Position numbers and translations under genes: made by a program
Notes under the pieces: model-generated
Databases searched by the model: none
What the model was told of the DNA's origin: nothing
Seen by the model: the letters and a program-made list of their open reading frames with translations, nothing else
Part shown: piece by piece, positions 1 through 64,000 of the stretch
How the letters are laid out: each line of letters opens with the position of its first letter
How positions within the stretch are numbered: position 1 is the first letter of the stretch
Assembly: GCF_020745735.1 (NCBI RefSeq)
Contig: NW_026867487.1
Location: 3,906,001 to 3,970,000, forward strand
Source of the DNA: Hemiscyllium ocellatum
Lineage: Eukaryota
Direction: 5' to 3'
DNA length: 64,000 nucleotides

Positions 1-869
1 GTGAAGACTGAAAATAAAGTAACATCCATGTTTTGACGAAGTTGATGTGAATTTGCATACTGCAAGCTGACATTGCAATTGTTACACTCAAGAATGGAAT
101 TAACATTTAATAAAATCACGAGTCACTGCTGATTGGTTATTTGTTGACATACTTAGCAGCTGACAGCCACCTGCTGACTGTGCGTTTATTCTCCAGTTCC
201 TGATATCAAAGGAACAAGGACAGAAGTTGAACTCAATGTTATCCATTCAATTGCTTCTGTATAGGAGATGCACAGAATGACGTGAAACTGTCCATAGTAT
301 GCTATTATGAGTGCCAAGATTCCGTTAACGTGTCTGTTCATGCACATTTGAACGTCGGGCAGATAAGGTATTATGGCATTTAAAAGATCACTGTTGTAGT
401 AATGATATAAACTCAGTGGTTTCGTTAATCAGTTGACTGCCTCATTTCATATCAGTGAAGTTGGGACTGATTGATAGGCTGTGCAGGAATATCAGTTCAT
501 GAGCTGCAGATATGACATGATAAAGTGTGGGAGCTTCTCTACCAAAAGAAAACCACGTGTTGACCTTCATAATAATTTAACCGTCTATCTGACAGTTCAT
601 AATAAGCACGACACGCATTTCACTGAGTTTAAATTGATGCTGCTTCACGTGAAAAGCTTTTGTTGCGACTGGACGATTGTAGACTCTTTACTAACATTTA
701 CCAGCAAGTAGAAGAAACCTGTTTTTCAAGCGAACACTTTCTGACAGAAAATACTCAACAAAGGTCAAAAGCAAGCTCAATCCAAACTTTCAACACAGCC
801 TTTTCCTGTTTCGTGTTCACGGTGAATCTGCAAAATAGGAAGACTTGACATTCTGAGTCCAATATTCTG

Positions 870-960
870 TTCTGCAGTGGGTCACCTGACTCACAAGATT
901 AGCTCTCCTTCCATAGATGTTGCCAGACCTGCTGAACTTTTGCAGCAATTTCTACTTATG
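870..960 (+). mobile_element. Decayed short Penelope-derived element (hammerhead-bearing 3' repeat family)
   Basis: Contains GATGTTGCCAGACCTGCTGAACTTTTGCAGCAATTTCT, the same tail seen in better copies at 27725-27865, 28143-28284 and 39845-39945. The ribozyme core is eroded. Confidence 0.55.
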
Positions 961-1335
961 CTTAACATATGGAAAAATGTTGGAACAGATTTTGAAGGAC
1001 CTTTGGAAAGTCGGTGACGATTCACGAATGTTAAATTACCATTGACTAATTTTTCAGAGCATTTTGAGACGAATGCACATCCAGTGATTAGTGGATAACA
1101 GGTATATGTATCGTTTAGGAGTACCAGGAATATTTTGCCAAAGTACCTGAGAATGGTTTTTCAGAAAGTGAGAACCCAATGTCTTTGCAAGTGAAACATT
1201 GCTGTGAATGAAGAATTGGCTGATAAACAGGAAAAAGCAAGTGGGGAAAGTCGTTCTTTCTCCACCTTGCTTCCTGGAACTAGTGGAATGCAACAGGAGT
1301 CAGAGATTGGATGTTTTTACTTGCAATATACTTGT

Positions 1336-1640
1336 GGGCGGCACGGTGGCACAGTGGTTAGCACTGCTGCCTCACAGCGCCTGAGACCCGGGCTCAATTC
1401 CCGACTGAGGCGACAGACTGTGTGGAGTTTGCACGTTCTCCCCCTGTCTGCGTGGGTTTCCTCCCACAGTCCAAAGATGTGCGGGTCAGGTGAATTGGCC
1501 ATGCTAAATTGCCCGTAGTGTTAGGTAAGTGGTAAATGTAGGGGTAGGGGTATGGGTGGGTTGCGCTTCGGCAGGTCGCTGTGGACTTGTTGGGCCGAAG
1601 GGCCTGTTTCCACACTGTAAGTAATCTAATCTAATCTAAT
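1336..1640 (+). mobile_element. tRNA-derived SINE, elasmobranch HE1-type, full length
   Basis: Begins GGGCGGCACGGTGGCACAGTGGTTAGCACTGCTGCCTCACAG (A box). A B-box-like GGCTCAATTCC follows. The LINE-like tail TTGGGCCGAAGGGCCTGTTTCCACACTGTA ends in (TAATC)n. Confidence 0.9.
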
Positions 1641-1689
1641 ATTCATTCCTTGGAGAAAGAAAATGAATGCACTATAGCCAAATTTACAC

Positions 1690-2340
1690 GTGATGCAACA
1701 CTATGTCGAGACACAAACTGAGAGAAAACAACTGGTTGAAGAGATTTAATAGATTTGCAAGTGGGCAATATATTAATATTTGAAGTATAGTGTGAAAACG
1801 TTCATTTTGGAAAGAAGAGTAAACAACAGTGTTCTTTTTCAATTGGACAGAAAGTGCATAAATTTGATAAACTAAGAGAGGTTTGGGTTCATGTACCTGG
1901 AACACAGACAGTTAGTGGTCACTTGAATCAGGTAATATGTCAAGTGGCTTGAAGGTTTGGGGCAGGAAATTTTCAATGCAACTGTGCAGGACACTAGAGG
2001 CATCAGAATTGGTGTGATGGGAACATTGTTGATCCTCTTATTTAAATAAGGGTAATGTTTCTTTGGAGTCAGTTCAGAGAGGATTCGTTAGTATGATCCC
2101 GAGACTGAAAAATGGTTTTAAACTGTACAGATAGCAGTTCAGTGGAATGAGAGGTCACCTTATTCAAACATATAGGATTGGGGCTATCACCATTACGGTC
2201 TTGTCAGAGTAAATACTTAGAGAATGCTTCCATTCCAATGTATGAGTCTGAGACTAGAAGGTAGAATTTCAGAAAAAAAGGCCCGAGGTAAAGCAGAGAT
2301 GAGGAATAATGTCTTCTCTTTAGTGAACTGTGACCCTTCA
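1690..2340 (+). mobile_element. Degenerate CR1-type LINE, 3' part of ORF2
   Basis: Broken reading frame including LESVQRGFVSMIPRLK (2064-2111) and an EMRNNVF-like remnant, typical of the CR1 ORF2 C-terminus. Confidence 0.7.
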
Positions 2341-3624
2341 TCACTTTGCTACAGGCAGATGTTTGGCAAAACTTCCATAACAGTGACAGCTAAAATGTTT
2401 TAAAATACAGTCCGTAGCTTAAACAAAATTTACAAGCGTAATGGTCTTTCATTGAGTAACTTTCTTTTTATTTTCATTCCGTCATATGTTGAGGATGTTG
2501 CTGTGAGAGACAGTATTAATCTGGAAAAGAGTTCTTGCAAAGTCTTCACAAAGAGCAAAAGAGTGTTAATATCACTGGCTATGTGTGCAGTCAAGTGCAC
2601 GCCACACCAGATAGGTTTAGCATCATTCTTCCTCTAAATGGTGTCAGGATACAACAAACCCATGAGACTTTCACGTCGAATGCTACGTGGGCTAGCTGAT
2701 TTCAGATTTTGCACTGAATTTGCATTGTGCCAGGCATTCTGCCTGCGCAACTTTAGTCTGAGCTTCTTAATTCGAAGGAGCAGTGACATTACTACACCAC
2801 CATTTGTCCTTGAAAAGTACATTCTCTCATGTTGTTTTGCTCTTGCTTAATTCATTATTTACATTCCGGAATTGGAGCATTTAATACTTGCTGATATCCA
2901 TGTGTGAAGCAGAAACGGTGGAACGGCTGGACGTTATATTTTCTGATGTTCTGTCCTTGTTGGACGATTCTTCATTCCCCAAATTACTACAGGAGAAATG
3001 GCCTTGATGTCCTAAAATGTTATTTTCTCCGATTAAAGCTTCATTTGGTTAATGTTACAACACCCTGTAGTTTCAACGCAAGAAATAGACTCTTGAAACA
3101 TGAGGGGCAATCTGGTTCATGTACACAGAACAGGTCACAAATTGGAAAAGTAACCATCATCAGTTCCACTCAGCCAGCTCTGTGTACATCGAAGATCCAT
3201 CGAACGCATCATGAAAATTAGACTGCATGGTATCCCTGCCCCCGGCTTCCATTTCCTACTATTCAGATCTCAACCGTCTCCTTCTCTCGTGCTAAGTTTT
3301 GTTCTTGGGGGGATCTCTGCCGCTACGCTAATCTCGCTATTGATTGGATCAGCAAGACCATGTGACTTGGATCTGTATTTCTGCTCTGACAGCGAATTTT
3401 CATCAGTGCAGATCTACTGAGACAGGAATCAACATGTGGAAATGCGATTCACAGTTGCTCAGCATTGTATCTGTTCTCAAAAGTTATGTCTATATCAGAA
3501 ACAGAACTCATTGTTGCATTTCGAATATTATTGCTGGTTGAACAACGGTGAATGTGGCTATTGTGTTGATCAATCTGATTTTGGCGCAGATTCTCGCTTA
3601 ATGTAAATTAATTTTCTTATTACA

Positions 3625-3942
3625 TTAGATTAGATTACTTACCGTGTGGAAACAGGCCATTTGGCCCAACAAGTCCACACTGATCTGCCAAAGTGCAACC
3701 CACGCAGACCCATTCCCCTACATTTACCCCTTCACCTAACACTACGGGCAATTTAGCATGGCAAATTCACCTGACCTGCACATGTTTGGACTGTGGGAGG
3801 AAACCGGAACACCCGGAGGAAACCCACGCAGTACGGGAAGTATTTGCAAACTCCACACAGTCAGTCCCCTGAGGCGGGAATTGAAGCCAGGTCTCTGACG
3901 CTGTGAGGCAGCAGTGCTAACCACTGTGCCACCATGCTGCCC
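3625..3942 (-). mobile_element. HE1-type SINE, full length
   Basis: Reverse-complement homologue of 1336-1640 with a (TAATC)n tail at about 3625-3638 and an A box at about 3915-3935. Confidence 0.9.
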
Positions 3943-4049
3943 ACGTACGTTGAAATTGAGTCATCAGTTTGCAATTGAACAGCGATTTGCTGAAATGACA
4001 CTTGACGGGGAATGAACATCTCCCAAACTGCGATTTGAAGAGGTGTTAT

Positions 4050-4264
4050 GTAAAATTACTTATTGTAGTACAGGCAGCATCTGCAGTTCCTGTTTCGACT
4101 TACTGGGACCAGTGTGCAGAAGGAATATTGCGTCAATAATATATTTTCCTCTCAGCCTAACAAAACTGTTAAGATAACTAAACCACAAGTTAGGAATATC
4201 CTCATCTCCTATAGTATCATGTGCCTATGTGCCAGTCAGAACTGTAGAGAAATTAACAAATAGA
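4050..4264 (+). pseudogene. TCR alpha/delta-like V relic (FR2-FR3 plus decayed RSS)
   Basis: One frame reads LL*YRQHLQFLFRLTG...NNIFSSQPNKTVKITKPQVRNILISYSIMC, with the conserved Trp as TAG and the second Cys as AGT. It is followed by CTATGTG (4225-4231), 24 nt and ACAAATAGA (4256-4264). Confidence 0.55.
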
Positions 4265-4312
4265 GCGGATCTCGTAAAAAAAATCCATCCTGAGAGTTCC
4301 ACATAACGGTGA

Positions 4313-4328
4313 TCACCAGAGGGCGCCA
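4313..4328 (+). promoter_or_regulatory. CTCF-binding motif
   Basis: TCACCAGAGGGCGCCA closely matches the CCASYAGRKGGCRS core. Confidence 0.7.
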
Positions 4329-5377
4329 TCACACTGAGAAACATGAACAATTGCACCCTGATTGGGAGAGACCTATAAAATCTTCTGAGAGATGATCATG
4401 ATGAGACGTATAAGACTGAACAGAAACAGACGAATTCAATGCAGCAACAACTTTTATGTATTGTGGTTGCGACACGGGGTAAACTCCTTTGTTAGTTTTC
4501 AGCAGACACACAGAAAAAGGTTCCCTCATGCTGTAATCTGTTTAAATTTGTGAGTCAAAGACTGATCCCAGAGATCACTATTGAGAGTAAAAATTAAAAA
4601 TTTTATTCTTTGCATCCAACAGAGAATATTAAAATCAACAACTATTTACAACTTATTTCTCTTAATCCTATTCATATCTCACATTCTACAACACTGATGT
4701 GATAAAAACAATCCTGAATAAAAATTACAAAAAACAAATTGTTTTTTTCAAAACCAGTCATCTTTGTCGATTCTCCTTTGTAGACTTTCACCTGTAGATT
4801 TTCTCTTGGTCGGTTTTGATGATGTGCTGTGCAAACCTCTGATGGACAGGTACCTTACAGAGAGTTCTTCAGTTAGCAGTCAAAATTTCGGTCCTTGGCA
4901 ATTCTACCCTAAACGTTCAGAATGTCTGCCTTTTTACCCAAAACATCGGATTGTTTCGTTAGTTTTAGTATTATCAAGGTAACACATTCAAATTTGATTC
5001 GATTTTGGTTTCTTGGGGCAAAATTTAAACTGATTGGCCGAATTTAAAGGTGTTTTTGTTTCTTGGCAATTCAGCTGTAGCTACTATTTTCGACCAAGAA
5101 TCAAACGATTCTTAGTTTGATCAGGAGTCTCTGTGCTTTGTCAGTCCTTGCTAGGTTTTCAAATTTCTTACAGGCACGTTACACGTCTCCATCTTCATCA
5201 CATCTCTGCCCTGAAGAAAACAAAAACCGTTACCATGAAAAGTTGGCTTGTCATTTTCTCTGTTCCTGACCCAGAATATCATGAACTACATGCAACTTTA
5301 ATCGAAGTTTATATAAACGTTTTCCCACGTGTGCATAAAACATTGATTAGATATGAATCTTATCTATGCTTTATTAG

Positions 5378-6990
5378 TTAGATCCACGATAGCGCACCTG
5401 CAATTACATTCTTATGATCTGCAACATGTACAATTTGAAAATTAAATGATCATAACTGAAAAATATGAAATTTAAAAATATGAAAGACATGTTCATGTCT
5501 TCAAGGTGTTCCAAGTAATTAAGAGGTTTGTGATCCGTCGACACAACCTTCTCCAGCACGTTGTTTGCGACATATGCTTTAAAATGTTGTAAGGCCAGTA
5601 CGAAACTCAATAGTACATTTAGACAGTAAAGCATTTCTTCAGGTGGATGTTCAGTTTCTTTGAAAAGTATCCAAATGACAGTTCAATCCTATCATCAACT
5701 TCCTGTAGCAGTACAGTTCCAACGCTTATGCCACCAGCGTCTTTGACAATGTTGAAAGTTTTTGAAAAGTTTTGTTCCACAAAAACTGGTGCGGTGTTTA
5801 ATATTGCTTTCAAATGGTCGAATGCCTCCCAGCATTGTTCTGCCCACCTAATCATTGTGTACGTGTTCAGCAAATCGGTGAACAATGCCACTGCAGGGCT
5901 GAAGTTTGAAACAAACCTTCCGATAGAATCCACTGAGTGCCAAATATGAAAGCGCCTCTTCCTTTGATGTGTAAATTCCTCGATGGCCGTCGTCTTTGCA
6001 TTCTCTGGTGTCAAATTTCCATGACCGACGTTATGTCCCAAGAACGGCAGCACTGCTTTCGTGGATTGTGTTTTGCTTAAATTTATCACCAGTTTTGCTT
6101 CTCGTAGTAACTCAAAGTTCTCTGCCAAATCTACCATGTGATCTTTTCAGGACTTACTAAAGATCACTATGTCGTACAAATAAAATGCACGGTTTGTTAA
6201 CCCAGCAACAACTCTGTTCATGATTCTTTGGAATCTGGCGGCGCATCCTTCATTCCGAAAGATATCACTTTAAATTGGTATAGCCCATTTGGGGTTACAA
6301 ATGCAGAAATTTCTTCCACCGTCTGTGTTAAATTTACCTGCCAGTAAACGAGAGGAATCGCCAAATTGGTGATGTACTGGTCTGTCGAACATTCTTGATT
6401 CAGTGTTCCAAGCTCGGATATGAATCCAATTTTGTAAGGGCGTGAACCAATAATGCAGGCAAAATATTTGAGTCCCCTCCAGTTGGGAAGTAAGACAATC
6501 AACAAACGCAACTCGTTTTGGCTAGATAAAAAGCCAATCCTGATGAAGGGCTCTTGCCCAAAATGTAGATTCTCCTGCTCGGCCGTTGCTGCCTCATCTC
6601 GACTCTGATCCCCAGTTTCTGCAGGCCTCACTTTATCCTCCTCACTGATATCCTCATTGAGCATGGCCTCCACCTCTATTTGGACATGTCTAACTTTGAA
6701 AGGACTATGCTGATAAGGGTGTTGTTTTAATGTGCCAAATTACCTCCGTCAGCCTCATGTACAATCGCTTTATTTCTTCCCATCTGATTCTTTAATATAT
6801 CCACATACTGCGGTAGCAAACCTGTATTCTATGCTCCTGAGACAGTTAGCTAACTAACCTAATGCTCATGGACTTCATCACTTTATAACACATATTGAGG
6901 CACGTCAAAATCGATACGATCTAGACTTGATTCATTACTCTTCAGGGCAGTAGCTTACACCTTTTTGTCCAGTTCATTCTCTCCAGTTCT
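5378..6990 (-). mobile_element. Decayed Ty3/Gypsy LTR retrotransposon pol (RT and RNase H), Gmr1-like domain order
   Basis: RT motifs KQHPYQ, YWQVNL and EISAFVTPNGLYQFKVISFGMKDAP. RNase H motifs VLLQEVDDRIELSFGYFSKKL and TDHKPLNYL. The frame ends ...KNVIAGALSWI* at 5378-5380 with no downstream integrase. A possible gag relic lies at about 7430-7790. Confidence 0.85.
6535..6640 (+). mobile_element. Short Penelope-derived hammerhead element nested in the Gypsy RT
   Basis: AATC-CTGATGA-AGGGC-TCTT-GCCC-AAAAT-GTA-GATT. Helices I and II can pair, but the GAAAC core has become AAAAT, consistent with CpG decay. It interrupts the RT frame. Confidence 0.75.
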
Positions 6991-8761
6991 TGGAGAGTAC
7001 CAACACAGCCAATCATAACCTGTATGAAATGTTCTTAAAATGGCCGTTGAATAGTGAATGCAGAACCGTCTTTGGGAGTCAGAAGGTGCCTTATACACTG
7101 TGAGATTAATATTCTCTGGCGTAGTCTTGTCGGCACAATATTTGTATGGCTTCTCCAGTCTGATAAATTGAAGCCCTCAGGACATTGATAGTGCAATATC
7201 AGCGATATCGATCCGATTGGCAATCTAGGAAGATGGTTAGATTTCATTTTTTTTTGTGAAGACTGCCACAATCCTGGCGCTCATGTAACGTGTTTGGTTC
7301 TTGGAAACATCCAAGCCATGCAGTAATGGCATTCAGCTCGTTCTGCATATGAAAAGGAAATGACTAAATATCTGAGTAATTTGTAAAAATGCATAATTAT
7401 CAGTAAACATTTCGAATTCTCAAGGTCCAGCACATGATGGTACAACGGGTACTCGTAGCTGAGAAACTGAAGTGCAACAGAGTCACTGTTGTTGGGTACC
7501 CATTTTCAAGGAAGAGGAATGTATCACTCGGGGTCCGGTGTTTGAGTGTTCCCTTTCAAGTAGCAACTTCGGACTCTGTAATTTCGACTTCAAGGCCTGC
7601 AACTTCTGTTTCAATGATGAAAGGTCCAACAGTAATGATGTACACGAATATAATGGGTACCTTCCACTAGTACAAGCTACTCTTGCAAGGTCTTCCAGGT
7701 GTTGCGATAACTCCACCTCTGACCTCCAAGAAACACAAATAATTTCTTCCGTGTTACCTCAGCTGTGTTTTCTTCGAACCAGCCAAGGAGATTGCCCCCC
7801 CCCCCCCCATTCTCATTGCCTCACTGCGCAAAGTGAGATGTCACCCACAGATATATTTCCTGTCATGCCAGCTGTCAGCTGTGACTCGGGTCAACGTACA
7901 GTTCCTGAAAATGTGATCACAGAAAATACCCTGAAAATGCGTCCAGTGCAAGGCAGTTTTTCATGCTTTGTAAAATGTCTTCTCGAATCTTACTGGTTTT
8001 TTTAGTTCAAATATTATTCTTCCTAATCATTTATTTCTATTCTGGAATTAGTTGTCTGTCATCTGCGAATTCGCCAAGTGACGAACACAATTTACAGATT
8101 AGTTAATATTTATATGACCGACTTCACATTTAGAATTCCACAATTATAATGATGAAATTCTGATTTCGGGATTTCAAAGCACAGCGCGTCGTGGCTCCAA
8201 TGGATTAATTTGAGGCTAGTGGGGCTTGTCGCATCGCACACAGATGGCTTTAAGGCTTCTCTCAATTCTTTTTCTTCTCATGAAACTTGAGAAATGCCTG
8301 GATAAGAATGTAAAGTTCTTCGAGGCAAAAGTAGTGTTGTGCTGAAACGTACTGCTCGAAGTGCACTTCATATATTGACATCTGATGTAAACTTAATGTC
8401 AAGATACAGCTGCAAAATCTGACAAAAAATAATAAAATAAGCATAGTTGGTTATACAAGAAGAATTGAATTAAATCTCTGTTAATACAGGTGGAATCTAT
8501 CTATCTATTTATCTATCTAGTCATGTGAAAGTCAACGTCATTGTTTTTCTGATCTCTACTTTTTCTGTAGAACACTGCAACAAAAAAAATCGGACTTAAT
8601 TTGTGCACTCACTTTACCAGTAGTGATAGTTAGAAAGACTTTGTTACTTAGTACAGATATAAGTTTGAGTATCAAAAGTAAACCTTGCTAATCTCACTAT
8701 GATTTGTAAAACTTGCCATATGGAGAGGGTTCATTCAGATCGCAGCGGCATGTCTTCGCCA

Positions 8762-9207
8762 AGATATTGTACAGGCGATTCCACACATTCACTCACAGTG
8801 TCTGTTTCGCACAGTAATACATTCCGGCGTCATTGAACATGGTGTATTCGATAGACATGATGTTGGAGTTCTTCAGTCGGTCGAATGACAGAGCGTAAGG
8901 TCCATTTGTCTTATTGCCCTCGTATAGTGAGTCGATAAATGTCGGAATCCCTGAAAGGGTTTGTCTGTACCAGGCTACCGTTTCGCCTGTACCAATGGAC
9001 ATTCGACAATGCAGTTCAACTCTGTCTCCTTCCAGAGATAACATCTGATCAGACTGAACAGCTGAAAGAAAATAAATATCATTCCAACACGACATGATGT
9101 TGAAGAGTTTGTAAAGTCAGGAGTCTGATTATGAAAATAAACTTACACATCATGAAGATCATCAGAGCTCCAACTGATAATACATGATTGCAAAACATTC
9201 TGTTCAT
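8762..9207 (-). CDS. Divergent TCR-locus V gene segment (family A), open reading frame with 23-RSS
   Basis: Leader exon 9207-9147 (MNRMFCNHVLSVGALMIFMM, GTAAGT donor). AG acceptor, then V exon 9061-8801: VQSDQMLSLEGDRVELHC...VAWYRQ...NDAGMYYCAKQ. RSS is CACTGTG (8800-8794), 23 nt, ACAATATCT (8770-8762). Confidence 0.9.
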
Positions 9208-9444
9208 GCTGACTAAACCTCCCTCCAAGTGGACCAATCAGGTAATAGTTCCAGTCCTGGAGCTGCTGTCGATGATAAGTCTTTCAATGACGGCAACTGG
9301 AGAGCAGAGAGGTAAACGTTATATTCTCTTCATACAAAGAGACTGACGGACGGCATTCAAAATAACCAGCCTATTATGGGATGTTGACACAAGACATCAT
9401 CAATGTCATATTCACGGATTGGCTGTCTAAAGGCAGGGGCATGC

Positions 9445-9453
9445 TGATGTCAC
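9445..9453. promoter_or_regulatory. CRE-like TGATGTCAC element between divergent V genes
   Basis: Resembles the CRE-like decamer of TCR V promoters. The same 9-mer occurs at 29312, 36398 and 49242 (reverse). GACCAATCA lies at 9232-9240. Confidence 0.55.
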
Positions 9454-9471
9454 AACAAAAAAGCGCTGGAG

Positions 9472-9505
9472 TCTCTCTCTCTCTCTCTCTCTCTTCTCCC
9501 TCTCC
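9472..9505. repeat. (CT)n microsatellite
   Basis: Direct reading. Confidence 0.9.
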
Positions 9506-9946
9506 TCATTCACTGTGTAGTGATCGATTAAATGCTTCATGTTCTTAGTTATTGATCTTGTAAAAAAATTTAACTGTCAATGCTTATGGTACTTCTGGAA
9601 TTATTAAACCTATCTTCCATACTTGCTTTCCATCCTCCCAAGCCCCCTCCTCTGTCTCAGAAATCATGAACCCTTCCATGTCTTCACCTTCAAACCTGTG
9701 TTACTTGGCGTTGCCTTTCTGAAAATGTCGAATTTATATTGAAAGTGTCGTTGCTCTGGTTATTTATCATGATGGTTTCATTTAGTTAAAATGCACAGTA
9801 ACAATATTTATGAATTAACTTTCAATCCCATGTTAGTGAAATCTCTGTCTGTTTTTCAGAGGGCTGCTGGTGGGTTCTGGTTTGTGGCTGGTCAATCTAT
9901 CAAATACTGTATTTAACCCCAAGATTATTTGCAAGTCCTCACTGCC

Positions 9947-10414
9947 GTGTATTTTACTTTTCTCAATTATATTTTCAGCCTGTGGTGTCTGCTTTAAGTT
10001 AGGTAGTAAATAAGTATGAATTTCAGTAATTGCCACACTTTGGAAAGCATATCTATAGCATTACAGGAACGATCGCTGAAGATTCATTGTCGCAAAATTC
10101 GTTTCAATTATTGTTTCGTTGGATTGAACGAGTAATAACTGAACAGCCTTTACTCGATTATGCACTCGAATCCAAACCTGTTCTGTGACATGCTGTTGTC
10201 CCTGTAAAGCTGAGAAACTTTTAACAAAGGTACATAGCACTGCGGATGAAGACAAGTTTCATTTTTTCCAAGAAGTCACTCTGTGCATTTGCATAAAGCA
10301 AGCAAAACGCTTGCTTTAAGTATTGATGGAGTTCTTTTCTCTGACTGAGTCATGTACTTCTCTACCATGACACACAGACTGCTGCAAAGATGTCAAGGAC
10401 TCTGCACAGCACTC
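9947..10414 (+). pseudogene. TCR alpha/delta V pseudogene (family B)
   Basis: The leader (about 9947-9991) is homologous to that of the 16 kb V but starts with GTG and has lost its donor. The exon from 10067 reads GTIAEDSLSQ..., then PNLFCDM, then HKASKTLALSIDGVLFSD*VMYFST. A decayed RSS lies at about 10375-10414. Confidence 0.8.
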
Positions 10415-10856
10415 TCAGACAAATACGTACAGCTAATGTACAACAGAGTACGTTATGACTATGATAAAAGAAACAAATTTGCAGAAATGAAAATGGAATG
10501 TGCTGGAGAAACTGAGGTGGTCAGGTTCCATGCGTAGAGAGGGAAGCAGAGCTAATGTATCCTGTCAACTTGCACCTTCCATAAATCCAGGGTAGACTGA
10601 AAGCTGATGGCCAGTGCCCGAAATCAGTAGCTCTGCTGCCTTCAAACTCGTTCGAAGTATCTTATTTGTCTTATTCTAAAATCTGTTACGTTCTGCACGG
10701 TTTATAAATTTGTTCTGTTGTGCTGACGATTTTCTCCTTTGTCGCCATGGCAGCACCTTCCTCCTTTGGCAAGACCGTTGAAAATTGTTGATTTTTCACC
10801 TCAGCCACGTCCCCTGCGCACATGGCAAATCTTCTGATTCTGATGGAAGCCTTGTG

Positions 10857-10899
10857 CTGTGAGGCAGCAGCACCTACCGCTGAGTCACCATCCCGCCCC
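10857..10899 (-). mobile_element. SINE 5' (tRNA head) fragment
   Basis: Reverse reads GGTGACTCAGCGGTAGGTGCTGCTGCCTCACAG, similar to the HE1 head. Confidence 0.5.
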
Positions 10900-11592
10900 A
10901 ACATGAAGAGTAATGACTATAAAGAATTGTCTAATCTTTAGAAACATAATCCTGTCTTGGATCAGTCTGAATCTCTTAATTGCATGCCACAGTTCTACAT
11001 CAGCTATGAGCTGCAATTGCGTAATGTGGAATCGGATGAAAATAAGAATGGAAGGCTGTCAGGATTTGGGATGACAATGGTGATTTATGAACTTGTGACT
11101 GGTGACCTCGTGAAACCAGGATCAATATGGGGGTCTTAAGATCACTTTCCCCTTTTTGCCCGGAAACACAGATCATGCCAAAAATGTCACCTGCAATGAT
11201 TTACTCTCACGTGTTACCCTTTTATGTCTGCTCAGGGTTCACTGTCCCAAGTGCCTACATTCATTTTTAATTTGGAGAATATTAATCAGGATAATGTTGC
11301 AGCCTCATTTGAAGGCATGCACTTTAGCAGCCATTCTGCTATCATACTTTCTCTGCTATTAAATACTCACATCTCAGATCTGATAATGATTAACTGCACT
11401 TACATGTCATTTCCCTTCACCCTGTATCGCCTTATTGATTTAAAATCTGTCTATTTCAGGCCTTAATGCATTTAATGACCCAAGCATGACATCCCTCTTC
11501 TGTAACAAATTCCACAGCTTCACAATGGTCAGGGCAAGCAAATTCATCCTCATCTCTCTCTCTCTCTCTCTCTCGCTCTCGATCGATCGATC

Positions 11593-11747
11593 NNNNNNNN
11601 NNNNNNNNNNNNNNNNNNNNNNNNNNNNNNNNNNNNNNNNNNNNNNNNNNNNNNNNNNNNNNNNNNNNNNNNNNNNNNNNNNNNNNNNNNNNNNNNNNNN
11701 NNNNNNNNNNNNNNNNNNNNNNNNNNNNNNNNNNNNNNNNNNNNNNN
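11593..11747. other. Assembly gap (N run) adjoining a (CT)n/(GATC)n microsatellite
   Basis: Direct reading. Confidence 1.
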
Positions 11748-13169
11748 GTATTCCAAGATAAGAAAGTTAGTTCCAGAGCTGTCCCAGGAGGGGAACAAAG
11801 ATTTCCACATCCAACCTGACAATTTCCAAATAATGGCATGCTTCACAAAGGAGGGTAAGTTTTGTAGTGCTGTGCCCGAGAGGCTGAGACAAAGTATGTT
11901 GGTTCTCCTTTCGATTATCTTTCATCTCCAATATGAAGCTGTCACTGATGCTAAGATAACTGCTGTATTTGCTGTTTTAAATGTCAGGAATTCATTTCAT
12001 GTCAAGAGTTCATACATGTACGATAAATCCACATTCTCTGAACTAGAATCAAACAGAAGATATAGCAGTGATAGAAATGAAGCATAACAGTGGAATATGA
12101 AGGAAGGCGTGCACAAACATGTGTTGTTAATAATTCTTTTGCCTTTTCTTTATAAATTGCAAAGTGATAGAGACTCACCGCGTCTTTTTTTTGCAGCAGG
12201 AGTAGCCCCATCGGCATATTCTGTGAATGCCAATTATCAAATGTTGATCGTTTCCTGCACGTGACCCATAACCATGTGCACGCTGAAGTTTCAACTGTTC
12301 ATTTAAATAGTTTATCCAACACTTTCGGATTTCAGTTGAACACAAAAAGCTCTTTCAGCTAATGGCAGGAAGCGTTGCTGTTTGCTGGCAAATGATGTCT
12401 ACATTTTCGTCAGAGAATACGGTTCTAAAAGCCCGAAATCTTTCCCTGAACATTAGCCAGTTTTACTGATAATGCCAATAGTATCAGTTTAGTTTCCACA
12501 CAGGTGTAGGTTACTAATAAAGACCATCATTCTCAATATTACACCTCATCTGCAGTGTAGTGCGCATTGTATTTAATACCAGAAGTTGCCTCTCATTTTG
12601 CCTTTCAACGTGTAGCTCAATGTCAGACTTAGTGATATTATATTCCTGGCACGTTTTATTATATATTTTATGGATTTTATGTCTTAGTTTTCGTTGCTGG
12701 CGATAAACAGGAAGATTGCTTGCACAAATAACAAGAAATAAATTCAAATTCTCCAGTGACAGCCGCTTAACCCAGCATTGCAAGAGAAGGAGAAGCAAAC
12801 GTTTTCTACGGAATTGATGATCACTGCGAATGTTCAGTTTGTTCCCGACCTCCCCACTGTCTAGATCATGCAGTGAGAGTGCTCCTCAGCTGCCGGCAAA
12901 CCCAAGACTACTATGCGACATAAGCTGGGAATTTGCCCCTATAAAAGGTGGATTTTTTATGATCAGCACTGACACAAAGAATCGAAGACCTTTTATTTCC
13001 GTGCTGTAAAATCTCGATACAGAATTGAAGTTTCCAATAGCCAGACTTTTTTTTATATTTAATTTCCTGCTACTTCCATGTCACACCGACTGTGATTTTA
13101 CTTTTACCTTTAGCTCAGTCAACTGAGCATTCAATCAAATACTCCCGCTTTCTTTAATCTTGTGTTCAG

Positions 13170-13483
13170 ATATGAACCATTCAGTGGCTGTTCCTCAGTG
13201 GAGCTCTCACGGCCAGAGACAGAATGAAAATATGATGATTTAACTGCACCGAAACTGGTGCCTTCAGTACGTAGGCAGACCGAGATGACAGTCTAGAGGA
13301 ACATGTTTGGAGATGTTGAGTTGAAGGCGGGTTTACTTTACAGCTGGTGTTCTGATACGTCTATCAATCAGATAAGGTGTATCGATTGACAGTCTCGAAG
13401 CTGGTTGTGTCTGACATCGCAGCCTGTTACTGTGCAATGAATTACACAGTGATGACCACGAGTGAAAGCCTTATACAGGCACT
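13170..13483 (+). pseudogene. TCR alpha/delta V pseudogene (family C, related to the 35 kb V)
   Basis: Acceptor TTCAG at 13169. NCTETGA...DKVYRLTVSKLVVSDIAACYCAMN with stops and a frameshift. RSS is CACAGTG (13445-13451), 23 nt, ACAGGCACT (13475-13483). Confidence 0.8.
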
Positions 13484-14665
13484 GTCGCAGGTTTCGGGGA
13501 CACAGCTTCAGCCTGTTTATGGCTATATATAACAGCGGATCAGTCGCTCACAGCTGAATGGATTTGTGTGAGAGAAATTTCACAGCCTGATCCACACAAA
13601 CAAATTTCAATTCGTTCACATGAATTACTAATTCTGATTCTGACATTGTCCCTATGGTCAAGGAATTGTTTAGTATTTATTTGGGAACTGCGGCGAATTC
13701 CTGTTACGAAGAAAGCAATTGACCAGAAACAAGACGTGTTCCAATGCGTTCATTTCAAAACAATGTCACTGCAAAGGAGCAAGTAGTGTTCAATTGAAGT
13801 ATCAGTGTATAATGAATATTGAAGTCGGCCCAGATAAGTTCCCATAATTGCAATAAACGGATGGTGAGTCTTTCAAAGTAAAAGACATTTACACATATTA
13901 ATACTAAGCAACTAAAATATTCTCGGACGCAATGAGATTCTTATCAAGACAGAATGAAGGGCTAATCAACAAAGATCAATGCATTAATAACCGATAACAC
14001 CTCATCTGGAGTCTCACTGGTGATGTTTCCTAGTCTGAAAATGAACCATTCAGCTCATGGGCAAACTTACATCCAGAACCTCAAACTGAGCTACAAATCT
14101 TCTCAAAACTCGCTAGCCTACAACACAGAATAATAATGTCCAAGTTCCGAGGATGAATAGTGGATGAGCAGAAATCAGAGCAAAGGAGAAGAGCCGAATT
14201 GAAAACTGGATGGAATAATTGATAAAATTGCTTTAGGATATGCAGACACACTACACTCACGTAAGTTCAGGTTTTGTTGACATTTTACTCCATGTTGCTT
14301 TTGCTTCATGTTCTTTGCCCCTCCTTTCTGAGCAGACATTGTTAAATTTATTCGACAGTGATTCTATTGCAATGATGAATTTTCACGGCAGCATATGTTT
14401 ACTAATCATGTATTTTGCTCAAAGTGTACACAATATTAATGAAGGTAAGAAACCTTTTCCAATGCTTCACCAACAGCTATAGATTGTTTAATTATTTTGA
14501 ATGATTTGAATTGTGGTTTGAATTTAGGAAGCAAATGTTAGTATAGATTCTATACATTTCACGTTGTTACATCAGTTCAATGTTTTGACATGAGTCCTCC
14601 TCTAGTGTGTGCAATACACCCTGTTCTCGGACAGCAGCATCTCACAAATCGTGAAACCTCTGTGC

Positions 14666-14858
14666 ACTTTTTGTACAGGCCAGAGATGCAGAAAATCGAG
14701 TGCCAAAATAACTTAATCTGATGATGTCTTTTTATTTACTGATGTAGATTAATAACATCAGAGATTGACCGAGGTCCTGACGGTACAATTGCAAGGTAAA
14801 TGATAAAATATTTGAAATTAATGAGCACCGAATCTCCTTAAATCACTGTACCTATTTC
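14666..14858 (-). pseudogene. Internally deleted V relic
   Basis: Acceptor TTACAG, then FR2 LYRQDLGQSLMLLIYIS (14788-14738) and a truncated FR3. A nonamer-like ACAAAAAGT lies at 14674-14666 and the heptamer is eroded. Confidence 0.5.
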
Positions 14859-15812
14859 CTGTAAGACGGGTGTGCATCGTTAACGCCTGTAGAATTTTAG
14901 AAATGAAATGACATTATTAGGATGACTATAATCAATGTTACCAAACTAAGAGCATACATTGTGATACAGGAAGCAATGGAAAATGGAAGATTGCTAGGCC
15001 CGTATTACATACAACTGAGCATTTTAGAACTCTAGAACATACCAGTTAGGAGAACTGCAACAGTTAGGAATAAGTAAAAAGGGAACACAGAGATGTTTAC
15101 CATGCAAATTGTGCCTTTATGTAAGACGAATAAGGATCAATTGTTTCAGCTGAGATCTGATGGTGAATTTGAATAAAATTAACAGAAGCTGAATTGTTTC
15201 AGCTCAGAGTTTAGAAGATGTTGAGACATATGTAGACTCGCTGCTGATAAGTTCCTTTCTGACAGAGATACCCCTTCACGCGTATTCAGCATAAACAAAC
15301 TTTTGTTCTGCAGTAAATGGCATTGGATAGCCGGCCACAGGATAGAGAATGAGAGTTACAAGAGGCATTTGGACCTATACCCTTCTCTACCACCGAGTAG
15401 CACCATTTCAAACTACGATACATTCGCCCACTTGCATTAACTCTTAACCCATTACTTATTAACATTACAACTCTTTCGACATCACTCTTAAAAATAAATG
15501 TAATGTGACCAGTCTATGGGATACATTACAATAACCAGCTAGCATTCAAACTAATGCTGGTTCTTTGGTGGTCAGTATTTGATTTGGGCTAGTTATTTTA
15601 ACAATGAATATTGTCGCGTTTTCAATGCCAGTGTCTGTCTTAAAAGATTTGAACCATGAATATCACGCAAGTCACTGTAGAGAAGAATATAGATTAAGAC
15701 ACTGAAAGAGACTTTGAAAACTCTCGCCTTTCTACATTTTGACAATACTAACAATTCAAGAAAGAGATCATAATTTGACTCAGTGAGTTGCTGGTGCTAA
15801 GAGTCTCTTGTT

Positions 15813-16295
15813 TCTTTTTGTAAGGGCTGAGTGCATTTCTGTAACAATGTGGGCAGCAGTGCACAGTAATACATTGCTGAGTCGGAGACACGAACTCCCG
15901 TGATGCTTAATGGAACTGTTTTCTTATCTTTTTCCAAAAAGGCAGAAAACCGATCAGAAAACTTTGGAGACGTATCTCCATTTTCCTTATCGAACCTCCT
16001 CAGTAAATATTCCAGAGATTCCCCGGGATACTGGATGTACCAGAAGAGGGTTGGTGCACCATACTTTGTCGTGTACGTGCAATTCAACTTTATGGTCTGT
16101 CCTTCTTGAACTTGCAATTGAAGAGGATCTTGTGAAACTGAATCCTGGCCTGTCGTTCCTGTAACAAACAGATACAATATATCAAAAATAAGTGCTAATA
16201 ATGAAGCAAAACAAAAAAACACATGTTGAGTTTTTCAGTTCAGACTCACCAGACAACATGGCCATGATTATAATTAAAGTATGCAGTGAATACAT
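15813..16295 (-). CDS. T-cell receptor alpha/delta variable segment, apparently functional (family B)
   Basis: Leader 16295-16250 (MYSLHTLIIIMAMLS, GTGAGT donor). V exon 16158-15852: TTGQDSVSQDP...IKLNC...TLFWYIQYPGESLEYLL...DRFSAF...VPLSITGVRVSDSAMYYCALLP. RSS is CACATTG (15851-15845), 23 nt, ACAAAAAGA (15821-15813). Confidence 0.95.
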
Positions 16296-17184
16296 GGCAC
16301 GTTGTCCAAGAGTAAATAATGCACACGGTAAAGTATGTTGTCACATACAACTTGATGCTGGCGACAGAGCTCTGATCAGGGGTACTCGTGACTTACTGTG
16401 AATCTCTACAGCATTTCTCCTAGGTTCAATTGGCTGTTTCTCATATCTGACGTTAACGGTAGACCAATCACCATTCATTTAAAAATAAATACTTGTGGCT
16501 CTCTCCAATCAATTGTCGGATTGTATATGCTATTCAACCTGCTCAGAGTTACTATGCATCTCAGGACTTGACTCGGGCCCCCTGGCACAACCACTGTTTC
16601 CTCAATAACCTGACACCCATACTTCTTTGTCATTGCCCAGTTTGCGAACTGACTGTTAGCTTTTATTAGCCAACGGGGCGTCCAGCAAGTACAAACAGGA
16701 ATTCAAAGGTTAATCAGATGAATTCCCTCCTGTGGAGGAAACTACATCATCCCATTAATGCCATCACAAAATTATGTAGAAAAAAGTCCTTTATTTTACT
16801 GATGAAGGCATCAAGAATACAGAAACTCCAGCAAAAAGCCAGTGTTAATCAAACTTACAACGACAACTTTCGACAATCAGCGCTTCAATAACTGATCTAA
16901 GAATCCTGAGATACCCAAGCGTTTCCCTTGCAGACAATCCAGTTTAACATAACATAATCAGATACTGAGAGAACGCAGCAAATGAGTGTCAGGCTAGAAA
17001 TGGAAATGCTCCAACTTTGAATCGCACAATTCGTACAGCATTGGAAACAGGCCGTTTAGCATGACAAGTACACAATGAACCACTGAAGAATATTGCACCT
17101 AGACCCAAACCAATATTTTATCACTGCATCTCAAGGAGACATGCACATGCTTGGATTGTGAGTAGAAACCGTTCCAAGCAAAAG

Positions 17185-17275
17185 GAGAATTTGCAAACTC
17201 CACGCAGCCTGTTGCCTGAGTGTGGATTCAAACCCTGACATTGTGAGGCAACGTTGCTGACCTCTGCGTCATCGT
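17185..17275 (-). mobile_element. Degenerate HE1-type SINE 5' half
   Basis: The + strand TTTGCAAACTCCACGCAG...TGTGAGGCA matches the reverse of the SINE head. Confidence 0.55.
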
Positions 17276-18039
17276 GGATTAGAGATCATGAAGTTACCAG
17301 GAGATGGTTCAATTTTAGAGATTTACCTTATTTTTGCTTACTGCTTACTGATTCATTTTTAACACTTTCCTTTACATTGTTAATAGAGTCACACTTTAAT
17401 CAACAAAACTTTCCTACTGCAAAGAAAATGGTGGACTGTGAGTGGAAAGTGAACAAGCCTTCCAAGTAGACAAATCAAGTGCAAGCGTAACGAAGACACT
17501 AGCCTGAGCGTGGAATCCAACGTACATCCCTGGTATTGGAAAGCAGCCGGGCTAACCAGTAAGCCACCGTGCACTCGTGAGTGTGACATTATATGGAGAT
17601 GGCTCAGTTTTAGAAATAACTCCAACAGCCTTGGCATTCATTACAAACAAAATATTTCACAGAATGGATGGTTCGATGGATAAGCCAACATTTATTGATA
17701 ACCTCTAACTGCCCTTGAGAAGGTATTGGCGAGCTGCCTTCCTTTCTGTGACTGTTATTGGAGTATTGGACAACCAGATTGGTATCAGAAAAGTGGGACT
17801 CAAAACTTCAGACCCAGGGATACTGAACTAATAGTGATGTAGATAGTACAAGTCAACGTACTGCATCACTTCTATGGAAACTTTTGTCGTAATGATCCAT
17901 AGATCCCTCGTATTATAACAATGAATTCTGATGTCAATAAGTAAACAATGAGAGAGAATCAATACTCCTATTAATAGAAGCCGAGCCTTGATCACCTGTT
18001 CGACCAGAGATTAGATCTAAATTATTCTCTTACTTCTAC

Positions 18040-18420
18040 CTGCTGAAAAATGTCCATTCTGTCACAAAATAATGTACGAAATGATCCATAATCTTCAGAT
18101 GTTGGCGAGAGAATGGGAAGTGTAGCATTGGAATTTTCCAATCATTTAATATTAATTTGATCACCATTCCTGGAACAGACGGAGGCGAAAGGATTCCTTT
18201 TGACAAGTGATCAGCATTTGTCGAGGCTTTACTGTGATCGCTCAGATTAGAAAGCGATGGGAGATAGAAAAAAAAACACATTAGCGTTCTTGAATTCTCT
18301 TCCATCTTATTACCAGCAATTTCCAACTTCATTGCAATGAGTTGCTTCAGCATTTAGATCCCAAGCTCATCCCCACTCAAATAATGTTTCCCATTTTTCA
18401 TATCTTCCATTTATCTGTTT
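18040..18420 (-). mobile_element. Degenerate CR1-type LINE ORF2 fragment
   Basis: Decayed similarity to the region before the CR1 RT (DWKIPMLHFPF, compare DWKVANVTPLF). Confidence 0.45.
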
Positions 18421-19267
18421 TTTCCAAAGATTAATACCTGAAGCTAAATATTAAATATTTGGACAACTTCATGAAATTGCAAAATATACTTATAGTCATA
18501 ACATTTGTAAAGTATATATCAAAATGCTTTGACTTGAAAAATACAGAATGCACAATAAAATTCAACTTGCTTCTTTTGAAAACATGCTCGTCTGTCTAAG
18601 TGCTTTATAATTGCAACTCTCTTTTGTTAATTATTAATAGATGACAGTTAAAACTAAGTGCAGACATTTCATGTAAATGTTCTATTTATTCCACTGTTGA
18701 AGAAACCACATTGACCTCAGTGCCTGTGATCGAGCCAAAAGATGCGTGTTTGTGTGTGTGCGTGGGTGTGTGTGTTTCAAAGAACTGCGGGCAAGAGAAT
18801 TAGGCACTATGACTGAATGTGCGACATGGTTTGCAGCTGTTTCCAAAAATGCACGTGGTAATGTTTTTGCATTCGTCTACCAAAATGTAAAAAATACTTA
18901 CTGAACACTATGCCCCAACTTTCCCCTCCCTCCCCCCCCCGCCACCCTCCCCCCCAAGTCAAATTACCAATAGTGACGCAAGTGCAATTTCAATGAAGTT
19001 TCCGCGTTTGGCAATGGAAGGAACTAGGTGTCGAGATGAGAAGGGAAGCCATTGGCGTCGTTCATTGGAAAAATAACATGAAACAGAATTACACAGACAG
19101 AGACTAAGGTGATGTTCGTGCAATATTTTCATGCCGAGTTTACACAGTCATAGAAATCTGCAAATACAACCCAACTGTTGTTACTCAGTTGTTTTTTTAT
19201 CGTCTCTTCAGAAGTTTTTGTCTACGATTCTCTCTCTGGAGGTGAATCTTTTTCTGTTCCTCGGTGT

Positions 19268-19287
19268 GGCAGCGCCCTCTTGTGACC
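19268..19287 (-). promoter_or_regulatory. CTCF-binding motif
   Basis: The minus strand reads GGTCACAAGAGGGCGCTGCC. Confidence 0.7.
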
Positions 19288-19311
19288 ACTAACTGGAACT
19301 CTGCCAGTGTT

Positions 19312-19818
19312 TTTCTTTTCTAAGCCCGACCACATCTCTGCATCAATGTGGGTCTCATTGCACAGAAATACGCAGCAAAGTCGGAGGTGACGGTCTTGCA
19401 GATCGCTAATTTGACACTGTTTTTACTCGTATCAAATGTCAAAGAAAAACGATCTGACTGAGTAGGATTCTTGACTACCACCATAGCTGTAATCACGTGA
19501 ACCTCGTATTGTTGAGGTTGCCCTGTAAATTGACTGTACCAGTCAACTTAAAGATTAGCAGTACTTTACTTGAATTTGCAAGAGAGTGTGAAACTTTTTC
19601 CTTCATCAAAAACGATTTAAGAAATGAGTTTGCCATGTGCCTTCGCGACTGTATTTTAAGAAAAATGAAAAACAATTATTGAAGTAATGATCAACATAAT
19701 CATCGTTTAAATCATAATCATGTCTCGACTACAGACAGCTTGGTCGGAGAACGAATGGAAGGACAGACTTACTAAAGAAGTGAGACAATATTATGGAATC
19801 GTTAAGGCATTTTCTCAT
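19312..19818 (-). pseudogene. TCR alpha/delta V pseudogene (family D)
   Basis: Leader 19818-19773 (MRKCLNDSIILSHFF, GTAAGT donor). Exon 19648-19351: ...FTLSCKFK*STANL*VDWYSQFTGQPQQY...SDRFSLTFDTSKNSVKLAICKTVTSDFAAYFCAMRP, with three in-frame stops. RSS is CACATTG, 23 nt, GAAAAGAAA. Confidence 0.9.
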
Positions 19819-21527
19819 GGTGCTGTTGGTGTTTGTAATTATTCAGTCTAGAAAACCATCTATCCTCGGTCCACTTTCAAAGTTGCTTCAGTCAAACACA
19901 AACAGTCAGATCTGCAACAATCTCTGAAATCTTTAAAGCTCTAGTTTTCTGGAGGGGAGGTGGTGGCTTCAGTAATGTGTCTGGACTCATGGTGGATGTG
20001 GCATGAGTGACATGAACATTAGTTCCCTTTGGTTCTCTTTCGTTTGTTTCTCGTTTAGTTTTAAATTACATAGTTTATACTCTGTACAAGAACACACGTG
20101 ATAATGAAATCTCATGCCAACTAGAAATTTGCTCACAATTTCTAACCGTGCATTGACATTAGTAGAGCCATTCTTATTTTGGCTAAACCCTACATACTGC
20201 ATGTGTCTTATTTATCTTGTTCCACACATCTATAAATCACGAATCAACACAATCCCTAGGCCAAAACAAAAGTCCATTTCTGCCCCCCATCCCCGGTTTA
20301 TTTGCGCTACTCCTCGGATTGTCTTCTCTTTCCTCTCATCTGCGTGTCCTCAGTTTTCTAGAGCCTTTCTTCAGGTTGAGAATCAAATCTATGTGTCTCA
20401 TGCAGAGATTGGAATCACCAGCGGTTGTTTGTGAATCCTCTCCATTCACATGTCAATGAAAGACGTTGTTTTCATGTCTTGAAATCGCAATTACACAGCA
20501 AACGATTTATCATAAGTTTCTGGAAGTTGATAAAGTTCGTGAAGAATCTGTAGTTCAGAAACAACATATCAGTCATTACACAAAGAAAGCATGCAACCGT
20601 GAAAACTGGGGTGGTTCGGCAATACCTGAGGACATTTGTGCTGTCATCCAGGAATGTTTCAGACTCTTCATGGTTGTGATGGTAGCATGATGTTTTCTAG
20701 CCATGCTATTAAAAAAAAACTATTCCCTTGGTCTTTCTCCTCTCCATTGGTAAGTCTTCCCCTTGCCTGGTGAAGACTTCTTGATAAAGACTGCTTTCCA
20801 CTTTACCTTGAGTCTATTCTTGGTCCCTGCAAGGATCCTTACGCAAAGATTTGACTTGCCCCCGTGCTACAGCATGCCCATTGCAAATATGATTTCTCTA
20901 TATTTCTAAGCCACAGTGTAGATATTCTGGCATACAATTAGAGTATCCTCGATGAGCTTTCCTGGCGTCGCCTATCCTGAACGCTCTACTTTTTCTGACA
21001 CTGACATTTATTACTTAATCTTAATTCTAGGAGAACGTTAATTTTATACATGCATTTCAATTATCTAAACCCTTTTGTTGAATAGGTATGTGGCAGCCAC
21101 TCACGCCGTTAGATTATGACTGCCCCACAAACTGTTTCTGATAAAGGTTAGTTCACCATATTTCTGAAGCTTAACTTGTAAAAAGAAAACAGAGATAATG
21201 GAATGCGTTAGCACCAGGTGAATTGTTGATGCTGGTCTTGGGAATTGTGGTTTACCAGTTTTTTCCAATGTCCCTCTTTGTTTTCATGTGTTAATTTTTT
21301 AGAAGATTAAGCTCAGTTGTAGTAGGTGTTAAATAAAATCTCTTGCCACACAGTAAATGCAGGAAAGATCATTTTTCTAAAAAGAAAATCTTCAATACAT
21401 GCTTTCCTTCCTCACCAGAGAACAGAGCCAAGTTGCTATTCCTCAATGTGAAACCTTTTAATTATTTCCCCTCATCCTCTGTGTGTTTGTGGACGTGTTT
21501 GCATTTGTCTGTTTCAGATGTCTTCGC

Positions 21528-21760
21528 AATTTCCAATGGATGGCGATGACTGCTCACTTACTCAAAATCATAAGGCTCCTTCTACAGAAAGAGAAATTTG
21601 AAAACGTATCAATATGCCTGGAGGAGAAGCACGCTGATCGACTAATAAGCTCTGAATTTAGTTTTGCCCCATTCTGTGCCTGATTAAGACCGTGATCATT
21701 ATCACTCTTTCTGGAGTTTAGCCAGAAAGCACAGGTGTGAAACTCTAGCAACCTCCGGCT
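21528..21760 (+). pseudogene. Possible highly decayed V relic
   Basis: Acceptor TTTCAG followed by DVFA, a frameshifted YQYPG(G)EA-like segment and ITLSGV*PESTGV (compare LTISGVQPEDTGVYYC). No RSS was recognised. Confidence 0.3.
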
Positions 21761-22099
21761 ATCGCCTTGTGACAGGTATTTTGGATTTGAATCTGCTTTC
21801 TAAATTTCCCAGTCATTCCAACATTACCAATTCATGTTCCTGAATGATCAGTATCTTTCTTTTTGCATTCTTGTGCACTGTGTCTGCTGTTTGTCCTCAG
21901 AGTTGATCAACAGGGATTCAGTATCCTATCAGAATAAGAAGTTATACCATTAAAAGAGGAACATTCAGCAATATATATCCTCTACCTCATGCGCCAAGAG
22001 ACTGTGGATTGCTTTTGTATCTCCAGTATCCACATGAAAATGCTCAATTTCTGCTCAGAACCCTTAATTCTGATGCTAACAAAACTGTTCCCAGGTTTG

Positions 22100-23390
22100 A
22101 ACACTGTAAGGAATAGATTGTTGACACTATTGTCAGTGTTGCGTAAGTTCTTGGAGGGATTCTGAAGAACAGGATTTCCATGCATGTGGAACGACAGTAC
22201 TGAGTAGGGACAATCAACAACACTTTGCATGTCAGAATTCCTAGGTCAATTACTGATTTTTTTTGTGAATGGCAAAGAAGATTGATGAAGACAGGGAACT
22301 AGACGTTGGCTATATAAACTTGAGCAAGGCTATTGACAAGGTTTCATATTGCAGACAGTTTACTAAGTCATAATTACATGAGATCCGGGGGAATCTAGCC
22401 AATTGGATAAAAAATTTCCATGAAAAATTTAAACAGAAGAGTATGATCTATGGTTATATTTCGGAGGAGGCCTGTGATAAGTGGACTGCTGGATCCTTTG
22501 CGTTTTGTCATTTTTATGAATAATTTGGATGTTCATAGAGGAAGTATGCTAAGTAAGTTTAGTGTAGTTTACAGAAAAGAACATTACCTCAGTATAATTC
22601 GTCTTTTATCAGATGTTGCAGAAGGCATTTAATTTCCAAAAACGTGAGCTGTTGCATTTTATTAAAAGAAGACAGGTCAGGAATTATTTAATGGTAAGGC
22701 ACTGCGCAATGTTTCCCAACAAAAAGACAGGGGCAGGGTGGGGGTGGGGTGTTGTGCAGGTGCATAATTCCTTGAAAGTGGATTCACGCGTATACAGAAT
22801 TGTGAAGAATAAATTAGGCACGTTTGATTTCATTAGTCAGAAGTAGAGAAGCCATTTTCCAGATATACAGGGGGTTGATTAATTAACATTCAGAATACTC
22901 CATACGATTCTGCCCCCTCTCCGAAAGGAAGAATGTTGTTAAACTTGAAAGGGTACAGAAATTATGCAAATTATGTTGCAGAATTTGACGTATATGGAGA
23001 GAAATAAAAGGCTGAAACTTTTTTTCCTACAGCGTTAGATTATGAGGGGTGGTATTATAAGTGGCATGGATAGGCTTAATAGCCAAAGTCTTGTTCCCAC
23101 GTCCGAGGAGTCCAAGTTAGATCGCGTGAGTTTAAGGTGATGGGGCAAATGTAAAGGGACCCGAGAGGCAACCTTTTAATAAAACATTGGCCATGTGCTG
23201 GGCAAGATGCCAGTGCTGGAGGCGAGTACAATTTCAACATTTAAAAGACGTTTCGCTGTGTGAATAAATAAGAAGTGTTTAGAGGAACACGGGCCAAATG
23301 GTATCAAATGGGACAGATTAGTTCAGGCCATCTGGTCATTGCAAACGAGTTGTACCAAAGGGTCTGTTTCTGTGCTGTATGACTCTATTT
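22100..23390 (+). mobile_element. CR1-type LINE, RT to 3' end, decayed
   Basis: KFLEGILKNRI and LSKAIDKVS remnants (RT start). The 3' tail AAGGGTCTGTTTCTGTGCTGTATGACTCTA resembles the SINE tail. Confidence 0.8.
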
Positions 23391-23449
23391 CTCAGTCCGT
23401 AACTGTTTCACGGAGGTACATAATTTGACTCTAGCATAATATAGAGTCA

Positions 23450-25870
23450 TATAGGCATAGAGAAATGTAGCATCAAAACAGACCCTTCGGTCCAACTCGA
23501 CCATGGCACCGAGTTATCGTAAACAAATCTATCCTCATTTGCCAACATTTAACCCATATTCGTCTAAACCCTTTCTATTCATACCGCCATTCAGATGCTT
23601 TTCCAATGTTGTAATTGCACCAACTTCCACAACTTCCTCTGGAAGATCATTTGATCAAATCATCACTGTCTGTATGAACAATGTTGCCCCTAATGTTCCT
23701 TAGAAATCGTGCCCTTTTTATCTGAACCCTGTGGCCTTTAGTTTTGGAATTTCTATAACGGGGAAAAGACGTTAGCTATTCACTTTATCCATGCCCCTCC
23801 TGATTTTATTAACCTCTCAGCCTCCGACGCTGCCGGGAAAATAGACCCAGACTATTCAGGCTCTCTCTAAACTCAAACACTCCAACCCTGGCAACATTCT
23901 TGCAAATGTTCTTGGAATACTTTAAAGTTTCAAAGTCCTTCCTGTGGCAGGGAGACCAGAATTGCTTGCGGTGTTCCAAAAATGGTCTAATCAAAGTCCT
24001 TTACAGCAGCAGCATGACCTCTCAATTCTGATACTCAATGCACTGACCATAAATGTAAGCATATCAGACGCCTTATTAATCACCCTGTTGGCATCAGACT
24101 TAAACTTTCAAGAAACAATGAATCTGTATTAAGGTCTTTTTGTTCAGCAACATTCCCCAGGTCCGTAATATTAAGTGTATAAGCCGTCCCCCGATTTGCC
24201 TTTATAAAATACAGAACCTCACGTTTTCAAAGCTAGACTACATCCACCAATTCTTTGCCCATTGACCCATTTGCTCGTACGGCCAAGGTCCTGTTGTACT
24301 CTGAGATAATCGTCGCTGCCGATTACTCACCTACTTGTAGTGTCATCTGCAAACTTATGAACCATGCCTCCTACGTTCACGTTGAAATTATTCATATGAA
24401 TTAAGAAAAACAGTTGCCCTATCACCAATCCCCACAGCATGCTACTGGTCACGAGTTTACAGTCTAAAAAGGAAATCTCCAGCCATATGCTCTGTCTTCT
24501 GTCTCCGAGCCAGTTCCATGCCCAGATGCCTTGTTCTCTCTGTATTCCATTTGATCGATCCTCGCTCATGATGAGGAATATTGTTGAATGCTTTTTTAAA
24601 AAAAATCACATCGATGATATCCATTACTCTTGCCTCGTAAATTTTCTTTGTCACTTCTTCAAACATTTAATCAACACAAATGGACACAAATTCACATGAA
24701 CAAAGATACGTTGACTAACCCATTCAGCCATCCTTTTCCAAATGATTCTAACTTCGGTCCCTCATAATTCTCTCCAAAAACTCGAACACCACTGAAATCA
24801 GGCGCACTTGTCTGTAGTTAACTGATTTTCCCTTACTAAATTTCTTAAAGAGGCAACATGGTTGCCAATCTCCAAGCTTCTTCCACCATACTCACGGCTA
24901 TTTATCGTCTGAATATCTCGGCAAAGGGCCCAGAAATCACTTTACTAGCTACCCACAGAGGTCTAATGTTAGGAATCATGCATTTCAAGATGTCCAGCAC
25001 CTCCTCCTCTCTAATATAGACATTTTTGAACATATCAGTACTTGTTTCCACACATTCTCTATCTTCCGTATCCTGCTAATCACTGCTGAAAAATATTTGT
25101 TTCGTACCTGCACAATCTCCAGCGGTTCCCCGTATAAGAGGACTTCCTTATGTTCCTAGAGCCCTTTTCTCTTCATTGATACTCTTATGACTTTAATCTA
25201 TTTGTAAATTCCCTTTAGATTCCCCTTAACGCGTTTTGCATCCAGCCTGCCCTGATTGTTTGATTCACCCCATTCCACACGTGCACCTGTTTCAGACTGA
25301 CGTCTTTTCTCTCTGTCTCCCCAGTCCACGCCACTTCCAAGCCCAGTTTAACTTCTCGTAGCTTGGGCAAATTTCCCTCCCAGTATATTTATCCCCATCC
25401 AATTTATGTGCCCACCATCCATTTGTAAGCAGATCATTTCTATACCCAAAACCGATTCCAACGATACAAGCATTTATCTGCTCCATCTTCTTATTCCTTC
25501 CCTCATTAGCTCGTGTCATTCAGAGGAATCCAAGTATTGCTCCGGTTGAGAACCTCCATTTTAACTTCCTGTCAAACGTCGTTTTTCTGTCATCAGAATC
25601 TCGACTTTCACTCTTTTTTTATCGCTAGTTCCCATATGTCCAACGACCTCCTCGTGTTCCCCCTCTCCTTTGAGAATCTTCTGCACTTTCAGAAACATCC
25701 TTGATTCGAGCACCAAGGAAGCAACGTATGATTCTGATGTATTGATGTTGGCCGCAGAAACCTCTGTCTGTGTCTCTGACTAGAGAGTCTCCAATCACAA
25801 TTGATCACTTGGAACCTGACGTTCCTCTGTTTAAAGTAGAACCAGTCGTGATACCAAGGAGCTAGCTGCC
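23450..25870 (-). mobile_element. CR1-type LINE, endonuclease-RT-3' end, decayed; tail-to-tail with the previous copy
   Basis: ORF track fragments FEEVTKKIYEARVMDIIDVIFFKKAFNNIPH, GGMVHKFADDT and IRPFLEHRKQFWSP...SLGLFSRQRRRLRG. Confidence 0.85.
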
Positions 25871-26009
25871 AGTGTTACATTATCGATCAGAGTGCATCGC
25901 CCGGCAACCCAAATGTTCCAAAAGAAATCAGGTGTGAGTGACATGTCAGCAAGTGGAATTTCCTCGAGCTGTTCAATGTTCATTATATATCAGGGAATAT
26001 TTGTCTTCA

Positions 26010-26120
26010 ACATTTATTTTGTATATATTTCGTATTTTCCACAACTTCTATCCACTTCTTCAGTCCACACGTTATTATCAGGTTCCAGGTATTCGATAGT
26101 GTGCAGTTTTGTTTGAATTT
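26010..26120 (-). pseudogene. Possible V 3' end relic
   Basis: TIEYLEPDN followed by TGT GGA CTG AAG and a nonamer-like ACAAAATAA. About 60 bp are shared with 27570-27625. Confidence 0.3.
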
Positions 26121-26361
26121 AAAATGTATCTTGTTCTCAAAGCACATATTAAGGTACAATAAATATTTTAATTTAAAAACTAAAGGACGTAAAAACCAAT
26201 TGTATCAGCCACCACAGATTCAACTCATTCCAAGGGCAATTCTCCTCAGACATTTTTTTTTCTGTTTGATGATTATTTCCGGCTGACAGAACCAGCCTAA
26301 CGCGAATTTTAAATATGAATCTTTCATTCAATCAAAATTTGAGATAACTGGTTAAGAAACA

Positions 26362-26745
26362 AAGTTAAAGGTCACACGACACCAGGTTGTAGTCCAACAG
26401 GTTTAATTGGAAGCACACTAGCTTTCGGAGGGATGATCCTTCATCATTATCTTCTTGGAGATCCCCTCCACTTTAAGCCGGTGGTTAGTGGTGTTGATAG
26501 TAGTCATGATTTGGAGGTGCCGGTGTTGGACTAGGGTATACAAAGTTTTTAAAAATCACACAGCACCAGGTTGTAGTCCAACAGGTTTAATTGGAAGTAC
26601 ACTAGCTTTCGGAGAAACATTGATGAAGGAGCGTTGCTCTGAAAGCTAGTGTGCTTCCAATTAAACCTTTGAACTATAACCTGGTCTTGTGTGATTTTTA
26701 ACTTTGTACACCCCAGTCCAACACCAGCATCTCCAAACCATGGTT
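26362..26745. mobile_element. Cluster of Penelope 3'-repeat copies including a head-to-head palindrome
   Basis: A minus copy lies at about 26365-26445. Inverted arms at about 26504-26614 and 26637-26743 surround TTGATGAAGGAGCGTTGCTCTGAAAGCTAGTG. The same family occurs at 56590-56730. Confidence 0.8.
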
Positions 26746-27559
26746 AAGAAACAGCATTTGAATCACTGCCTGGGACAATTAAACCCACGAGCTTATTTTT
26801 TTAAATAGATTATGTGCCACCTGTTAATCTCAACTGTTCACTGAACCGAAGAATTTGTTGGTGAGCTGCCTTCCTGAAAGGCTGTTGTCTTTGGGATTCA
26901 TGGACAACCAAAAGGCTATAGGAACGCTTGTTGAAGGATTTTGAAGCATTGACTAAAATAATGATGTTCCCAGTCCAAATCAGGATGGGCTTGGAGCGAC
27001 TCGGAGGTGAACTTTTGTTGGGATCACAGATCCCTCATCTTATATCAACGGAATTTGTTGTTACTTTGAAAACAATTGTACCAAACCAACTCTCCCTGTC
27101 ATTGAAGTAGAGATTTGAACACATATCTGCCCAGAATTTGCATTTGAACTGTTTTTCTAGTTCGACCGACTGAGAGCTATTATTCTTTCTGCCTGAGCAG
27201 AATATATATGCTACATATAGCAGATCATCTATAATCTTCAGATTCAGAGTTTGAAGTAGGAAAGAACAAAGAACGCAGCACCAGCATTTTCATAAATTTC
27301 CTGCAAATGTGTTCACCGTCCCCAGAAACAGAACGAGAAAGGCATGTTCAAACACTCCTGCATGGAGTGTGTGCAGACTCATGCAAAGAGGAGCTAATGC
27401 CAGAAGCATGTGAACAACAAACATTGCTGTCATTGCTCAGAGTAGAATGGGATATGAGAAGTAAGAAATCTGTAGGTTGCTTTAAACTGTCTTCCAATCC
27501 ATTATCGTCGATGGCCAATGTCATTATCTGACTTGCTTTAGAAACACTTTCCCGGACAT

Positions 27560-27950
27560 AGCTTTCATATTTACTTTGCATATATTTCGCATTTTCCACA
27601 ACTTCTATCCACTTGTCCAGTCCATAGGCGAGTATTAGAATCCTTGTGGCCTTGTCGACCGCTGATTGAAAAATACTCGTAGTTAAATTAAATTTTACAG
27701 AGAACAACTCAGGAAAGTTAGAATACAGACCGAAAGAACTGTGGAAGGTGGAAATTTGAAACAAAAGTAGAAATTATAGGAAAAGCTCAGCAAGTCTGAT
27801 GGCATCTGTTGTGAGAAATAAGACTCACCATTTTAGGTCCAGTGACCCTTCTCAGAAATAAACTGAATTTAGGATTCTGGTGTATCATCTGCCTAATCGC
27901 ATCAGGAACTGTCGAGTCTGCCCTGGGTACTGGCTGTATCTTTGTGAATA
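27560..27950 (-). pseudogene. V relic split by a Penelope-derived insertion
   Basis: FR2 YSQYPGQTRQFLMRL at about 27945-27895, then the insertion at about 27865-27725, then FR3-like NFPELFSVKFNLTTSIFQSAVDKAT, which aligns by eye with family D FR3. Confidence 0.5.
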
Positions 27951-28142
27951 ACCTGCATCGCTTGTCTTCCAATTTCAAGTTAGTAGAATAGTACCATCGT
28001 CATTTAAAAGCCTTTTAAGAAACTAAATATTCCACTGTGTCTTGCAGACTCAATTACAACAAGAAACTTACACTAATAGTCATAATTCTGATCTCTACCA
28101 CCGCTGATTTACAAATGCTAATATCTGGGTTACAAGCATAAT

Positions 28143-28284
28143 AGAGAAAAAGAGGACTGAAAATGCTGGAGATCAGAGCTGAAAATGTGTTGCTGGAAAG
28201 GCAGCAGGTCAGGCAGCATCCAAGTAGCAGGAGAATCGACGTTTTGGGCATGAGCCCCTCTTCAAGATTTAGGATTCTGCGTCT
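28143..28284 (-). mobile_element. Short Penelope-derived hammerhead element with 15-bp target-site duplication
   Basis: GGTTACAAGCATAAT occurs at 28128-28142 and 28285-28299. The minus strand reads AATC-TTGAAGA-GGGGC-TCAT-GCCC-AAAAC-GTC-GATT. Confidence 0.8.
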
Positions 28285-29311
28285 GGTTACAAGCATAATG
28301 GTCGGGCAATATGGAGTGTTTTTTTCTTGGAAATTAATGTTGAATCAGAAATAGAATAACGACGAGAAATGGTGCAAGATTGTACCTCGTGGCGCTCTCT
28401 GGTTGTAATTCTGGAATATGCAAAACCCACTGTACATGATCCTTGTTCAGAACTGCTCCACTCAATGATAAACAGTAACAGTTGCAATAATTGCTCAACC
28501 AACACAGGACATGAAGGCGGGTGGGAACCAGAACAGCAAACAGGAGGGTGGCACTGCAGCACACTTGGTTCTGAGTGAGCTCACTGCTCCGTGTGAACAT
28601 AGACTTGAAGCATCATTGCTCAGTTGCATCTGGACTGATGGATATCGACACTTCTGTGACCTCCCAACTATCTTAACAACACAGTATCCAACCGACAATT
28701 TGGAAACGTTGAGAGGACGAATAATGTATCATTCAAACCTATAACGCAAAATAAGGGTATGCGGTCATGGTGTTTGTGCCTGCTGTTTAAGGAGCCTTGT
28801 AATTAGTTCCAGTACCATTATTGTTTTCACATTCTTTTGCTATTCCAGTTTAGTTTCTGTCTAAGTCTATTTACATTATCATTTTGAAAGTTAGCATTTA
28901 ATCTGCTTCTGCCATCTTAAGGTCTTACAAATTGCAATAATGTACAAGTTGTAAAAGATGCTTCCTTTTTTTTCAATATTCCTGGTCATGTTCCCCGTGT
29001 TACCGGACGACTTGACAAACAATCCCACATGCTCCATACAATGAAAGAATTATTGAGCTTCCAGACGCATCCATTATTGCCAGTGTATGATATTAACTTT
29101 AAAGCATTAACTTTTCATTTTAACTGGAGAGAAGGACTAATCTGTCTAAACGTAAAGCCGTTGAGTTGGAAGCAGAAACAAGTTAAGCCGAGACGGAATG
29201 ACTGAAAAGATTAGACTGAACAAGGGGAAGACAAATATATGAAAAAAACAAAATACGCAATTGGAACGAATCTCGACTTTCATCGTCAACTGATTTTGTG
29301 AACTCCACAGT

Positions 29312-29340
29312 TGATGTCACATCTGAGAAGACGACCAATC
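29312..29340 (+). promoter_or_regulatory. V promoter: CRE-like TGATGTCAC plus CCAAT box
   Basis: TGATGTCAC at 29312-29320 and GACCAATC at 29333-29340, about 125-150 bp upstream of the leader ATG at 29465. Confidence 0.6.
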
Positions 29341-29464
29341 GCAGCACAGGGAACCCGTGCTTAGTTTCCCAAGAAGTGAAGCCACCTCCCCACTTAATTT
29401 CAATGGCTGAGCTAAGCGTCGACAGATCATTTCAAGCGTACTGTTTACTCTCGAAGCAGATATC

Positions 29465-29934
29465 ATGTATTTAATGTATTTTTTTATTCTTAAGAATTGT
29501 CGGTAAGTTAGAGATAAAATCGTAATTGTACGTTTGATTGTATTTAATTATTCAAATTTTTAACACTTTGTCTGTGTTTGTTGCATGAACGAGCGGCCAA
29601 GATTAAGTTTCCCACAATCCACTTGAATGGACGGTTCAGAAAGGTGCTACAATGACACTGAACTGTCGTTACACAGTAGCTGAAGTATCTGATGAAACTC
29701 TCTTTTGGCACATCCAGTATCCTGGGGAGGCTCCAAGATACTTACTGCAGAGATACAATAAGCAGCAAGGAGAAAGGTATACAGATTTTAGCGACCAGTT
29801 TTCTGCTCAGTTGGACAAGGAGAATAAAACAGTTCATTTAAATATCTCCGAGGCTCAAGTCTCAGATTCTGCCGTCTATTACTGGGCACAGAGCTCCACA
29901 TTGACAGGCAGAGCAGTCAGCCACTGCAAAAACC
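29465..29934 (+). pseudogene. TCR alpha/delta V pseudogene (family B)
   Basis: The leader 29465-29502 is 38 nt (out of phase), the acceptor is AT instead of AG at 29585-29586, TAA lies at 29604-29606, and the second Cys is TGG (SDSAVYYWA). RSS is CACATTG (29897-29903), 22 nt, GCAAAAACC (29926-29934). Confidence 0.92.
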
Positions 29935-30402
29935 GACAAGACACCCTTAATATCTCTTTCTAGATAAGATCTCTGAGCCGAATCATGAATTGTTAGCAGA
30001 ATAAAATCACCGTTTTAAGATTAGTTTGCCCAGCTGTTTTATTTTTGCCGTTTCCATTCCACAACATTGTGTTTAAATCTATCTTAAGATCAGGTGTGTG
30101 TGTGTTTTTAACTGACAGTGAATCGTGCTGTAAACAGCAGATTCTGGTACAAGTACACCAACGCCAGCAATTATTTTCGTCTTTTCGCAAAAGAGAAATT
30201 GGCCCAAAAAATGATCCAGACTTGTGCTAATTGACAATTCATTACTATTTTTACATCAGCCAGGAGTCTTTTTTTTTCTAACGCTGAGTTTATTTCAGAA
30301 CGATGTGGATTGATTTTTGAATCTACCTCAAAATACGAGACTTGGCGTTATGCAGAAAGGTGGACATGCAGTAGATCAGGTAATGAGTGGGGGAACAGGA
30401 AC

Positions 30403-30740
30403 GAAATTTGAACTCGAGTACTGCAGTTTCTCCTCACTGTGATCTGTTGCCCGCTTTCACTCAGAACAAAAGGGCTGTTAGTTGATCGGATATCATTCAG
30501 TGACTCTTTCACAAATTAAACAATTGGCAGTGAAATCGAATGTGATGCAGATGAATTTCTGTTCAAACCTTCCATCAGCTTTGTGCCGAAACAATTCAGA
30601 GTCGTCATCATTGTCTGTTCAAACCAAGCAATATTTCAGAACGGACTCAGACACAGTGACACAGACCAGAGCACATTTTGGCCAGAAGCAAAATCTGAGT
30701 TTGACAAGTCGTACAGCATAACGATTGTGGATAAACACAT
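30403..30740 (-). pseudogene. Decayed V relic (family A-like) with 23-RSS
   Basis: Frameshifted GQNV/ALVC...IAWFEQT. A perfect CACAGTG (30441-30435) is followed by 23 nt and TCAAATTTC (30411-30403). Confidence 0.55.
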
Positions 30741-32654
30741 GTTGAGTAGCAGCACCTAACAAGATATCACCTCTGCACAATATCTCTCCTGCTATGTCCC
30801 GTCAGTGCTGAATAAAGAACTGAGATTTCAAATTTTAATTCATTCCAGAGTGAGCAATTGGCAGAAAAAACATGGTGATGTTTATTTAAAATGTATGTTT
30901 AATGTAGGTAATGTAGTCAGCATGTTTAGCTGGAAGACATCTTCGTCCACCAATGCTTGACAAGCAGGCCAAGACCCCCACCCAAGCAAAGCCTCTTCAC
31001 ACTCTGTAGGGATGCTGCATATTTATGATCTCAGACAAAAATAGAAATTGCTGGAAAGGTTCAGAGGTTATGGCATCAGTTGCATAGAGATGTCAGCGTT
31101 AAGGTTTCATTTCGAGTGGCACCTCCTGAGAACTGATGGTAAGCAGGAAAGCGTCAGTTTATTTGCAGATCAGAAAGTAGAGGAAGTGGGTGAGAAGTAA
31201 ATGACATATGGGGATAGAGCTGAAAGAGGGACAAGAGTAACTGGGCAGACAAAAGAGTGGATAGCGATCTGGTAATGAGGGTGAAAATGTTGCTTTAGGG
31301 ACTGTTAGAGGCTCACAATATGTGCTGTATAATTGCAGAATATGTAATAACAAGGCATGGTTGCGATAGTTAGGATAAGTACGTGGGAGAGCTCAAACTA
31401 TAAAAGTATTACATTCAACATTTATCCTGAAGGTCGCTTGGACCCATATGGAAAATGAGATGCTGTTCTTCCAGGTTTCATTTTGTTTTACTGGAGAGCT
31501 GCAGCAAGCCTGAAACAAATATTTTGGCCAGGGAACTGTGGTGTTTTGACGTGACAAGGAACTGAATGTGCAGTGTCTTCTATTTCGAACAGAATGCAAG
31601 CATTCTGTAAAGCTGTCACCCCAGTATATGCATCATTTCCCCAATTTCGACGAATTCACATGTTGCGCAGGGAATACAGTATGCTAGATTGTATGAAGTG
31701 GAGGTAAAGTGCAGTATTACCTGGAAGATATGCTTGCAGCTTTGGATAATGAGGAGATTGCAAATGAACGGACAAGTGTTACTTCTCTTTACAGTTGTAA
31801 CAGGTGTTTCCATGAGCCTGTTGCATCTATTGGGGGTGAAGGAGGAATCGACCAGGTACCTGCAGACAGCTGGCAAAGAACGGGACGGAAATATGTGTTC
31901 GGAAATCTCAGGTGTCCCTGGTAGAATAAATTATCAGAACTCAACACATCTGCAGAATCATTCTGATTAGTGACAATGAATGAAACGGGAGCTTTTCAAT
32001 CTAGTTTCGGCAACAGAATTTATTTTATTCATGCAGCATGTTTTAGTTTAGTTAATGACTGACCTGTGCATCAGGCAAATTTCAGATCAAGTTGTTTCTG
32101 CTTTCACTTGGCGGTCAAACGTCTCATTGGTCAATTAAAGACTGGACGTCTATATTTGGTCATCTTTTTTCTAAGCTCAAATGTCGCCAATTTTTCTTTT
32201 TTTATGACATGAACAGAAAATTATGGCTTTTGAAGTTTTCAGAACGTTAGATCAAAGTCATCCAATCACATGATTTGCAAGAAGTGAAATCAATTTGAAC
32301 TTAATCCAGGCTGACAGACTTTTATTTCCGGATGCTCTGCAGATTTTTCAGACCGAGAAACATTCGATTTCAAGCGCAGCAGCGATATGGCTGTCTGTTC
32401 TTTCCCTGGCATGGGTGATTTCCATTATTTATAAGGGGTTAAATTGGTGAAGGAATATATTTGGTAAATTACATATGTCAAATAAATATTAGAGCTGTAT
32501 TGAAGCGCACTTAGTTATTGCACTCAATTCTGGTGACTGTCTTACACACAAAAATGAAAAGGATACAAAGCACAACAGAGAAACGTTGTTTCTCTTACCG
32601 TCATGTTCTCTTACCGTCAGTACACAGTCAATGAACAAAAATCCACAAATCATG

Positions 32655-33565
32655 AACCCCCTCAGCCACATTGTCTCGTTTCATGGAACCCGAATGTACA
32701 GTTTATGCAAGAAACTACACCAAATTTTGAAAATCTTAGTAGAAGACTCACGCCAGTCCATTCACTCCAGCCAAGAATTTCTGGAAGTCATCAAATATCA
32801 ATATCGAAGAGGATGAAATAACGGTTTCCTTTAACGTAACAGCCCTATTCACATGCATCAACATCAATATGGCCAAAGAAACACTAACTACCCTATCACA
32901 AGATCCAAAGACACAAACACCAAACACGACTAACTTAATCAGCAATGACAAATCGCCAAGCTAGTGGACTTATGTCTTGTCACCATTTCACTTTCAATAA
33001 CAAATCCCACAGCGAAACCAATGGAACACCCATGGGCTGTCCAACGTCAGGATTCTAAGCAGAGGCAGTAATGCAGAGATTCAAATATACGGCTTTGCTG
33101 ACAATCCAACCCAAACTTTGGTTCCACTAAGTGGATGGCACCTTTGTCATTGCTAAACGAATTTATTTAGAGGAAATCTTCAGGGCCCGCAATTTAAATC
33201 TTACCAGCACAACATTCAATAAACAAGAGGAAAACAGTAGCAAATGCAATTTCTCGATGACAAAATAGAGCGAACAGTCAATGTTGAACTTCAAACCAAC
33301 GGCTAAAAGAAAACAACATATATGGACCAGAAGCACTCATCCCAACACCCAGAAACGAAGTTTCATTAGAGCGTTATTTCAACGAGCCACCACACACTGC
33401 AGCACAGAGGAACTATGAATAGCAGAGGAAAATCACCCACATAGCGTATTCAAAAGGAGCAAGGATCCAATGAGCTGAGTCCACGGATTTATCAGCAGCA
33501 AACCTAACCAAACCTAAACAAGCAGACTAAACGCGTCCAGATGCGCTAACCACTCTCCCCTACAT
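32655..33565 (+). mobile_element. Penelope-like element reverse transcriptase remnant
   Basis: IVSFHGT..., HSSQEFLEVIK, VSFNVTALFT, TNGTPMG and VDGTFVI (YVDDTFVI) motifs with many indels. Confidence 0.85.
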
Positions 33566-33599
33566 CAGGGAACCTTTCAGAACCAGGGACCAGCGGGCT

Positions 33600-33710
33600 T
33601 CCGGAAACGTACATTTCAATTTAGGTGAATGTATTCGCTAATATCTACGGTTTCAGGCCTCTGTTGTAGGTCTTGGAACGCATGCCCCGTAGATATGGCC
33701 GAATGCTGTA
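33600..33710. mobile_element. Possible DNA-transposon-derived MITE terminus
   Basis: TTGGAACGCATGCCCCGTAGATATGGCCGAATGCTGTA resembles Tigger/pogo-type MITE ends. No matching other end was found. Confidence 0.3.
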
Positions 33711-34457
33711 TAGAACGTTTAAATCGAGGAAACCCAAAAGTAAGACATGTCTTTTGAAACTGAAAATTGTAGATTTTCTTTGACAATTCTAATTTTCAAA
33801 ACTTAAATCATGAAAAATGCATGAAAAAAGCTATTTATGTTATATTTAGATTGCAATGGCATATAATGGCATAGTAGTAACATTACTCCCTTAGTAATTC
33901 AGAGGTTCAAATAAATGTTCTGCAGACAGGTCCACCAATAGGATGTAAATTCAGTTTTGAAATAATCTGTAATTAGCTAGTCCCTAATATTTGTGAAATG
34001 GTAATCGATTAGCATACAAACAAAAAAAAAAATCCAATGTTGGTATTCTTTCAAGAAAGAATGATGTTTCGTTAGTTGGTCTAGTCAACTTGTGACTCCA
34101 GCATAATCAATGTGGTTCACGCTTGATTGGCTTCCAAAAGCCTTTGAAAGGTGCCCCGTTGAAGGGCAATTAAGGAAGGAAAACAAATCATGTTTATTCC
34201 ACGAACACGCACATCTCATGACGGGATAAATAAAAGTCCCACATTGAAGGAATACATATTTTCATCATGCTCACCTATCAAGTAAACTTTTTAAATGTGA
34301 CCATTCATTGTATGATCTGGTGCCCAGAATGCATCGTGATTGTTCTTTGTGGACATTGCTGTATTCATCTTTGTTCAGTATTCTTTTATCCTGCCCTGAA
34401 ATCATTATCTTTGTGACCCTTCACATTCCAGATCGTTTGTTTTTTAAGTATGTGAGA

Positions 34458-34812
34458 GCAACATGAATTCGACTGGGAAAACACTACTATCATAGGGCAA
34501 GCCAGACAGAGAACAGCCAGGGAATTCCTAGAGGCATGGCATTCATCCACAAACTCCATCAACAAACACATCGACCTGGACCCAATATACCAACCACTAC
34601 AGCGGACAGCTGAAACTGACACCCGGAAGCGGCAAGGACAGACCACTATAAATATCGGAAGAAACATCAAAAAAGCGCTTCGCAGGAGGCTCCAGAGCAC
34701 TGATGATGTCGCCTAGCCAGGGGACGAAACGTTTGCAACAAAAACTTCCAGCTCGGCGAACAGAACCACAACAACGAGCACCCGAGCTACAAATCTTCGC
34801 ACAAACCTTGAG
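34458..34812 (+). mobile_element. Penelope-like element 3' end (GIY-YIG C-terminus plus 3' repeat), relatively young
   Basis: Open frame QHEFDWENTTIIGQARQRTAREFLEAWHSSTNSINKHIDLDPIYQPL, followed by a 3' repeat with a hammerhead core. Confidence 0.85.
34697..34736 (+). ncRNA. Minimal type I hammerhead ribozyme motif
   Basis: GCA-CTGATGA-T-GTCGCC-TAGCCA-GGGGAC-GAAA-C-GTT-TGC. The core is intact, helix II has 5 of 6 pairs, helix I is GCA/TGC, and the predicted cleavage is after 34733. Confidence 0.65.
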
Positions 34813-35155
34813 TGGCTTTAGCATTGAACAGTGTTCTATGAGATTATTGTAGTTATGTAGATACTCCTCATCTGTCAGGCTGCCTATTGCAGATATTTCA
34901 CATGTTTAAAGAAGAATGCTCATTTGCTGTTTTGTTTATCAAATTACTGATATGCATACGTGGTTAGGGGCAGAATAGTCTATTCTCAATGAAAATGGAA
35001 GCCGACAGTGATCCCGAAATAAAGAGCACAATCAGCGAAAGATTTCATGTTGCTTCTCCGGTATACTGCCAAAGCCCGCGAACAATTTAATGTGGCTGAC
35101 TTGTTGTTACAAACAGACATGAACATGAAGCAGCTGCGACCCAGGTATCAGTGGC

Positions 35156-35595
35156 ATTTATTGTACGATGCTTTCACCCTTTTCCAGCTCGATAAGACTC
35201 ATTATACCACAATAGAATGCAGTGTTAGACAAAAGCACCTTCGAGATTGTCAATGCGTACGATTTTTTGTCTGCTGCGGGCATCAGAAAACCAGGTCGGA
35301 GCGAAATCACCTTAAATGCATTGGTGCCAGTCGTGTACCTCTGGAGGTCGAACTCGGGCTGCCTATCTGGGTACTGACGGTACCAGAAAAAGTAATAAGC
35401 AGCGCCAGTGCCTGTGCAGTTTAACGTGAAATCCTCCCTCTCTGTCTGTGTGAGAGAAGGATTGTGCTGCTTGACAGAATCCCCAACGCTCAGATCTGGA
35501 GCACAGTGTTTAGTAAACTCTTGTGCAGTTGGCGAAAGTTCGCAGTCATATTCCTGGAAATGTCGATAGGAAGTAGGGCCAAAAGAAAATCTCAT
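35156..35595 (-). pseudogene. TCR alpha/delta V, open V exon but defective leader and RSS (family C)
   Basis: Exon from 35495: DLSVGDSVKQ...FTLNC...YFFWYRQYPDRQPEF...DKKSYALTISKVLLSNTAFYCG. The leader has no GT donor. The nonamer-like ACAATAAAT (35164-35156) has no recognisable heptamer 23 nt away. Confidence 0.88.
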
Positions 35596-37342
35596 TTGGC
35601 CATCAGGCCCATGTCACTCTGTGTGTAGTAACCAAGAGCAGGCACCCTTCCACTTCCTCGCATTCTACCAGCAAGTCCCTACACCTCTTTCACTCTCATG
35701 TGTACATGCATTTTACGTTTCAATGTATCTTCACTATTTTTTCAACGACTACGTAAAGTGTGGGGTCAGGGGCGCTGAGACATTCGCCAATTACTCTGGC
35801 TTAAGAAATTCCATTTGCATTGCCGGATAGATGATTTTTGTGCAAAATGATCTGAAACATCCATAGGTGACGCATTGTCTCCAAGTCCTCGACACCCATT
35901 CGTCCATCTCAAGATATAAATCAGTTAACCCATCTCTCTTCTCCTTAGTAGAGAAAGGAATTCCAAACGTTACATTGATTCATGGATAACATTATTTTTC
36001 CATTTTCATTCGATCGCTGGAATCACTTTCGGATTCCATTGTGTGACTCCATTCATTCTTCTGTGAGGAAAAGATCTGAATTGCTGACAATAGTTCAAGT
36101 GTGTTCCAACCCAAGTCAGATACACGTTTAAACTGAGTACATTTTTTTATTTCAAATTTATCCTCGAACAAAGACAATCATATTTAAAGCATTATACTAC
36201 TCACCAATTATTAAGCTCACAGAGACAAGAGCAGCAATGAAGGACCACATCACGGATGCTCCAGTATTCGAGGGGCCGTGTGTACTGCCAAACCGACAGA
36301 ACACTGGAACAAGAAAACTCTGGATAAATTAGAAAAGTTTCTACAGATGTCACCTTTTCCATATCGGATGAGCTCAGACCGTTGGACCTGACTGGTCTGA
36401 TGTCACTTCTGTCAACACGACTCTATGTTTATTAACAACAAATTCTGCTCATCAGAAACAAAGCTGAATAAACATGGACAGATTATCTCTAACTGATTCA
36501 ATGGCAATGTGATCTTTAACAGAATGAGAAATACTTTATCTGTAATTGATTTGAAAAACATTAAGTTTCCAACTAAACTGATGGACGATTCGACTGCGAT
36601 TTGACTTGAGAGAGAGAGAGAGAGAGGTAGAGAGAGAGAGCTTCGTCTTAAATTTAACAGCGATACATCTCCCCTATATTTGACATGAGAGCCATTTTGA
36701 TACGCAACTTATTTTGATTTTAACTGGTAGGAATTTTCATAATCCGAGGAACATTATCATGAGATTTGAGAGAAACAAAAAACGTATTTTTTAATGCGCT
36801 GAATCTTGTCATAAACTATAAATCACTGAGCTAGTGAAGAAGGAAAGCAGACTCCCTGCTAACGTTCGGAAAAAAAAAGTGCAATAAAAGCACTTGTAAT
36901 GGCATTGCGTCAGAATTTGTAAAGAGCAATGAGGTGTAAGGAGCTATTCTGCTCTTTCAAAGAAAAGACGCAGACAGAATGTCTGAATAGCATAAATTTG
37001 CTTTACATGTTTCTGAAACTCTTGATCTTTTACCACCACGCAATGTATTTGCGCCTCAGTGGCTCTTTTACTAAGGGAACAGAGTGGTCACAGAGTTCTC
37101 AACGTCCACTAGCTCCGGATATGGCTGAGGTGCGCTTTGCACTTTCTGTTCTCACACGGAGCAATGTATTCACTCAGCCGAGTCTGCAGAAATCCCGCCC
37201 TCAGCTTCCGTTTGATGCTCTCACGCTGGCATGACTTCCCTTACACGTGCTGCTTGAGCGATTGCTGCAGCTGGCATTGTTTGCCATTGACTGGATCACC
37301 TTTGAACGGGGATTTACCCAGATGTCAAATGCACAGAGCACC

Positions 37343-37901
37343 ATGAAAATTTGACTTGTCTTGCTACTCATCATTATCTATCTTTTCACAAGTAATTTCG
37401 TTTGCCAGCAAAACTCAATTTCCCTCACTTCAGAGGCTTGTAGCATTGGTGATTCTATTAATAAAAGAACGTTGAAGATAATCACAATTCTTGATTCCCC
37501 CCCCAACCTACGCCCAACGGATCACCCCCGCCACCCCCCCACCCCCCCCCCCCCCCCCCCCATCAATAGCACGGAGCCAGCAGGGCAAAGCGAAATTGCC
37601 TGGTCCTGATATGGCAGTTAAAGTGGGAATTAATGTCGAGTAACATGCAACTTGAAGACGTACAATTCTATCGCTCAAGTTTGCTAGTACAGTCAGCAAC
37701 CACAGCACCATCTATAATATGTTTACTTGATTGCAGAACTTATGGCAAACAGAAATTACGACTCCCCGATCCATTCTCTGTCGAATTGGATAAAATTACG
37801 AAGATAACCAAGTTTGCGACCAACAAGACTGTCACCTTCACCAGTGAGGTGAACTTATGTGCAATAGGTGGCACTGATGCAGTAGATTCCATACAAAAAA
37901 A
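37343..37901 (+). pseudogene. V pseudogene (family D, related to the 19 kb V)
   Basis: Leader 37343-37391 MKI*LVLLLIIIYLFT with a GT donor. A poly-C tract lies in the intron. The exon from 37570 reads ...MAVKVGINV/VTCNLKTYNSIAQVC*YSQQPQHHL*Y...LPDPFSVELDK...LCAIG. The RSS is shortened: CACTG... at 37872 and ACAAAAAAA at 37893-37901. Confidence 0.8.
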
Positions 37902-39844
37902 TAAAACTCATTTACAATTACACTTGAGAGTCAATTTTCTATATTTGTGTATTTAGTAAAAACGGATTTCATTGTTGTAACGGAAAAATCCATGGCTCTC
38001 TTTGAGGAGATTGTCCTGAGATTTTGCCAAACTTGGGAGTTATTGACCCAGCGATAAGTTAAATCCATTTAAAATTCCCGAGTTATCAGCTGAAATGCCA
38101 TTTATAACCTCTCCTCCAAGTCACTCATCATTCTGACAAGGAAATATGTTCCAATTGCATCTGTGTCACAGAGTCAAAATGTCGCAACTCCCTTCAACAC
38201 AACATCCTGGTATCCTCATACACGAACGGAAGCAGCAGTTCAAAGACACTGCTCACCGCACTTTTTCCGTGGCAATTAGGCATAGACATGAAATGTTGGC
38301 CGAGTCAGCGTCACCCATATTCTATAGATGAATCTTTACAAATATAAATGCATCTTTTTATATCGCCATTTCTTCTGGAAAACTGAACCACCTGTCCTCA
38401 GTCCCTATGTTTCAATTCGGAGCATTTCTCTTTACTGGCTGGCGGTTCATCCCTCTCGGTCTCACAGACCTATTCAGGGTACTAGGCAGCGAGCTGAGAG
38501 TATCCTGAGATAGGATGGCAGATGATTGAGTTTCGCGAGTCGAACCAGTGCTTTCAAATATCCAAGTTCCATATAGAGAGGGAACAGGGCAATGCTGCTG
38601 CTTGGAGTCTGGGTACTATGTTGATCAATTATGATTTGTAATTATGCATCAAAGACATTCCATTTTCTTCTTTCATTTTGCGGAAGTGATCTGAACCTAA
38701 ATTTGAAATATCCTTCTGTCAGATAAGTTCCTTATTGAACATTCTTGTCAGAAATGGTTCATGGACATGCTGTGACTCTGCCGCTGTCTTCAGACAGAAG
38801 GAGATCTCTTCCCATGATAGCATCTGGAGGGACAATTATTTAATGTGGTCCCGGCAACATCCAATCTTCCATAGTTAATTTTAGGGAAGCAATTGAGAAA
38901 TTCAGATTATCAAGCAAATTTGCTCAATTTTGTTTCTCTGCCGAGTTCCAGGCAGCGAATGCATTTAAAGCAAACACATAAACTGCGATAGGAATGGGCG
39001 GAAAATAGAAATGTAATGTTTTGTGTCCAGGGGTCCTTGTTCAAAATAAATTCTCAACCTCGTTTGGACTGAAGATTATTGAATCTCCAGTGAGTTACTG
39101 ATCTCTTAGACTCATAGTGATGGACAACGGACTGAACAAAGTAAAATATTCGTTTATGATTCAGATTGTAATATACTGCATATCATGAAGTTGAATTACA
39201 ATTAACCAGATCTCTGTTTCTGTTCACCTGAACCTCTCATATTTATTATTGGAATCGCCAAATCTTCTGAATATCACCCTTCTGACCCCTCTTTCAGCTT
39301 TGTTAATTTGGTTGCTTTTGTTTTCATTGCACATGGTTGTCATAATCTGATATATTGCAGTTTACCTTGCACAGTAACGTTTTCAGCAGGTACATTTTTA
39401 GACCCTGTCTCGGATTATGGAATAATTGTATCTGACAAAGTTTTCCTCGACAACTTATTTGTCCATATTCAAGACTTGTAGGCTTCTCAGATTTCATATT
39501 ACAGTGGGTAGACTCCTGGTCTTATAAGCAAGTTACGGTTAATTGAATTTCACTGGTGCAACCCCTGCGTTATAGGCTGCATTTGATGCAAAAGTGAGCA
39601 TTTCAGGTCTCTTGTTAAACAATATTAATATAATTCTACATCTTTTGAACGTTGAGTCTTATCTGTTTGATATTATTACTTTTGTATTCCTGTTTGTCCC
39701 TCCAGGAACCTTAGGAATACAAGAAGCAACTGAAGTTATAAATGCTCTAGTGTGGCAGACTGAAGGAGGCGAGGCAGTATAAAAGGCAGAATGAGGAGGA
39801 AGGAGCGGCGTCATAACAATGGCAGAGAAGTGGTTGAATGCTTT

Positions 39845-39945
39845 CTTATCACAATAACGAGGGCTTATGCTCGAAACGTCGAATTCTCTATTCCTGAGAT
39901 GCTGCCTGGCCTGCTGTGCTTTGACCAGCAACACATTTGCAGTCC
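39845..39945 (+). mobile_element. Short Penelope-derived element
   Basis: GAGGGCTTATGCTCGAAACGTCGAATTCTC...GATGCTGCCTGGCCTGCTGTGCTTTGACCAGCAACACATTTGC. The CTGATGA half of the core is eroded. Confidence 0.75.
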
Positions 39946-40664
39946 GGTTTTGAAGTCTAAATTAGGACACGAAAGAGTCAAATCATAGCTTTTTGATTTA
40001 GTCTGGTAAAAATCGATTACATGACGATGATGCTAAAACAGCAAATATTTATCACTCATCGTATTGATCTAAAATGAAAACAAAACTCAAAAATATTATG
40101 ATGAAGGAAAGTTAAAAGGCAAAACAATGACTTCTCTTGTGGTCCAGTAGTTAAGCTTCAGCACGTAATCACTGCGCCTCACATTAATTTCTCAGTCTGG
40201 AAATAAGGATTTATTACTTTTTCACAAAATTGAAAACTGGCAGTAAGACTTTGACAGTGAAATCAGCGAAACCAAATCAGCTCTGCAAGAATCAGTGAGG
40301 GGCTTTCACATCTCATGGAGACACGTGAAAATGGAAGGGATTATCGCTATCCAACATCTTAGACAACTGGGCCACAGTGGTATGAAGAAAATAAAGTTTA
40401 TTATTGATACATATATATATATATGGTTCTTAGCGATCTTGACATTGTTGATACGAATTTTGCTTTTCGTTTCAGTTACAATATCAGATCAGTGGGCATA
40501 GGCTGATGATAAGGATCTAACAATTAATTCAGAGCTGAGGAGAAATTCATCTCTGACAAAGGAGTGAAATATGGAATTCGTTATCGAATTGGGCTGGATA
40601 GGCTCGTTCATTAAAATATTTTCAAGGTTGTTACATAAGATTTTTAAATTAACAAATAAATAAA

Positions 40665-40950
40665 GTGGAATGGTGGCTCAGCAGCTAGCACTGCTCTCTC
40701 AAAGCACGAGGGTCCCAGATTCAATTCCAGCCTCGGGCGACTGTTTGCTTGGAACTTGTGCATTCTTCCCGTGTCCGTGTGTGTTTCCTCCCACAATCCA
40801 AAGTTGTGCAGGTCAGGTGCATTATCCATGCGAAATTGCCCACAGTATTAGTCAAAAGAAAGTGGGTCTGGATGGGCTACTCTTTAAGGGTCAGTGCGAA
40901 CTAGTTGGGCCGAAGGGCTGTTTCCACACTGTAGAGAATCTAATCTAATC
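40665..40950 (+). mobile_element. HE1-type SINE, older copy
   Basis: Diverged homologue of 1336-1640 with the same (TAATC)n tail. Confidence 0.85.
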
Positions 40951-41459
40951 AAAGTGCTCTGGGGAGAGGAAGGAAAGGGGAGTTGATGATCAACAGATCA
41001 GACACAATCTTCTTTTGCTCCTAGGTTTTGTGATCTTATTATGATGATGCATACCGAACCTGAGTATGGATGTCAAGTTAGAAGTGACAGAGGACAATTG
41101 TGATGTGGAGAACAGCAATATGAAGCTTTAACTGCTGCATAAGTGTTTATTCCATACTTCCTTGCCTGTCAGTCTCTGTGATGCAATTATTCAGCGTGTA
41201 TAGCTGCCATCCATGCAGGGATGATGTCTTCTTTGTCTATGCATGGCAACTTCGACTGTCATGTACACCAACAAACATTGGTTTCTGAAGACAGTTCCCT
41301 CTTTATCCTATAATCTCTGGTTTTCTCCTGAGGTTCACGGGGATGTCGTTTTGGGCAGCACCACGGTTATTCGTTTCTGTGTTCTGTCATTCCTCTGAAC
41401 ATCGATCCTAAATGCTCAGTGATGTAAAATTCAAAACGTATGAGACTTCACATCTCTTG

Positions 41460-41680
41460 GTGTTCTGGAACTCTCCGCATACAAGGTTTGCAGAAACAGA
41501 AGCCCTCATAACTTTGGAGAAGTATTTGAATGGATGGAATACTCCAACTCAAAAAGTCTATGGGCTATCTGCTGGAGAATGGGGTTAGAAAAGTTAGGCC
41601 CTTGTTTTTGATTTACGCAGACTCTCTGGGCCTAAAGTTGCCATGTGTACTGCAGACATTTACGACTCCATAACTATCAG
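41460..41680 (+). mobile_element. CR1-type LINE 3' fragment
   Basis: TTCTGGAACTCTC...GGGCTATCTGCTGGAGAATGGG...ACGACTCCAT is a decayed version of the CR1 3' end. Confidence 0.5.
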
Positions 41681-43034
41681 TGATCAGATCACTTCCCTCA
41701 GTGAGTGCAATGACAGGAGAATGTTTGGAAGTAAAGTGTACCCTTGCCAAATAGGAGTGAGACAAACTGTTGCCAGATGCGTACACAGTCAAGTTATATA
41801 TTGCATCACTAGCTGTGTTGCGAATGTTTCAGAATTGTTACCAGCTAAAACTTTGCCCATATGAAAATGCTGGGATAAAAATAGTTCTCAAAATTCAAGA
41901 GGAGATTGTTAAAGTCGGTATATTTGAGTAGAGACTGTTTAATAACTCAATATTCATTAGTAAATAAGCAGAGAATGACTGAAACGTTCATTGAGAAAGT
42001 TTTAAACATACATTGCACGAGTCCTTGTCTCAATCGTCATTACTTTGCATCGTTTTTGTATTTTTATTAGACTACATGCATATTCCTTTATTTATTTTGT
42101 CTCAGTTTACCGAGCACGAGACTAAGCCTTGCTTATTATTACATGGAACCAAATATTTACTTTATGGTTTTTTTTCTCCATTGCGTTCAGCTGTATCTCA
42201 GTTATTGTTGTATTCGATAATATATAATTCAATGTCCCATTGTACATGTCTCATTCAGTAGTGTTTTCTGTTCAAGCTGAATATATTTTGCAGCGCAATG
42301 ATTCTTGTGTTAAGGACACTACCATTTCAGCACAAGAGCATGATACTATAAATCAAGGTCATGTTTCAGTTATCAATTTATCTGATGTTGTCTCTGTTTA
42401 CATTACACCAAGCCATTAACATTTGTCAACACATCAGGATTCTATGAGAACCTCCGACGTTTGGTTGACTTTATTGATTTTATGTTTTAGCAGAACAAAT
42501 GAATGCTCTTCAGTGTCTACATGGCTCAGTATTTGCAAGTAACAGATCCCCCCTTAGATGCCTTCCTTATTATGTTAAAATAGATTTATAACAGCTCAAC
42601 CATGGATAAGTGAACTCAAATAATATAAGGAATAATGTAAGAAATCAGAAAGCAAAATCCAAAAAAAAGCATGAACTAAATAGATGATAGGATCTCGAGA
42701 TATTTTAAACATGCTGTAACAATGGGTGATGGTCTTAAGTTCGAGATAGTGTCTCAGAAGAGTTTTAAGTCAGGAATGCCACGTGTGGTGAGAGTTAAAT
42801 ACATCCATTGCAGCCAACAGGTTGCCTTTTTTTAAATTTGCGTAGTTCCATGAGCAATGTTACAAATCAAAGCTAAGAGTTATTACATTTACTGACAGAA
42901 CTGCGCCTGAAGTGCATGTTCTAATTAATTGCCCCTCTGGAGACTCTCAGTTACAAAAGATAAGGGACACCTTGAATGCGTCTCAGAGCTGAAGTCTCGA
43001 CATTCAGTAATCCATTCAATCGCTGAAAACAAAG

Positions 43035-45104
43035 ATGCATGGGCCAGCAAATGGGCTGTTCTTTGCAATTTTCTATCCAGTTCTCGCTCTTATTGGTGTC
43101 CCCGGTGAGAAATCTATTCCAACAGAGTTATGTTTTTATTCTTCATAACAATTTGATCTTTTCCTTCAGAATCTGACTAAATATCAGCAACATCCAATAT
43201 GTTGTCTGTAAAATGGACTTCAACCAGGTTCCAATGTGTTATCACAATATGTTAGATTGCATTCTGTCATGTGTTTGCATTACGTGAAAATGCACTATGG
43301 ATTACAAAATTATATTATTCTCTATATTTCGGGACTATTTTATAACGTCATTTTTTATTATACATGCTAAATATTTCGTTAGTTTATACGTTTTAATTTT
43401 ATTCATATTCAATTATAACGCATTCAGGTACATTTCAGCACATTTAATATGCTGTGCAGTAGTACTATCAAATTTCATGAATATTTATTATTAACAGTGT
43501 GATCTTAAGAATTAGTGAAAAAGTCGCAAGAAGTAATTGCTGTTGAAAGATTTTAAATCATTTTACATTTTGAGTGATCCTGATAGATTTTGTACATTTT
43601 GCTTATACTTTGAATAATTCAATGTTTGCATCCATTGTGGACGTGTGTTTCGCTGGTCAATATCACATGGAATGATCTCTTTTAGTTTGTAGTAGAAACA
43701 ATAGCTTTCCAGTTGTGTCTCTCGTCAGTGCAATAGGTAAAATGGGGATGCATCAGAGGTGATGTAACACATTAATTTGATAGAGGGACACACGAAGAAA
43801 TATTTGCAAGTCAGTTTTAGAGATTACTAAAACCATGCTTTGTAAGACAGAGAGGCCAAGTAGGTCAGTGAGCTGAGAATTTGTGGATGAATTGGACTTG
43901 CAATGCTTAAATCAATGAGCACCATATATTTAGAATGAGCTTCAATTGGATACTTAGATTTAGGTATTGTCTCAGTAGTCAGAGAATAGAACGTGGAGCT
44001 GAGAAGATTGCAGTGACTCTTGTATCAAGAAATGTTTAATGCAGCAATGGATATCGAGCTATTGCCAACAATTTTGAAATAGTCTGAATTTGAGTCTGTG
44101 TGTGAGCGTGGGTTCTTTCTGTGCCAGATTGCATACAGTTGCTGTTTTGCGTTTGGAGTTTGTTTCCTACTATGTGTCACTTTCTTTTTTCATCTTCCAT
44201 AGCAAATGTGTTGGCGATTATTATTTTATCCCAACGATACTGTGGTCTCTCCCAATGCATCACGTATTACCTACTGGCGATAGTGGTGGCTGATTTCTTA
44301 GTTATCATCACTGGGTGTATCCTAAACAGGATTGGACGCATCTATTTTAGCTACAGTGTTATGTCCACCACCCCGGGCTGCAGCCTCACTGCTGTGCTGA
44401 TCTACGCCACGCGGGATTGCTCCGTCTGGCTGACAGTGGCTTTCACCTTTGACCGTTTTGTGGCCATCTGCTGCCAGAATCTTAAGAAACGATACTGTAC
44501 AAAGAAAACTGCTTTACGAGTCATAGGGCTCATCTGTGTCCTGTTCTGCATTAAAAACGCCCCTTTATACTTCATCTATAAGCCCATGTATATACTCGAT
44601 GCAGTGCCCTGGTTCTGTGATATCAAGGCGATCTTCCACACTTCGCCCACTTGGCAGGTCTACCGATATTTAAACAAAATATTAATCCCTTTTCTTCCTT
44701 TGTTCCTCATTGTGCTGCTCAACGCCCTCACTGTAAGGCACATCATAATGGCTAACAGAGCCCGCAAGAGACTCTGTAGAGTCGGGAATGATGTAGACTC
44801 AGAGATGGTGAACCGCAAGAGATCTATTATTCTGCTCTTTTCCATTTCTCTCAGTTTCCTCCTCTTGTGGGGAACTTATATCGTACGTTTTCTGCATAGA
44901 ATGGTTACCGGTGAAGAGTACGTTGGCAAACGGAACTTCAGTGATCCCAAGTACATCCTTCAAGAGACAACCAATATGCTAACCTTACTCAGCTCCTGCA
45001 ACAACATCTTCATCTAAGTGGTGTCACAGAACATGTTCCGGGAAGAACTCAAGAAAATACTGATGTGTCCCTTCCAAATATTCACTGCCAGCACAAAACA
45101 GTAG
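43035..45104 (+). CDS. Two-exon class A GPCR, GPR139/GPR142-like, with one premature stop in TM7
   Basis: Exon 1, 43035-43104: MHGPANGLFFAIFYPVLALIGVP with a GTGAGA donor. Exon 2 from 44203 (phase 1 AG): ANVLAIIIL...ADFL...VAFTFDRFVAICC...SSCNNIFI*. The TAA is at 45015-45017, giving 294 aa. The frame continues for 28 codons to TAG at 45102-45104. Confidence 0.9.
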
Positions 45105-45544
45105 AAAAGAAAAAGTGCAGAACATCTGACCAGTACTTCCCTTTGGTGCGTGTTATTAGATGTGTAGCACCATCTCCCAGAATTAACCATTCGCGGTTTC
45201 AGATCCGCTCGAGAACCGTGAGAGTTATTCTCCAATGCGAGTAGTTGCCTTTTGCCAGCTGAAAAGGATTTGAATATCTGACTGTCTGTTATAGATGCTT
45301 ACTCAAGGCTTGGGTCTATTGGCTTAGATAGCATGTGAAATCGTATTCTTTACTATTTCAACTGAACAGAGATTTCAGTCGACAATCCTCGTCAATCGTT
45401 ATCCCTCGTGTCATAACAATGAGGTCAGTTTTATTCTAATACGTGTAAATCTCTACTTTTTAAATCTTACACTGCTCCTTTGCTGCTATTGTTTGCACTA
45501 AATGATTGGAAAGTCCACAAATGTTTGAAAAGTACTTAATTGAT

Positions 45545-45625
45545 CAATCCTTCCTTCGTTCCTTCCTTCTTTCCTTCCTTCCTTCCTTTCTCTCATCCTT
45601 CATTCTTCTCTCCATTCCTTTCCAT
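45545..45625. repeat. (TTCC)n microsatellite, paralogous to 54835-54895
   Basis: Both copies share the interruption CCTTCCTTCGTT. Confidence 0.85.
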
Positions 45626-47354
45626 TACATGGCATTTTTCTCATTGTGAACGAAATAGCACTGTGCAATTAACAGACGGTTCCTTTAGAGGACCGGGGAT
45701 ACAAATCATAACCAACTGGTTTCCTCCTTTGATGCATTGTTTATATAAATGCGATTCGAACTCTCTGATCAGCCCAAAGATCGTGCATACACCAGGATCA
45801 AGATTGATGGTGCAGTCAGATAAAGTGATGTGGTATGACGCATCAGCCATGGTTTGATGGAATAGGAAAGAAAGTTCAAATAAACACACAAGACATAAAC
45901 GATCACACACATGTGCATGTTCTACTGCAATGCGAATAGAGTCAGAACGGTTGAACAGTGATAAACACACGTATAAGAATAAATAATTCTTGAACAGTTG
46001 TTTGTAATGTTCTTTCTGTTCCTGTTCGTTGCAAAGGTTTAAATTGGTCTAAAAAATTGCATACATTTTTCATTCTAACTGACGAGTATGTGTCGAGAAA
46101 AGAAATTTCCACCTTTTTCTTCTCTGAAATATATTTACAGTTTTAGGTACTTAGCTACTTGGCACTTAATGAAACGGGTTTACTTATACTTCCTTAAAAA
46201 TACATTCTATGATTGGAAACTCATCTCTCATGTTTTGGAACATTTTGGAACATTTCCAACTGTGTCAGAAGGGGTCCAAATGTTCAAATCATTGTTTAGG
46301 ACCAGTGGTTCGATTGATCTATCTAAATTTCCACGGTAACTCCAAATTTCTACTTAACGTTTCTGAAAGATGAGTTCTCGAAACTGGTGCGCATTGTTGA
46401 ATATTGTCCTCAACAGTCGCATATTTAAGGTATTTATGTGTTGTATTTATGTGTTCTATATACTGAGTTCCTTTTGAGTAAGCTCAATTCTTTAACGATC
46501 TATGAGCATCAGCCACTTGCTCCCTTATGTTAGGGCCTCCAATTCATTCTTAAATGTCTTATTTAAAAGAGCTTTTCAAATAAATTGGTATGTATTTCTT
46601 AGCTCTATTCATGCTGCATCAGAAGGCATCTTGGTTTTCAATTTTGTGAGATGAACTGAGATGATGATCTTTCGTCTTCCTTTATTTTATTACATCCTTT
46701 TTTTTCATTTCATGATTCTTTACATCATTCACTCCTGTAACTGTGCGCGTATTCTTAATGTGCCATTCCAGCCACATTCTAACACGTTCAGGTGATACTG
46801 GTTGTCCAAAACAGTATTCAACTCTTGAACAGTATCTTTTGAAGAGAAGTAGCCATTTGCTGTGTGGAGAAATTGGCCAAAAGCAAATATGAGTTTTGTG
46901 GATATTTGCATTTTCATCTCATTCATTTGAAGGGAAATTAAAAATAATTCAAAGAGAAGGAAACGCATAAATGATGGGGATGTATGATTTCATGTCCATT
47001 GTGTTTTCATGGATATTCTCATAAAAATGCTTTTCAATTTACTGGACAACTCTACCTGACAACTTTATAATGTTTTTCTTCATTGCTGGCCGGCGGCCCT
47101 GTCCGGCCTAAATAATGCAGGGCTTTCGTGAAACCATGACAGAGCATGGTCTTTCGTTGACTGCTGTGTATGTATAGTTGCAAACAGGAATGGATGCCCT
47201 GTCGAAGTTTTCCAGGGATGCTATTATTCAGCTTAAGGTTCCTGTGCTGAGAGTGAGAGAGAAAAAAAGTAGTGTTTTTACGTTTATAACCAGTAGTTGA
47301 TCGCATAGAAACCGAATGGAAATCGTACCAGTTGGAGTAATCGAGTCACAGTGA

Positions 47355-48300
47355 TGTACAGAAATGAGACAGAACCTTCGTTTCAACTCACCTATGCCAA
47401 CAACGGATCCTACAGAAATCTGGTCCCATATGCAAACATTTGGCTCGGTTCCCTCCAAACCGTTCCTATTCATATTGCTACCCAGATGTCAATTACAGAT
47501 AAGTGTTTCAGATTCCATCCCTTCCTCTGGCAGATCATTACACAGACGCAACACAATCTGCATGATAAAGGTTTCCCTTAGATTGCTTACGAATCTTTCC
47601 CCTCTCACTTTCAAACTATGCCTTCTATTTTTGCACTCAACTCGAGCAGGGAATGGGCATTATCTATTTATGCCAGCCGTTCCACTCATGATTTTCCAAA
47701 TCTCCAGTTGGGCGAAATGTCTGTTTCCATCCTGCACATCTCTGTGCATGACACGGCCGCCTCCGACACTCTAGGGAACATAGGCCCAGACGATTCAAAC
47801 TCTTCCTATAGGTCAAACTGTCCAACCCTGTCAACATCTTTGTAAATCTTTTCTGAATCTTTCCAACTTTCGCAACGTCCTGCATATCGATATTTAAGGG
47901 ATTTTTCTTTCTGTAGAACGGATGGACTGAGTTTCAACTGATAAGTGTAAACTGTTTTTAATCCTGTTTCTAACAAACTGAATGGAACGTCCGAAAAGGG
48001 AAAAAAACGACATTCGTCACTCACTGCTTTTGAGACTAATAATCCTATACCCAATCCAAAGTTAGAGAGCTTAATCTTGGCGAGGCCCAACTTGGTAAGG
48101 ACAAGATACCAAGTTTTTCTTCATTGCTGGCCAATGACCCTGAAATCATATCCATTTAGACAAAATAGTTTTAGTAGAGACATGAACACTTGTGGGATGT
48201 TTACCCAACCCCTCCCCCAGCCCCACCTCCCCAAGAACATGTCCAGCTGATCGATGAAAACTGTACTTGTTATTTTGTTAAAGGCAAGTGCAAGACTCTG
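47355..48300 (-). mobile_element. CR1-type LINE 3' fragments
   Basis: ORF track reads VGKIQKRFTKMLTGLDSLTYRKSLNRLGLCSLECRR. A second 3'-end remnant lies at about 48060-48290. Confidence 0.75.
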
Positions 48301-48533
48301 CGATGCAGATGTGACTCTATGGACAAAACTACTGGGCTTGAAGTGAAACACATAATATTCTTATACCAGAATTAAACTGCAAACATAAAACGAAAAAAAT
48401 GCATCAACTAACTTTATCAAAATACGACAATATTTGACATCAATTGTTCCAATATAACGGAATCCCATCAACACAAACTTGGCAAAATTGAGAAGGACAG
48501 TGTTACCTCCGCCAGTGGGGGGGAAAGGGAAAA

Positions 48534-48667
48534 NNNNNNNNNNNNNNNNNNNNNNNNNNNNNNNNNNNNNNNNNNNNNNNNNNNNNNNNNNNNNNNNNNN
48601 NNNNNNNNNNNNNNNNNNNNNNNNNNNNNNNNNNNNNNNNNNNNNNNNNNNNNNNNNNNNNNNNNNN
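48534..48667. other. Assembly gap (N run)
   Basis: Direct reading. Confidence 1.
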
Positions 48668-49469
48668 GCGCGCAACTTCACCTCCAAAATACCAATTTCA
48701 ACAGCTGAAGGAAAAATAAAACGGTGGGGCTCAGTGAGGCTGACATCTCCAACCATTTTTCTCCTGTTAAAAATAAACTAACTCTGCTTTCAATGGAGTA
48801 AGCAACTCTGTATGAACTTTTTTTTAAAAAACCCTTCACAGGAAAATGTGGACAGAACAAATCCGTAATAAAGACACACCTCATCTCTCTCCAAATGTTA
48901 AATGACATTACAACGATTGAAAATATTTAGATTTAAAATAGGCTTCAGATAATTAAGAATAAACATGCAAGAAAGTAATCAAGTGATTTCGGACCGACGC
49001 TATCAGGAAGTGTGAAATATCTCAAATAACAAGCCTTTGACCATGGATAGATTATTGTTGGGCAAGTTGAAAAGTGCTGGTAAGTGATTTTGTTCACTAA
49101 TGAATCTTATTCTGTGAAGCAAAATAACAGAGCAAGTTTTCTCCGCCCCATCAATTTTTGGAAAATGATGTTGTGCTTATTGCGCAGAACATTTCAATTC
49201 TGTGGTGTCAACATGTTCACTTTAAAAGCTCTCTGCTGCTGGTGACATCATTACTTTAAGTTATCAATATTCAGCGTTCTGTCAATTTTCAGCTTTCCTG
49301 CAATACACAATTCACTACTGGCATTAGTCCTCAGGACAGGTTCCGAAATACCTGCTCCAGAGACGCAATTCAAAATAGTCGAATAAGCAAAGTATTTCTG
49401 GGGGACGAAATTTTGCTATTGTTGAATTCTGACCATATTCAACTTCTTTGTTGTTCTGGTGTTCACGAT

Positions 49470-49714
49470 GCTTGCCCTCTACTGGCTAAACGTCTCCAAT
49501 GTACAACTGAGGAAATGATCTCCACTACTCTGTACTGAGTCGGCGTTCAGCACAATGCTGCAGAGCATGGAGAGAGATGTAAAAGCATCTGAACATTATA
49601 GACATTACAAGTACACAGGGGTATAATGCACAGAGACTTTTGGACAACAAAAATCTTAATAATGTGCGATTACAGACATAGTAAATGAGGCACGGAAAGA
49701 GACAGACAAAAACT
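49470..49714 (+). pseudogene. V relic with RSS, between the two GPCR genes
   Basis: AKRLQCTTEEMISTTLY* (Cys at 49500, Trp as TGA) and a 3' end TAA TAA TGT GCG ATT ACA GA. RSS is CATAGTA (49677-49683), 22 nt, ACAAAAACT (49706-49714). GTGACATCA lies upstream at 49242-49250. Confidence 0.5.
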
Positions 49715-49759
49715 TAAACAAAAGCAGGATTTATCTTTTAGTTTCGTGTGCAAGATTGG

Positions 49760-50030
49760 CGTCATTACATGGCCATTATTTATTGCCGTTGAAAAGGTGA
49801 AGTTGAACTGCGTTTTTGAACTGCTCCAGTCCATCTTTTGTGGGCTGACCCATGATGCATTTAGGCCGGGATTTCTCCTAAGTTGAAACGGAAATTGCAA
49901 TAGCTTGCTGGGGCAATAGCAGCTGATCATATTCCAGTCACGTGCTAACGTTGTGCTTCGAGATGGAATCTTTGTGCTTGCAGAGTGCTGTTGAGGTTCC
50001 TTTGTGAATTTCTGCAGTGAATCATGTAAA
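49760..50030 (-). pseudogene. Possible V relic, convergent with the previous one
   Basis: ORF track reads QKFTKEP...ISCYCPSKLLQF...SSKTQFNFTFSTAINN, loosely FR1/FR2/FR3-like. No convincing RSS. Confidence 0.33.
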
Positions 50031-51353
50031 CAATACACACTGTTACTTAGCACCGTGGTAATGTCACTGACGGAGCAATAAAGAACAGCAGGTTAATCCT
50101 CAGAGGTCATTATTTCCACCATTGGAACTGGAAGAGATGGAAATCATTAGTAAATAGTCTGGAATGTTAGCTTCTCAATGATCTAGCTGAATACTATAAA
50201 AGACTCGATGGAGAGAGTGGCCGACCTTTGTCGCTACACCTTATAACCTAATGAACTTGAAAGTATGTTTGAAAGTTAATTTCCTCAAGGCCCTGGTAAT
50301 TGGACTGTGATCATTTGTTCGCAATAATTGGATGTAAAGCTGTGTGAGAGAACCTTTTACACATCACCTTTGAATTGATGGTGGTCTCGCCATGTAGGCA
50401 TTTGAATGTAAAGGGAGGAATGGACCACCAGCATACTGTGTTTAAACTGACCAGGATGGAAATATGACAATTTGTGGACAAATAGTGATTATAGTGATGT
50501 CTTCCAGATCTCTCCAATTCGTAAACAATCTACTTTATTCAAGTCGCCAGACATTATTTTAAGATAAACTTGCTGGTTCTAAACTATAAGTTTAATTTTC
50601 ACATTTCTGATTAACAAATATACGGAGCATACTGAAATCATTGAAATCATTTGAATCAGCAAATGGAAAGGCCTTAATTTCTTAGTTCCCTTGTCTTCGC
50701 TCTCTGCACCATTACATCTCACCCTGTTCAAGCTTTTTGAACTGAATGTGACTGTGGATTCCGGTAATAAACCATTACAGTTTTCATGGCGTTGTGTTTT
50801 TCTTTCCCGTTGATTGGACAACAACTGCTTGAATGAAACTGCAAATGTTTTGTGGAGAACGTTGTGAGGAAGGGAAGAACGAACAGAAATGGCATTTCTT
50901 GTGTTCACTTCACACTCATTCCCATCGATCAATTCGAGAATTAACATGTTTTCTGGGATTTAGTTGTGAAAAATGTAATTGTTACTAATGTCACTGAATG
51001 TACTAAGAATTCTCACGCTTGAAAACACGAAATGATTAAGAAAGCAACAAAAATGTGATGGGGCTGGATTAGGTTAAAGGGAAAACTTCAGTCAGCATCT
51101 ACCATCACAAAGAACATTTATTGATGTTTAATAAAGGTATGATTTTTGTGAAGGTCACAGAGCATTCGTCATTTACAAACAACATGTTGTTACTCACCTT
51201 CTGATGTTTGTTTGTTCATTGAAATGTGAATAAATTCTTTGTTGTAGCTTAGTTTCCCTCCGGACTTTCTGCTGCAGAATAACTTAGTAATGTTTTGAGC
51301 CTGTCGCAGAATTTCAGTGCGCAACGTGAAGTCTTCCATTCTGTTCTAATAGC

Positions 51354-54332
51354 AGGCACGGCCCAGCGAATGCCCCTTCTATGCAATTTACTACCCCATT
51401 CTCGCTGTTATTGGCATCACGGATAAGTGATAGGTCTAAATCAAGTGCATTGAATTTATTCTATCAAGATTCAGAGAATATAATTCTTCTTTTTTCCCCA
51501 GCTCACCACACACTGACTGCATGGGATATCAAACGAACTCTTTAATATGCATGCATCATATATAATATTTGAAGATATTAAATCATTGTTCTTCTTTAGA
51601 TTATCTGGAATTGCGATGTTGTATTACAAAAATATGCTGCACAATGAAAGAAAAAGTGTGTACTTAAGGTCCAAAATATTAATTGCATTTTATGTCTCTC
51701 ATGAAATTTAATCGGTTATATTTATGATTCATTTTTTGAATTCGAATTTTTTCACATGCCTTCTGATACTTGAGTGTTTAGATGGAAGCTCAGTGCATAC
51801 CTTTGTCACAAATGCAGTTACAGTCAGAGAGTTTTTTGAGTTTTGAAAGATTAATTATCAGCAAACAACATCATCTCAGATACAGATGTGCATCCAGAAA
51901 TTATGGTAATCTACAGCATGAAATCTGGAAGGGAATAGTTACATTCTACTGCGTGAATACTATTATATTCATAATGTGGACTATAATAGTCTGGATACAT
52001 TAAGAACATCTTTGGAGTAAAGTAAGAAACGTGAGTGATAGGTGAGCAGTAATTATTCATCTACAATGCTCATGTTTTATTGTATAAGTGGATTTTTACT
52101 TGTACTTCGACGTATTTCCAATCTTTGACTCTCCCTACTTTGCACTTGATGATATGTGTGGGGCACTTCAGGCTTTGTTTTCTTGAAACACTGGAATACG
52201 TCCAGTAGAAATGATATGCAGCTGGGTTAAAAAAACCATCACTGAAAAACATAGAAATATCAGTGAACACTGCAAAAACCTTGACCCAAGAGACGAGCAT
52301 AGTGAAGTAGAATGGACATACCATACTGTTGTGTACAGACATTCTGTGAGTCGGTAGTTCATTGCTAACATACGTTCAATCGATAGATTAATCTCAGGAA
52401 TACACATAAAGTCAGAATTGGAAATAGACTAAGATCTCATGATAGTTTACATTTTTGTAGGGTCAGGTGCACTGAAACAGTAGAGACAAATGAAAACATG
52501 AAAGATGACAACAAGATACTGGACGTAAAGGGAGATGTTACCACACCACGAGAAAATGTAATTCAGTGAGGGTAGACATGATGAATGAGCAAGACTTGGT
52601 TTTGACATATACAAGAAATGTTTGATTTTCAGATGAACTTAAGTCATTTAAGAATGTAAAATGGAGCACAATCCGACAAAAAAAATGTCAAAACTGCTGT
52701 GAGTTTATACTCGCCATAATTTAGCCAAATCATAGACTTGCATGATCATTAGATGGGGACGACTGATGGTGGCATCAGCTGAGGGTCACCACGTCCCAGA
52801 CGAGGGCAGAGGTTGAGAAGGAATTAACCTCAACCAGTGTGCGAATCTCACTCACTTGGTGGTATCTTCTGCATTGAACCCGTCCATCCAGTCAACTCAG
52901 CTAGCTGCACTATGGTTGTTAAATACCAGTATTATTGTTTCATGCTGTGCAAGGTATAATGAGACATTGACCTCATTTCGTGCTGTTTTAGGATGTTATA
53001 ATCATATAGTTTTGTTGCTTGTGACCCATAAATTTAATTGGAAAAATACTCGTCATACAGNNNNNNNNNNNNNNNNNNNNNNNNNNNNNNNNNNNNNNNN
53101 NNNNNNNNNNNNNNNNNNNNNNNNNNNNNNNNNNNNNNNNNNNNNNNNNNNNNNNNNNNNNNNNNNNNNNNNNNNNNNNNNNNNNNNNNNNNNNNNNNNC
53201 TCAGTGAACAGTGGAGCAGTAAAGGATTTCAATGTCAATGATCTTGGTAAATGTTTAATCCAGTGCTGGAAGTCGAATAAGTAACACTGGTGTTGATAAC
53301 TGGCCTCTTCAGGTGCTGATTGAAGGACCAGAATACTTAGAATAACAGGTTTCAGAAAGTGACTGCTTAGGAACTGGTGTTTAGAGCTGGCTTAATAACA
53401 TCTCAGCCTTTCCATCTCTGGCAGCTAACTTGATGGCGATCATAAACCTAGCATGAGGGCGGTGCAGTCTTTTGCGTTGTATCACAAGTTACCTGGTGGC
53501 AATAGCAGCGGCTGATTTCCTTGTCATTATTACTGCCGTGATTCTCAACAGGATTGGACGTATTTTTTCCAGCTATAGCTTCCTTTCTACCACATGTGGA
53601 TGCACCATTACTGCTGTCCTGGTGTATGTCAGCCAGGATGGCTCAGTCTGGTTGACAGTGGCCTTCACCACTGACCATTTTGTAGTCATCTGCTGCCAAA
53701 GCTTTAAGATGAGATACTGCAATGAGAAAACTGCGACACTGGTCATTGGAATTGTCTCCTCCCTCAGTTGTATTAAAAACATCCCTATTTTCTTCATGTA
53801 TAAGCCCTTGTATAGACTGGATGGTTTTTCTTGGTTCTGTGACATAAGGTCTGTCTTTTACACGTCACTCGTCTGGAAAAGCTATGATTGGTTGGATCGA
53901 ATATTAACTCCATTTCTCCCGTTTCTCCTTATTCTATTGCTTCACACCCTCACCATCAGATATATATTAGCAGTAAGTGCAGCACGCAAGAGACTGTGAG
54001 GTGCTGAGAGTGGTTCAGATTCAGAGATAGCCAACCATAAGAGATCCATTGTTTTGCTTTTTGCCATTTCGCTCAGCTTCCTCCTTCTATAGGTCACGTA
54101 CGTTATACATTTTATCTACGTAAGGGTTAGAGGAGAGGGCTACTTGAACACCCTTGATTTCACCGACCCTTGATTTCAGTACATCCTTCAAGAAACTACA
54201 ATGATACTTCAGTTACGCAGTTCCTACAACAATGTGCTCATCTATGCCGTATCTCAGGCCTAATTCCGACAGGAGTTGAAATATTTGATACTCTTTCCCT
54301 TCACTACTGTTATTGGACGCTTCAAGTGGTGA
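51354..54332 (+). pseudogene. GPR139/GPR142-like GPCR pseudogene, tandem paralogue of 43035-45104
   Basis: Exon 1 at 51354-51422 has ATG changed to AGG, a 1-nt deletion and the donor GT changed to AT (…FYAIYYPILAVIGIT). Exon 2 from 53425 has stops at 53454, 53997 and several later positions, DHF in place of DRF, and ends NNVLIYAVSQA*FRQELK...W* at 54332. Confidence 0.9.
53061..53199. other. Assembly gap (N run) in the GPCR pseudogene intron
   Basis: Direct reading. Confidence 1.
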
Positions 54333-55479
54333 AAATGAACGAATTTGTTTTCATGTTTTAAATTTGACAGTACTCTCTCTGACAGCACTTTCTCACCTAT
54401 TTAAGTCAGAAATACTGTGTTCAAGTTTCCTAATTTGGGGAATGTGTGACTCATTCTCAAATTGTCACAGTCCACTGTTTCGAAAACTGCAAGAGTATTG
54501 GACCACCAGATTTGAGAATCCTGTATAAGATGCCAAAACACATTTTGCACCCACCCTTTCAGCTGCCATAATAAACACGAATTTTTATCGATGGCAGACG
54601 GCAAATATTTCACTGTTTCCACTGGAAAGGCTTTTGGCAATAATTCACTCTTGGCACTGAATCCCATCTCTTGCTGCTGTATCTCATTGAATTTGTGGAA
54701 TACATCTCTGTGCAAACGTGTAACTGCAATCCCTGATTTAATCACAACATTATTAAATTGATGTTACTACATTGTAGGCGTTCATGAAATCACGAAGGCA
54801 TTGTATAAAGGTCTGTTTTCTGAAGTCCCTCTCATCCTTCCTTCCTTCGTTTCTTCCTTCCTTCATTCATTCTTTCTTTCCTTCCTTTCACTCCTACTTC
54901 ATTTACTTAGTTCCACTTTTATTCTTCATCCTGCCTTAATTCCCGTTTTTCCATTTCTTTATTTCAACCTTTCACTTTGCTTTTTTTTATTTTTGTTTCC
55001 TCTTTTTCCTTAATACTAAGATAATTTGACTTAATTCTCGAATATGCACAGATCATGACACAGGTAATTGCATTCATTAAATCCGTATTGATAAGTCAAA
55101 CTTTGACATGGTCACGTTTTCTCCCGGTGTAAGAAGATTTTCATTCCGACCTCCCTATTCTTGAAATGCAGACATGAATAAACAATGAGTCAGTACATGA
55201 ATCAAGAAGAATGACTATTGTGAGATTGGTATGCAGATTATCCGAAAAATGTGCAGAGCAGTCCGCTATCCATCTTGCAAAATAGCTTATTTCACAAGTT
55301 ATTGTTATGCATCAGAGATAGAGTGTAAGGTTTGCTCAGAGGCGTCAATTAAAATCGTTAAATAGATTCTCTGTCTGTATAACTCAATGTGTTGAGCTCT
55401 CTGTCACCTAAATCAGAGCTAAGTGTATTCCAGATGTTCAACCAAGGTAATATGTTGCCCATAATCTAGCAGCAGCTTC

Positions 55480-56730
55480 CTATTGCATGTACTGAGGGGG
55501 ATGCTTAACCACCAGAGATTTCATCTGTCTATGATGAATATCTGGCACCCGAAATGGTTTGTAAAACATTATGGCAAATGCGTTTTGATCTCTCAATGTC
55601 ACGTGCCATCATTACATGTGGGGAAACCTCCCATTGTGTACGTGGCAGGTACTCATGCGATTCAGCCAACGTTGTCTATCTTAAATGCTGCAGGCAAAAA
55701 TGCCCTGAGGCATTGTTCATTCTCGAGACCAAGCAAAGACATTCGAATGAATGGACGCCACTCAACAATCGTCAGAAGCGTTCCCTCCCAGTTGGTGAAC
55801 ATTTCGACCTCCGACCATCGGGTGATCGTGCTCCAAGGCGGACTTTGGGACAGGCAACAACGTAAAGTGCTCGAGCCAAAGCTGATTGCAAAGGTTAGTA
55901 CCCATGAGAATGGCCTCAACTCACACGGTGGGTTCATGTCACAGTACAAGTGACCCCTCTGCATTACACACACACAAACACAAACACAAAAGACCAACAC
56001 ACAGACGCACCTACACATGCACACTCCGACACACAATCCGACAGACGCATGAACTCACGCAGACCCTCTCTCATACGCTCAAACATACACTCCCATACTC
56101 ACACACATGCACATCCTGTCACACACTAATACACCTTTACTACCACTCTCTCTCTCACACGCACACACCCTGTCACAGACATTCATAACTGCCAAACACA
56201 CATGTGTATACCCACATATAAGCTTGTAGGGTGAATTTGTACTTGCAGATTTCTATATTAGTTTGCACAAAAACTGCATTAATCAATGTAAGATTATGTA
56301 AATTTGTTTAAAAAAAAGATTAGAGTCAGCCTGAACATTGTGGCACAGACAATCTCACACAGTACACCTCACAGCTTAAATGCATTATTTGGGCCAACAT
56401 GACACCAATTGTTAACGAGCACTTGAGAATGTAACTTTAAAAAAGTTCTGAGACTTACATATGAAAGAACTGAAACAAACATGTTATTCTAAAACATAAG
56501 AGACTTAACAAAGAGTCCAGGTTTCTTTCGATACATAAGTTTGTTTGATTCACACTGTACACTTTTGCTGTACGTTCTGTGTCTTATGAACTTATACTCC
56601 ACAACTTCCTGATGAAGGAACAGCACTCCGAAAGCTAGTTGTTCCAAATAAACCTGCTTGACAATAATTTCATGTTGTGTGATTTTAAACTTTGTACACA
56701 TCAATTCAACACCAGCATGTTCAAATCAGT
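55480..56730 (+). mobile_element. Penelope-like element 3' portion: GIY-YIG endonuclease, CA-rich tract and 3' repeat (second family)
   Basis: VRGRYSCDSANVVYL...CPEALFILETKQR, LPVGEHF, VIVLQGGL...EPKLIAK...GLN in shifting frames. CA-rich low-complexity DNA lies at about 55965-56215, and the 3' repeat matches the 26.4-26.7 kb copies. Confidence 0.88.
56601..56642 (+). ncRNA. Minimal hammerhead ribozyme motif
   Basis: CTGATGA (56609-56615), A, GGAACAGCACTCC, GAAA (56630-56633), GC, TA. The core is intact, helix II is reduced to 3 bp, and helix I is possible only as ACAAC/GTTGT with a bulge. Confidence 0.5.
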
Positions 56731-56746
56731 CCATCCTGATGGGCTT

Positions 56747-57348
56747 ACATGCTTACTTCAAGTAACTGGTGTACAAGTACATCGAGGATTCGTGCACACT
56801 TCACTCTTTTGAAATGCATGTACATGTTTAAGAATGGTGCCTTTCAAGACTACTTTAATCTCAGGGGGCTGTTCAAAGAGTTTGGCATTAGGTTTCCTGG
56901 GCAAAAAAACATGAAGTGATTGCAATACACAATTTAATGGCATGAAATGACTTGCAATAGTACTCCAAATTGGTTAAGAAATCAATAATTACCTCATTTA
57001 TAAATTTGTTAAAATACTTGGTTACATTAGAATCATTAACAATTATCCTCTCAACAGTAAAACTAATGCATAAATTAATCTGATGCAAACAACAGGGAAA
57101 GACTGGTAAAGTGGCACACATGGTAATGTTATCTTGGATTTCGGACCTCATCATTAGTTTCACTTTCGGGGTCAATCACTTCATGTTTTTTACCCAGGAA
57201 ACCTAATGCCAAACTCTTTGAACAGCCCCCTGAGATTAAAGTAGTCTTGAAAGGCACCATTCTTAAACATGTGCATGCATTTCAAAAGAGTGAAGTGTGT
57301 ACGAATCCTCGATGTACTTGGACACCAGTTACTTGAAGTAAGCCATGT
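56747..57348. repeat. Long inverted repeat: about 176-bp arms around a 250-bp spacer
   Basis: 56747-56922 is the reverse complement of 57173-57348 with about 5-6 differences. Confidence 0.92.
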
Positions 57349-57774
57349 TTTGTGAGGCACAGGCAACACATGCTTTGTAGTAAGCCAATGGGTCACAACG
57401 ATGTGCATCATATTGACACATGAACGAGTTCAGTTTTAATTAATGTCATCCAGGGTTTTGCATTTGTCAACATTTGTTATTTGGTTGCCATTTTCAGCAA
57501 ACCCAAAAGCGGATGGTATTCCAAAGTTCTGGACAGGTGCTCCACTGATGCATAAAAAGAAATTCCTGTGATTTTTCTCATGATTTAAGAACTCGCAACA
57601 GGACCAGGATTGCAAGAGGCTGTAAAAGCTTGGGCTTTTTTTTTGTGCCTGGAGCACGCAAGCCGTGATGAGTTCTTGTCGATGTTCACCAGATAGGGTG
57701 AATAGACATGGTAATTTTTTTCCAGAATGTATGGGAGCCCGAAAAGGAAGGGCATGGATTTGCAATGAAAACGT

Positions 57775-58085
57775 ATAAATGGATGTAGGCTTGCTCCAGA
57801 GTGGAAGGTTCATGTTCAGACGTTTCATCACCATTCTAGTTAACATCTTCAGTGAAACTCCAGACAAATAATTGCTGATGATTTCTGCTTTCTATTTATA
57901 TGCTTGGGTTGGTGATGTCATTTCCTATGATGATGGCATTTCCTGTTCTTTTTCACAGGGGGTGGTAAATCTGGTCCAAGTTATTGTGTTTGTTGATACA
58001 GTTCCGGTTGGAATGCCATGCTTCGAGGAATTCTCGTGCGTGTCTCTGTTTGGCTTGTCCTAGGATGGATGTGTTGTCCCAATTG
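57775..58085 (-). mobile_element. Penelope-like element 3' end (same family as 34458-34812) with hammerhead motif
   Basis: NWDNTSILGQAKQRHAREFLEAWHSNRNCINKH. The hammerhead at 57856-57815 reads TTCA-CTGAAGA-T-GTTAAC-TAGAAT-GGTGAT-GAAA-C-GTC-TGAA. Confidence 0.85.
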
Positions 58086-59574
58086 ATTGTTACAGACAAG
58101 TTGCACTAAGGGTCTGTTTCCAATCCGGATTCCCTCATGACGCCCTAACACTGGCTGCAATTATAACTGACTTAAGAGCCATAACCTGAATAGGATTTGT
58201 GTCTAAAATGTTGTTTGAGCTCTACCCTCTGGCTCTTCCCTTCTTGCCTTACAAGAATCCAATTAATGATCCCAATTCTTCGAATTTTTGTTTTGCAGTG
58301 ACAGAGAATAGAGAATATGCTACCGACACTTATCCTCCCATCTCTTTTCCTTTCTCCACTGGATCTCGGAAGAGAGCATTGGAAGAGTATTCAAACATCC
58401 GAAGGCAATGTGTGGACAATTCCCGGTAACGAGAGATGAATATCAGCAGCGAATGAAGAGCAATCTGTCCTGCATCCTCCCACTGTGGACCAACCAGAGC
58501 TCTGTAAAGATGAAGTAAAATTTCCCTCTTGCATGCAGCAGACTCTGTACGAACTGGGATAGCAGGTGAAATGCTGTAAGTATGAACTCTGAATTAGGTG
58601 GTTCCGCTTCCACATTATTTTGAAGAAAAATTGACGCAAAATCAGTTTTGAATGTTAATAAGAACTGCGAATCGTGTGAATTAGAGGCAAACTTAAAAAT
58701 TGCTGGGAAAACTCAGCATGACGCGCAGCATATGAATCGAGAAATCAGAATTTACGTTTCGAGGCGAGTGGTCATTCCTCAGAACGAATTGTAAGGAAGT
58801 GCTGCTCGACCCGAAATGTTAAATCTAATTCATAAATTTAATATTATTTTTAACAAGCCCTTCTTTAAAGGAATCTAGTGTCTAACTTTTGAATACACAA
58901 ACTATCTGACTATGCGTTGAGATATTTCTGTGAGAATCAGTGTGCATTATTGCATGTATTAATGTGTGCTTTTCTATGCTTGTGTCTGTGTGTGCGTAAG
59001 TGTGTGTATGCCGTATGTCTCTGTCTGCAACAGGACACAGTACTTTTTTTTCCTGGAAGGTAGATTGATTGAATGAGTTAAAAGCTGATGATCGTGGGCT
59101 CACAATCTCTCTCACTGTCTGTCTGCCTCTCTGCCCCTTTTGCGTGTAAAGTTTTTAAAGATACAATGTCATCTTCTGGTGCCCTCGCCATACTAATACA
59201 GGCTACATTTTTCCAGGAAGATCATGAAAGTCTGTGAACCTCTCAGGTTAAGCAATTGTTTCATTCTTCTGACGCTGTCTTTTTGAAGCCAAGCAGCAGC
59301 ACAAATCAGCATCTAAACTGACAGCAGCGTCAAATCAGCGTCAGCACAGTCAGATGTTAAAGAGGCAGTCTTATTTAACTGGACAATACAGAAACCGGTT
59401 TAATGTATTTATCAAAACTTTAAGCAATTTAAAGCCCTTCATGAAAAGTTCCATTTTATGAATGGATATGTATCTACCATCTAAACTTGTATGCGATAAT
59501 CGTATGAACTCTCTGCTTTGACTAGAGCTCACATCGATTTAAAACTTTATATGTTGTCTTGTATTTCTGTTTCA

Positions 59575-59975
59575 TAGAAACATAGAAGCGTAGAACATAG
59601 GAGCACGAAGAGCCCAATTGGCCTTCGAGCCTTCTCCAAAATGCATTATGATCATGGCTGATCATTCTACTCAACAGCTGATTCCTGCTTTCTCCTAATA
59701 ATATGCGATACCATTTGCCTCAAGTGTTTTACTAACTGCGTTTTGAATACATTCATTGCTTTTTGCATGCAATGTTTCCAACCTTAATCAACTCCAGAGG
59801 CTCATTGCTCATTGTGTGAAGATTTGTTTCCACTTCTCCGTCCGAAATGGCTCTGACCGCTGGTTCTCTAGATGCACATCATCGGGAGAATCGTCCCTGC
59901 AACTATCCGACCCATTCCTGTAGAAATTTTAAAAGTCTCAATGAGATTCACACCCATTCGTCTTCTATTAGTAAA
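59575..59975 (-). mobile_element. CR1-type LINE 3' end
   Basis: The + strand CATAGAAACATAGAA...GGCCTTCGAGCC...GATCATGGCTGATC is a typical reverse CR1 tail. Confidence 0.65.
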
Positions 59976-60784
59976 TGATCATAACTCCGAATATTGATCT
60001 TACTTATATTGACGTTGACCCTCAGCTTCTCTTTCTGTTTTACTGCACTCAATCACACGACATTTATTCGTTTACATAAGGAAGCAAAAGCAGGTAACCC
60101 TCAGCTGATTAGATCAACTTCTGTAATTGAGGATAAGTATATGGAGTCTCTAATAATGGATGGCACAGCAGAACATTCAGAAATCCATAATAATTGAGCA
60201 GAGTCAGTAAGTCTTCATTGGAGGAACGAATGAACATGAAATTTTACCTGCCAAGTATTGAGGAATCATTGGAGGAGGTAAGAAGCAGGATAGGTGAAAG
60301 GAAATGAGACATTGTGATATATTTGCATTTCGGGATGACATTTACCAAATACTGACTAATGAAAGTCCGTGTACGTGGAGATCTATGTGAGAGGACTGGC
60401 TAACGAAAATCATATGTTCAATCCAGTATAGCAGGTATTATTACTTACTGAATGCACTGTCAAATAAATGAGGTAGTGAGAAAGGAACAGTCTCCCTTGG
60501 GAATCAAAACGTAAACCTCAAGACAAACATCACAAGAGGAGCCCTCGAAAAAGATATGTTGATGGCTTTCAAAGCTTACAGTCATGCAGTCGCATTCATT
60601 TAAAACCAGATGGAATGATTGTGTCATTTTAGCTACAAGAGCAAGTGCTCAAAAAGCTTTGACACTATAATCCTGTCAACCGCAAGCCAAACTGTTTCCC
60701 CTTGTTCATCAATATGAACACACGTGCACACAAACAGTAAGACACATGAGACAAGAATAAGAGAAGCAAAGGAAATTACAACTG

Positions 60785-60975
60785 AAAACAAGTAACGCTG
60801 GACGTCACAGCGGGTCAGGCAGCATCCAACGAGTGAGACAGCAAATTAAAGTTTCGCATGTCGATTCCTCTTTATGACCACCTAATGAAGAAGCATCTAG
60901 ACTCAAAACGTTGGATTGCTTTCTCTCCAAGGATGCTGCCTGATCCGTTGTGATCTTCATCATGTATTGCTTTCA
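60785..60975. mobile_element. Palindromic head-to-head pair of short Penelope-derived elements
   Basis: The left arm ...GGTCAGGCAGCATCC...GTTTCG and the right arm CAAAACG...GGATGCTGCCTGATCC... are approximate reverse complements. Confidence 0.7.
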
Positions 60976-61039
60976 GTACGCATTCCTGCAACTGCAGTAA
61001 TTTGGTTCAGAAATGGAATTCTCAAAATCATTTGCTGAC

Positions 61040-61420
61040 ACATGAACAAAAAAAAGTGCTGTAGGGGAATAGGACTAAACAGAGACAAAACAAAGGCTAT
61101 ACACATGTATACAGGGGACATGGCTGAGTTGTAAAATCAATGCTTTGCACCTCTACATACTGTCTGGTTTAGAATTAACAGAAATTGTCCATGAATTTGT
61201 GAGAGAGGAGGAAATTGTCTTCAGAAATAATGAAGACGATATCCTGGGCAGATTTTCAGTCAGGCCAGATAAAACACATGCAGGGATTTTGAAGAAAATG
61301 GGGGTAGAAATCTTGGGCCCACTGGTAATTGGATTGGGTGGTGGGGGGAGGAAAATTGCTTTTAGCCTTTTCTGGATGCGGCAAGATAGCAGAATTGAAT
61401 TTTCGCCCTTTTAAATAAAT
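61040..61420 (+). mobile_element. CR1-type LINE ORF2 fragment
   Basis: ORF track reads RPDKTHAGILKKMGVEILGPL (compare GPDGLHPRVLKEVAxEIxxPL). Confidence 0.55.
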
Positions 61421-61469
61421 GGGGCCAGACCGCTTCAGTTTCTCCAGCTTGTTGGTTTTAGCGGTATGA

Positions 61470-61488
61470 TAGCGTCATCTGGTGGACA
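61470..61488 (-). promoter_or_regulatory. CTCF-binding motif (one core mismatch)
   Basis: The minus strand reads TGTCCACCAGATGACGCTA. Confidence 0.6.
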
Positions 61489-61507
61489 CTAGGTGCAACT
61501 CCTAACT

Positions 61508-62029
61508 TTGATTTCTGGCGTCCTCTCAGTCTCTTCAGTAACGTGGGATCCATGAAAGACAGATACACCGTGCTGTGTTGGAAAAGAAAATCGCCGATTT
61601 TTAAAGCAGTTATTTTGTTTAACTTCTACAAATTGACAGAGTGCCATCCCGGTAAAGCTGGAGACTTCTTTTTACCTCCTCGCCTTCCCCACCTTCCCAT
61701 TGCATAACGCAACTCCCTCAGCATTCGTGCTATATGTCTTAAATGAATATCCTGGAACTTGCCGCAGTTTCAGGATGTAACAGAACAGATTGGAGTGTTC
61801 TATGTAGTCAAGTATGGTCAGTGAAAGTTTGCACCGATTCTCTCTAGGACCAATAATTCAGATTGGATTTGAAACACAGAATCTTTGCCGTTCATTTCTT
61901 TAATGCAGATAGAAACTCTCTCTAAATTGCAGCAATAAATTGAATAACTGGACGATTCACTTATTATTTTAAAACAGATTCGCCAGACAACAGGAAGATC
62001 GTTGTCAGTAATGAAATTCGAAAGTACAT
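61508..62029 (-). pseudogene. TCR alpha/delta V pseudogene (family B)
   Basis: Leader 62029-61984 MYFRISLLTTIFLLS with a GC donor. The exon from 61897 reads MNGKDSVFQIQSELLVLE...FH*, then NLFCYIL, then NKITALKIGDFLFQHSTVYL. RSS is CACGTTA (61545-61539), 22 nt, AGAAATCAA (61516-61508). Confidence 0.8.
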
Positions 62030-63044
62030 GGCGTCTGGTTAAGACTAAACAAAAATTGACAGAACCTTCTGCTGTATCTGATTTCAAAGCATAAATCAGA
62101 CAGGAAACAGATATAACTTCCTGAGAGAATACGTTTCTTTCTGAGGCAACGTTGGCTTCTCTGTCATAGGTGGTGACAGCTATGTTGCAGTAGCCGTTAA
62201 TTTTCTCTGATTCACTTTTCTGCCTTTCTCAGTATTTCCGCCTCTTTGTCTGGATCTGTCTCTGATGAGACAATCTCTTCTTGAATTATACATCCACTTT
62301 TCTATAACATACATGACAGTAAATTCTGAATAAATAATCCAGTGAGGGAATACCGAGTTTGAACAAGCATAAATTGGATCCATCAGCAGGCAGCGTGAAA
62401 ACGATGTCGAATTTTCACTTTGACATTGGATTGAGTGTTAACCAAGAAACATTACTTCCTTTTATTTTAAACCCAATAAACATAGCGATCAATCATCATA
62501 GCGACAGCACACTAAATATAAACTGGCTAAGTATGGCAAGGGAATAACAAGGCAACACACAGTTTGAGGGAAAGCCAAGAGAAGATTCATGACTTCCGAC
62601 ATAGCGAGTGAGCAGATAACAAGTAAGAATGCCAAATTTAGTAATTTCCAAATTATGATACATTTTACAGCTAGAAATGCGTCTAAGGTGAACTTTCCAT
62701 GAAGCATGTAATCTACCAGGACATTTTGCGAGAGAAGGAAGACAATTGGATTTACATACACAGAAAAGTATAGAGAGGAGGAGTTTAACTTCAGTGAAGA
62801 TTTCAATAGGCTTATGCTTGGAGATGGACAATCGTTGAGTATCACATTAAATGATGTCCGGTGGTAACATCGCATACTAAGGCGGTTGTTAAGAATGCTG
62901 ATTTTAGTGTCTCATTGGATGTGGAAAATGTTGTAATCTCCCCTCTGCTCTCCCATTACTATCATTGACAGTCCTGGTATGGACAGCGATCCTGATCTGG
63001 TAACCACAGCTTGATTGATTCCCCTCCTGTCCGTCTTCATCATC

Positions 63045-63515
63045 ATGATGTTAAAACACGAGAACAACATATTCCCCGTTCAAGTTCTGATATTCTTGAT
63101 ATTGTGTGAGTTTATTTTTTTAAGTAGTCACCTTGTGTTACCAATCTCTCGGAACCTTCTGGCGGCTGAGTGGCGTTTCTTTTCTTTTTTACAGCAGTTC
63201 AGTGTGAGGCTGAGAGTTTACAGGCTGATCAGGTTGTGTGTCGGGAAGACAACCGAGTTGAACTTACTTGCCGACTCTCCATCGTTTCTGGCTGTTCTGT
63301 GTCCTGCTACAGGCAGACACTGACAGAGACTCCGAAATAAATCGGTTCCCTTCACCAGGGGAACCAGGCAATAGGTCGCGGCACATTGTCTTTTAACAGA
63401 GTGATGAAGTTCAACACCATGTCTATAAATGACACCGTGATTGAGAACGCTGGAATGTATTACAGTGCGAAGTAAACGCAGTGAGATGAAGTGCGGATTC
63501 GGCTGTACAATATCT
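63045..63515 (+). pseudogene. V pseudogene, paralogue of the 8.8-9.2 kb V (family A)
   Basis: Leader 63045-63105 (61 nt, GTGAGT donor). The exon from 63195 reads VQCEAESLQADQVVCREDNRVELTC...SCYRQTL...K*...NAGMYYSAK*, with Trp as TGC, TAA at 63338 and Cys as AGT. RSS is CGCAGTG (63477-63483), 23 nt, ACAATATCT (63507-63515). Confidence 0.9.
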
Positions 63516-63769
63516 TCACGATACCGTGTCCCATTTATAGCTGTTCAAGAAGTGAGTTTTACAAGGAGATTGAGATTGGAAACATTACTTTGTGATGCAT
63601 TAACTTACGTCTGACTTCAGCTACAAAATGTTACCACATCCTACGACATACAAAATAGAAGGATACAACTTCAATGAAATGTTCACTGTTGCTTTGTTCT
63701 AAAAATTCAAAATGGACAGCACAAAACCGATTATGCCTTTCACATCCAGAGATAGAGAAATGATGGGAC

Positions 63770-63870
63770 AGGTAAAGACAAAGATAGATAGATAGACAGA
63801 TGGATAGATAAACTGATTGATGGATAGGTTGATAAATATGAATGGAAGGCTCGATACTTAGATAGATAGA
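63770..63870. repeat. Degenerate (GATA)n microsatellite
   Basis: Direct reading. Confidence 0.8.
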
Positions 63871-64000
63871 AATGTTTACGCCACCTGTATTCACTTGTCT
63901 GTTACTGATGTCTGCTTGTCCATATCATTATGTATATTTCGTTTATTTTTCTTTAAGTTTACAGCTATTTCTTTTCACTGGGATATGTATCAGATAACAA

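What the first reader, a model, noticed from the sequence alone, without database searches (positions are those of the whole stretch)
43035..54332. Tandem GPR139/142-like GPCR genes interleaved with TCR V segments
Seen: two homologous two-exon 7TM genes share the same phase-1 intron after IGVP/IGIT and a downstream (TTCC)n with the same CGTT interruption. They lie between V pseudogenes at 37 kb and 61 kb, with V relics between them at 49.4-50.0 kb. Established: unrelated genes are embedded in or flank other antigen-receptor loci (trypsinogens in TRB, olfactory receptors next to mammalian TRA/D). Inference: the GPCRs duplicated together with V segments, would be deleted or inverted by V(D)J recombination in T cells, and might share lymphoid regulation. 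I am not aware of this arrangement being described, but cannot check.
Basis: partly seen in the sequence, partly recalled or inferred. Interest (0 to 1): 0.7.

Follow-up and report, generated by a model that had tools for sequence, protein, structure and literature searches.

The report
Dead GPCR copies in shark TCR array
Two copies of a shark-expanded orphan receptor gene do lie among T-cell-receptor V segments, but one is long dead and the other carries a confirmed stop codon, so this looks like gene debris in a duplication-prone region and not a working link between the two systems.

Summary
Two homologous two-exon class-A GPCR copies lie on the + strand at 43035-45104 and about 51353-54332. 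They share a phase-1 intron and a (TCCT)n array about 450-500 bp past their natural stops. V pseudogenes flank them at 35.2, 37.6, 61.5-61.9 and 63.2 kb.

Neither copy is an intact gene. Copy 2 has no ATG, a frameshift, a broken splice donor and five internal stops. Copy 1 has one TAA replacing the conserved TM7 tyrosine. Contigs from two further samples carry that TAA, and no other allele appeared in four runs.

The copies are old paralogues, 68% identical in nucleotides and not sisters in the tree. The window holds no duplicated block, so duplication together with V segments is not supported here.

The 49-kb "V relics" are inconclusive. Both gaps lie in non-coding DNA. The GPCR/V interleaving does not depend on them; the adjacency of the two copies does.

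The family is a large elasmobranch expansion (over 1,200 hits) that databases label "GPR139", to which it is only distantly related. I found no paper on this arrangement. This scan had already noted it on other DNA of the same genome (s1-193324, s1-195848).

Expression, shared regulation and synteny in other species could not be tested.

The parts
43035..43104 (+). GPCR copy 1, exon 1 (ATG, 23 codons plus 1 base, phase 1; donor GT at 43105-43106)
   Evidence: Sequence read. It matches residues 1-24 of annotated family members at 62-79% identity.
44203..45104 (+). GPCR copy 1, exon 2. The 7TM body is open to a premature TAA at 45015-45017, which replaces the conserved TM7 tyrosine. The frame then continues undamaged to the family's normal stop at 45102-45104.
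   Evidence: Pfam 7tm_1 at E 1.4e-18. 89% identity to P0001. Stop position. The TAA stretch is present without differences in contigs of runs X3 and X5.
45548..45588 (+). (TCCT)n array with CCTTCGTT, 444 bp after copy 1's natural stop
   Evidence: It is one of only two such arrays in the window.
51353..51420 (+). GPCR copy 2, exon 1 relic (ATG changed to AGG, 1-nt deletion, donor GT changed to GA)
   Evidence: (z 18.8 against copy 1 exon 1).
53425..54332 (+). GPCR copy 2, exon 2 pseudogene. It has in-frame stops at 53454, 53997, 54090, 54171 and 54261, DRF changed to DHF, and 7 departures at 61 conserved family columns.
   Evidence: (85% to P0067).
54835..54887 (+). (TCCT)n array with CCTTCGTT, 503 bp after copy 2's natural stop
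35203..35553 (-). V segment with an open V exon but no recognisable RSS heptamer; probably a pseudogene
   Evidence: Pfam V-set at 27.2 bits. Sequence.
37572..37908 (+). V pseudogene of the same family as the V at 19.4 kb, with a decayed RSS
   Evidence: Local DNA alignment score 119, z 23.7. Not detected by Pfam.
49309..50090 (+). Possible V relics (FR2-like motif at 49.31-49.40 kb; FR1-like motif and RSS-like remnant at 49.79-50.09 kb); inconclusive
61525..61889 (-). Decayed V pseudogene related to the V at 15.9 kb, interrupted by insertions
   Evidence: Local DNA alignment z 7.1, 0 of 200 shuffles reached it.
63215..63472 (+). V pseudogene (internal stop; Cys changed to Ser in YYSAK) related to the V at 8.8 kb
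48534..48667 (.). Assembly gap in intergenic DNA between the two GPCR copies
   Evidence: Continuity not tested.
53061..53199 (.). Assembly gap inside copy 2's intron
   Evidence: The right flank is collinear with copy 1's intron.

Best explanation
These are two disabled members of a very large family of orphan class-A GPCRs. The family is restricted to, or greatly expanded in, sharks and rays, and databases auto-name its members "probable GPR139". The two copies lie in the same orientation inside a decayed stretch of a shark TCR alpha/delta V-segment array.

Copy 2 is an old pseudogene. Copy 1 was inactivated recently by a single nonsense mutation at the TM7 tyrosine. This truncates the receptor within TM7 and removes helix 8 and the tail, so no working receptor is expected (this last step is inferred, not shown).

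The two copies are ancient paralogues. They ended up among V segments, or stayed there, through the birth-and-death turnover typical of both gene families. Nothing here indicates that the receptor family and the TCR locus work together.
For: Family identity: Pfam 7tm_1; 1,237 hits at E<=0.001, the best 120 at 51-89% identity and nearly all from elasmobranchs.
Disabling lesions.
The TAA is real: contigs of X3 (44951-45062) and X5 (44950-45065) match with no differences, and no alternative letter appears at 45015-45017 in four runs.
Copy 1 died recently: only 3 of 61 conserved columns depart (family median 1, maximum 6), and the 28 codons after the stop are still open and family-like.
Copy 2 died long ago: 7 of 61 departures plus 5 internal stops, and a terminal branch of 0.10 against 0.032 for its sister P0067.
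The copies are old paralogues: they are not sisters, and each sits in its own clade with 100% SH-aLRT support.
Setting in a V array: intact V segments at 8.8 and 15.9 kb, and V pseudogenes at 19.4, 29.6, 35.3, 37.6, 61.7 and 63.3 kb.
No duplicated block in the window. No RNA run holds the gene.
Against: Copy 1 is so nearly intact that a truncated product, or an intact allele elsewhere in the population, cannot be excluded. Contigs can drop rare variants, and only two samples besides the assembly demonstrably cover the site.
The absence of RNA evidence is weak, because few RNA runs were available.
The matching (TCCT)n arrays show that some 3' flank has been inherited or maintained, and I cannot explain that.
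Earlier notes of this scan report V and GPCR copied together on other DNA of this genome. I did not verify this. If true, co-duplication may hold elsewhere in the array.
Confidence: 0.8

Rival explanations
1. Copy 1 is still a functional or polymorphic gene. Either the TAA is a segregating null allele, or a receptor truncated at TM7 retains some role, for example as a dominant-negative partner or decoy.
For: Everything else in copy 1 is intact: ATG, canonical GT-AG intron, DRF motif and only 3 of 61 conserved-column departures. The post-stop frame is still open to the family's usual stop.
Against: The TAA is present in the assembly and in contigs of two further samples, and no alternative allele appeared in four runs. 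The lost tyrosine is at least 95% conserved in the 120 relatives. No RNA run holds the gene. That class-A GPCRs need TM7 and helix 8 for folding and coupling is established knowledge and was not tested here.
Confidence: 0.1
2. The GPCRs and V segments form a co-amplified cassette with a functional link: shared lymphoid enhancers or chromatin, and somatic deletion in T cells.
For: Same-strand GPCR copies lie between V segments. Earlier scan notes s1-193324 and s1-195848 report the same theme, with block duplications, on other DNA of this genome; I did not verify them.
Against: In this window the copies are 68% identical, are not sisters, and share almost no flanking sequence. There is no duplicated block. 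The neighbouring V segments belong to different V families. Both GPCRs and all V segments between 35 and 64 kb are disabled. There is no expression evidence.
Confidence: 0.05
3. This is an assembly artefact: misjoins at the two gaps placed GPCR-bearing pieces next to V-bearing pieces.
For: Two sized gaps (134 and 139 N) lie between copy 1 and copy 2 and inside copy 2's intron. Continuity across them was not tested.
Against: Each gap-free block carries both kinds of gene. Block 11748-48533 holds V segments and copy 1. Block 53200-64000 holds copy 2's exon 2 and two V segments. Copy 2's exon 1 and exon 2 lie in the right order and on the right strand across gap 2. The right flank of that gap is collinear with copy 1's intron. 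Independent runs reproduce 42900-48500 in contigs with no joints.
Confidence: 0.03

Closest known systems
Elasmobranch expansion of 'probable GPR139' orphan class-A GPCRs (database annotation only; I found no paper describing it)
   Same: Both copies are 60-89% identical to annotated members. They share the two-exon structure, with a 23-residue first exon and a phase-1 intron, and the family motifs DRF and CNNxxIY.
   Different: Both copies here are disabled. Most listed relatives are intact models of about 323 residues.
Human GPR139 (solved structures 7VUG and 9M42)
   Same: GPR139 is the only solved structure hit by the family profile at E<=1e-10 (3.3e-12, 49.4 bits). Both are rhodopsin-class receptors with a very short N-terminus.
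   Different: The similarity is distant. With copy 1 alone, neuromedin-U receptor 2 scores higher (36.7 against 31.6 bits). GPR139 is a single conserved gene, whereas this family has hundreds to thousands of copies, so it is not an orthologue.
Unrelated genes embedded in or beside antigen-receptor loci: trypsinogen genes in TRB, olfactory-receptor genes at the V end of mammalian TRA/TRD, ADAM6 in IGH (from my own knowledge, not checked here)
   Same: Non-immune genes sit between or beside rearranging V segments, so distal V rearrangement would remove or invert them. The mammalian TRA/TRD neighbours are also class-A GPCRs.
   Different: The copies here are pseudogenes of a different GPCR family. 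Conservation of the arrangement across species could not be tested.
Shark TRA/TRD V array with IgH-like V segments (TAILV) and NAR-TCR cassettes (PMC12227049 discusses the linkage)
   Same: The window is part of such an array: it has TCR-alpha-type V segments and a divergent V family ending in CAK.
   Different: In its main text that paper does not mention GPCR genes in the locus.

Membership tests
Elasmobranch-expanded GPR139-labelled class-A GPCR family | Rhodopsin-type 7TM domain | tested here: met
   Pfam PF00001: copy 1 at 67.7 bits, copy 2's longest open piece at 36.1 bits.
Elasmobranch-expanded GPR139-labelled class-A GPCR family | High identity to many annotated members, and placement inside the family tree | tested here: met
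   1,237 hits; 89% to P0001 and 85% to P0067. Both copies nest in clades with 100% support.
Elasmobranch-expanded GPR139-labelled class-A GPCR family | Two coding exons with a phase-1 intron after about 23 residues (...IG.P) | tested here: met
Elasmobranch-expanded GPR139-labelled class-A GPCR family | Intact reading frame (a functional member) | tested here: not met
   Copy 1 has TAA at 45015. Copy 2 has no ATG, a frameshift, a broken donor and 5 internal stops.
GPR139 / GPR142 orthologue | GPR139 or GPR142 is the closest characterised receptor, with a one-to-one relationship | tested here: inconclusive
   The family profile hits only GPR139 among solved structures, but copy 1 alone scores higher on NMUR2. 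More than 1,200 paralogues argue against orthology. I built no tree with true GPR139 or GPR142 sequences.
Non-antigen-receptor gene embedded in an antigen-receptor V array | Lies between V segments of one array on uninterrupted sequence | tested here: met
   Copy 1 shares gap-free block 11748-48533 with V segments at 15.9, 19.4, 29.6, 35.3 and 37.6 kb. Copy 2's exon 2 shares block 53200-64000 with V segments at 61.7 and 63.3 kb.
Non-antigen-receptor gene embedded in an antigen-receptor V array | Arrangement conserved at the orthologous locus of other species | not testable with these tools
   No DNA or neighbouring genes were returned for P0001, P0067 or P0002. A search with a V segment found nothing.
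TCR V gene segment (the claimed relics at 49.4-50.0 kb) | Detectable V-set homology with framework motifs and an RSS in the right order | tested here: inconclusive
   No hit from Pfam or the V HMM. DNA z 3.5-4.8, but within the empirical background. Motifs are suggestive only.

The most novel reading that the evidence does not exclude
The shark-expanded GPR139-labelled receptor family has been amplified partly by riding on the segmental duplications of the TCR alpha/delta V array. Intact members elsewhere in the array would then be somatically deleted or inverted in T cells, or share the locus's chromatin regulation. That would be a previously undescribed coupling of a large orphan receptor repertoire to an antigen-receptor locus. 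This window would be a decayed remnant of it.
Probability: 0.07. Interest if true: 0.7.

Novelty: new member of a known kind. Interest (0 to 1): 0.25.

Why it matters
This is mainly a correction. What looked like two receptor genes coupled to a TCR locus is one old pseudogene and one recent one, lying in a stretch where the V segments are also decayed.

It adds one more instance to a pattern this scan has already noted in the same genome, of GPR139-labelled GPCR copies scattered through the TRA/TRD V array. I found no paper describing that pattern. It is worth a sentence in any description of elasmobranch TCR loci or of this orphan GPCR expansion.

Copy 1 is a cleanly dated, single-hit pseudogene, so it could serve as a neutral comparator for selection tests on the family. 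This window offers no evidence of a functional link.

Tried and rejected
- Orthologous loci. The look-up of encoding contigs for P0001 (Hemiscyllium), P0067 (C. plagiosum) and P0002 (C. punctatum) returned no DNA and no neighbouring genes, so synteny could not be tested.
- V segment search. Searching the protein database with the intact V at 15.9 kb, hoping to use contig lengths as a linkage fingerprint, found nothing.
- Earlier findings by sequence: blank.
- RSS pattern. An exact CACAGTG-N12/23-ACAAAAACC search gave 0 matches; the RSSs here are degenerate.
- Pfam on the V relics at 37.6, 49.7 and 61.7 kb gave no hits. The DNA alignments were more sensitive.
- Pfam on seven intergenic ORFs between and after the copies, and Rfam on 36-64 kb, gave nothing.
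- Literature. Five searches and one paper read found no description of the family or the arrangement. That paper's supplements are not held.
- Recent local tandem duplication was rejected.
- Sequencing error as the cause of the TAA was rejected.
- Steps deliberately not run. I did not run the big representative-protein search, because the family scans left nothing open. 
- My first tblastn used an out-of-frame query by mistake. It was redone properly.
Full report
**What is there.**
The window is vertebrate DNA of about 40% GC, from a T-cell-receptor V-segment array. Two intact-looking V exons lie on the minus strand at 8805-9116 and 15857-16234. Their Pfam V-set scores are 27.7 and 63.4 bits. 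Around them are V pseudogenes on both strands, at about 10.1, 13.4, 19.4, 22.0, 29.6, 35.3, 37.6, 61.7 and 63.3 kb.

Earlier notes of this scan call the genome epaulette shark and place the window more than 400 kb inside a TRA/TRD V array. I did not verify the species directly. However, tree distances to Hemiscyllium and Chiloscyllium proteins (0.13-0.14) are in the range of hemiscylliid orthologue pairs, which fits.

**The two GPCR copies.**
- **Copy 1.** Exon 1 is 43035-43104. It reads ATG plus 23 codons plus one base and ends IGVP, followed by donor GTGAG. After a 1,098-nt intron with a good pyrimidine tract and AG, exon 2 runs from 44203.
- **Copy 2.** Its exon 1 relic lies at about 51353-51420 and ends IGIT plus G. 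Exon 2 runs from 53425 to 54332.
- **Family match.** Both second exons match Pfam 7tm_1 and align with each other over 784 bp at 68% identity. Both first exons match residues 1-24 of annotated family members, so the shared phase-1 intron is real. A proper tblastn with six family proteins found no third copy in the window.
- **How I searched.** I searched the exons separately by reference and did not build a joined spliced protein. Pieces were never read through stops in the tools. In scripts, stops were written as X.

**Neither copy is intact.**
- **Copy 2** has AGG where copy 1 has ATG, a 1-nt deletion in exon 1 and GA in place of the donor GT. It has in-frame stops at 53454, 53997, 54090, 54171 and 54261, and DRF has become DHF. 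It departs from the consensus at 7 of the 61 columns that are at least 95% conserved among 120 relatives. Its terminal branch is three times as long as that of its sister P0067. It is an old pseudogene.
- **Copy 1** has a single lesion. TAA at 45015-45017 replaces the tyrosine of the TM7 motif, which is CNNIFIY in the family. All six aligned homologues carry Tyr or Phe there and continue for about 28 more residues.
- Downstream of the TAA the frame is still open and family-like, reading VVSQNMFREELKK..., up to the usual stop at 45102-45104. Only 3 of 61 conserved columns depart, against a family median of 1 and a maximum of 6. The inactivation is therefore recent.

**The stop codon is not an assembly error.**
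Contigs from public runs of the same organism were laid on 42900-48500. Runs X3 and X5, from different samples, each have a contig covering 44950-45065 with no differences. No alternative letter was reported at 45015-45017 in any of four runs. Contigs can drop rare variants, so a rare intact allele is not excluded. No run on record as RNA holds the gene, which is only weak negative evidence.

**What family is it?**
- Copy 1's exon 2 finds 1,237 proteins at E<=0.001. The best 120 are nearly all from sharks, rays and skates and are named "probable G-protein coupled receptor 139". A scattering of other automatic names (GPR15-like, galanin receptor 2a-like, FMRFamide receptor-like) shows how loose the naming is.
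- Against solved structures, copy 1 alone scores slightly higher on neuromedin-U receptor 2 (36.7 bits) than on GPR139 (31.6 bits).
- A seven-sequence family profile hits only GPR139 at E<=1e-10 (3.3e-12, 49.4 bits).
- So GPR139 is the nearest characterised relative but a distant one, and the family is not an orthologue of it. I did not build a tree with true GPR139 or GPR142 sequences.

**Relationship of the two copies.**
In an 82-row maximum-likelihood tree, copy 1 sits in a clade with 100% support. Its partners there are P0001 (Hemiscyllium), and P0003 and P0002 (C. punctatum). Copy 2 is sister to P0067 (C. plagiosum), also with 100% support. Several supported nodes separate the two copies. 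They are old paralogues, not a recent local tandem duplication.

Apart from the exons I found almost no similarity between their introns or flanks. There are two exceptions:
- A short intron stretch, 43979-44057 against 53201-53276 (z 5.0), at the same distance from the acceptor in both copies.
- The downstream (TCCT)n arrays. These are the only two such arrays in the 64 kb. They lie 444 and 503 bp after the two natural stops, on the gene strand, and both carry CCTTCGTT. Chance is an unlikely explanation for that placement, so the array is probably an inherited 3' feature of the gene unit. I cannot say what it does.

**V segments around and between the copies.**
Positions 37572-37908 align with the V at 19.4 kb through the Cys-Ala codons into an RSS remnant (score 119, z 23.7).
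- The one at 61 kb is real too. Positions 61525-61889 on the minus strand align over the full length of the V at 15.9 kb (z 7.1).
- The V at 35.2-35.5 kb has an open exon but no recognisable heptamer. The V at 63.2 kb has a stop and has lost the second cysteine. Every V between 35 and 64 kb therefore looks dead.
- The claimed relics at 49.4-50.0 kb are inconclusive. The motifs are suggestive. But Pfam and a V HMM built from the window see nothing there, and the DNA scores are matched by many other places in an empirical scan.

**Gaps.**
- Both gaps are in non-coding DNA: 48534-48667 between the copies and 53061-53199 in copy 2's intron. No reading frame depends on them.
- Across gap 2 the order and strand are right (exon 1, then the 3' part of the intron, then exon 2). 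The right flank is collinear with copy 1's intron.
- The interleaving of GPCRs with V segments does not depend on either gap, because each gap-free block carries both kinds of element. Only the adjacency of copy 1 and copy 2 does.
- I did not test physical continuity, and I did not look up or fill the gap letters.

- **Co-duplication with V segments.** It is not supported in this window. There is no duplicated block, the neighbouring V segments belong to different families, and the GPCR copies are ancient paralogues.
- **Deletion or inversion by V(D)J recombination.** This follows from position for any DNA inside a V array, and it has no consequence for dead genes. I could not tell on which side D-J-C lies.
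- **Shared lymphoid regulation.** There is no evidence for it.

**Novelty.**
I found no paper describing either the family or its presence in a TCR locus. A 2025 paper that maps the elasmobranch TCR alpha/delta linkage group, including epaulette shark, does not mention GPCRs in its main text.

The scan itself has already reported the same arrangement on other DNA of this genome (s1-193324 with a follow-up, and s1-195848). It has also reported the family many times. This window is therefore one more instance, and a decayed one.

Unrelated genes inside antigen-receptor loci are a known kind of arrangement. Examples are trypsinogens in TRB, olfactory receptors beside mammalian TRA/TRD, and ADAM6 in IGH; these come from my own knowledge and were not checked here.

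**Verdict.**
Interest is low to moderate.

Noticed in passing
window:47762-47948: Contig depth is about 90,000 in runs X1 and X5, against about 30 on either side, so this is a very high-copy repeat. The minus-strand ORF 47664-47885 carries an LGLCSLECRRR-type motif and has no Pfam hit.
   Followed up: partly
window:56747-57348: Inverted repeat arms 56747-56922 and 57173-57348 are 96.6% identical over 177 bp. This looks like a young element of about 600 bp with terminal inverted repeats, similar to a MITE.
   Followed up: no
window:26505-26742: A self-complementary palindrome of 242 bp, 83% between arms. Part of it recurs at 56610-56728.
   Followed up: no
window:1334-1641, 3618-3944, 40670-40953: Three copies of one repeat family of about 300 bp, 70-84% identical, two of them in inverted orientation.
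   Followed up: no
window:35203-35553 (-): The V exon has an open frame and a Pfam V-set hit (27.2 bits), but there is no recognisable RSS heptamer after the Cys codon, and FR3 is one residue short before the Cys (SNTAFYC).
   Followed up: partly
window:44139-44202 compared with protein P0001: The N-terminus of the annotated Hemiscyllium protein P0001 is collinear with the 3' end of copy 1's intron. That database model probably reads intron as coding and misses the true first exon.
   Followed up: partly
window:45548-45588 and 54835-54887: The only two (TCCT)n arrays in the window both lie 444-503 bp after the natural stops of the two GPCR copies and share CCTTCGTT, even though the copies are old paralogues. 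Unexplained; possibly a 3' feature of the family.
   Followed up: partly
window:8805-9116 (-) and 63045-63515 (+): A divergent V family ending in CAK/SAK, with one intact member and one pseudogene, about 70% identical in nucleotides and in opposite orientation 54 kb apart. Other notes of this scan also flagged it.
   Followed up: partly
window:44396-44582: Summed contig depth rises 5- to 6-fold over the TM3/DRF part of copy 1 in all four runs. This is consistent with many near-identical paralogous stretches elsewhere in the genome.
   Followed up: no
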